DNA from: Candidatus Saccharimonadota bacterium
GTDB taxonomy: Bacteria > Patescibacteriota > Microgenomatia > UBA1406 > GWC2-37-13
Direction: 5' to 3'
DNA length: 32,000 nucleotides
Assembly: GCA_016700135.1 (NCBI GenBank)
Contig: CP065004.1
Coordinates: forward strand, 450,001-482,000
This document shows positions 1-32,000 of this stretch, one piece after another. A program made the translations under genes and the position numbers. The first letter of the stretch is position 1; the number at the start of each line of letters is the position of its first letter. The notes beneath the pieces are model-generated. The model was not told where the DNA came from and searched no databases. It worked only from the letters and a program-made list of their open reading frames with translations.

Positions 1-12
1 GTAGGTCATGAG

Positions 13-933
13 GTGTATGAAGAAGAAAAACGGAAGTATGATAATCAATCTTATCAGATAGCCATGAGCTTAAAGAAACTCACAATATTGGAACTTGAAG
101 AATTATTATCTGAATCGTTAGAAAAGGAAAAATATGTTAAATTCACTCTTGATAAACCAGATATGGGAAGATTTGTAACGATTCCTTTTAGTATTTTAGA
201 TGCTAACTCAACTAGGAATCCCAATATAAGTGAAGCTAAGCTAAAAAAACTCATAAAAGATACTTTGGAAGATACAAATTGGAGGCTAATGAGTGATGGG
301 GTACATTATCGTTTAGGATATCTTTCTGGCACGCTTAAAGCATATGAACAGGCGGAAGATTTAATGGAACTTTTAGGAAAACAAGAAAAGAATCCTCCTG
401 AATCAAAAATTGATCCTGAACAACGTGCAAAATACATGAGTCATAATTTAGTACAGCTTGCCAAACTATCAGGAGAAATGGATGGGATACGAGAGACAAG
501 GAAACGAAGATTAGAAAAAGAACCAGATGGTTTTTTTCTTAATGATGGTGGTCAAGGATATACATGTGGTATTTGCTTTGATGCACATGATGGTGAAGAT
601 ATTTGGTGGCGACTAGATGGATTACGATGTAGGGATTGTTGGAGAAATATTCAAGAAGGTGTAATTCCGATATTAAACCTTGACAAAAGAAGATGGGAAA
701 AGGAATTTTTTACAAAAAATGAAATCACTGATAAACTAGGTGTCCATCCATCGACAATCAGAAAGCTACGTCGCGAAGGAGTACTTTATGGGCGTGATCT
801 GAAAAGAGAAAATAGATCAATTTATTACACTATTTATCTTAACAGTGAAAATAAAAGATTCTTGAAGAAATATCCTAAAAAAGATAAGAAGACTAAAAAA
901 ACAATTAGTGGCAAAGACAGTGATCTTATTTAA
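13..933 (+). CDS. hypothetical protein with a CxxC...CxxC zinc-ribbon-like motif and a C-terminal excisionase/MerR-type HTH; possibly 5' truncated by the window edge
   Basis: 306-aa ORF. Motif YTCGIC...LRCRDC. The C-terminal ITDKLGVHPSTIRKLRREGVL looks like an HTH_17-type helix-turn-helix. The ORF starts on GTG and nt 1-12 are open in the same frame. Confidence 0.5.
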   Translation: MYEEEKRKYDNQSYQIAMSLKKLTILELEELLSESLEKEKYVKFTLDKPDMGRFVTIPFSILDANSTRNPNISEAKLKKLIKDTLEDTNWRLMSDGVHYRLGYLSGTLKAYEQAEDLMELLGKQEKNPPESKIDPEQRAKYMSHNLVQLAKLSGEMDGIRETRKRRLEKEPDGFFLNDGGQGYTCGICFDAHDGEDIWWRLDGLRCRDCWRNIQEGVIPILNLDKRRWEKEFFTKNEITDKLGVHPSTIRKLRREGVLYGRDLKRENRSIYYTIYLNSENKRFLKKYPKKDKKTKKTISGKDSDLI

Positions 934-943
934 TTATAAATTT

Positions 944-1417
944 ATGAAAAATAAACCGACAAAGCAACATTATGTACCTCAATGTTACTTGAAGACATTT
1001 GCAACAGCCGAATCGATTAACGATAAAGAACCACTCATATGGATTTTCCCTAAGAATGAACGTAAAGGAAGGTTAGACAAAGTTAAAAATGTCTTGTTTG
1101 CGAAGGATTTATATACCCTCGATGTCGGTGGAAATAAAGATTATTCAATTGAAAAAAGTTTGGGAAATATAGAGGCAGAATATACCACAGTGTATAGAGA
1201 GAAGATTGCCAAAAGACTTCCATTAAGTAACAAGGATCATGCTGTCCTATGCATATTTATAGGAGCTCTTATGCAACGGACACTAAGACATAAAGACTCT
1301 GTCGAAAAATTCCTGAGCGAGGTGATTGAAAAAATGGAGAAAATGGATGAGGCTCATAACGCAAAGAGCAAGATTTTGGAGGACTATAAAAGCTCAAGCA
1401 GAATAGTCACAAATTAG
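944..1417 (+). CDS. DUF4238-family protein, N-terminal part (gene interrupted by a frameshift)
   Basis: The N-terminal KQHYVPQCYLKTF matches the DUF4238 signature (HYVPQ-FYL-F). ATG at 944 is the first Met after the stop of the upstream gene. The frame ends at 1417, and homology continues in another frame. Confidence 0.6.
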   Translation: MKNKPTKQHYVPQCYLKTFATAESINDKEPLIWIFPKNERKGRLDKVKNVLFAKDLYTLDVGGNKDYSIEKSLGNIEAEYTTVYREKIAKRLPLSNKDHAVLCIFIGALMQRTLRHKDSVEKFLSEVIEKMEKMDEAHNAKSKILEDYKSSSRIVTN

Positions 1418-1461
1418 GAATCTTCAATATCCTTCCTGATATAGCTGAAGTTCTTACAAAA

Positions 1462-1869
1462 ATGAATTTAGCATTTATGTGTACGGACAATAAGTCCCCA
1501 GGATATATAACTTGTGATGATCCATGTATCATGTTCAATCCTGAGCTACAATGGCAAAAATTTTATGGATATGGTCTTGCACAAAAATCTATTGAATTAA
1601 GCATCACTATTTCTCCCACCACGATGGCAATATTTAGTTGGCAAAACCTTCGAGGATACATAAAAACAACAGACGCGCGAGTTCAAGAGCACAATAGAAT
1701 GGTTCGACATCATGCCTACAAATATTTTCTTTTAAATGAGCCTAAGACAAAATTCATTTGGTTTAGTAAATATCCACTAAGTTTAATGTTTATGTTTAGA
1801 GTACTAAAGCATAAATTGGGTGAAATGATTTTTAGAATCAAATACCTATGGAAGATGAGAAAATACTAA
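1462..1869 (+). CDS. DUF4238-family protein, C-terminal part (frame open back to 1390)
   Basis: LAFMCTDNKSPGYITCDDPCIMFNP resembles the conserved DUF4238 C-terminal block (f-itSDnPv). Its frame is open from 1390, just after the A4 run at 1388-1391. The two parts together give about 308 aa. Confidence 0.55.
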   Translation: MNLAFMCTDNKSPGYITCDDPCIMFNPELQWQKFYGYGLAQKSIELSITISPTTMAIFSWQNLRGYIKTTDARVQEHNRMVRHHAYKYFLLNEPKTKFIWFSKYPLSLMFMFRVLKHKLGEMIFRIKYLWKMRKY

Positions 1870-2753
1870 AATATGGCGTTCATTTAATGAATGCTGGTAA
1901 TAAAGACGAAGCCGCTAAGGTATTTTCTGTCTTGGCTAATTCAAAGGACGATGAGATGAAAATTCAAGCTTATGATGCTTTACTGTCTATCCTAGATCAA
2001 ATAAAAGACTATAAAGTAATCATGATTTTATGTGATAACGGAATAAAGATTTCTCAAACTCAGAAAAGAATGGACAACCTAGCTTACTTCCAGATAAGAA
2101 AAGCTAGTGCAATGTCTATAAAAATAGGTGGCTGGAAATATACTCGCAAGATGTTTAAGCTCTCGCCAGATTGGTTCGGTTTTTCAACAGAAGAGGAAGA
2201 AAAAAGATATAAAGAATTGGATAAGAAAATAAAAGATATCGAACAACAAGTTGATACTCTTTGTTCAGAATCTTTAAAAAACGCTAAATTGGCTAATAAT
2301 AAAAAACTTCTCGGTATGATCTACCTTTACCGTTCTCCCATTTGGAAGAATAGATATTCTGATCTAAGAGTTGAGCAAATGACCAGAACTATTGGTTTTC
2401 TACCTCATGGTCGATTACGAGACATGATGGAATACAGCAAAGAAGACTTAAGAAAAATTTATCATTATGATCGGGAGGCAGTTTCTGACCTCAAAATTGC
2501 AATAAACATTTTCAAAGAGGTAGGAGATAATGATTCTGTCTCGTATTGTTTGAATAATCTAGTAAATCACTATTTACTTTCCTACCGATATATAGAAGCT
2601 TTTATCACACTGAAAAAATTAGAAAAAAGTATACAGGGTATTAAAGATCAGGAACTACTTAGAAATTTTAAATTATTAAAGAGTAGACTGTTTACTTTAA
2701 ATAAAAATATTCCGAACTATGTCGAAGAGTACAAAGACTATATGGCAGAATAG
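1848..2753 (+). CDS. hypothetical protein, helical/TPR-like repeat character
   Basis: 301-aa ORF that overlaps the DUF4238 3' end by 22 nt (operon-like). The composition is Lys/Leu-rich and helical. I recognise no catalytic motif. Confidence 0.4.
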   Translation: MEDEKILKYGVHLMNAGNKDEAAKVFSVLANSKDDEMKIQAYDALLSILDQIKDYKVIMILCDNGIKISQTQKRMDNLAYFQIRKASAMSIKIGGWKYTRKMFKLSPDWFGFSTEEEEKRYKELDKKIKDIEQQVDTLCSESLKNAKLANNKKLLGMIYLYRSPIWKNRYSDLRVEQMTRTIGFLPHGRLRDMMEYSKEDLRKIYHYDREAVSDLKIAINIFKEVGDNDSVSYCLNNLVNHYLLSYRYIEAFITLKKLEKSIQGIKDQELLRNFKLLKSRLFTLNKNIPNYVEEYKDYMAE

Positions 2754-2773
2754 AGTTAATAAGTGATAGAAAG

Positions 2774-3799
2774 TTAGATCCACTTAAATAGGGAAAATAC
2801 CTCAGTAAATTCAGGATTACTATATTCATTTTCCATACAACCAGCCTCTTGTAACGAATAGACAACATAAGCATAAAACATCATGTCCGCGACAATGGTA
2901 TGTGTAATCCAATCTGAATAAATTAAATCACTCATGGGTATATTATCTCCATGAACTACAGAATTTCTTAATTTATAGAAATCCCAACCCCACCAAGCTG
3001 CAACACTTCTTGTCTTACTTTTTTCATTATTCTTTCCATACTGCCTAGTAGCTTGAATGAAACCAGTTCGGGCTATCGTTTCATCAATTTTGTCAGAGAG
3101 AAATCCAGCTTTATCTCGAACATTAGGAATGTCGAAAATGATTTCAAAGGCCGTTGCCATCATGACTGCCCTAAACAGCGGAGAGATTGACCCGTTTTCC
3201 AGATGTGCCAAACGGAACCACTCACTAGATCGCAACAGTCTATTTTTAAAATCTTCAGATCTTGAAAGAGTAAGGAGTTTGTTAATTGCCTTAAGTACAT
3301 GGACATTCATATTCTTGAAGAATCCACCCGTAGACCAAGGCTCCTGGAAATGAATTTCATCCAACGTCCATCCACCACTCATCGTACTCCCAGACTTAAC
3401 TGCGATATCTTCCGTTCCCGGTATGAAGTTTTGAGAGACCATGTCGAAAATATCACTACTTGGAGGGCCAATACTGCTGTTTTTATTCGCAAGAGCAATC
3501 CTTGATTGCTCACCGATACATAAGAAGCACAGGATATTGCGAGCAAAATTTAATTCTTCATACTCTTCGGCGGTTAATGGCTCAAAGTAGTTCTTATCCC
3601 TATATGAAGCGATACTGATTGTTTTAACTGGTTGTTGATGTTTATCGACGTAACACTTTACGTACTTTTCCAAATATGCTTTGGTATCAGTGTCGCTTAT
3701 AACAGAAGTATCGTATTTCCAGAAAATAGCATTGCCAATCTGAATATCAGTCAGCTCTATCCAAGGGAGCAAAGAGATTTGTTTACAAGGTATATTCAT
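2774..3799 (-). CDS. HEPN-like (Rx4H) domain protein, putative RNase/abortive-infection-type effector
   Basis: 341-aa ORF. The C-terminal region WWGWDFYKLRNSVVHGD contains R278-NSVV-H283 (nt 2951-2968), the HEPN Rx4-6H motif in its usual LRN..(A/V)H context. It lies 6 nt downstream of the HTH gene. Confidence 0.55.
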   Translation of the reverse strand: MNIPCKQISLLPWIELTDIQIGNAIFWKYDTSVISDTDTKAYLEKYVKCYVDKHQQPVKTISIASYRDKNYFEPLTAEEYEELNFARNILCFLCIGEQSRIALANKNSSIGPPSSDIFDMVSQNFIPGTEDIAVKSGSTMSGGWTLDEIHFQEPWSTGGFFKNMNVHVLKAINKLLTLSRSEDFKNRLLRSSEWFRLAHLENGSISPLFRAVMMATAFEIIFDIPNVRDKAGFLSDKIDETIARTGFIQATRQYGKNNEKSKTRSVAAWWGWDFYKLRNSVVHGDNIPMSDLIYSDWITHTIVADMMFYAYVVYSLQEAGCMENEYSNPEFTEVFSLFKWI

Positions 3800-3805
3800 A
3801 TACTA

Positions 3806-4687
3806 TTACTTCATAAATTCGTCGGGCAGTAAACTATCTTTTACCCATTTTCCTTCAAAACGTGCTGAATTTTTTTCAGTTATTCTATCAATGGATCTAT
3901 TACCATTAGCATCTTTCGTTTCTTCAAATCTATCAATACCGAATTGAACTGCTAAAACTTCAGCACCCTTTTTACTGTTAGGGAGATCAAAACTAGCAAG
4001 TTCATTTGCATCAATCCAAACGAAATATTCAATAGAACTATGATTAGGACCGAAGTTCGTAGGGAGCCATGAATCGCCTTGTTTGGATTTAAAGTATAAG
4101 ATAACCCTCCATGCTTTATTTTCTTTAGTAACTGAATGTGCAGCATGTGCTTCAACTCTTAAACCAGGTACTAATGTCTTACTGTATTTTTCTTCCCACC
4201 ATTCTGGGTTCTGTACTTCTAAAAAGGAGCGATTAAAAAATTCAAAAGTAACAATATCACCATCAAAAACTTTTTTTGATTCTATATATTCCTTAATTTT
4301 TCCTATCGCTAATTTGTCCAATTCTTCTTCATTAACGCTGGATGTCGTTTTTTTCAAATAATCTACAAAAAAAGCAAAACCTATGAATTCTTTATCCTTA
4401 ACGGCATATGGTTTACCAATTAGGTGAAAATTCCTTTCAACGGTTTTAAACCCTTCTTCACCCCACCATCTAACGTTATATCCATTAATATTAATAGATT
4501 TAGCATGAGAGACTGTAGTCTTGTGAGTGGACATAAAATTCAAAATATCAGTTTTACGATAGCGTCTATCACCTCTATCGTTTATCTTTACAGCAATCAA
4601 TACTTTTTCACGATCCCATCTACGAAGTGTTTCCGGATGCACATTAATTAGGTCTGCTGCTTCTGTAATAGTTAGTAATTGCTCCAT
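3806..4687 (-). CDS. MerR/excisionase-type HTH protein with an uncharacterised 230-aa C-terminal domain
   Basis: The N-terminus LLTITEAADLINVHPETLRRWDREKVLIAVKINDRGDRRYRKTDILNF is a typical HTH_17/MerR-like DNA-binding domain. It is the first gene of a two-gene minus-strand unit with the HEPN-like ORF. Confidence 0.6.
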   Translation of the reverse strand: MEQLLTITEAADLINVHPETLRRWDREKVLIAVKINDRGDRRYRKTDILNFMSTHKTTVSHAKSININGYNVRWWGEEGFKTVERNFHLIGKPYAVKDKEFIGFAFFVDYLKKTTSSVNEEELDKLAIGKIKEYIESKKVFDGDIVTFEFFNRSFLEVQNPEWWEEKYSKTLVPGLRVEAHAAHSVTKENKAWRVILYFKSKQGDSWLPTNFGPNHSSIEYFVWIDANELASFDLPNSKKGAEVLAVQFGIDRFEETKDANGNRSIDRITEKNSARFEGKWVKDSLLPDEFMK

Positions 4688-4756
4688 ATCTATATTATCT
4701 TATATTTACTTAAACAATATTGCAAGCGCAATTTTATTCAAAATCTTTTTTAAACT

Positions 4757-4795
4757 GTCTCAAATGTCTCATTTGAGCTTAAATATGAGACATTG
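4757..4795. promoter_or_regulatory. nested inverted/direct repeats in the promoter region of the HTH-HEPN operon (candidate operator)
   Basis: TGTCTCA occurs twice (4757-4763, 4766-4772). CTCAAATG at 4759-4766 pairs with CATTTGAG at 4770-4777. AATGTCTCAT at 4763-4772 pairs with ATGAGACATT at 4785-4794. The site is 70-110 nt upstream of the start codon at 4687. Confidence 0.3.
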
Positions 4796-4805
4796 TATAC
4801 TTGAA

Positions 4806-4915
4806 CTATAAGGCTAAACTGGTTCGAATCCGAGTTCCGCCTGAAGTTGAGATTCGAACGCTATAAGGACGATCTGGTTCTAGTCCGACACGCCCAGCAC
4901 TACTAGAAACTTCGT
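4806..4915 (+). repeat. two tandem ~55-nt units, each starting CTATAAGG and each forming a hairpin; unit 1 contains a tRNA T-loop-like GGTTCGAATCC
   Basis: In unit 1, GTTCGAATC (4822-4830) pairs with GATTCGAAC (4850-4858). In unit 2, TTCTAGT pairs with ACTAGAA. Both units share CTATAAGG-N6-CTGGTTC-N-A-N-TCCGA. The repeats sit at the AT-rich island / core boundary. Confidence 0.4.
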
Positions 4916-4953
4916 TTCAGCTCATTTTCAGGTTCCTTCTTATAATTAACCCT

Positions 4954-5349
4954 ATGAACAAAAATACAATCATTATCCTAACAATCGTGGTTCTCGTTAT
5001 TCTTGGAGGAGTCGTATTTCTTACTCCGAAGAACCAACAGTCAAATATAAAGACTCAAACACAACAGACTGAAACTACAAATCAGGCAACCTCTTCGGAC
5101 CAGATTCAGAATGAGTACTCGATCGCCGATGTCCGGGCACATGGTACTGAATCAAGTTGCTGGAGTGCCGTTAACGGCAAAGTATATGATCTTACAAACT
5201 GGATTAATCAGCATCCAGGCGGACCGGAAAAAATTACTCAGATCTGCGGGATAGACGGATCTCAAGGATTCAACGGCCAACATGGCGGACAATCAGAACC
5301 CGAAAGCATGCTAAAAGAATTTTATATAGGGAATCTTCAAGGATCGTAA
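4954..5349 (+). CDS. membrane-anchored cytochrome b5-like heme-binding domain protein
   Basis: N-terminal TM helix. CWSAVNGKVYDLTNWINQHPGGPEKI...GFNGQHG matches the cytochrome b5-like fold with its HPGG motif. Confidence 0.7.
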   Translation: MNKNTIIILTIVVLVILGGVVFLTPKNQQSNIKTQTQQTETTNQATSSDQIQNEYSIADVRAHGTESSCWSAVNGKVYDLTNWINQHPGGPEKITQICGIDGSQGFNGQHGGQSEPESMLKEFYIGNLQGS

Positions 5350-5391
5350 ACAGTATTTAGTACGGGTAAAAATCAGTGCTATAATGAAAGT

Positions 5392-5880
5392 ATGTTTAAA
5401 AAGGTTCTGATAGGTACCACTGTATTACTCCTTTTTACCATAGTCGCGGAAGCTGTATATCTGTTTGTTTTTAAAACGAAAGCAACGACAGAGACTGCAA
5501 CGGTTGCAAAAACGGCTTCGGACGTATCTACCGCATCTACCCCTTCTTCTTCCCGTGAAACGGAGCAGGATACACTGAAAGTGAATAAGATACTCGGAAT
5601 TTACTTGTCATCAGCAAGCCCGATGTTTGCAGCAGGGGAAATCAGGACTACACTGCAGGGATACCTTGTTAAACAACCGCAACTTGAACAGGAATCCATA
5701 ACTTTTGAGATGAATACAATGAGCACCGGTAATGAGAATAGTACAATCAAAGCTTATTTCGAAAATACAAAGTTTGTAGATGAAAACGGGAAACCGATTG
5801 ATTATCATACTATTAAGCAAGGCGATCAAATGTCTGTCGTTTACATTTACAATTACAAAGGCTCTAGACTAGCACATTAA
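5392..5880 (+). CDS. hypothetical membrane-anchored protein
   Basis: 162-aa ORF with an N-terminal hydrophobic helix and a Thr/Ser-rich linker. No family recognised. Its last 17 nt overlap the reading frame of the IS transposase remnant. Confidence 0.45.
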   Translation: MFKKVLIGTTVLLLFTIVAEAVYLFVFKTKATTETATVAKTASDVSTASTPSSSRETEQDTLKVNKILGIYLSSASPMFAAGEIRTTLQGYLVKQPQLEQESITFEMNTMSTGNENSTIKAYFENTKFVDENGKPIDYHTIKQGDQMSVVYIYNYKGSRLAH

Positions 5881-6526
5881 CAATTTGTAATAGTTCATTG
5901 TAAAGGATCGATGGGGATTTGCTCCATCTCCATTCACACTCTTTCAAGTGTAATGGAAAGTTTTTCTTTACACCATTGAACTTAACGAGACGTCTTTACA
6001 AAAGGACCAGAATGACTCTATGCCATTGATATGGACCCCTTTGTATTTGAGAACTCATTTTTCTTGTGATTGATTCTCAAATGTTTGTCATACCCGACAT
6101 CAACAAGTCCGTTGTATCCGCTCCACGAATCTGAATATACAGTACTGTTCAAGTCAATCTTTCCTTCATAACAGCATGTAGCGTTCTTCTTTTACAGTTT
6201 GGAATGATACGAGTAAATACACGTCCTTGACGCTCATATATCCCAAATACTACCTGCTTAAATGACGTCCCACGACCTCTTTTATTTGACTTGCCTCTCA
6301 TCCTTCGAGGTCCAAAGTATGATTCATCAATTTCTATCTCACCACCAACATATCGTTGCATCTGGTGCACTTGGTGATGATATATGAGTTGACGAATATT
6401 ATTGTAATATTTGTTGACTGTATTGCGGTTGAGACCCAAAATACCAGAGGTCTGTGTAGCACTCAGATCGTGTGCAAAACACCATAGTATCTTTTTCTCT
6501 TGTATTTTGATATCGGCCTATTGTTA
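5864..6526 (-). pseudogene. IS1595-family (IS1016/ISXO2-like) transposase, degraded
   Basis: The minus-strand translation falls in three frames. (1) ...IQEKKILWCFAHDLSATQTSGILGLNRNTVNKYYNNIRQLI...GGEIEIDESYFGPRRMRGKSNKRGRGTSFKQVVFGIYERQGRV...KERLT*. (2) IDLNSTVYSDSWSGYNGLVDVGYDKHLRINHKKNEF...HINGIESFWSF. (3) RRLVKFNGVKKNFPLHLKECEWRWS. These are all conserved IS1595-type blocks. There are frameshifts near 6150 and near 6000, and no Met start. Confidence 0.75.
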
Positions 6527-6576
6527 CAAACCATACCTCTAGTTTAGCACTACTCTGCTAGTTACAATTACAAATT
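5864..6576 (-). mobile_element. decayed IS1595-family insertion sequence (approximate bounds)
   Basis: Transposase remnant plus a 10-bp inverted repeat, AATTTGTAAT (5882-5891) / ATTACAAATT (6567-6576). The IR is short and AT-rich, so the boundaries are tentative. Confidence 0.45.
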
Positions 6577-6612
6577 AGATCAATATTTTACCGAGATTGT
6601 AGTCAATCCCGT

Positions 6613-6792
6613 ATGAAAAAAGTATTTAAGAAGCCGGCCATCCGTTCAAAAAAAGTACAGGTGAACTTTTTCCAGTCATCTCGTGTCATCGACGGCGAAA
6701 TGCTGCTGTCACATGCACTTCTTGCCCAGTCCGGATGCGGATACACCATTTGTCAATGCACGCAATGCAATTGTACCGGCGTCTGTATCTAA
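6613..6792 (+). CDS. 59-aa Cys-rich putative RiPP precursor peptide (absent from the ORF track because it is under 60 aa)
   Basis: My translation is MKKVFKKPAIRSKKVQVNFFQSSRVIDGEMLLSHALLAQSGCGYTICQCTQCNCTGVCI*. It has a basic Cys-free leader-like N-terminus and six Cys in the last 18 residues. The stop is 8 nt before the radical SAM start on the same strand. Confidence 0.6.
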   Translation: MKKVFKKPAIRSKKVQVNFFQSSRVIDGEMLLSHALLAQSGCGYTICQCTQCNCTGVCI

Positions 6793-6800
6793 CATAAAGT

Positions 6801-8201
6801 ATGTCAGAAACTACAGTATTACATCGCCACAGAAATCTCTACACCGACAAGGTTGACGATTACCAGTTTGTATTTAAACCGGTATCTGAGCGTGGTGTAA
6901 CTGTTTTGAATAAGCCCTCTGCATTTGTCTTCAATCTCATAAATGATAAACGGACAGTCGGGGATATTTTCAAAGCAGCCAAAAAAAAGGATCCCGCCGT
7001 CACATTGAAAGATATTGAAAAAATTATTGAAGATCTGGTAAATACTGAGATCGTATACGGTGATGAACTGCGACCGAAATATAAAGCGGCATTCCCTGCT
7101 CAGCGCAGATTGACTGCCTGGTTTCATATTACCAATCAGTGCAACCTGCGATGTACTTACTGTTATATCTCCAAAACGGCACATAAAATGACCGATGCTA
7201 TTGGTGAAAAGACCATTGATAAACTGCTCACTGACGGAAAGAAGAACGGATTTAATACCGTGAAACTTTCGTTCGCAGGCGGAGAATGTCTCCTTGAGTT
7301 TAAACGACTCATTCACTTTGTGGAATACGGTACAGAAAAGGCAAAAGAGCTCGGTGTTAAGATTGAGTTTGGAGTCGTGACAAACGGGGTGCTTATTACC
7401 GATAAAGTGGCAAAAACACTTAAAAAATATAATATTCAGGTCGCAGTATCTCTTGATGGCTTCGGAAAATCAAATGATATGCAGCGCGTATTTGCCGACG
7501 GATCAGGAACATTCAAATATATCATGCGAGGCATTAAAACACTCCAGAAACACGGCAACCAAGTCTTTCTATTGATGACAATCACAAGACACAATATTAA
7601 AAACATCCCCGATCTTTTTAAATTTTGTCTTGAAAACAGAATCATCTTTGCTACTAATTTGTTCCGTGATAATCCCTGTGCATATTCTGACTTGGGGATG
7701 GATATGAATGACGCTGCGAAGTATCTGAAAAAGTCATTTAAACTGGCATACAAATATGTACCAGAGATCAATGATCCGGAGTATTTTGCCGTGCTGGTTG
7801 ACAGTATGTTTGACCGAGTACAGGTTTCCCGTGCTCACAATCGTGCCTGCGGTATCGGGAATAACTACATCACCATCTCACATAAAGGAGATGTGGCTAT
7901 TTGCCCGATGACGATTTCTGATCCCGTCGGATCCATAAACGATGAAGACATTGTGCATACCATGATCAAAAAAAGTTTTATTTACGGGAAAAAACTCATT
8001 ACGGAGATTGCTGCCGGTTGTCAAACCTGTCCATGGAGACAGGTCTGCTGCGGCGGTTGCCCTCTCGCCTATCTCCATAAAGAGGCAAGTCATGCTCAGC
8101 CTGACTACTGTGCGGTCTATAAAGCTCTCATTCCTGAATTACTTCGTATTGAGGCACGGCGTATTATTAAATGGGGGATGATTGAGAACGCAATCCATTA
8201 A
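6801..8201 (+). CDS. radical SAM/SPASM-domain peptide maturase with a PqqD-like (RRE) N-terminal extension
   Basis: CNLRCTYC (C114/C118/C121, nt 7140-7163) is the CxxxCxxC radical SAM cluster motif. The C-terminus has C350-X12-G-X4-C368, C407-X2-C-X5-C-X3-C420 and C437, which is the canonical SPASM seven-Cys pattern (nt 7848-8111). Residues ~30-90 (VLNKPSAFVFNLINDKRTVGDIFKAA...IEDLVNTEIV) resemble a PqqD-type peptide-binding domain. Confidence 0.85.
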   Translation: MSETTVLHRHRNLYTDKVDDYQFVFKPVSERGVTVLNKPSAFVFNLINDKRTVGDIFKAAKKKDPAVTLKDIEKIIEDLVNTEIVYGDELRPKYKAAFPAQRRLTAWFHITNQCNLRCTYCYISKTAHKMTDAIGEKTIDKLLTDGKKNGFNTVKLSFAGGECLLEFKRLIHFVEYGTEKAKELGVKIEFGVVTNGVLITDKVAKTLKKYNIQVAVSLDGFGKSNDMQRVFADGSGTFKYIMRGIKTLQKHGNQVFLLMTITRHNIKNIPDLFKFCLENRIIFATNLFRDNPCAYSDLGMDMNDAAKYLKKSFKLAYKYVPEINDPEYFAVLVDSMFDRVQVSRAHNRACGIGNNYITISHKGDVAICPMTISDPVGSINDEDIVHTMIKKSFIYGKKLITEIAAGCQTCPWRQVCCGGCPLAYLHKEASHAQPDYCAVYKALIPELLRIEARRIIKWGMIENAIH

Positions 8202-8960
8202 TTCCTTCTTTCTTTTTGTAAAAATAATCTTCTGAAGAGGAACAGTACTTTCAAGTGCTGACAGTAAATTCCGCGTTTCGGATAATTGACTCTGGGCAGA
8301 TATCAACTGCAATGAGACACGTCTTATTTCATCAGTTGTTGGTTGGGATATCTGACAGGCATTTCCCTGTTCTAGAATAAAGATTGTAGAGATTGCATAC
8401 CGTTTGTATGTTTTGCTAAAGTTGTAATCTCTTTCGAGGAACGGCCCCTGATAGAAGTAAAATGCCTCACCTTCCTGTTTGATGTACCCTTCATCATCTG
8501 CAAGTATGGGATATTCCTTCTTCAACATTGATACGAGGGTGGTTTTCCCTATTCCTGACTCTCCGATATAAATCGCGGCTTCCCCATTGACCAGATTTGC
8601 AGAACAGTGCATCACAAAACCTGTTTTTGACAACAATTGCCCGACCGCAGATTTCAGTAAATAAATAAACTGTACTCTGCTTATATGATAGAACGTGGAA
8701 ATATGATTGTATGCAACAGGGGAATAAAAATGAATAAATCCTTTCTTTTTAGGACTTTCATAGATATCAAAACCTTTAGCTTCTAAAAATTCAATAATAA
8801 AATCCGTTGAAGACGGTTCGAAATCAATGATAAAACCTTCATTATGGAGAAAAATCTCTTTACAGAACCGTTCCGGAGTCACTTTATTCTGTTTATCGGA
8901 TGACCGGTGAAATACCAGTTTAATGATAAATCCTGCAATCGAAAGATATAGTATTTGCAT
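8139..8960 (-). CDS. HPr kinase/phosphorylase C-terminal-domain-like P-loop protein
   Basis: MHCSANLVNGEAAIYIGESGIGKTTLVSML (Walker A at nt 8538-8564) follows the HprK catalytic-domain pattern H-x-(v/l)-x-G-x-(l/i)-x-G-x-SG-x-GK(S/T). Its 3' end overlaps the radical SAM 3' end by 63 nt (8139-8201). Confidence 0.55.
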   Translation of the reverse strand: MQILYLSIAGFIIKLVFHRSSDKQNKVTPERFCKEIFLHNEGFIIDFEPSSTDFIIEFLEAKGFDIYESPKKKGFIHFYSPVAYNHISTFYHISRVQFIYLLKSAVGQLLSKTGFVMHCSANLVNGEAAIYIGESGIGKTTLVSMLKKEYPILADDEGYIKQEGEAFYFYQGPFLERDYNFSKTYKRYAISTIFILEQGNACQISQPTTDEIRRVSLQLISAQSQLSETRNLLSALESTVPLQKIIFTKRKKELMDCVLNHPPFNNTPCLNTK

Positions 8961-9129
8961 ATCAATAGTATTTGTGACAACTATATCGAAGATTAATTAA
9001 AAACTCAATCCCCAAAGATTCTCCATAAGCAAATTGAATCAGCAGCAGATTATATATCTCAAGATTCGAATGCATATACAGTTTCCTTACATATCACTCT
9101 TTTCTCAGTGTCCTCCTATACTTGGACCT

Positions 9130-10380
9130 ATGAACAGTGTTGCGGTTGTGTCAATAATCGCATTAGTTTTAGCGATTGTTCTTGGAATTCTGAAACCCAA
9201 GCTCAACGTCGGACTGATTGCAATTGCCCTGAGTTTTCTCGTCGGGTCATTTTTTGCCGGTTTGACCGACAAAGAAATTGCCGTACTCTTTCCTTCCAAT
9301 CTGTTTCTGATGCTTGTCGGCGTTACTTCATTCTTCGGCGTTGCCGAGCAGAACGGATTATTGGACGGAATTGCTGCCCGGAGTATCCGGCTGATTCGCG
9401 GCAGGAGAGAACTTCTTCCGATTGTTTTCTTTATTTTTTCGTTTGTCCTTTCTGCAATCGGACCCGGAAACATCGCCGCAACTGCAGTTCTTGCACCTAT
9501 CGGGATGGGGCTTGCTTATAAACTAAAAGCTAACCAGCTTCTCATGGCAATACTTATTGTAACAGGAGCGAATGCCGGGGCCTTTTCTCCGGTTGCGCCA
9601 ACCGGGGTGATTTTGAGCGGACTTGCATCAGACATACAAGCCGGAGAAACAAAAACGATTCTGCAGGTTTTTGCAATGTCTGCACTGATCCAATCCGTAT
9701 CTGCTCTTTTGGCGTATGTTTTGTTCAACAGGATACAAAAGAAACAGGAGCCCGCGAAAGAAATTCCCTGTGAAGAATGTATTCCTCTCACCTCATATCA
9801 GTGGCTTTCCGTGGGTGCCATTCTGACTGTGCTTGCTGCAACAATTCTATTTGATGTTTCGCTGGGTCTTGCCACCTTTACCGGAGCTCTTCTCCTTATG
9901 CTTTTTGACACGAACATTGCCGAAAAAGTTGTTGCAAGAATTCCTTGGGAAACCATTTTGCTTGTCACCGGTGTCAGCATCCTTATCGGAGTGATGGAAA
10001 AAGCCGGAGGTCTGGAAATGGCAACCGATATTCTTGCGGCGTATACCCCGCAAGGACTCATCCATGCAGCTCTTGCATTCATCACCGGACTCGTCTCTGC
10101 CTACAGCAGTTCTTCAGGAGTCGTCATGCCGGCTTTTATACCTCTTATCCCTGGTATTATTGAAAAAATGGGAGCCGGGAATCCTGTGACAATGCTCATT
10201 GCAATAGCTGTCGGATCACATATGGTTGATGTCAGCCCGCTCTCGACACTCGGAGCTCTTTGTATTGCCAATGCAAAAGAAGATCGGCAGAAGCTTTTTC
10301 AAAGGCTCATGATCTGGGGATTATCCATGGCCGTGTTCGGATCAATTCTTTCGTTTCTGTTCCTCGACCTGCTCATTTAA
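9130..10380 (+). CDS. multi-pass anion/ion permease, ArsB/NhaD-CitMHS (citrate-transporter-like) superfamily
   Basis: About 416 aa of consecutive TM helices. LFPSNLFLMLVGVTSFFGVAEQNGLLDGIAARSI is typical of this permease superfamily. I prefer the ATG at 9130 (MNSVAVVSII...) over the TTG at 9034. Confidence 0.5.
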   Translation: MNSVAVVSIIALVLAIVLGILKPKLNVGLIAIALSFLVGSFFAGLTDKEIAVLFPSNLFLMLVGVTSFFGVAEQNGLLDGIAARSIRLIRGRRELLPIVFFIFSFVLSAIGPGNIAATAVLAPIGMGLAYKLKANQLLMAILIVTGANAGAFSPVAPTGVILSGLASDIQAGETKTILQVFAMSALIQSVSALLAYVLFNRIQKKQEPAKEIPCEECIPLTSYQWLSVGAILTVLAATILFDVSLGLATFTGALLLMLFDTNIAEKVVARIPWETILLVTGVSILIGVMEKAGGLEMATDILAAYTPQGLIHAALAFITGLVSAYSSSSGVVMPAFIPLIPGIIEKMGAGNPVTMLIAIAVGSHMVDVSPLSTLGALCIANAKEDRQKLFQRLMIWGLSMAVFGSILSFLFLDLLI

Positions 10381-10389
10381 TTGAAAGGG

Positions 10390-10602
10390 CTATGCTGCCA
10401 TACGCGCCAACAGTTCAATAGTGAAACCGATGACGATGAGAGCAAGTCCGATAATTCCGATCTGACGTTCCCTTTTCATTTCAAGGAATACTTTCTCGTC
10501 AATTTTGTGTTCTTTCCAAACACGGTGATGCACCATAATTGCAGTAAATCCGACCATCATTTCTCCTAGCGTCTGTATGATAAAACCGAAAGGAAACAGC
10601 AT
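10390..10602 (-). CDS. small two-TM membrane protein, hypothetical
   Basis: 70-aa ORF with two hydrophobic segments flanking a charged loop (KEHKIDEKVFLEMKRERQ). Preferred over the overlapping plus-strand ORF 10381..10569, which has no protein-like features. Confidence 0.4.
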   Translation of the reverse strand: MLFPFGFIIQTLGEMMVGFTAIMVHHRVWKEHKIDEKVFLEMKRERQIGIIGLALIVIGFTIELLARMAA

Positions 10603-10675
10603 AAGTAATTCGTGACTAGTAACAGTACTTCTATACTACTGTATCCTTCTTTGAATCACAAATCCTTAACGGAAT

Positions 10676-11137
10676 TTATTGCAGTCTTGAGAGAATATCT
10701 TCAAGATTCTCCCCTCCCACCCATTGAGTGATCTCATTCCCGTCCTGATCTACCTGTACAAACGTATGCTGTGTGGTAACTCCGTATTTTTGTTTGAGAT
10801 CTTTTTCCATATCATAATCAGCTTTCATAATCGTCACATCATCAGGTATCTGTTCAAACTTGGAAAGAATATCTTTTTCAGCCGCAATACAAAATGGGCA
10901 CCACCCTGCATGGAAAAAGATGAGTGCTTTCCCGCCGTTAGCCGTCGCTGTTGCCAGATTTTCCTGTGAATATGGAGTAAGCTGTCTGGCACTGACATTA
11001 TCGACTGTGCTCGCCGCCTCTTCTGAAATTGCCACTTCACGCTTGGGCTGCGGCTGATTGGTGGGTCTAAGAAAAACGAACGATACAACGACAAACGCTA
11101 TAACCAATAAGGAAACACTGATAATTTTTGTAAGCAT
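10676..11137 (-). CDS. membrane-anchored thioredoxin-fold protein (CPFC active site)
   Basis: N-terminal TM helix. ALIFFHAGWCPFCIAAEKDI is a thioredoxin-like WCxxC motif in the correct context. Confidence 0.7.
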   Translation of the reverse strand: MLTKIISVSLLVIAFVVVSFVFLRPTNQPQPKREVAISEEAASTVDNVSARQLTPYSQENLATATANGGKALIFFHAGWCPFCIAAEKDILSKFEQIPDDVTIMKADYDMEKDLKQKYGVTTQHTFVQVDQDGNEITQWVGGENLEDILSRLQ

Positions 11138-11193
11138 AGTACCGTATAAATACTAACGCTTTACAGTATACAGAAAATTTCCTTCACGTTTCT

Positions 11194-11766
11194 TTAGGCT
11201 GATGACATATGCGCTGCTGCATCTCTACCTGATGGCAAATTGATTTGACGGACTCCGTAGGCATTGTTGTCTGCCATAATATCCCGTACTTCATCAACAC
11301 GGGTATCATGAGTCGCTACAGCAAGAAGGATTCCTCCTGCACGGATGTGCTCTTCATATTCTTTAGCTTCATTTTCAGGAACACCAAGTCCGACAAGCGC
11401 TCCCACCAAACCTCCGGCAAGTGCACCCGTAACTGCTCCGGACGCAGTTGTTGCGGCAGCACCGGTGAGTCCGAGCGCGGCTGCAATGGGACCTCCGATG
11501 AGCACGGCTCCCAATCCGGGGATTGTTATCGCTCCGATCCCTGCCAACAGACCGATCAGACCGCCGATTATTCCTCCCGTTGCGGCACCAGAGGCCGCTC
11601 CTTCTGCAACGTGTACTCCTGTGTTCTCACCGACCTCTTCCGCTTTTTTAATATCTTTCATAATAATAGACATATTCTGAGGTTCATACCCCAGATCTTT
11701 GAGAGAATTAATGGCATGTTCAGCTTCGTTCTGGGTTTTAAAAACTCCGATTACTGTTTGTGACAT
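11194..11766 (-). CDS. general-stress-protein-17M (YflT)-like protein with a central glycine-zipper membrane segment
   Basis: The N-terminal VIGVFKTQNEAEHAINSLKDLGY and C-terminal EYEEHIRAGGILLAVATHD repeats flank a Gly/Ala-rich hydrophobic core (GAASGAATGGIIGGLIGLLAGIGA...). Confidence 0.5.
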   Translation of the reverse strand: MSQTVIGVFKTQNEAEHAINSLKDLGYEPQNMSIIMKDIKKAEEVGENTGVHVAEGAASGAATGGIIGGLIGLLAGIGAITIPGLGAVLIGGPIAAALGLTGAAATTASGAVTGALAGGLVGALVGLGVPENEAKEYEEHIRAGGILLAVATHDTRVDEVRDIMADNNAYGVRQINLPSGRDAAAHMSSA

Positions 11767-11849
11767 AGAAATAAATTAATTATTAATACCACAACTATAC
11801 CCGCCAAGTTTGGTAATGATGAAAAAGAGAGGTAAAGTTTATGTAATAA

Positions 11850-12416
11850 TTATCTCTCGAAGCGATGCATCACAAAATCGAGAGTATCGTGCCAGTCATG
11901 GCCTGAACAGATAAGCCCTTCACTGTGTGGATGAGGCCCGTTTGAAGTTTCTGCCGTTCCGAAACCAAGAACTACATATTGGCCGCGTGCTGCCGGGCAA
12001 CCGTACTGTCCCGCCGTATAGCGGTAATAGAAGTAGTTGTGCCCTTGTGCTGTACCATGACCGCCGCAGGAAGTGCTGCGGGTGTCCAACGGATCCCGAT
12101 ATGATCTGTCCAGATACCCGCCTTCCACAAGGGGATCTAAAAAGAAAATTCCGTCATTGTCCCCATCTGTATTTGATGTATCCCATCCTGAACAGTTGTT
12201 CTCTCCATATGAGGGCGGCGTCGGGGGATACTGCCCGTGATCGACATAATATTTGGTCAATGCGAACATGATTTCTTTCATTTCTGCTTCTCGTTTCGCG
12301 TCCCTGGCGCTTTTTTGAGCATGTGCATATGAACCGATACCGAGAGTCATCAGTACGCTGATGATACTGATTACAATGATGAGTTCAATAAGAGTAAAAC
12401 CTGATTGCTTTTTCAT
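11850..12416 (-). CDS. type IV pilin-like / pseudopilin protein with a prepilin N-terminal methylation motif
   Basis: MKKQSGFTLIELIIVISIISVLMTLG is the class III signal peptide (G/FTLIE). The start at 12416 avoids overlap with the upstream gene. The longer 239-aa ORF is an artefactual N-terminal extension. Confidence 0.75.
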   Translation of the reverse strand: MKKQSGFTLIELIIVISIISVLMTLGIGSYAHAQKSARDAKREAEMKEIMFALTKYYVDHGQYPPTPPSYGENNCSGWDTSNTDGDNDGIFFLDPLVEGGYLDRSYRDPLDTRSTSCGGHGTAQGHNYFYYRYTAGQYGCPAARGQYVVLGFGTAETSNGPHPHSEGLICSGHDWHDTLDFVMHRFER

Positions 12417-12486
12417 ATAATATCGATATATCAATCTATTATAAGCATAGAGAGAAAGCCTACTTTTTTCAATACGAGGGAAATGG

Positions 12487-13776
12487 CTACAGCAGATTTG
12501 CCTGCTCACCAAGTGATTCTCTTTCTTTAGTGCTTTGGAAAAACCTGACTGTCCCGTATTCACCGTCATAACCAGGTTCGATAATCAGATCTTTTTTACG
12601 CATGCGCTCCACAAGAACTGACAGTTTATAAAATCCCGCACTTTCAATCTCAGATACGGGGACGCTCCGCAGAAGTTCAAACTCCGATCCAAGTGCCATA
12701 ATGATTTCCTGATACATCCTCTTAACTGTTTTGGTATTGACTCCCACGCCCTCAATTTCCGCTAGTATTTCTGAAAGCGGGACGATGTATTCGATTTGTT
12801 TGTGAGACGGCTTATATGAATCAGGACGGGCGGCGAGCGAATCCACTCTATTCTCAACCCCGACAGTCACTCTCGTATGACAAACCGGACAAATTCCGCC
12901 ATGTTCTTCCGTTTGTTTCGGAGAAAGTCGTACGGCACATTTACGATGGCCGTCAAAGTGGTACTTTCCCTCTTCCGGAAAAAATTCAATCGTCCCCCGC
13001 AATCTGCCATTATTTGTTTTAATTGCATGAACCATAGTTTTATAATTCAAATCAGTTGCAATAACGGTAGCTTCCCTGCCGATTTTTTGCGGAGAGTGAG
13101 CATCTGAGTTTGAAAGTATTGTTACAGGCTCCAGATCTTCAACCCGCCAATTCATATACGGGTCTGATGAAAGACCTGTTTCGATCGCATACACTTCACT
13201 TCTCAGATCTCCGAATGCCTCCTCAAGAGAATCAAATCCTGATTTAGAACCGAATATTCCGAACCACGGCGTCCAGATATGTGCCGGAAAAAAGAGAGTA
13301 TCCTCATGCAGATTGAGTACAATTTCAAACAGATCCCGTGTATCGAGACCTAACGTCGGACGGCCGTCCGCAGCCAGATTCCCGATCTTGGAAAATTTAG
13401 CATTCAACTCACCGGCTTTTTCCAAAGAAGGGACCACAATACAACTATGGACTTTGCGTGTTTTATCATGTCGTGAGTAGATAGACGAAATCTCAACTGT
13501 GGGCACAAACAGACAGGGATTCTCTCTTACAGACTGCGGTAAACTTGCATCAATTCCCCGGGAAATATCATCTTTCAAGGTATAAAAGCCGCCTTGTGAC
13601 TGCACAAGCTTTTCAGAGAGTTCCGAGAACCATGCAGGATGTGTAAAATCGCCGGTGCCGATAATTGTCACCCCTTTCATTTTCCCCCAGTAATACAATC
13701 CCTCAAGTGTGAGATCCTTGCTTGTGGCATATGCATAGTGGGAGTGAAGATGGAGATCAACAACGTCGTATTTCAT
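12487..13776 (-). CDS. PHP-domain nuclease, endonuclease Q (EndoQ)-like
   Basis: The N-terminal VVDLHLHSHYAYATS...KGVTIIGTGDFTHPAW is a PHP metal-binding motif arranged as in EndoQ-family proteins. The C-terminal CPVCHTRVTVGVENRVDSLA is a zinc-finger segment. Confidence 0.55.
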   Translation of the reverse strand: MKYDVVDLHLHSHYAYATSKDLTLEGLYYWGKMKGVTIIGTGDFTHPAWFSELSEKLVQSQGGFYTLKDDISRGIDASLPQSVRENPCLFVPTVEISSIYSRHDKTRKVHSCIVVPSLEKAGELNAKFSKIGNLAADGRPTLGLDTRDLFEIVLNLHEDTLFFPAHIWTPWFGIFGSKSGFDSLEEAFGDLRSEVYAIETGLSSDPYMNWRVEDLEPVTILSNSDAHSPQKIGREATVIATDLNYKTMVHAIKTNNGRLRGTIEFFPEEGKYHFDGHRKCAVRLSPKQTEEHGGICPVCHTRVTVGVENRVDSLAARPDSYKPSHKQIEYIVPLSEILAEIEGVGVNTKTVKRMYQEIIMALGSEFELLRSVPVSEIESAGFYKLSVLVERMRKKDLIIEPGYDGEYGTVRFFQSTKERESLGEQANLL

Positions 13777-14618
13777 GAGATAGGTATTTCAATATTATCT
13801 ATCAAACGAACTTCACCCATATAGCCGGCTATGAGAATCACCGAATCCGACATGATATGAAGGGGTTCAGAAAAGTCCTGTATTGAACGTATTTCAATAT
13901 ATTCCGTTCTCCATAACGGTTCCACAGACAGCATCTTCTCGATTCTTACCCGAATAACATGAGTATCTCTCTCTCCATTTATAATGCATTTTTTCGCTTC
14001 TGATAAGGCTTGATATATAACTGCCGCTTTCAAACGCTCTTTAGGCGTCAGACGCATATTTCGTGAAGAAAGCGCCAGACCTGTAGACTCTCTCACTGTA
14101 TCACAACCCACAATCTGAACAGGGACGTTCAAGTCCCGGACCATTTGCCTGACAATAAGATACTGCTGATAATCTTTTTTTCCGAAATATGCACGTGTCG
14201 GCTGTACCAGATTAAAAAGTTTGAGGACAACTGTTGACATTCCGTCAAAATGTCCGGGTCTGAAAGCTCCTTCTGCGATATCGGCTAGCGGGAAGACATG
14301 AACTGTGGTGCCGAAGCCCTCAGGGTATATTTCATCTGCTTCAGGTATAAATAAAACATCAGCATAATCTTCAATGAGCTTTTTGTCATGCTCTATTGTT
14401 CGTGGATATCTTTTCAAATCATCAGGATTATTGAATTGCTTTGGATTTACAAAAACCGAAACCGCGACAATATCATTCTCCCTTCTGGCTTGTTGTACCA
14501 AAGAAAGATGCCCTATATGAAGCGCACCCATCGTAGGAATAAATCCTATAGATTTTCCATTTTTAACATGTTCGTTAATTAGGTTTTTAACTTGTTTGAT
14601 ATTATTATAGATTGTCAT
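13773..14618 (-). CDS. panC: pantoate--beta-alanine ligase
   Basis: GFIPTMGALHIGHLSLVQQARRENDIVAVSVFVNPKQF is the conserved PanC HIGH-type motif region. 281 aa. Confidence 0.9.
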   Translation of the reverse strand: MTIYNNIKQVKNLINEHVKNGKSIGFIPTMGALHIGHLSLVQQARRENDIVAVSVFVNPKQFNNPDDLKRYPRTIEHDKKLIEDYADVLFIPEADEIYPEGFGTTVHVFPLADIAEGAFRPGHFDGMSTVVLKLFNLVQPTRAYFGKKDYQQYLIVRQMVRDLNVPVQIVGCDTVRESTGLALSSRNMRLTPKERLKAAVIYQALSEAKKCIINGERDTHVIRVRIEKMLSVEPLWRTEYIEIRSIQDFSEPLHIMSDSVILIAGYMGEVRLIDNIEIPIS

Positions 14619-14642
14619 AACAATAATTATATATTGAAAATC

Positions 14643-14669
14643 AATTTATCCACATCCTGTGGATAAATT
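14643..14669. promoter_or_regulatory. perfect 12-bp-arm palindrome containing two consensus DnaA boxes (TTATCCACA tcc TGTGGATAA); could also act as the mutL terminator hairpin
   Basis: AATTTATCCACA (14643-14654) and TGTGGATAAATT (14658-14669) are exact reverse complements. Each arm contains the 9-mer TTATCCACA. The site lies between the mutL stop (14685) and the panC start (14618). Confidence 0.5.
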
Positions 14670-14684
14670 TACTACAAGACAATG

Positions 14685-16376
14685 TTACCGCTTAAACATC
14701 TTGTCGATAGTTTTTAGATCAACTGATACTTGAAGCGGTCTTCCGTGGGGACAGGTATAGGGGTTCTCTACATTCTTCAGAGAATCAATAAGTTCTTTCA
14801 TCCGTACTTTTGTGAGCGGATCTCCTGCCTTAATAGCGCTTCGACATGCCAGGTAAGTAATCATCTTATGAGCATAGGAATCTACGGTTTGCATGCTCTC
14901 GCTTTCCTGCAGGATCTCGAGCATCTCCCTCAGAAGAGACAAGGGATCACGGTCTTTCATCAGATCAGGAACGGAACAAAGCTCCCATTTATTATTATTA
15001 GCTTGCAGCATAATTCCGAATTTTATAATACGTTCCTGATATTCTTTTACCGTTTCCTGTTCCGATAGCGACAAATCCAGTGATATTGGTTGTTTGTACG
15101 TATAAATATCTTTTTGGGAGAGTCCTTCTTCATATGCCTTGAGGAACCGTTCATATAACACTCGCTCATGTGCTGCATGCTGATCAATAAGAAGCAAGCC
15201 GCCTTTCGCCTGTAACAGGATATATGTGTCATGGATCTGCATAAGATCTTTCGTATCAAAATCTTTCGGTGATCCTAGGACTTGCTCTTTGAGTCTGTGC
15301 GCAGCATATGTCTGTGTTCCTCCGTCCCGGATCTGAAGTTCGGGAGCATTCTCCGTATTCTGCCACCTTTTATCATAAAATCTTAGGTTTTGACTCTTCA
15401 AGCTTTTGACAATACCGTCATACACCGCCTGATAGACTGCTTTCGGTTGCATGAACTTCACCTCCTCTTTTCTCGGATGGACATTTACATCGACCAGATG
15501 ATGTGGAATTTCAAGATGTATGATCACTTGCGGATAATCAGTCGGTGAAAGGAGCGTCCCGTAGGCATCTTTAATGGCACCTGCTATTGTCGTATCTGTG
15601 ATAGGCCGTCCGTTTAAATACAAAAAATACTGTTTCGTCGTTTTGTAGGTAAGTTGTGGTTTTGATATATATCCTGACAGAGAAAGATATTCCTGCACTT
15701 CACTCACGGGAATAAGTTCTTTCAAAACGGATCCGGGAAGAAGAAGCTCCAACCGTGCTTCAAAATCCGAGACAGCGGGATATGTTGCAGTCAGTTTATT
15801 GTTATGAAAAATCTGAAATCTGATTGCGGGAAAACTCAGTGCGTACGAGCTGATCATGGATATAATGTGTCGATATTCAGTCTGCTCCGATCGTAAAAAT
15901 TTTTTTCGGGCGGGAGTTTTGGTAAAAATATGACTGACCGAGATATCGGTACCTTGAGGCATAGGGACAATTCTGGCATCCGTTTTTTTTCCGTTTTCAA
16001 TAATGACTCGGTACCCGGCGATATCATCGGGAGTGCGGCTTGCTATAGAAAGACGGCATACTGATGCGATACTCGCCAAAGCTTCACCGCGGAAACCGAA
16101 CGATTGAATGTTTTGAAGATCATCTTCATCATAGATCTTACTGGTAGTGTGCCGGAGATATGAGAGTTCTATATCTTCCCGGGTCATACCGATTCCGTCA
16201 TCAATAACTTCAATTGCCTCCATCCCGAAACCTGACAGCCTGATAATAATCGATTTTGCAGAAGCATCTATTGCATTGTCAAGAAGCTCTTTCAGGATGT
16301 AAACCGGCCGTTCAATCACCTCACCGGCGGCTATTTGGTTGATCAGATGATCAGGAAGGTGATGAATAATTCCCAT
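14685..16376 (-). CDS. mutL: DNA mismatch repair protein MutL
   Basis: The N-terminal IHHLPDHLINQIAAGEVIERPVYILKELLDNAIDA is the GHKL ATPase signature of MutL. 563 aa. Confidence 0.9.
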   Translation of the reverse strand: MGIIHHLPDHLINQIAAGEVIERPVYILKELLDNAIDASAKSIIIRLSGFGMEAIEVIDDGIGMTREDIELSYLRHTTSKIYDEDDLQNIQSFGFRGEALASIASVCRLSIASRTPDDIAGYRVIIENGKKTDARIVPMPQGTDISVSHIFTKTPARKKFLRSEQTEYRHIISMISSYALSFPAIRFQIFHNNKLTATYPAVSDFEARLELLLPGSVLKELIPVSEVQEYLSLSGYISKPQLTYKTTKQYFLYLNGRPITDTTIAGAIKDAYGTLLSPTDYPQVIIHLEIPHHLVDVNVHPRKEEVKFMQPKAVYQAVYDGIVKSLKSQNLRFYDKRWQNTENAPELQIRDGGTQTYAAHRLKEQVLGSPKDFDTKDLMQIHDTYILLQAKGGLLLIDQHAAHERVLYERFLKAYEEGLSQKDIYTYKQPISLDLSLSEQETVKEYQERIIKFGIMLQANNNKWELCSVPDLMKDRDPLSLLREMLEILQESESMQTVDSYAHKMITYLACRSAIKAGDPLTKVRMKELIDSLKNVENPYTCPHGRPLQVSVDLKTIDKMFKR

Positions 16377-16386
16377 AGCTTATATC

Positions 16387-16641
16387 TTACACTGACTTTT
16401 TCAACTCATCGAGAATGTTGATGGCATCAAGAGGTGTAAGTCCGTTAATATCCAAAGATTGTAATTTCTTTTCAACTGTCGTTTTATTCTTTTGTGAAAC
16501 TTTAGTTTGCTTTTTTGTCCTTTTTTCACCGGTTTCAAGCTCATGAAGCTTATTCCAGGCAGTATCAATGACTGTTTCGGGAAGGCCGGCCTGTTTGGCA
16601 ACCGCCACACCGTAACTATGAGATGCCGCCCCTTCCTGTAT
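16387..16641 (-). CDS. mutS: MutS C-terminal fragment (out of frame with the main mutS ORF)
   Basis: This frame reads TIQEGAASHSYGVAVAKQAGLPETVIDTAWNKLHELE..., the conserved MutS domain V end. It starts directly after the premature stop of the 769-aa ORF. Confidence 0.7.
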   Translation of the reverse strand: MQEGAASHSYGVAVAKQAGLPETVIDTAWNKLHELETGEKRTKKQTKVSQKNKTTVEKKLQSLDINGLTPLDAINILDELKKSV

Positions 16642-16643
16642 CG

Positions 16644-18953
16644 TTACAGAAATACCGGTTCCCCGTCCTGGTCCGTAACTGCCATATGAGCATTGGAAAT
16701 GCGGTCAGGATAGTTGTCCTCCAACTCCTGGAGTTCATGATAATGAGTTGCAAAAAGAGTTTTGGGTTTTTCCGTACCCGTAACTAAATACTCGGCAACT
16801 GCCCAGGCAATACTGATACCGTCGTAGGTACTTGTTCCTCTTCCGATTTCATCCATAATCACGAGACTTTTTGATGTTGCTTTGTGCAGAATTTGTGCAC
16901 TTTCTACCATCTCCACCATGAACGTGGATAGCCCGTCTGCGATCATATCGGATGCCCCGCTTCTGACAAAGATTCTGTCAACGACGCAGAGCTTTGCTTC
17001 TTTTGCCGGCACGAACGAACCGATTTGGCTTAACAAAACTATTGTTGCAACCTGCCGCAAGAAAACGGATTTTCCGGCCATATTGGGGCCGGTTATAATT
17101 GTCACCTGATGCTTTCCGTCATCAAGAAGCGCATCATTCGGCACAAACTGCCGATCCTCAAAGATTGACTCAACAACCGGATGTCGGCCGGCCATAATGG
17201 TAATGGCATTCTCGTCGGTAAGTATCGGTCTGACAAATTGCTCCTGCTCGGCAATATCCGCAAATGTCAACAAACAATCAAGTACCGCAATGGCATCCGC
17301 TGCCTGCTGTATCAACGTAATACGATCAACCACCCACTCACGGACTTCACAAAAAATTGCATATTCCATGTCGTGTGATTTCTCTTCTCCCGTCAGAATA
17401 GACTCTTCTTTTTCTTTTAATTCCTGGGTAATATACCGTTCCCCGTTTACTAAAGTCTGCTTTCTGATATATTCTTCCGGAACCAAATGCAAATTCGATT
17501 TACTTATCTCAATGTAGTAGCCGAATACCGAATTGAACTTTACTTTAAGAGATGATATTCCGGTTTTCTCCTGTTCCTGCTTTTCCAGAATTTGAAGCCA
17601 TTCTTTGTCTTTTGCGATTATGCTGCGCAGTTTGTCCAAAGTTGAATCCACTCCCTCTTTGATAAGGCCGCCTTGTTTCAGGTCAAACGGAGGATCACGA
17701 ACAATATGTTTTTCAATAAACGTAATTATTTCCTGTACTTTTTCATCGACTGACTTATACAGCTCCTGCAGCAAAGGACTTTTCGCTTTTGCAATCGCTT
17801 TTTTTATTTGAAAAATATGAGACAAGGAATCCTGAAGACTGACCAAATCACGGGCATTCCCAGCTTCAAGAGATATTCGGGCAATGGTACGCTCAACATC
17901 GTGAGTCTGCCGCAAATGCTCGCGCAGAGATTTCCTGATGTCGTGATTTTTTAACAATTCCTCTACTGCTTCGTGCCTTTTAAGTATTTCATTTTTTTCA
18001 ATGAGAGGATTTTTAAGCCAGGTCCGCAGTTTCCGGCCGCCCATGGCAGTCGCAGTCCTGTCAAGGTACTGAATCAGACTTCCGCGAGTCTCTCTGTTTC
18101 TGATCGTCGAAAACAATTCAAGATTGATGATCGTTGCCCGATCAAGATACATATGATGCGCTTTCGGTACATGAGTTATAGTTTTAAAATGAGGAATACT
18201 GCTTTTTTGGGTGTACTGCAAATAATGCAGCAGAAGGCCAGCTGCGTAAACAGCCCGTTTGTCTTTTGAGACATCAAAAAGTTCGATCTGACGGCCGAAC
18301 TGTGCTGACAATATCTCCCGGGCTTTCATTTTGAACTGTTTCGAAGACCCGAAGGTATTGATGTTGAGTCCGTCATGTCGGGAAAGACGACCTAGAATAT
18401 CTGGATCATTGTATTGTTCGTCAAAAAGGACACATTCAGACGGTCTCAACCGCACGATCTCATCATCAAGGACAGTGCCGTCCGCACCGTCAAACTGCGT
18501 CATATGAAAATGTCCTGTCGTCAGATCAGCAAGGGCAAAGCCTATCGTGTTGTTGTGAAAGAACAAAGACATAATATAATTATTTTCCTTTTGGTTAAGT
18601 GATTGATCATCAAGGACAGTACCAGGCGTGACAATGCGAATTACCTTCCGGTCAACCAATCCTTTTCCATCAGGAAGACTTACCTGTTCACAGATTGCGA
18701 CTTTAAATCCTGATTTAATAAGTTTCGCAAGGTATGAATCCACCGCATGATACGGAACTCCGGCCATTGGTATCCGGCCGTCCTGCCCGCGCGCACGACT
18801 GGTGAGCGTGATCTCAAGAGCCTTTGCACCGATCTCGGCATCTTCTAAAAACAGCTCATAGAAGTCCCCCATGCGAAAAAACAACAGACAATCCGGATAC
18901 TGCTTTTTCACTTCCATGTACTGCTGCATCATGGGTGTTGAGAAGTCGTGCAT
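16644..18953 (-). CDS. mutS: DNA mismatch repair protein MutS (first 769 aa; ends at a premature TAA)
   Basis: The N-terminal TPMMQQYMEVKKQYPDCLLFFRMGDFYELF is the mismatch-binding domain. Walker A is ITGPNMAGKSVFLRQV. DEIGRGTSTYDG and FATHYHEL are present. The ORF ends ...DGEPVFL* where MutS proteins continue. Confidence 0.9.
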   Translation of the reverse strand: MHDFSTPMMQQYMEVKKQYPDCLLFFRMGDFYELFLEDAEIGAKALEITLTSRARGQDGRIPMAGVPYHAVDSYLAKLIKSGFKVAICEQVSLPDGKGLVDRKVIRIVTPGTVLDDQSLNQKENNYIMSLFFHNNTIGFALADLTTGHFHMTQFDGADGTVLDDEIVRLRPSECVLFDEQYNDPDILGRLSRHDGLNINTFGSSKQFKMKAREILSAQFGRQIELFDVSKDKRAVYAAGLLLHYLQYTQKSSIPHFKTITHVPKAHHMYLDRATIINLELFSTIRNRETRGSLIQYLDRTATAMGGRKLRTWLKNPLIEKNEILKRHEAVEELLKNHDIRKSLREHLRQTHDVERTIARISLEAGNARDLVSLQDSLSHIFQIKKAIAKAKSPLLQELYKSVDEKVQEIITFIEKHIVRDPPFDLKQGGLIKEGVDSTLDKLRSIIAKDKEWLQILEKQEQEKTGISSLKVKFNSVFGYYIEISKSNLHLVPEEYIRKQTLVNGERYITQELKEKEESILTGEEKSHDMEYAIFCEVREWVVDRITLIQQAADAIAVLDCLLTFADIAEQEQFVRPILTDENAITIMAGRHPVVESIFEDRQFVPNDALLDDGKHQVTIITGPNMAGKSVFLRQVATIVLLSQIGSFVPAKEAKLCVVDRIFVRSGASDMIADGLSTFMVEMVESAQILHKATSKSLVIMDEIGRGTSTYDGISIAWAVAEYLVTGTEKPKTLFATHYHELQELEDNYPDRISNAHMAVTDQDGEPVFL

Positions 18954-19017
18954 AGTAGTGTATTACTGTACCATATTTTCGTGTATCATGGAACTATACT
19001 TATAATTTACGACATCT

Positions 19018-19443
19018 ATGTCTGAACGAATAATCGGATATACCCTTCTTGGAATCGGAATTATTATGATCATTATTACCACCTTCCAGATTTTTTCCGT
19101 CTTTACTGGGAAAGCAACACCGATTCAGGTTTTTAAAGTTGAAAAAACCTCAGCGAAAACACAACCATCTACGACAGATCTTCTGGAAAAATTGCAGCAA
19201 GGGGACATTTCGGCACTACTCGATTCCGGTTCAGGTAGTATTCCCGGCCTTGAAGTAATCAGCCCGGAAGCCATATACAAAATGCTGAACATTACCGTAT
19301 ATTATTTTCTGATGATGTTTTTATTGAATGTGGGCTACAAAATTGCCTCGCTCGGGATCCAGATGGTACGCCCCGTCAAAGTAGAAGTAATAAATAATAA
19401 GCTTGCCTCGATGATGTCACAAAGTGAAGAACAATCCTCATAA
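19018..19443 (+). CDS. hypothetical membrane protein
   Basis: 141-aa ORF with N-terminal and central hydrophobic helices. Its stop overlaps the next start (TAATG at 19441-19445). Confidence 0.45.
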   Translation: MSERIIGYTLLGIGIIMIIITTFQIFSVFTGKATPIQVFKVEKTSAKTQPSTTDLLEKLQQGDISALLDSGSGSIPGLEVISPEAIYKMLNITVYYFLMMFLLNVGYKIASLGIQMVRPVKVEVINNKLASMMSQSEEQSS

Positions 19444-20327
19444 TGACTATGTCAAAGCATCCACAGACTCACCATTTCAACGCACTTAAAAAACGATGGA
19501 TCAAAAAACATCAGGAGATCCAAAAAAAGATTAAAGAAAAGCACACTGAATCCATGAAGTGGATCGGTGATAACTCAAAACATATTGCCGTGGGCTCCAT
19601 GACAGGACTTTTGATGCTGGCACACCCTGCGAATGCAACCGTCCTCACTCAGAACCTCCTGCCTCCCCCTCCTGCAGAAGAACGGAAAGCATACACGAAA
19701 GAGGACCTTATCAGTCAGCTCAAAGCCCAGCTTCCCGAGACCGTGCAGGAATTGTCGGCAGAACAACAAATCGCAGTAGGCCATACATTATCAACCTTTT
19801 TTAATATGACTGTTTCCTCCACACTTGAAGGCAAAAGCCTCAACAGGAGCTACGGCATAATCGGTGCTGAGCAGCATCTGATGAGATACCCGGGGGATAC
19901 CATGGACACGCACTTTCAGTCAAGCGAAGATACGAAATACTGGTCTTCAGGGATGGCTCCGGGACGCGGAGCATGGGGATATTTTACCGATTCACGGGAT
20001 ACTATGACCCAACGGGATGTTGATCGCGAAAAATATTATATTGCCGTACAGACTTTTCTTGCACCGGGTTGGCAGGAAAATCCGAATGAACTATACAAGT
20101 TTTTTAAATACAGGAAAATGCTGGTTGTCAATCCGGAAAACGGGAAAGCCATAGTGGTTGTGATCGGCGATGCCGGCCCGGCGCCGTTTACCGGCAAACA
20201 CCTGGGAGGATCGCCTGAAGTGATGGCACATCTTGAACGGAAAGACGGCGGAGCAAAAGGCCCCGTGTTATACTTTTTTATCGACGATCCTGAAGATAAA
20301 ATTCGGTTAGGGCCGGTTGAGTTATAA
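19443..20327 (+). CDS. hypothetical exported protein; the C-terminus may be an RlpA-like double-psi beta-barrel
   Basis: 294-aa ORF translationally coupled to the previous gene. YRKMLVVNPENGKAIVVVIGDAGPAPFTGKHLGGSPEVMAHL loosely follows the RlpA/DPBB pattern (v-V-N-x-nGk-vvv-i-D-GP). Confidence 0.35.
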   Translation: MTMSKHPQTHHFNALKKRWIKKHQEIQKKIKEKHTESMKWIGDNSKHIAVGSMTGLLMLAHPANATVLTQNLLPPPPAEERKAYTKEDLISQLKAQLPETVQELSAEQQIAVGHTLSTFFNMTVSSTLEGKSLNRSYGIIGAEQHLMRYPGDTMDTHFQSSEDTKYWSSGMAPGRGAWGYFTDSRDTMTQRDVDREKYYIAVQTFLAPGWQENPNELYKFFKYRKMLVVNPENGKAIVVVIGDAGPAPFTGKHLGGSPEVMAHLERKDGGAKGPVLYFFIDDPEDKIRLGPVEL

Positions 20328-20448
20328 CAAAGAAGCGGCGAAAGTATCCGTTTTGAACGACTTGGGAGGTGCGCAATCCGATCATTATCGGATGAGCACG
20401 CCCACAGAGTAAAAAAACGTGATACTGAGGCGCGACCTATTCATATTT

Positions 20449-20781
20449 ATGAAAAAACACTTTTACACACATTTAGTCGAAATCGAAACCATTTATACGG
20501 AACTTGATACTCTTCCCATGCACAAACATGAGAAAGATGAACTGGTTGAAATTGTTCACTCTACAATTCATCACGTCGTAATCGATACAGTCCTGTCAGA
20601 ACTTCCTGAAGAGGATAAAAAAATGTTCCTTTCACATGTTCATAATGAAAATCATGACTCCGTATGGAACCTTCTTAAAGAAAAAATTGAGAAGTCAGAA
20701 GAAAAAATAAAACAGGCGGTCGAACAATTGAAAAAAGAATTTCATCAGGATATTGATGAAATTAAAAAAGAAAAAAACTAA
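20449..20781 (+). CDS. hypothetical small helical protein
   Basis: The ORF is 20419..20781. The ATG at 20449 (MKKHFYTHLVEIE...) is the more plausible start. The protein is charged and helical, with no family recognised. Confidence 0.4.
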   Translation: MKKHFYTHLVEIETIYTELDTLPMHKHEKDELVEIVHSTIHHVVIDTVLSELPEEDKKMFLSHVHNENHDSVWNLLKEKIEKSEEKIKQAVEQLKKEFHQDIDEIKKEKN

Positions 20782-20822
20782 TATTTACGTTCCGTTTACA
20801 CTTCTCTGCTAAGCTATACCCT

Positions 20823-21164
20823 ATGGAAAAACACCTTTGGACCGCAAAAGTCATGACGGATATTCTTGAACGCCGTTTTAAACTATTCGGATTTGAATTC
20901 GGAATTGATCCCATAGTCGGTCTTGTTGCGGGTGCCGGGGATATTATTACCGTCATTCTCGGCCTATATTTTGTCTGGATTGGCCTGCGGATAAATATTC
21001 CCATCAACAAACTCTTTGAAATGCTTTGGAACTTGGGACTTGATTTTGCTCTCGGAAGTATTCCTCTTATCGGAGATATCTTTGATTTTACATTCAGAGC
21101 GCATGCGAAAAACTACACAATACTAAAAGATCATTATGAAAAAAACGGACTTTACAAAACGTAA
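20823..21164 (+). CDS. DUF4112-family membrane protein
   Basis: FGIDPIVGLVAGAGDIITVILGLYFVW...GSIPLIGDIFDFTFRAHAKN matches the conserved DUF4112 blocks. Confidence 0.65.
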   Translation: MEKHLWTAKVMTDILERRFKLFGFEFGIDPIVGLVAGAGDIITVILGLYFVWIGLRINIPINKLFEMLWNLGLDFALGSIPLIGDIFDFTFRAHAKNYTILKDHYEKNGLYKT

Positions 21165-22264
21165 AGAACCCCCTGCCTTGCATTGGTGCTGCATGAAAAA
21201 CTGATCGTTCCTGTCTCTTTCGGCACAAACTCAAAAATATTGTCACCTGGTTCGAGCGCCTGAGCTATCCCGAGTTTCGGAACATTGAGGAAGCCCTGAC
21301 ATCCGTATACATTAATCCCGTTTACGATCCACTTGACGGGAATGTTTCTCTGAAGCCGAAACGTGTTCGGATGATAACCGTCTGATAAGACATCCATTTT
21401 CACTACCTGAAATCCGTTTTCAAAGCTTACACTACCTTCTTTTTTCGTATAGCTTTCTCCCCCGAAATTACCGATATCTGTATACAATCTGACTGTGTTG
21501 ATAATATACCCCACACTGGCAAGAATGATCGTAACCGCCACCGTTTTCATAAACCAGGGATACCAGGATGTTTTGGTAAAGAATGACGTAAAACTAAGTG
21601 CCATTAAGGCAGGGACGGTTCCCAAAGCAAAGACTCCCATCAGCATCATGCTATACCATGGGTCGGCTGTGCCCAACGCAAAGACCTGAACGGTCTGGGA
21701 AAATCCGCAGGGCAAATAATAGGTGAGTGCTCCCAAAAGAAGAGCCGTTTTTTTTGGCTGCTTAGCAAATAGCTGTTCAATTTTCCAAAAAACTTTGGTA
21801 AACCGTTTATTCGGAAGTATTGATGAAAGTGATACAATCCCCAACATATCAAGAGCAATAAAAACCATAACGGCACTGACTGTCATATTTAGTAAAACCG
21901 CATTCTGGTAATTCACGCTTACTTTTTGCCCGACCCATCCCAACAGGAAACCAAACAATGCATATGCACCCACTCTCCCGATATTAAACGCCAGTGCCGG
22001 CCAAATTTTATTCGTATTTAATCTTCCGATCGTCGACAAAAATACAGTCCCTGATGTTGCCATACAAGAAGATATTGAAGCAACAAGCCCCAAGACGAAA
22101 ACAACTGGTAATGTAAGTTTAACATTATCAATTGGAGGAATGACGTTCACCTCAGTGAGCATCAGATATCCCGCCATCACAATGATAGATATAAGGATTG
22201 CTGTAATGATACGCTGAGTACGGGAAGTGCGTTCCTCAGACGGGACTGCACAGGATTCATTCAT
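21152..22264 (-). CDS. TauE/SafE-DsbD_2-type membrane protein fused to a C-terminal cupredoxin-like domain
   Basis: About 270 aa of TM helices (SISSCMATSGTVFL..., YYLPCGFSQT) followed by a soluble beta-rich C-terminus (YHPNTFRLQRNIPVKWIVNG...ISFSCS), as in cupredoxin_1-type fusions. Confidence 0.5.
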   Translation of the reverse strand: MNESCAVPSEERTSRTQRIITAILISIIVMAGYLMLTEVNVIPPIDNVKLTLPVVFVLGLVASISSCMATSGTVFLSTIGRLNTNKIWPALAFNIGRVGAYALFGFLLGWVGQKVSVNYQNAVLLNMTVSAVMVFIALDMLGIVSLSSILPNKRFTKVFWKIEQLFAKQPKKTALLLGALTYYLPCGFSQTVQVFALGTADPWYSMMLMGVFALGTVPALMALSFTSFFTKTSWYPWFMKTVAVTIILASVGYIINTVRLYTDIGNFGGESYTKKEGSVSFENGFQVVKMDVLSDGYHPNTFRLQRNIPVKWIVNGINVYGCQGFLNVPKLGIAQALEPGDNIFEFVPKETGTISFSCSTNARQGVLYVL

Positions 22265-22354
22265 ACGACGAAGATAAATTGTATACTCCTTCTTACCAAC
22301 ATTTTACACTATTTCCTTGTCATTTTAATTCATCTCTGCAATACTATAGAACAT

Positions 22355-22660
22355 ATGCAAAAGCAAAAAGATGACACACAAAATCAGGATAAGGATTTGA
22401 AAGACCACGGAGTACAGGATATTATTCCCGAAAACGGTGAATACTATACCGTTGATCTTCAGCGTGATTTCGACGGTCTGGAAACAGACGAGGAAGAAAC
22501 GACGGATATTGCAGGTGAAAACCCCCTTGATGAAAGTGATGATGATATGGCAGATATTGTTGATAACGAAGAAGATGAGAATGTTGTTGATGAAGATAAT
22601 GAAGGCGGTGTTGAGGTCGGAGAACCGGGCCACTGGGGCGTTGATGAAGATACAGATTAA
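22355..22660 (+). CDS. extremely acidic small protein (23 Asp + 16 Glu of 101 aa), function unknown
   Basis: The ORF ends 7 nt before the cupin start on the same strand. It has no Lys/Arg after residue 37. The overlapping alternative ORFs look like low-complexity shadows. Confidence 0.45.
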   Translation: MQKQKDDTQNQDKDLKDHGVQDIIPENGEYYTVDLQRDFDGLETDEEETTDIAGENPLDESDDDMADIVDNEEDENVVDEDNEGGVEVGEPGHWGVDEDTD

Positions 22661-22667
22661 TTTCTTT

Positions 22668-22961
22668 ATGCATTCTCCTCTTTTCTATAAGAATCTTTCC
22701 GACGAAGAAATCGAACATCACATAAAGAAGGAGGGTTTCGTACCGCTTCGTATAAGTAATGCTCCCGGGTATGTGTACTCTCCTCATGAACATCCCGAAA
22801 CAAAGCTTATTGCAGTACTTCAGGGAGAGTTGCAGGTTGTAGTTCAGAACCAGAAATATCTATGTAAAAAATACGATAAAATAGTAATTCCCGGCAATAT
22901 TACACATTCTGCCGTTGTCGGAAAAGAAGGTTGCACCTTCTTTTGGGCAGAGAAAAAATAG
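22668..22961 (+). CDS. cupin-domain protein
   Basis: YVYSPHEHPETKLIAVLQGELQVVV...IVIPGNITHSAV carries the two cupin motifs. The ATG at 22668 trims the implausible N-terminal 77 aa of ORF 22437..22961. Confidence 0.6.
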   Translation: MHSPLFYKNLSDEEIEHHIKKEGFVPLRISNAPGYVYSPHEHPETKLIAVLQGELQVVVQNQKYLCKKYDKIVIPGNITHSAVVGKEGCTFFWAEKK

Positions 22962-22964
22962 CAC

Positions 22965-23417
22965 ATGAATATTCTCACTATTTATGAAACTTACTCAAGT
23001 TCGACGGAAACCGTTTCCGGTATTATTGCCAAACAGCTGACTGAGAAAGGTCATACCGTCAACATAACGAGAATGAAAGATAATATGGGGTTTATGAATG
23101 AGAAACATGATCTGGTAATCTTCGCCACACCGAGCTGGTTTGACCGAGGACAGGAAGGTCAGCCTCATATGGCATTTTTACAATATATGGACGAGCACAC
23201 AAACGATGATTTTTCTGCCCTTTCATGCGCTTTTGTGGGATTGGGAGACTCAAGTTATGCCCATTTCTGCCTTGCCATTGATACCCTTGAGGACTTTTTT
23301 ACAAAACGCGGAGCAAAAAATATCGGAGAAACACTGAAGCTGGATAATTTTTACTTTAATCCTCAAGAAGAAACAAAAAAACTTACGGTGTGGATTGATT
23401 CCCTTCCCCTCTCTTAA
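22965..23417 (+). CDS. flavodoxin-like protein
   Basis: MNILTIYETYSSSTETVSGIIAKQL...DLVIFATPSW...FVGLGDSSY follows the short-chain flavodoxin layout. 150 aa. Confidence 0.6.
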   Translation: MNILTIYETYSSSTETVSGIIAKQLTEKGHTVNITRMKDNMGFMNEKHDLVIFATPSWFDRGQEGQPHMAFLQYMDEHTNDDFSALSCAFVGLGDSSYAHFCLAIDTLEDFFTKRGAKNIGETLKLDNFYFNPQEETKKLTVWIDSLPLS

Positions 23418-23434
23418 GCATTTTACACACTAAA

Positions 23435-23467
23435 AAAGGCAGCCTGATTTTTAGTCAAGCTGCCTTT
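23435..23467 (-). terminator. intrinsic terminator downstream of rpsA
   Basis: AAAGGCAGC (23435-23443) pairs with GCTGCCTTT (23459-23467). On the minus strand the hairpin is followed by a T tract (plus-strand AAA at 23432-23434, continuous with the AAA at the base of the stem). Confidence 0.55.
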
Positions 23468-23480
23468 CCGAAATTCATAT

Positions 23481-24572
23481 TTAGCGGTAGAAGACCGGCT
23501 TTTCACTTTGAGGCAAGATAAGACTCATTCTTCTGTCTTTTTTATTGATTCTTTCAATAAAGACTTTGACTTTGTCTCCCATCTTGAATTCCTCTTGACC
23601 TGAAAGCTTACTTACATGAATAAGTCCTTCAACACCGGGTTCCAATCTGACAAAATATCCATATCGTTCTTTTCTGACGATCTCTCCGGCATGCTCTTTC
23701 TCTTTCGGATATTTTTCCTCTATTTCTTTCCACGGATCATTTTCGAGTCTTTTTATGGAAAGATTGAGTTTCAGATCGTCTTCGTTCTTTTCAACGACAA
23801 GAACCTTGATCTTTTCACCCTGTTTGACGTACACGGATGCATTGGTTACCTTTTCCCAGGAAATTTCTGAGATGTGAACCAGTCCTTCGACACCGTTTAC
23901 TTCACAGAAAATGCCGAATTCCGAAACACCAAGTACGGTTGCTTCATACTCTTCGTTAAGTTTGATTTTATCAAATCTTTCTTTAAGGTCTTTCTGTGAA
24001 ATATTCAGTACTGCCGCTTTCTGAGAAACGACAAGTCGGTTTTTTTCTTCATCAACTTCAAGCACTTTTACTTTAATTCTCTGTCCTTCAAGTTTTGACG
24101 GATCCTCCAGGAAGTCTGTTGTGAGTTGGATCTTCGGGATTACTCCGCGGATACCCATAAAATCGACAAATACGCCGCCTTTCCCATATTCACCGCAGAT
24201 GACATCAATATCTTCTTCATTTTTCTTTTTCTGCTGCAGGATGTCCCATTTACCCTTTTCAAAGAAAGTTCTCATGGAAACAACCGGAAAGCCCTCCCGT
24301 GATTCTTCTGAGATGATACGGACATGTACTTTGTCTCCTTCTTTCAAGTATGGAAGGTATGTAGTAATTTCCTTCAGTTCTTTTTCACCGAGGACTGCGT
24401 GTGCTTTAGCACCGACATCAAACAACACATTTTTCTTGGAAAGAGTAAGAATGCGGGCATCCATTTCTTTTCCTTTTTGTATGTTTGACACTGCCTGATT
24501 CTGAAGCAGCGCTTCCATGGGATGGGCCTCCTTTCCTGTTGTTGTTTGTTTTTTTGGTTGATTTTTTGCCAT
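23481..24572 (-). CDS. rpsA: 30S ribosomal protein S1 (four S1 domains)
   Basis: Repeated S1 OB-fold modules (GVFVDFMGIRGVIPKIQL, GIFCEVNGVEGLVHISEIS, GYFVRLEPGVEGLIHVSKLS). 363 aa. Confidence 0.85.
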   Translation of the reverse strand: MAKNQPKKQTTTGKEAHPMEALLQNQAVSNIQKGKEMDARILTLSKKNVLFDVGAKAHAVLGEKELKEITTYLPYLKEGDKVHVRIISEESREGFPVVSMRTFFEKGKWDILQQKKKNEEDIDVICGEYGKGGVFVDFMGIRGVIPKIQLTTDFLEDPSKLEGQRIKVKVLEVDEEKNRLVVSQKAAVLNISQKDLKERFDKIKLNEEYEATVLGVSEFGIFCEVNGVEGLVHISEISWEKVTNASVYVKQGEKIKVLVVEKNEDDLKLNLSIKRLENDPWKEIEEKYPKEKEHAGEIVRKERYGYFVRLEPGVEGLIHVSKLSGQEEFKMGDKVKVFIERINKKDRRMSLILPQSEKPVFYR

Positions 24573-24662
24573 AAATTATTCTCCTTCCCCCGTTTGGGGA
24601 TAGGTTATTACTATACCACATTTTGGGTAAAATACAACGTTTTTTCCGTAAAGAACGCCTTT

Positions 24663-25205
24663 TTATCGGAGTTTGTCGAGGGAAGATTTTGCCTCTTCAT
24701 TTTTTTTAAGAAGTGATTGGAGGGTATCTATTTCTGCCTGTGTCGTTTTTTCCATAACATCGGTTATAACTTGTTTGTGTTTTGCATTGCTTTGATACAG
24801 CTCCGGCATGAAATCACTCGGGTATGAACCGCCCTGTTCTTTTACTTCTTTAAGAAGCTCTGGGATGTGCAGGAATTTGTCCTCGGCTTTCATCAGTTCT
24901 TTTATAGCAAGCTGCTCTGTCCCTTTATTAGCAAGCTCCATGGCGGCGGACATATGTTTATCAGAAAGATGCAGATACAAATTAGCCTTTTTGTAGTTGT
25001 CACGGGTTGTGAAAAGAAGGATATTGTCACGCATTACTTTGACAAGATACAGCGGATGGTCCGGCAGCAAACCGGGATACGGAAGCTGGTAAAGAACTTC
25101 TTTTTCTTCTATATTGATGGATTGAGATTGCGTAATGTTGTAAATCGAAGGAACGAAAAAAAGTGCAGACAGAAACGCAAGAACAATAATAACGAACTGT
25201 TTCAT
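24663..25205 (-). CDS. DUF5667-like exported protein
   Basis: N-terminal signal/TM segment followed by LPYPGLLPDHPLYLVKVMRDNI, the conserved DUF5667 opening motif. Confidence 0.55.
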   Translation of the reverse strand: MKQFVIIVLAFLSALFFVPSIYNITQSQSINIEEKEVLYQLPYPGLLPDHPLYLVKVMRDNILLFTTRDNYKKANLYLHLSDKHMSAAMELANKGTEQLAIKELMKAEDKFLHIPELLKEVKEQGGSYPSDFMPELYQSNAKHKQVITDVMEKTTQAEIDTLQSLLKKNEEAKSSLDKLR

Positions 25206-25229
25206 AAACCAAAATTATGTAAATAATAA

Positions 25230-25268
25230 CCCCGCTCTTTCTTGAAAAAATCTTCGATGTGAGCGGGG
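25230..25268 (-). terminator. GC-rich hairpin downstream of hup
   Basis: CCCCGCTC (25230-25237) pairs with GAGCGGGG (25261-25268). The loop is long (23 nt), and on the minus strand an A/T-rich stretch follows. Confidence 0.35.
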
Positions 25269-25281
25269 CTATATTTACGAG

Positions 25282-25554
25282 TTATTTAACTCTTCTTTTA
25301 AGACTTTTACCAGCGGTAAAGCCCGGTGTTTTTGTTGCAGGGATTTTGATTTCTGCACCAGTTTGAGGATTGCGTCCTTTTCTGGCTGCTCGTCCTCTTA
25401 CGAGGAATGTTCCGAAACCAGTAACCACTACTTTTTCACCTCGCTCCATTGCTTCAGCGACTGTGTCAAAGACTGCATTGACTGCATCTTTTGCTGCTTT
25501 GGAGGTGAGTCCGGCTCTTTTTGCTACTTGAGCAATAAGGTCAGCTTTTGTCAT
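25282..25554 (-). CDS. hup: DNA-binding protein HU
   Basis: [73 protein letters not shown] is a textbook HU/IHF-family sequence. 90 aa. Confidence 0.95.
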
Positions 25555-25735
25555 GTATTATTTCACCTCCCTTCTTTGACTGTGTATGCTTCTACTCTCT
25601 TCAGCCATAGGCCGATCGTCTGATGGACGAAGATAGAGCGTAGGAGTAAGATATAACATAATCTCCTTTACAGCTTATCTCCTACTGGGCCTCTTGTCAA
25701 TCCGTACTTAGTTGATCGTATTGCTACAATCTATA

Positions 25736-27190
25736 TCAATTGTACTTTGCCGTCGCTTCAGCACGGTATTCCCGGAGCACTGTGATCTTTATCTGCCCGG
25801 GGAATACATCGAATTTTTTCTCTAATTCCTCTTTTAGTTTTGATGCCAAAATGGTCGCATCATCATCTGAGATTTCATCAGGTCTGACGATAACCCGAAG
25901 CTCACGACCGGCCTGCAAAGCATATGCTTCACGCACTCCTTTTTGTTTTGTTGCCGTTTCCTCGATTGTTTTGATTCTTTTCAGATATTCTTGAAAGTCT
26001 TCATGCCTTGCACCGGGCCGTCCTCCTGAGACTGCATCAGCAATATACACAATGATTGCTTCTATAGATGGAAACGGAATGTCTTCATGATGAGCAGCTA
26101 CACAGTCCACTACTTTCTTTGCAAAACCGTGTTTTTTCAATAGCTCCACACCGAGATCGACATGAGAACCTTCTTTATCCGTCACAACTTTCCCGATATC
26201 ATGCAGGAGACAACCGATTTTTACGGTATTCACATCTGCTTTGAGTTCCTGTGCTATTGCTATACCGATACGGGTTTCTTCAAGGGTATGAAGGATCATA
26301 TTCTGACCGTATGAGTACCTGAACTTAAAGTGTCCGAGAAGTTTCACCAGCTCATGCGGTAAATTGAACACACCTACGCGATGAACTAAATCTTCACCTG
26401 CTTTATAGATTGTTTCATCAACTTCTTTTCGTACTTTCTTAACAATTTCTTCAATTCGCTGCGGCTGAATACGTCCGTCTTTGATAAGCTTCTCCATTGA
26501 GACTCGGGCAATCTCACGGCGGACTGCATCAAATGAAGATATGCGAATAACACCTTCTTCTTCCAGATCAACATCAACACCCGTTGCAAGCTCAAAAGCC
26601 CGAATATTTCGACCGTCTTTGCCGATTATTCTTCCTTTGTAGTCGTCGCTTGGGAGTTGAATGACTGCTAATGTGTATTCAGAAACATAATCAGTTGCTC
26701 CGTAGCGCATGGAATCAACAAGAATTTCCTTTGCTTTTTCGGATGCTGTTTTCTGGATTTCTTCTTCTGACTCACGAATTTTTTTAGCGATTTCTCCTTT
26801 CAGCTTGTCTTCCCAAGCTGTAAGAAGCAGCTTTCGTGCTTCATCTTTCGTCATCTGAGCAATTTTTTCAAGCTTTATAATGATTTTATCTTTGGATTCT
26901 TCATATTCTTTTCTTCTTTTTTCGGCAAGCTGTTCTTTATCACGAAGACTTTGCTCTTTACTTTGAGCGGCTTTTTCACGTTCCGCAATCGTTTGCTCTT
27001 TACGGGACAGTCTTTTTTCAATTTCAAGACTATCGCTCATGATTTTGCGGGCTTCTTTTTCAGCATCCTGCTTGATTTTTAACGCTTCCTCAGTAGCATG
27101 CAAAATGACTTCCTTTGCCTGCTGCTTTGCTTTTATTATCTCTTCCTGTCTTTCTTGTTTGAAGATGGAATTTATGAGTGACTTAAACAT
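25736..27190 (-). CDS. rny: ribonuclease Y
   Basis: Coiled-coil N-terminus, KH domain (GRIIGKDGRNIRAFELATGVDV) and HD domain (CLLHDIGK...AAHHED). 484 aa. Confidence 0.9.
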   Translation of the reverse strand: MFKSLINSIFKQERQEEIIKAKQQAKEVILHATEEALKIKQDAEKEARKIMSDSLEIEKRLSRKEQTIAEREKAAQSKEQSLRDKEQLAEKRRKEYEESKDKIIIKLEKIAQMTKDEARKLLLTAWEDKLKGEIAKKIRESEEEIQKTASEKAKEILVDSMRYGATDYVSEYTLAVIQLPSDDYKGRIIGKDGRNIRAFELATGVDVDLEEEGVIRISSFDAVRREIARVSMEKLIKDGRIQPQRIEEIVKKVRKEVDETIYKAGEDLVHRVGVFNLPHELVKLLGHFKFRYSYGQNMILHTLEETRIGIAIAQELKADVNTVKIGCLLHDIGKVVTDKEGSHVDLGVELLKKHGFAKKVVDCVAAHHEDIPFPSIEAIIVYIADAVSGGRPGARHEDFQEYLKRIKTIEETATKQKGVREAYALQAGRELRVIVRPDEISDDDATILASKLKEELEKKFDVFPGQIKITVLREYRAEATAKYN

Positions 27191-27448
27191 ACAATTTGTG
27201 TGGTGAAGGGGTGGAAGTATGTATGCGTACCGAGATCTCTTTCTATATACAATATGCAGAAGAGTTCTGCATCAGAACCAAGTTCCTGTATTGCCAGGAA
27301 TTATGATGTTTTTGTATTGTTGTAATAAGATAAAAAGATTTGTAGTCGCATACTAATATAAGTTAATTTATGTTGTTAACACCCAACTTCATCAATTATT
27401 AACCCTTCTATTGTACCTCCTCTTACCTGTTTCTTCAATACAATCGTT

Positions 27449-27931
27449 CTATTCCATATTTTTTTCGAGTTCATCCAGTGCTTCTTTTGCGGTATCGAAT
27501 GAGAATCCGCGGCGGGAAAGAAAATCAATTGCGCGCTTTTTTCGCTTGAGAGGATCAAGATTTTTATACCGTGCCCATGCTTTCTTGAGTGCTTCTTTTG
27601 CTAAAAAATCTTCATGTATTTCGCTTTTCTCAAAGTAAGCACTTATTTTTTCCTCCGGCAGGCCTTTTTTAAGAAGTTCCAACCTCAGAGCGTACATACC
27701 TTTAGGTTTTGCGGTAGTCCGATATCTGACATAAGATTCAATAAATAAATCATCATTAAGATACTTCTGAAGTTTCAGTTCATGCATGACCTCTTTAATA
27801 TCATCATCAGTTGCGTGATATTGATCGGCCTTTTTTTTCAGGTAATCAAGCATTTCTTTTTCGCTTCTTTGGCGAAGATAAAGATAAAAATATGCTTTAT
27901 TAAGAAGCTTATCTTTATGTTCTTTTGACAT
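27449..27931 (-). CDS. recX: recombination regulator RecX
   Basis: 160-aa helical-repeat protein immediately downstream of recA, with the RecX-like pattern (YLNDDLFIESYVRYR...). Confidence 0.75.
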   Translation of the reverse strand: MSKEHKDKLLNKAYFYLYLRQRSEKEMLDYLKKKADQYHATDDDIKEVMHELKLQKYLNDDLFIESYVRYRTTAKPKGMYALRLELLKKGLPEEKISAYFEKSEIHEDFLAKEALKKAWARYKNLDPLKRKKRAIDFLSRRGFSFDTAKEALDELEKNME

Positions 27932-27942
27932 ATTCTGATGAC

Positions 27943-28995
27943 TTATTCCGCTTTTATATCAATCTTCTCTGTTTTTGCTTTTTTGACATCCAGAACTTCA
28001 TAGACTTTCTTTGTCAGCTCCTGTCTCAGTTTGTCATCCTGCTTGAGAGTTTCCTTCGTCTGCTCCATTCCCTGGCCGACAACGGTTCCTCCGTATTTGT
28101 AAAAGGCACCGCTTTTATCCAAAATGTTCTTCTCAGCAGCAATATCCACCAGAGATCCGAGATTATCAACTCCGTCGGGTAATATTGAAAATTCTGCTTT
28201 TTTAAAAGGAGGTGCAATCTTATTTTTGACGACTTTCACGCGCACACGGGCACCGAGTACTTCGTCGCCTTTTTTGAGTGTTTGGATTTTGCGGACATCC
28301 ATGCGCACGGATGCGTAAAATTTAAGAGCCATCCCTCCCGTTGTTGTTTCCGGGTTTCCGAACATTACTCCGATCTTCATACGAAGCTGGTTGGTGAAGA
28401 TAATGGTAGTTTTTGATTTTGATACGACTGCTGTAAGTTTTCTCAACGCCTGGGACATAAGTCTTGCCTGAAGTCCCATTTGAGCATCTCCCATTTCACC
28501 TTCAATCTCAGCGCGCGGCACAAGTGCGGCAACAGAGTCAACTACAATAAGATCAACTGCTCCCGAGCGGACCAATGTTTCCGTTATTTCCAAGGCTTGC
28601 TCTCCGGTATCCGGCTGAGATATCAACAATTCATCAAGGTTCACTCCCAAAACCTCTGCCCAGGCAGGATCAAGAGCATGTTCAGCGTCTACAAATGCGG
28701 CTGTCCCGCCTGATTGCTGTACTTGAGAGACAATCGAGAGCGTAATGGTTGTTTTACCTGAAGCTTCGGGACCGTATATTTCAATAATTCTTCCTTTAGG
28801 AATTCCTCCTACGCCGAGGGCAATATCAAGTGGAAGAATTCGTGTTGATATGGTTTCTACAACGGTGGAGGGTCCTTCTCCCATTTTCATAATCGAACCC
28901 TTCCCGAATTGTTTCTGAATTTGTTCAATTGCAAGGTCAATAGCTTTGTTTTTTGCGCTTCTTTCAGGAGTATCAGTTGTTTTTTTTACTGCCAT
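27943..28995 (-). CDS. recA: recombinase RecA
   Basis: Walker A is [15 protein letters not shown]. Also present are [34 protein letters not shown] and [23 protein letters not shown]. The ATG at 28995 (MAVKK...) is preferred over 29022. Confidence 0.95.
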
Positions 28996-29112
28996 ACATA
29001 TATTCAAATAGTAATTGCACACATTATTGCAGACAAAAAAACAAAAATCAATCCAATGATTGCGTAATGATATAACAAAAGAAGTGTTTCTTATCGAAGT
29101 CTTACCTGTCTA

Positions 29113-29586
29113 TTATTTTCTTCTCAGGTAAATGCCTGCAGTCATTGCGGCAAGAGAGAGGGGCAACATGAGTGTTGCGGCACCTGTTTCCGGAATTTGA
29201 TTAACGCCACCTTTAGTATTGTTTGTATTTACATAGGTGATCGTCTTTGTTCCGTTGTTCGGTGTTCCAGTTTGGGAACCGCTTTCAACTACTTTTATCT
29301 GAACCGGTGTTGTAGTCGGTGTTCCCGAAAGAATTTCGACCATACTTCCCGCTTTTGTCGGAGTAGGAGTCGGGGTTTCTTCTTCGTTGTTAAAAAGGAA
29401 TGCAAAAGGATTCCAACCACTTCTCTCCTCTGCTTCTGAGGGAGTAGAGGTAGGAGTAACCGTCACGGTTACATTATTCCCGTCGGCAACGGTGGACTGT
29501 TGTCTGACACGGTTGCTGATCCACACAAAAATGAGGATCAATACGATAAATCCGAGTACGAGTGAAACGAGTTTGTTGAATTCCAT
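29113..29586 (-). CDS. Thr/Pro-rich surface protein with an LPXTG-type (IPETG) sorting signal
   Basis: The C-terminal QIPETGAATLMLPLSLAAMTAGIYLRRK is a sortase motif plus a hydrophobic helix and a basic tail. There is an N-terminal signal anchor. Confidence 0.6.
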   Translation of the reverse strand: MEFNKLVSLVLGFIVLILIFVWISNRVRQQSTVADGNNVTVTVTPTSTPSEAEERSGWNPFAFLFNNEEETPTPTPTKAGSMVEILSGTPTTTPVQIKVVESGSQTGTPNNGTKTITYVNTNNTKGGVNQIPETGAATLMLPLSLAAMTAGIYLRRK

Positions 29587-29659
29587 AGAGTGTATTATAT
29601 CATTATAGGATACTGTTTACAACGGTTTCTTACGAAGTTTTGATGATCCTAATGCGGTA

Positions 29660-30379
29660 TTAGGAACCGTGTGCAAATGCGTACAAAAAAACCTTTGCGG
29701 CTCCCCTTTTTTTCAATGCGGTTGTCGCCTCTTTAGCCGTACTTGCAGAGGTGAAAATATCATCCACTAAAATAATTGTTTTCCCGCGGATGAGATCTTC
29801 ATTTGTCACAGCAAATGCTCCTTTGATATTTCCCTCCCGTTCTTTTCTGGTTGCGATTTTTGCCTGAGGAAGTGTGTTTTTAATTCTCTTAAGACAGTCA
29901 GTTATTGAAATCCCTGTTTCTTTTGAAAGATGGCGGGCAACAATTTCTGCCTGATTGAATCCCCTCAGTTTCAGCCTCGCAGAATGGAGAGGAATAGGTT
30001 GAATAAGTACTTCCTCCCGGGGAAGTCTCTGAAAGATCTCCGTTCTCCACCAGTGATCCGGGAAAAGTTCAACAATCTGATTAAAAGTATCATATGCAAG
30101 TCTATATTTTATGTTTTTTACGATTTTTTTTGCGATTGCATTGTACCTGACAATCGAGATTGCGCCGTCGAGTCCGTTTCGTTTTTGACACCTTTCATGT
30201 GTCTTTCCTCCCGGTGAGTTACGGTAACAGTATGGACAAACATCCAGGACGGAAGGTTTGATTTCTTTTCGGCAAGTATCACACAATATCCGACCGAGTT
30301 TTGCACAGCCTATACAGTATTTTGGGAATAATAAGTCGAGTAACATACCGGATATACATAAGAGTATAACAGTTTTCAC
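29660..30379 (-). CDS. comF: ComF-family phosphoribosyltransferase-fold competence protein
   Basis: N-terminal double CxxC zinc finger (CIGCAK...CDTC...CPYC) and a C-terminal PRT motif (IILVDDIFTSASTAKEA). Confidence 0.75.
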   Translation of the reverse strand: MKTVILLCISGMLLDLLFPKYCIGCAKLGRILCDTCRKEIKPSVLDVCPYCYRNSPGGKTHERCQKRNGLDGAISIVRYNAIAKKIVKNIKYRLAYDTFNQIVELFPDHWWRTEIFQRLPREEVLIQPIPLHSARLKLRGFNQAEIVARHLSKETGISITDCLKRIKNTLPQAKIATRKEREGNIKGAFAVTNEDLIRGKTIILVDDIFTSASTAKEATTALKKRGAAKVFLYAFAHGS

Positions 30380-30438
30380 TTAACTTCTTTTTGATACATT
30401 TTGATTGCTTGTAAATTGATGTTAATATGTTTATTATT

Positions 30439-30457
30439 TGTGGATAAGTTATCCACA
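30439..30457. promoter_or_regulatory. pair of consensus DnaA boxes (TGTGGATAA g TTATCCACA) in the oriC/dnaA promoter region
   Basis: Exact 9-mers at 30439-30447 and 30449-30457, 22 nt upstream of the dnaA start. They are flanked by AT-rich sequence (30380-30438). Confidence 0.7.
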
Positions 30458-30478
30458 TTTTATTCGTATTGTTCACTT

Positions 30479-31813
30479 ATGGCTATGTTGTCGTCTTTTT
30501 GGGATTCTTTTTTGGAATCAATATCCGAAAAAAAAGAAAAAAATCCGATATTCTTCTCCATTCTGAAAGATGCACAGCCAGTTGAGATTAAAGGAGATAT
30601 CTTGGTTTTATCCTGCAGTAGCAACGGAGCTAAGAGTTATCTTGATAAAAAGAAAGAGGAAATTGAAGATCTTGTTTCCTTCAAGGCCGGTAAAAAAACT
30701 TCCGTTGAAATCGTCATACAGGAAAAAAAACTTGACGGGACAGCCCCTCTTTTGGACTTTCAGCCCTCAAAAGAAGATATATATAGGAAGTCGGGTTTAA
30801 ATATCAACTACAATTTTGAAAATTTTGCCGTTTCACCGACGAATCAAATTGCTTTTGCTGCCGCACAATCAGTTGCCAAGTCTCCGGGTGTATCCTACAA
30901 TCCTTTGTTTTTTTACGGGGGGGTTGGGGTCGGTAAGACCCATCTGGCACAGTCTATTGCCAAAGTCATTCTTGACCAGGACTCGGAAAACAATGTGTAT
31001 TTCTGTTCCAGTGAGAAATTCATGAATGAACTCATTGAATCAATCCGTGCCAAGACTACTGCCCGATTCCGAAAGAAATACCGTTCCCTCAATCTTATTA
31101 TTGTTGATGATATTCAGTTTCTGGCCGGGAAACAAACCGTTCAGGAAGAGTTTTTTCACACGTTCAACAGTATTGTCTCTGCCGGCGGACAGGTGGTTTT
31201 GACATCTGACCGACCACCCTTTGAGATCAGGAATTTAGAAGACCGTCTTCGTTCCCGTTTCTCCGGCGGTCTTATTGTAGATATCCAACAGCCCGATTTT
31301 GAGCTACGCACCGCCATTCTCCTCATTAAAGCAAGAGAAAAGAACATCGCGATTGATATGGAAGCGGCAAAAATCATTGCCGAAACCGTCCTTGATACAC
31401 GTTCTCTTGAGGGGACACTTCTTTCATTGTACGCCCGAACCCTTACTTCCAACTTGAATCGCATAGATTTGAGTGTTGTTGAAGATTTTTTCCATGCGAA
31501 AACAGAACACGTCAAAAAAAGAATGTCTCCGCAGGATGTCATTAAAACCGTTTGTTCTTTTTACAATATAAAACAGTCACATATTAAGGGCGCAACGAGG
31601 AAAAGTACAATAGCGCTCGCCCGTCAGATTGTGATGTATCTTCTCAGAACAGAACTTGATCTGAACCTTGAAGAGGTCGCATATCTTGTAAAGAGAAAGG
31701 ATCATACTACAGTTATTCACGCCATCAATAAGGTTCGTGAAAGAAGTATGAAAGATGATTCTTTCAGGCATGAAATTGAAATGATAACGAAGTCATTGCA
31801 GTCGTCAACATGA
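30479..31813 (+). CDS. dnaA: chromosomal replication initiator protein DnaA
   Basis: Walker A is GGVGVGKTHL and Walker B is IIVDDIQFL. The C-terminal DNA-binding domain is VIKTVCSFYNIKQSHIKGATRKSTIALARQIVMYLLR...HTTVIHAINKV. The start at 30479 (MAMLSSFW...) is preferred over the ORF-track start at 30401, whose upstream extension would read through the DnaA boxes. Confidence 0.9.
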   Translation: MAMLSSFWDSFLESISEKKEKNPIFFSILKDAQPVEIKGDILVLSCSSNGAKSYLDKKKEEIEDLVSFKAGKKTSVEIVIQEKKLDGTAPLLDFQPSKEDIYRKSGLNINYNFENFAVSPTNQIAFAAAQSVAKSPGVSYNPLFFYGGVGVGKTHLAQSIAKVILDQDSENNVYFCSSEKFMNELIESIRAKTTARFRKKYRSLNLIIVDDIQFLAGKQTVQEEFFHTFNSIVSAGGQVVLTSDRPPFEIRNLEDRLRSRFSGGLIVDIQQPDFELRTAILLIKAREKNIAIDMEAAKIIAETVLDTRSLEGTLLSLYARTLTSNLNRIDLSVVEDFFHAKTEHVKKRMSPQDVIKTVCSFYNIKQSHIKGATRKSTIALARQIVMYLLRTELDLNLEEVAYLVKRKDHTTVIHAINKVRERSMKDDSFRHEIEMITKSLQSST

Positions 31814-31886
31814 TTTCCACACGTTATAAACACACGTTTTTTGCCGGTTTGTTTTGTCTTGAAAATCCCTTTTCTATTTTATACAC

Positions 31887-31895
31887 TTATGCACA
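31887..31895. promoter_or_regulatory. DnaA box (TTATGCACA, fits TTATNCACA) in the dnaA-dnaN spacer
   Basis: The 9-mer was seen directly. An AT-rich tract (31896-31929) follows. ATTTCCACA at 31815-31823 is a 2-mismatch relative. Confidence 0.45.
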
Positions 31896-31929
31896 GCTCC
31901 TATTACTACTATTTTATATATAACTAACT

Positions 31930-32000
31930 ATGAAATTCACAATTGATAAGGACATCTTCTTCAATCAAATCAATACTGTCCAGAAATTTACCTCCGATAG
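31930..32000 (+). CDS. dnaN: DNA polymerase III beta sliding clamp, 5' end only (runs off the window)
   Basis: MKFTIDKDIFFNQINTVQKFTSD matches the usual DnaN N-terminus (MKF-i-k--l---l--v) and the position immediately after dnaA. Confidence 0.7.
   Translation, partial: MKFTIDKDIFFNQINTVQKFTSD

Follow-up and report, generated by a model that had tools for sequence, protein, structure and literature searches.

The window analysed here, a stretch of 32,000 nucleotides, is from a genome of Candidatus Roizmanbacteria (CPR/Patescibacteria) and contains four genes (GenBank QQS44455-58; Table 1) that encode a small membrane-anchored protein, a short cysteine-rich precursor peptide, a radical SAM/SPASM (rSAM) maturase and a P-loop protein of the ScmC/HprK-like type. 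The spacer between the precursor gene and the rSAM gene is 8 nt long, and the P-loop gene is convergent to the rSAM gene, with a 63-nt overlap of the 3' ends. An earlier note on this DNA had described the peptide, rSAM and P-loop ORFs as a compact three-element cassette. The positions of these ORFs and the 8-nt spacer are confirmed, but the cassette is larger than was thought: the gene of the 162-aa membrane protein was missed because the remnant of an IS1595 element separates it from the peptide gene. The cassette had been taken to be resident rather than recently acquired, and this can be upheld since the region is syntenic with two related genomes (L085 and L087). None of the four proteins reaches a curated NCBIfam cut-off, and the cassette is absent from the searchable literature.

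Table 1. Features of the cassette and of the insertion sequence remnant within it.
Feature	Position	Strand	Annotation or basis
Membrane-anchored protein gene, 162 aa	5392..5880	+	GenBank QQS44455.1
IS1595/ISXO2 transposase remnant	6018..6439	-	NF033547 and PF12762 matches
Precursor ORF, 59 aa	6613..6792	+	GenBank QQS44456.1 'hypothetical protein'
Predicted leader M1-Q39	6613..6729	+	motifs KPxI(K/R)xxKxxxNFF, LLAQ
Predicted core S40-I59 plus stop codon	6730..6792	+	SGCGYTICQCTQCNCTGVCI
Radical SAM/SPASM maturase, 466 aa	6801..8201	+	Pfam Radical_SAM; GenBank QQS44457.1
Predicted maturase N-terminal RRE, aa 14-81	6840..7043	+	AF2 beta3-alpha3
Maturase CX3CX2C, aa 114-121	7140-7163	+	part of 6801..8201 ORF
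Maturase SPASM Cys, C350 to C437	7848-8111	+	seven Cys
ScmC/HprK-like P-loop protein, 273 aa	8139..8960	-	GenBank QQS44458.1; PF27840
P-loop protein Walker A GESGIGKTT, aa 133-141	8538-8564	-	sequence motif

The C-terminus of the precursor, GCGYTICQCTQCNCTGVCI, contains Cys at residues 42, 47, 49, 52, 54 and 58. Cys accounts for 1.03% of the residues in 32 long ORFs of the window, and the probability of at least six Cys within 19 aa is 2.8e-8. Cys density alone proves nothing because the ORF at 25363..25623, which has the same Cys density, is merely the antisense of an HU-like gene. The 59-aa ORF is, however, conserved in relatives at 93%, 85% and 80% identity, and its codons differ from those of the L084 relative by 21 synonymous and 12 non-synonymous changes, which shows that the six-Cys ORF is a real gene under purifying selection. 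In the alignment of 10 precursors with the same type of leader (type A, KPxIK...NFF...LAQ), P8 is invariant, F19 and A38 are nearly so, and C42 and C49 are the only invariant Cys as well as the only invariant core residues. Close relatives have 4-5 Cys, so that the six-Cys spacing, to which the earlier note had attached the distinctiveness of the peptide, is not a defining trait. We place the putative boundary between leader and core at Q39/S40; the core contains neither Asp nor Glu, and its last residue is Ile. No match to the precursors was found among NCBIfam and Pfam precursor families. The search of protein databases with the precursor yielded two homologs, since short ORFs are rarely called, and further precursors were extracted from the loci by hand and script.

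The maturase contains the radical SAM motif C114-x3-C118-x2-C121 and the SPASM cysteines C350, C368, C407, C410, C416, C420 and C437, the seven-Cys motif of two auxiliary [4Fe-4S] clusters. All ten, as initially read from the sequence, are invariant across 28 homologs. The Pfam Radical_SAM model scores 74.6 bits and the SPASM model matches 23 of the 28 members, by which the protein is assigned to the radical SAM/SPASM superfamily. The N-terminal extension had been called PqqD-like, and the AF2 model (pLDDT 90.3 overall and about 90-97 in this stretch) agrees, with strands at 14-18, 21-25 and 33-36 and helices at 38-46, 53-63 and 69-81, i.e., a predicted beta3-alpha3 winged helix typical of an RRE, which could bind the leader. 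The Pfam PqqD match is weak (16.3 bits vs a cut-off of 23.4; 7 of the 28 homologs are matched). In the Foldseek search, the top match is the thioether-forming, RRE-bearing CteB (5WHY, E 3e-22), which aligns over the full length, followed by the cyclopropyl synthase TigE.

The sequence profiles place the maturase below every curated family cut-off in NCBIfam. The best scores are for PapB (150.7 bits) and QhpD (136.5), the cut-offs being 340 and 453, respectively; the scores are 117.7 bits for ScfB (TIGR03974; cut-off 425) and 121.6 bits for anSME (TIGR03942; cut-off 349), and ScmE and ScmF are missing from the best 25 families. The scores to the C-C formers DynA (130) and YhhB (105) are not much below that to PapB; this proximity and the large distance to the family cut-offs speak against thioether formation. 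Among PDB sequences, the best match is an anSME (E 6e-45), with the alignment starting only at residue 115.

The P-loop protein is, judging from its sequence, a member of the broader uncharacterised Pfam family ScmC (PF27840), of which a precomputed match exists on the identical protein P0123 and on homologs. The AF2 model retrieves PEPCK (E 1.5e-6) and HprK/P (1kkl, 7e-6) in Foldseek, which assigns the PEPCK/HprK fold to it. Residues H118, S120, G138, K139, T141, D155 and D156 are invariant in 34 diverse members, resulting in the signature H...GxSGxGKT...ADD, where H118, the Walker A motif and D155-D156 are presumably equivalent to the catalytic residues of HprK/P. Fold and motifs thus agree with the HprK-like identification made at the outset. 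The family is large (732 cluster representatives at E<1e-10) and distant from the named models: the protein scores 24.9 bits against the ScmC equivalog TIGR04249 (cut-off 125; 19-35 bits for eight family representatives) and 17.2 bits against HprK proper (TIGR00679; cut-off 240), so that it falls outside the latter, and on family members the scores of the HprK_rel_A/B HMMs do not exceed 26 bits. Two other identifications were rejected. The GenBank name, PEP carboxykinase (ATP), is wrong given the length of 273 aa compared with about 530 aa and scores of 19-25 bits against cut-offs of 369-815, which come from a stretch of about 50 residues at the P-loop. ABC transporters top the PDB profile search, but align just ~30-40 residues around Walker A; this assignment was discarded because the fold search gives PEPCK/HprK and ADD follows Walker A.

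The 162-aa protein has a single transmembrane helix at the N-terminus and, at the C-terminus, a beta-rich domain with the conserved sequence ...GD..(I/V).Y.YNYK; Pfam and NCBIfam searches with it produced no match. In an HMM scan, homologs were found immediately 5' of the precursor gene in L084, L081, L088, L090, L124, L095 and L096, which makes this the fourth gene of the cassette. In the window, the IS1595 remnant that lies between the membrane protein gene and the precursor gene consists of two frame-shifted pieces (6149..6439 and 6018..6152) scoring 55 bits with NF033547 and 41 and 20 bits with PF12762. In L084, the relative with 78% identity, the two genes overlap, without an IS. It is uncertain whether this genome expresses the cassette, as the remnant separates the membrane protein gene from the peptide gene. 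A promoter and terminator scan of 5300-9200 recovered fewer promoter-like sites than shuffled controls and does not bear on the point. The permease encoded beyond the P-loop gene had been considered, with reservations, as an exporter. The reservations were justified: it is a CitMHS/MatC-type carrier that is missing from the syntenic relative L087 and from all other cassettes, and we reject it as a component.

The cassette family is widespread in CPR/Patescibacteria. The search for maturase homologs returned 244 sequences, and the taxon names among the matches listed are all patescibacterial, most matches being nameless. A scan of a genome collection with the rSAM alignment and generic SPASM patterns identified L001-L004 as family members among the loci listed, the other 76 being SCIFF-like or other maturases that were left out, and a metagenome scan with a 9-sequence alignment of P-loop proteins gave at least 31 loci, with five close ones among those listed. 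A peptide (P0001) and an rSAM protein (P0121) that are 93-97% identical to those of the window come from the same 2,882-nt contig of another sample. Of the 13 complete rSAM genes examined, 12 have a short Cys-containing ORF immediately 5' of them, the sole exception being the first rSAM copy in L088, and this adjacency is retained in homologs from 78% down to 38% identity. The same range of rSAM identity is covered by the loci in which all four genes occur together (L084, L081, L124, L088b and L090); in these five, the rSAM and P-loop genes often overlap.

The expectation that the closest homologs of the maturase adjoin short Cys-containing ORFs is therefore borne out, whereas the co-occurrence with an HprK-like gene, about which the earlier note had asked, is partial and tied to the type of leader. 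The P-loop gene is missing beside 6 of the 13 complete rSAM genes. P-loop and membrane protein genes were found only with type-A leaders; in the six loci that lack them, the peptides have a different, type-B leader and a DCAC core. In a crude NJ tree, the rSAM proteins of type-A and type-B loci did not split into two clades, so that no phylogenetic rule for type A versus type B can be formulated. Two loci, L095 and L096, contain the peptide, membrane protein and P-loop genes, with neither an rSAM gene nor a remnant of one nearby, and in L094 the P-loop gene adjoins an ORF that joins a type-A leader and core with a Hint domain. All neighbourhoods examined were free of sulfatase and qhp genes.

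A parallel in gene organization is SCIFF/ranthipeptide biosynthesis (CteA/CteB; ScfA/ScfB), in which a short Cys-rich precursor is similarly encoded directly upstream of an RRE-fused rSAM/SPASM maturase of about 450 aa. Unlike in that system, the leader and the Cys pattern are different, there is no TIGR03973 match in the precursor, HprK-like and membrane protein genes are added, and the host belongs to the CPR, not to Clostridium; with 118 bits vs the 425 required for ScfB, the maturase is outside that family. In chemical terms, ranthipeptides are defined by a bond from the Cys sulfur to a non-alpha carbon of another residue, and sactipeptides by one to an alpha carbon. PapB/freyrasin and QhpD, which form beta/gamma-thioethers between Cys and Asp/Glu, provide the best and second-best NCBIfam resemblances, and the D/E-rich 'DCAC' cores of type-B relatives fit that chemistry. 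Nevertheless, the maturase scores below the cut-offs of both PapB (NF047865; substrate Cys-X3-Asp/Glu) and QhpD (TIGR03906) and belongs to neither family: the core in the window lacks Asp and Glu, and qhpABC are absent from the window and related loci. The anSMEs resemble the maturase in the rSAM and SPASM core but lack an RRE, in keeping with the view that this is not a sulfatase maturase.

With respect to the P-loop protein, the relevant precedent is the SynChlorMet (SCM) cassette, described in silico only (TIGR04249-51), in which ScmC is accompanied by a PqqD homolog and two rSAM/SPASM proteins, ScmE and ScmF. The pairing of an HprK-like protein with rSAM/SPASM enzymes, which had seemed to be unlike any known class, is thus not without parallel, given that PF27840 matches this very protein. 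The resemblance extends to the relatives: L081 has a second rSAM gene and a free-standing PqqD, and in L117 ScmF-like rSAM genes adjoin more distant relatives of the P-loop gene. The cassette is nonetheless not a SynChlorMet cassette: a single RRE-fused rSAM protein of another subfamily is found in the window in place of ScmE plus ScmF, the ScmC equivalog score is 24.9 against at least 125 bits, a membrane protein is added, and the precursor is identifiable. Another parallel is with the HprK-fold P-loop enzymes encoded in RiPP clusters of the lasso (paeninodin) type, as it has been shown that HPr-kinase homologs phosphorylate linear RiPP precursor peptides in lasso pathways (PMC8498205). The cassette has no lasso cyclase or protease genes and is not of this type; the lasso kinases use a C-terminal Ser, and its lack in the core also speaks against phosphorylation of the lasso kind. 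The neighbouring nucleotidyltransferase gene in L088 and glycosyltransferase gene in L081 are reminiscent of phospho-glycosylated lasso peptides.

Taken on its sequence and gene content, the cassette most likely yields a cross-linked peptide natural product of a still uncharacterised type. The original description as RiPP-like is supported by the Cys-containing ORF that adjoins the enzyme over the whole range of identity, the predicted RRE and the lack of sulfatase and qhp genes in the neighbourhoods. More specifically, we consider it probable, if by no means certain, that the four genes are a chromosomally resident, uncharacterised RiPP cassette with a thioether-forming rSAM enzyme, related to the ranthipeptide and SynChlorMet systems. 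Under this scheme, the precursor would consist of a basic leader of ~39 aa (KPxIK...NFF...LLAQ) followed by a Cys-rich core of 20 aa, and the leader would be bound by the RRE of the maturase. The radical SAM centre would then cleave SAM and abstract a hydrogen from a core residue, whereupon a Cys thiol that the auxiliary SPASM clusters hold in position would close an intramolecular thioether in a ranthipeptide-like manner, the invariant C42 and C49 being the candidate key thiol donors. The HprK-like protein might use ATP to phosphorylate a hydroxyl of the precursor or might otherwise act on it via the shared leader, and the membrane protein could be involved in processing, export or immunity. 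That only two Cys are conserved, and that Asp and Glu, the usual acceptors of PapB and QhpD, are lacking in the core, are observations that run against a thioether product.

The thioether is putative, and it is conceivable, if unlikely, that the same cassette makes a different link, with the cysteines serving as metal or disulfide sites. The link might be a cyclophane (C-C) or a C-O cross-link that involves the conserved aromatic Y44 (C-G-Y-T-I); epimerisation and cyclopropanation are further candidates. In most precursors, whether of type A or type B, the first conserved Cys does have an aromatic neighbour (GYTI, LYCQ, LYGQC, FVCF, CYSCW), the DynA and YhhB scores are close to that of PapB (151), and TigE is the second-best structural match; against this, the alignment position of Y44 is occupied in L124 by the non-aromatic Leu, the two Cys are the sole invariant residues of the core, and the best structural and HMM matches are thioether formers.

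The loci without an rSAM gene raise another prospect, which we regard as rather improbable, namely that the P-loop protein, the membrane protein and the type-A peptide are the primary system, with the rSAM/SPASM enzyme as an add-on for optional tailoring. In such a system, phosphorylation of Ser/Thr might yield the final product, or the phosphate might act as a leaving group so that dehydration and then Cys addition can take place. The Cys-rich type-A peptides of L095 and L096, the Hint fusion in L094, the Ser/Thr located at most 3 residues before the first Cys in most type-A precursors, and the occurrence of rSAM homologs with type-B peptides in the absence of the P-loop gene are all in line with this. 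However, L095 and L096 come from short contigs of metagenomes, and those genomes could encode the rSAM enzyme elsewhere; five independent loci besides the window keep the four genes tightly packed; and there is no lyase or cyclase gene. The role of the P-loop protein may be independent of the rSAM enzyme because no rSAM gene lies near it in L095 and L096.

There is also a small chance that the cassette is decaying in this particular genome, the IS1595 element having uncoupled the operon and ended the production or modification of the peptide: the remnant splits two genes that, in the closest syntenic relative, overlap, and the promoter scan revealed nothing convincing upstream of the peptide gene. 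Still, none of the four ORFs is truncated or disrupted, it is the IS itself that is degraded, and the nearly identical peptide and rSAM pair occurs in another sample. Finally, the notion that no peptide natural product is involved and that these are an anSME- or QhpD-type protein maturase, a real PEP carboxykinase and an incidental small ORF, as the best PDB sequence match and the GenBank name might imply, is very improbable and effectively refuted by the scores (anSME, 121.6 vs 349; QhpD, 136.5 vs 453; 21-25 bits vs 369-815 for PEPCK with a protein of 273 aa), the anSME alignment that begins only at residue 115 in a family without an RRE, the neighbourhoods free of sulfatase and qhp genes, and the purifying selection on the small ORF.

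CPR/Patescibacteria have tiny genomes that are usually reported with few or no biosynthetic clusters, in contrast to the wide distribution of this cassette family among them. Because the short precursor is identifiable, the cassette offers a practicable way into the uncharacterised proteins of the ScmC/HprK-like type that are repeatedly found beside radical SAM/SPASM enzymes, and its product may mediate the interactions of CPR bacteria, as episymbionts, with their hosts or with competitors. As a bolder extension, which we advance tentatively and would not bet on, the ScmC/HprK-like and membrane proteins together with the KPxIK...NFF...LAQ leaders might represent a new, largely CPR-restricted RiPP class in which ATP-dependent phosphorylation by the HprK-fold enzyme is the class-defining step and the rSAM enzyme is exchangeable; the phosphate might remain on the peptide as a stable modification or might leave in a dehydration, with subsequent Cys addition. 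If so, this would be the first substrate and function for the uncharacterised ScmC family, with its hundreds of sequence clusters, and ultra-small symbiotic bacteria would be shown to make elaborate modified peptides.

Four genes of the window form a compact cassette, and their products are exact matches to the GenBank proteins QQS44455.1-QQS44458.1 of a Candidatus Roizmanbacteria MAG (1,448,136-bp contig). These genes are tightly and recurrently linked, and very probably constitute a RiPP cassette in which the radical SAM (rSAM) enzyme modifies the adjacent peptide. The coordinates in the earlier note all match an ORF check of the window, but the cassette extends beyond the three elements listed there and shows more internal organisation.

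Features of the cassette, of the window and of related loci (L numbers, genome or metagenome contigs)
Contig	Feature	Position	Strand	Details
Window	Cytochrome b5-like protein	4954..5349	+	membrane-anchored, haem-binding; Pfam 69 bits
Window	Membrane-protein homolog	5392..5880	+	162 aa; HMM 234 bits
Window	IS1595/ISXO2 transposase remnant	6018..6439	-	frame-shifted
Window	Precursor ORF	6613..6792	+	59 codons, MKKVFKKPAIRSKKVQVNFFQSSRVIDGEMLLSHALLAQSGCGYTICQCTQCNCTGVCI; Cys 42, 47, 49, 52, 54, 58
Window	Radical SAM/SPASM maturase	6801..8201	+	466 aa; GenBank name 'radical SAM protein'
Window	P-loop gene	8139..8960	-	273 aa; convergent, 3' end overlaps rSAM gene by 63 nt
Window	HU-like DNA-binding protein gene	25282..25554	-	
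Window	Cys-dense antisense ORF	25363..25623	+	86 aa; six Cys in 19 residues
L081	Accessory genes	3964..9047		
L088	RiPP-like island	2750..12662		
L090	Precursor frame	about 5830..5990		
L094	Hint-fused precursor	1047..1619	-	PT-HINT 44 bits
L095	Cassette	3351..4885		
L095	IS1595-like ORFs	5184..5871		
L096	Cassette	481..1986		
L124	Accessory genes	3118..4320		

The Cys-rich ORF reported 8 nt before the enzyme gene is present, with its six Cys. With Cys at 1.03% of residues across 32 long ORFs in the window, the nominal probability of six Cys within 19 residues is 2.8e-8, a figure not to be over-read because the ORF antisense to the HU-like gene is equally Cys-dense; such mechanical ORFs arise by chance in this window. 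Judging by its conservation, however, the 59-aa ORF is a real gene. The protein database holds precursor copies with 93% and 85% identity (P0121 and P0122, respectively), and locus L084, whose maturase is 78% identical, carries the same 59-aa ORF at the same position, with 21 synonymous and 12 non-synonymous codon differences, which indicates purifying selection. The six-Cys pattern itself is not conserved (five Cys in P0122, four in L084 and L081). The window precursor is named 'hypothetical protein' in GenBank, and none of the precursors, of either locus type described below, matched an NCBIfam or Pfam peptide family.

The domain calls made for the maturase hold up well. The CX3CX2C triad (C114, C118, C121) and the seven SPASM Cys (C350, C368, C407, C410, C416, C420, C437) are all invariant in an alignment of 28 homologs. 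Among Pfam models, Radical_SAM (74.6 bits) and Fer4_12 match the enzyme, and SPASM and PqqD match weakly; SPASM is matched by 23 of the 28 homologs and PqqD by 7. The PqqD-like N-terminal extension is borne out by the AlphaFold2 model built from this alignment (pLDDT 90.3, pTM 0.88), where residues 14-81 form a beta-beta-beta-alpha-alpha-alpha unit, arranged as in a RiPP recognition element (RRE). The first Foldseek match in PDB is CteB (5WHY, E 3e-22, full-length alignment), a thioether-forming SCIFF maturase, followed by TigE, anSME, ChlB, SuiB and SkfB; at the sequence level, the best PDB match is anSME, over the core only (E 6e-45), ahead of CteB (2.6e-42). In the HMM search against maturase families proposed earlier, no curated NCBIfam model reached its cut-off on this enzyme (PapB, 151 bits vs 340; QhpD, 137 vs 453; DynA, 130 vs 450; anSME, 122 vs 349; SCIFF maturase, 118 vs 425), placing the window system outside the SCIFF, PapB, QhpD and anSME families. 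The maturase family comprises 244 database clusters at E<1e-10; among the matches listed, all named taxa are Patescibacteria, Microgenomates, Roizmanbacteria or Beckwithbacteria, and no homolog bears a specific functional name.

We infer the pathway, in every functional step, as follows. The RRE of the maturase would bind the precursor leader, the radical SAM site would abstract a hydrogen in the core, where Thr, Gln, Asn, Tyr and Ile are available, and a Cys sulfur, with the conserved C42 and C49 as candidates, would close a thioether ring, so that the cassette would work like a SCIFF/ranthipeptide pathway, in line with the structural proximity to CteB, and yield a ranthipeptide-like product. 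The membrane protein could serve in processing, export or immunity. We give thioether chemistry an even chance. It is plausible that the rSAM enzyme instead makes another radical link, a cyclophane or a C-O bond on the conserved aromatic residue, as C-C formers score close by in the HMM comparison and TigE ranks second among the structural matches.

The neighbourhoods compared cover 13 complete rSAM genes in 12 independent loci, truncated rSAM copies at contig ends (L087, L097) and a number of loci reached via the P-loop protein. Two types of loci differ in precursor leader and accessory genes. Type A comprises the window, L084/85/86 (78% rSAM identity), L081/82/83 (60%), L124 (39%), L088b (the second rSAM copy of L088) and L090 (both 38%), with L087 and L097 as partial loci ended by contig edges; these loci keep the short Cys ORF and the P-loop gene beside the rSAM gene, the co-occurrence that the earlier note had proposed checking. 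The complete order is a protein of 160-216 aa whose single transmembrane helix is N-terminal, a 50-60-aa peptide, rSAM/SPASM and the P-loop gene. The last two are usually convergent, and in five independent loci (the window, L084, L090, L088 and L124) their 3' ends overlap, by 63, 63, 72, 27 and 4 nt, leaving no room for a terminator between them; in L081 and L097, the P-loop gene is on the rSAM strand. The type A leader reads M-K-K-x-x-x-K-P-x-I-K-x-x-K-x-x-x-N-F-F ... L-L-A-Q-S/G; P8, C42 and C49 are the sole invariant residues of the precursor alignment, with F19 and A38 almost invariant. The L084 and L081 precursors have Ser or Lys before the motif Pro and a looser remainder in the same alignment columns. 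The L090 precursor frame (…KPTIKTTRIKLSFF…ASGCHHVGGGSCYN) lacks an in-frame start codon; joining it to an upstream GTG-KKI start takes a shift of 1 nt within an A-run. Misassembly or a pseudogene may account for this.

The membrane-protein gene overlaps the peptide gene in L084, the closest syntenic relative, and 733 nt separate them in the window, the gap being filled by the transposase remnant. The cassette might have decayed after the IS insertion, but each of its four ORFs is intact. In L095, an unrelated copy of the cassette is likewise flanked by IS1595-like ORFs. To the right lie a CitMHS/MatC carrier, thioredoxin, YflT, a type-IV-pilin-like protein, pantoate ligase and MutL, a gene order common to the related metagenome contigs L085 and L087, which shows the cassette to be ancestral at its chromosomal site. 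This synteny, together with cassette-gene G+C (0.37-0.46) bracketing the window mean of 0.406, agrees with the view of the cassette as resident. The carrier is missing between thioredoxin and the P-loop gene in L087 and absent from all other cassettes examined, which places this permease outside the system and argues against its proposed role as exporter. The cytochrome b5-like gene just upstream of the cassette is not kept beside it in relatives.

The six type B loci (L001, L002, L089, L091, L092 and L125; 38-43% rSAM identity) consist of peptide and rSAM genes only, without P-loop and membrane genes; their leader is M..(K/D)AQ(V/I)I... and the cores are acidic D-C-A-C sequences, e.g., ...LYCQDDCACENNN and ...SQCGDCGDCACAEGKIKASNKADCDCAC. 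Conversely, L095 and L096 encode the membrane protein, type A peptides very rich in Cys (8 and 9, respectively) and the P-loop protein, while neither contig carries an rSAM gene or a remnant of one. The P-loop and membrane proteins therefore track the leader type, which rSAM in these two loci does not. In L094, a type A leader with a short Cys core (…LLAQSTCGSS) is in frame with a Hint/intein-like domain, convergent with a P-loop gene, and could be a self-cleaving precursor variant. These three loci favor a core system of P-loop protein, membrane protein and peptide with an optional rSAM, which we nonetheless consider unlikely.

The HprK-like assignment of the P-loop protein is upheld by a fold match to HprK/P (1KKL, E 7e-6) and by the signature H...GxSGxGK(T)...ADD, which we take to be the P-loop and catalytic Asp of HprK/P. 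Local HMM matches are weak and near Walker A (PEPCK, 25 bits; ScmC TIGR04249, 24.9, cut-off 125; HprK, 17), and precomputed annotation places Pfam PF27840 'ScmC' on the identical protein and homologs. The AF2 model (pLDDT 72, pTM 0.75) also matches ATP-dependent PEPCK (E 1.5e-6, TM about 0.5). Searching 1.84 billion representatives with a profile retrieved 3,439 proteins at E<1e-3; of these, 732 reached E<1e-10 and 236 reached E<1e-30, and almost all are full-length (about 265 aa). H118, S120, G138, K139, T141, D155, D156 and Q171 are invariant in 34 diverse members. Eight representatives match ScmC best (19-35 bits), then HprK and HprK-related kinases A/B. The protein belongs to the ScmC/HprK superfamily as a branch of its own and, from these motifs and the model, is probably an active phosphotransferase. 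PEP carboxykinase identity was rejected given its length of 273 aa and HMM scores of 19-25 bits against cut-offs of 369-815; the public name of QQS44458.1, 'phosphoenolpyruvate carboxykinase (ATP)', is a misnomer. The HMM cut-offs, the RRE, the length of the protein and the lack of sulfatase or qhp genes in the neighbourhoods compared effectively exclude a non-RiPP system built on anSME, QhpD or a true PEPCK; a nearby sulfatase had been named earlier as a sign of a non-peptide enzyme.

Within the RiPP pathway, the P-loop protein might, more tentatively than the thioether step, phosphorylate a precursor hydroxyl: S40 and T45 lie on either side of the first Cys, and in most type A precursors a Ser or Thr occurs no more than three residues ahead of it. 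A precedent comes from lasso pathways, where HPr-kinase homologs phosphorylate the linear precursor (PMC8498205).

The earlier note matched neither the Cys spacing nor the HprK-like pairing to a class it recognised. The pairing of HprK-like and rSAM/SPASM proteins is a broad recurring theme, since more distant P-loop relatives adjoin further rSAM/SPASM enzymes, about 350 aa long, one of which is ScmF-like (333 bits). The P-loop partner places the cassette near SynChlorMet, although the window protein misses the ScmC equivalog cut-off and ScmE and ScmF are absent. To our knowledge, SynChlorMet was defined in silico, has never been characterised experimentally, and its precursor has never been identified (TIGRFAMs entry). 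Full-text literature searches yielded no paper on ScmC/SynChlorMet, none in which HprK and SPASM are connected, and no description of the cassette among papers naming Patescibacteria, RiPP, radical SAM and precursor together; graspetide RiPPs have been predicted in CPR bacteria, with SPASM enzymes noted in some loci (PMC8939145). We regard the cassette as a radical SAM/SPASM RiPP system with a ScmC-type partner, not as a new category; it is uncharacterised and apparently widespread in a lineage thought to be natural-product-poor, and makes a candidate substrate identifiable for the uncharacterised ScmC-family enzymes.

Accessory genes differ among cassettes. The dense L088 island contains a B12-binding rSAM, an S24-peptidase::NTP_transf_5 fusion, a free-standing PqqD and two paralogous rSAM/SPASM maturases, the first followed by an unassigned 265-aa convergent gene and the second by a ScmC-like gene. 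L081 adds a 331-aa radical SAM protein, a free-standing PqqD (lasso-type PqqD HMM, 33 bits) and a GT2 glycosyltransferase. The L088 nucleotidyltransferase and the L081 glycosyltransferase recall the phospho-glycosylated lasso peptides described previously (PMC8498205). In L124, a trypsin-like protease gene, a candidate leader protease, overlaps the start of the membrane-protein gene.

Follow-up and report, generated by a model that had tools for sequence, protein, structure and literature searches.

The window that we analyzed is a stretch of 32,000 nucleotides, part of a 1,448,136-bp contig of a metagenome-assembled genome of a Candidatus Roizmanbacteria bacterium. It contains a 59-codon ORF for a peptide with a cysteine-rich C-terminus, followed directly by a gene for a radical SAM/SPASM enzyme. 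We will refer to these as the precursor and the maturase. The features of the locus are (positions are those of the window):

5392..5880, plus strand: membrane-anchored upstream protein QQS44455.1, 162 aa, 57-73% identical to the L001, L002, L083, and L095 proteins
5847-5859 and 6562-6574: 13-bp direct repeat TTACAATTACAAA, flanking 702 bp
5860..6574, no strand: insertion of 715 bp (the 702 bp plus one 13-bp repeat copy), absent from the orthologous loci
6149-6439, minus strand: fragment of an IS1595-family transposase, 96 aa, from IS1595 matches
6575..6616, plus strand: displaced last 13 codons (LDQYFTEIVVNPV) and stop of the upstream gene; the C-termini are ...YNYKLDQYFTEIIVKPV in L001 and L095
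6613-6792, plus strand: precursor ORF, ATG to TAA, 59 codons, translation MKKVFKKPAIRSKKVQVNFFQSSRVIDGEMLLSHALLAQSGCGYTICQCTQCNCTGVCI
6613..6735, plus strand: leader region, residues 1-41, MKKVFKKPAIRSKKVQVNFFQSSRVIDGEMLLSHALLAQSG, from the leader-family profile search and leader HMM
6736..6792, plus strand: core region, residues 42-59, CGYTICQCTQCNCTGVCI, plus the stop
6736-6753, plus strand: C-G-Y-T-I-C motif of the core, common to related loci
6801..8201, plus strand: radical SAM/SPASM peptide maturase QQS44457.1, 466 aa, Pfam Radical_SAM and Fer4_12
6840-7043, plus strand: RRE-like N-terminal domain of the maturase, residues ~14-81, from an AF2 model
7140-7163, plus strand: CX3CX2C of the maturase, C114/C118/C121, invariant cysteines
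7848-8111, plus strand: seven-Cys SPASM domain of the maturase, C350-C437, invariant cysteines
8139..8960, minus strand: ScmC-like P-loop protein QQS44458.1, 273 aa, convergent with the maturase, 3' ends overlapping by 63 nt

The ORF had been pointed out by a sequence-only reading of the window, and re-translating 6613-6792 gave the identical peptide, with cysteines at 42, 47, 49, 52, 54, and 58. That reading called the ORF unlisted, which holds for a 60-aa ORF track only: the protein is identical to GenBank's QQS44456.1, [quoted passage not shown] The precursor's stop ends at 6792 and the maturase's ATG is at 6801, which leaves the 8-nt spacer that the reading had taken as a sign of co-translation. 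Operon-type coupling is a reasonable description of this arrangement, but the stronger sense of co-translation is not. In relatives (L001, L002, L083, and L095), the tighter coupling is between the precursor and the upstream gene: the precursor's ATG overlaps the stop (ATGA) of a gene for a 165-169-aa membrane-anchored protein. In the window, the insertion breaks this coupling. No Pfam or NCBIfam model, SCIFF included, matched the precursor or its relatives. With E values up to 10 allowed, an NCBIfam scan yielded nothing beyond a weak sub-threshold match between the precursor's N-terminus and an unrelated RaS-RiPP model (NF050043, 16.3 versus 45 bits).

The upstream protein has an N-terminal membrane anchor and is a conserved upstream partner of the precursor. 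It is more distantly related to the proteins in L084 and L088, and a scan placed it in no Pfam or NCBIfam family. The gene beyond the maturase also has counterparts in close relatives, where a convergent gene for a ScmC-like protein of 268-286 aa overlaps the 3' end of the maturase gene. GenBank names the window's protein “phosphoenolpyruvate carboxykinase (ATP),” which reflects a P-loop match only. It has weak matches to the PEPCK_ATP P-loop, to Hpr_kinase_C, and to ScmC (TIGR04249), and two motifs are conserved among the ScmC-like proteins: Walker A (G-x-S-G-x-G-K-[ST]-T) and, downstream of it, [AS]-D-D. A single-sequence AlphaFold model was unusable (pLDDT 31.7). A profile of 11 of these proteins matched only the P-loops of ABC ATPases and PEPCK among PDB sequences, so we describe it as “P-loop, HprK/PEPCK-like” and not as a kinase.

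The window contains no protease or exporter gene, no qhp genes, no PqqD, and no signal-peptidase-type gene. Genes for a CitMHS transporter, a thioredoxin-like protein, YflT, and cytochrome b5 were candidates for cluster membership, but they are absent from L084-L098. We left them out, since their synteny extends no further than the closest relatives, L083 and L095.

Selection on the peptide and its leader family

Is the ORF a real gene? We shuffled the mononucleotides of the window 200 times and counted ORFs of at least 40 aa that have at least 6 cysteines within 18 residues. The shuffles averaged 0.025 such ORFs versus 2 in the real window; the second of these is the antisense shadow of an HU gene at 25282-25554. 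Cysteine density on its own is suggestive, not decisive, and it is the comparison of sequences between genomes that we consider decisive.

Four other assemblies have orthologous 59-codon ORFs (L001, L002, L083, and L095), and we compared the coding signals of these and the window. At all five loci, frame +1 is the only frame without stops. Third positions dominate the differences: counts by codon position are 2/3/18 for the window versus L001, and another comparison gives 11/8/31. The precursor's dN/dS is 0.05-0.13 (Nei-Gojobori), with 0.046 against L001, and Fisher tests of synonymous versus non-synonymous changes give p = 1.6e-10 to 9e-10. Between the window and L001, there are 13.5 synonymous and 4.5 non-synonymous differences in the leader, 5 and 0 in the core, and 150.5 and 14.5 in the maturase. 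Gene callers also called the precursor independently in other assemblies (P0001 and P0002) and in GenBank. Codon-level conservation was one of the checks that the sequence-only reading had proposed, and it had said that stops or frameshifts in relatives would count against the gene. The relatives have neither, and the frame and most of the cysteines are kept. Judged by this comparison, the precursor ORF is a real gene under strong purifying selection. ORFs of 59 codons are common (in the window, 224 ORFs reach 40 aa or more), but we deem the idea of a chance ORF without a product to be refuted by the frame-specific conservation, the third-position bias, the low dN/dS, and a family of homologs that a profile search of 1.8e9 proteins found at E = 2e-40 to 1e-4.

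The profile was built from the three closest peptides and was compared to 1.84 billion representative proteins. It picked up further short proteins that share this N-terminal region, and the genomic contexts of maturase homologs yielded more peptides of this kind. Residues 1 to ~41 of the precursor, up to the ...LLAQSG-C42 junction, align with this family (profile E = 1e-14 to 1e-25). The consensus of the family alignment is M-K-K-x-[YF]-x-K-P-x-I-x-x-K-x-[IV]-K-x-N-F-F-x-S-x-R-x-x-D-[GS]-...-L-[LA]-A-Q-S-G-C, with Pro8 and Cys42 invariant. After Cys42, the core is hypervariable in both length and sequence. Because the leader aligns as a family and the sequence is hypervariable after Cys42, we place the leader/core boundary at Cys42. 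This is where the sequence-only reading had placed it when it described residues 1-41 as leader-like and 42-59 as a Cys-rich core.

The description of the core as having six cysteines is correct for the window's peptide, but only four of them (Cys42, 49, 54, and 58) are invariant among the five close orthologs. Cys47 is replaced by Tyr in L083, and Cys52 is replaced by Pro in L002 and L083. Across the family, the number and spacing of the cysteines vary, with 3-7 in more distant members. A C-G-Y-T-I-[C/Y] motif is common to loci down to 54% maturase identity. For example, CGYTIC is kept at loci whose maturases are 60% and 54% identical (...AQGTCCGYTICQCY and ...VQSNCACGTCGCGYTICAY), and related motifs are TCCGYTICQCY in L084 and GCGYTICAY in L087/L093.

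In six-frame translations of 99 source sequences, an HMM of the leader matched 21 loci of this type. In the other radical SAM loci that we examined, which were from Chloroflexota, Clostridia, and others, its best E was 0.39, which is not significant. Searching a word-indexed protein set with the peptide profile yielded no more than 9 members. Small ORFs are clearly under-called; the L083 peptide, for example, was missed. When we scanned metagenomes, the wide alignment of peptides offered no usable conserved stretch, and the narrow alignment gave one extra ortholog, L095. We also scanned a genome collection with generic patterns (CNLRCTYC and W..CCGGCP). Among the matches listed, L003 and L004 belong to the maturase family (41% identity), and they have small upstream ORFs (...LYCQDDCACENNN and ...GQCDACGNDNNLE); the leader HMM was negative for these and we set them aside.

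The same leader is also encoded alongside other tailoring enzymes:

L084-86: SPASM enzyme plus PqqD, second radical SAM gene, glycosyltransferase
L088/L089: NTP_transf_5 (with an N-terminal signal-peptidase-I-like domain), sulfatase, PqqD, ScmC
L090: YcaO, nitroreductase-type dehydrogenase, ScmC, sulfatase, NTP_transf_5, PqqD
L091/L092: ScmC, acetyltransferase, YcaO, nitroreductase
L097: radical SAM/SPASM gene, B12-type radical SAM gene, NTP_transf_5
P0128/L096 and P0136: leader and Cys-rich core fused to a C-terminal Hint domain

The order of peptide and then radical SAM/SPASM gene is kept in L001, L002, L083, L084-86, L087/L093/L094, and L097. All of the fully sampled leader-family loci encode a ScmC-like protein, usually together with a small membrane-anchored protein. 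By pairwise BLAST, the ScmC-like proteins are homologous across loci (25-51% identity) and the membrane-anchored proteins more weakly so. Pfam ScmC is on record for the homologs in L083, L088, L090, L091, and L097.

These loci bear on whether the peptide is a RiPP precursor at all. Alternatively, the small Cys-rich protein could act as it is, with no modification, binding metal or an Fe-S cluster, for instance, or serving the radical SAM enzyme as a redox partner. A Cys-rich C-terminus could ligate metals, and there are thioredoxin-like and cytochrome b5-like genes nearby. However, those redox genes are not conserved in L084-L098, the cysteines vary in number and spacing across the family, and unrelated cores follow the same N-terminal region beside genes for YcaO/dehydrogenase, nucleotidyltransferase/sulfatase, and PqqD, as is typical of RiPPs. 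We consider an unmodified protein to be very unlikely.

An insertion upstream of the precursor gene

The precursor and the maturase of this genome are separated from the upstream gene by a remnant of an IS1595 element. The blastn alignment of the window to L001 breaks at 5859/6559, and the insertion is absent from all four of the orthologous loci (L001, L002, L083, and L095). Taking out the 715 bp restores the upstream ORF in frame. As it stands, the upstream protein is truncated: its last 13 native codons are replaced by GSRLAH and a stop, and it now ends in ...YNYKGSRLAH. The displaced TGA still overlaps the ATG of the precursor (ATGA).

Because the remnant separates the peptide and the maturase from the upstream gene, their expression in this genome is uncertain. 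A scan of 4700-9100 for promoters and terminators found nothing above the expectation from shuffles (7 promoter-like sites versus 12.9 expected). One promoter-like site lies inside the insertion, at 6414-6442, and points outward; insertions of the IS type often drive the genes downstream of them.

It might be that the family is functional and that the window's copy is a recently inactivated remnant, so that the peptide is no longer made in this organism. On this view, the insertion would have cost the peptide its native promoter and its translational coupling and would also have shortened the upstream partner. The repeat-flanked insertion that the relatives lack, their ATGA overlap, the 13 conserved residues that are missing from the upstream protein, and the paucity of promoter-like sites are all consistent with inactivation. 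On the other hand, the ORFs for the precursor, the maturase, and the ScmC-like protein are all intact and highly conserved despite the insertion, both the peptide (dN/dS of 0.046) and the maturase (14.5 non-synonymous versus 150.5 synonymous differences) are constrained relative to L001, and the insertion carries its own outward promoter-like site. So we think that inactivation is unlikely.

The maturase and its likely chemistry

The downstream gene had been described as a SPASM maturase, and the protein bears this out: it has the CX3CX2C motif, a seven-Cys SPASM domain, and an RRE-like N-terminal domain. The invariant cysteines are C114/C118/C121 of the SAM cluster and C350, C368, C407, C410, C416, C420, and C437 of the SPASM domain. 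In an AlphaFold (AF2) model based on 40 homologs (pLDDT 90.5), residues 14-81 are arranged as beta-beta-beta-alpha-alpha-alpha, which is the RRE/PqqD topology; according to the model, then, this domain is RRE-like. The maturase has more than 150 homologs, and those whose source is named are from Patescibacteria, Microgenomates, Roizmanbacteria, or Beckwithbacteria.

Eighty NCBIfam models of radical SAM maturases match this protein, none of them near its cut-off. The scores are 150.7 bits versus a cut-off of 340 for PapB (NF047865), 136.5 versus 453 for QhpD (TIGR03906), 129.9 versus 450 for DynA, 123.5 for the Nif11-type model, 121.6 for anSME, and 117.7 versus 425 for ScfB (TIGR03974). The cyclophane-type (triceptide) families score lower: 104.6 versus 445 bits for YhhB and 83.1 versus 310 for GrrM/OscB. 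The best matches are dominated by Cys-thioether synthases (PapB, QhpD, and ScfB). When we compared the model to the PDB with Foldseek, the SCIFF thioether synthase CteB came first (5WHY/5WGG, E = 4e-22, full length). The next folds after CteB are TigE, anSME, ChlB, SuiB, and SkfB, with TigE as the fourth fold match. A sequence-profile search agrees with the fold search. The nearest characterized relatives are at most 23% identical to the maturase, and CteB is ~21% identical.

The resemblance to SCIFF (CteA/CteB; TIGR03973/TIGR03974) that the sequence-only reading had noticed, while calling the peptide distinct, agrees with these results. In both systems, a gene for a short precursor with a Cys-rich core immediately precedes the gene for a radical SAM/SPASM enzyme that has an RRE, and CteB is the best structural match. 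But the precursor does not match the SCIFF model (TIGR03973), the maturase is far below the cut-off of TIGR03974, the leader is unrelated, and the number of cysteines is not fixed, so that the six invariant cysteines of SCIFF are not found. Also, SCIFF is typical of Clostridia, whereas the host here is a CPR bacterium. Because CteB is the closest fold and yet every curated cut-off is missed, we regard the system as SCIFF-like in its logic and not as a member of SCIFF.

Our best explanation is that the ORF is a translated precursor gene of a RiPP and that its product is modified by the adjacent radical SAM enzyme. We give this a probability of about 75%. The locus shows the generic features of RiPP precursors, namely selection, a leader family with hypervariable cores, and adjacency to RiPP enzymes. 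It also has the genes by which sactipeptides and ranthipeptides are recognized, given the class definitions in PMC10288494: a SAM/SPASM maturase, an RRE, and a core that contains cysteine. We infer thioether chemistry by analogy to the nearest characterized enzymes (CteB, PapB, and QhpD), although the maturase scores far below the cut-offs of their families.

In our proposed mechanism, the maturase's RRE-like domain would bind the leader, and the likely strand-forming recognition element is the leader's alternating K-V-Q-V-N-F-F stretch. A 5'-deoxyadenosyl radical would abstract a hydrogen atom from a core residue, and a Cys thiol, handled by the auxiliary clusters of the SPASM domain, would close an intramolecular thioether ring of the sacti- or ranthipeptide type. 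We expect at least one ring in C42-G-Y-T-I-C47, and further rings would use Cys49, 54, and 58. Candidate acceptors are Thr (as in CteA), Gln, Asn, Tyr, and Ile. The highest HMM scores of the maturase are for the PapB-type ranthipeptides (freyrasin) and QhpD/QhpC. PapB and QhpD install Cys thioethers to non-alpha carbons (PMC10288494), but Asp and Glu are both missing from the window's core, so their acceptor logic (Cys-X3-Asp or Cys-Asp/Glu) cannot apply directly. The ScmC-like and membrane-anchored upstream proteins accompany this leader regardless of the tailoring chemistry; they probably act on the leader or its junction, or in processing and export. Removal of the leader probably takes place near the Ser-Gly bond of A-Q-S-G-C. 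Type I signal peptidases prefer small residues at -3 and -1, and the predicted site fits because it has small residues at these positions. We also observed that an S24/S26-like domain is fused to NTP_transf_5 in related loci, which fits the predicted removal as well.

The adjacent enzyme might instead make a key modification that is not a Cys thioether. It could form an aromatic crosslink at Tyr44, such as a three-residue cyclophane across Y-T-I or a darobactin- or triceptide-type C-O or C-C link. Or it could carry out epimerization or other chemistry, with the cysteines then forming disulfides or binding metal. A Tyr-centered crosslink has to be taken seriously as an alternative, since every core that is paired with this maturase clade contains Tyr (CGYTIC, EYTGDC, and HGYCY). 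Furthermore, DynA, YhhB, and GrrM/OscB are among the HMM matches (at the scores given above), the fourth fold match, TigE, is not a thioether enzyme, and two of the Cys positions are dispensable. Nevertheless, the top HMM matches (PapB and QhpD) and the top fold match (CteB) are Cys-thioether enzymes, no class of residue other than cysteine is enriched in all of the cores, and Cys42 does not vary anywhere in the leader family. So a modification other than a thioether seems improbable to us, and we continue to favor a thioether-containing RiPP.

One leader with several tailoring enzymes

The use of one leader family with several classes of maturases is known from NHLP and Nif11. The loci that we describe are similar in that a conserved leader precedes hypervariable cores and the tailoring enzymes differ by locus. 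They are unrelated to NHLP and Nif11 in sequence, however, and have neither a GG cleavage motif in the leader nor a PCAT transporter; the constant partners here are the ScmC-like P-loop protein and the membrane-anchored protein.

Two other known systems share some of the genes. The SynChlorMet cassette (TIGR04249-04251: ScmC, a PqqD homolog, ScmE, and ScmF) also has ScmC beside radical SAM/SPASM genes, and L084 also has a PqqD homolog and a second radical SAM gene. But the window's ScmC-like protein scores just 24.9 versus 125 bits for ScmC, the window contains a single radical SAM gene and lacks PqqD, and a precursor is evident here. As for lasso peptides, a set of HprK-related kinase, PqqD, and nucleotidyltransferase has been reported for lasso clusters (PMC8498205 and PMC7533575), and some of the related loci likewise have a P-loop HprK/PEPCK-like protein, a PqqD chaperone, and NTP_transf_5. 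No lasso cyclase or B-protease is present, though, and the likeness to HprK is confined to the P-loop and the ADD region.

We searched the literature on CPR radical SAM RiPPs, on SynChlorMet, and on the sequence motifs and found no description of this leader family. The family itself appears to be new, as do its confinement to loci of the CPR type and the constant presence of a ScmC-like protein beside it. Tentatively, and with somewhat less than even confidence, we suggest that these loci are a “chassis” for RiPPs of the CPR/Patescibacteria type, with one leader family, a dedicated ScmC-like P-loop protein, and usually a membrane-anchored protein, into which different chemistries are plugged. 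These would include crosslinking by radical SAM/SPASM enzymes, azole formation by YcaO/dehydrogenase, tailoring by nucleotidyltransferase/sulfatase, and self-cleavage by the Hint domain. The cassettes would sit in a related chromosomal neighborhood, near panC, S1, and RNase Y. If this is true, then the ScmC-like protein would represent a RiPP enzyme of a new type, directed at the leader or the junction, and the peptides could serve in interactions between episymbiont and host or among CPR bacteria.

In surveys, CPR/Patescibacteria are often reported to have few biosynthetic gene clusters or none (for example PMC11613949). Because the precursor and the maturase both fall outside of all curated families, annotation that is based on family models will not name this system. 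The leader HMM is a direct handle for mining such peptides from CPR genomes, and in the recurring ScmC-like protein there is a specific candidate for a new accessory function in RiPP biosynthesis. Also, the small Cys-rich core of 18 residues should be readily amenable to tests by heterologous co-expression. The genomes of CPR/Patescibacteria are tiny, and here a Roizmanbacterium maintains a radical SAM RiPP system under selection. Most likely, the ORF encodes the precursor of a Cys-rich peptide natural product, with a leader that CPR bacteria reuse with several kinds of enzymes.

The immediate surroundings of the precursor

Two features adjoin the Cys-rich precursor ORF and its radical SAM/SPASM maturase (QQS44457.1):

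5847-6574, IS1595-family remnant (702 bp) with its flanking repeats; transposase fragment at 6149-6439, minus strand
8139-8960, minus strand, ScmC-like P-loop protein QQS44458.1, 273 aa

The remnant has a 13-bp direct repeat, TTACAATTACAAA, on both sides, which is an unusual length. It truncates the conserved upstream gene (QQS44455.1, a small membrane-anchored protein) and now separates it from the precursor, and it is absent from four orthologous loci. GenBank names QQS44458.1 'phosphoenolpyruvate carboxykinase (ATP)'. The protein is ScmC-like instead, and its match to PEPCK is limited to the P-loop region. The 3' ends of its gene and of the maturase overlap by 63 nt, a layout that is kept in the orthologous loci L001, L002, and L083.

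In L083, the orthologous peptide ORF (751-930) was overlooked by that assembly's gene caller, which extended the maturase upstream instead (479 aa). Public protein sets are under-calling small precursors of this leader family.

Other partners of the leader family

The same leader occurs in two larger proteins and beside other enzymes:

L096 794-1459, P0128, leader, Cys-rich core, and C-terminal Hint/intein-like domain, 221 aa
P0136, same arrangement, 187 aa
L090 522-3602 and L091 8001-11586, YcaO and nitroreductase-type dehydrogenase genes adjoining the leader family
L088 1475-2743, L090 5511-6788, and L097 3742-5004, NTP_transf_5 proteins with an N-terminal signal-peptidase-I/S24-like domain

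The Hint/intein-like fusions, seen only in short sequence contexts, suggest that the peptide could be released by self-cleavage. In L090 and L091, YcaO and the dehydrogenase replace the radical SAM/SPASM enzyme beside the leader, which is the logic of azole-type RiPPs. The NTP_transf_5 proteins (for the one from L088, the match to TIGR02228 has E = 2e-8) are candidate leader peptidases for an A-x-S|G site; no NTP_transf_5 protein with this domain is encoded within the window.

The wider window and its relatives

Farther from the precursor, the window contains:

908-1417, plus strand, ORF matching the N-terminal part of DUF4238 (1-145)
1462-1869, plus strand, ORF matching its C-terminal part (184-275)
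14685-18953, mutS and mutL
25363-25623, plus strand, the only ORF besides the precursor that packs 6 or more Cys into 18 residues
27943-31813, right end, recA, recX, and dnaA

The two adjacent DUF4238 ORFs are probably a single gene that was broken by a frameshift or stop. An HU (Bac_DNA_binding-like) gene occupies the opposite strand at 25282-25554, and we take the Cys-rich ORF at 25363-25623 to be its antisense shadow. Cumulative GC skew declines steadily over the window, and a replication origin may lie nearby.

We compared window positions 13773-27190 with L091 102-8186 and L093 84-7853. The surroundings are similar: in these relatives, RiPP loci share RNase Y, HU, DUF5667, S1, and pantoate ligase as neighbors. 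But the tailoring genes and the orientation differ between the RiPP loci of the window, L091, and L093, which suggests that RiPP cassettes turn over at one chromosomal region.
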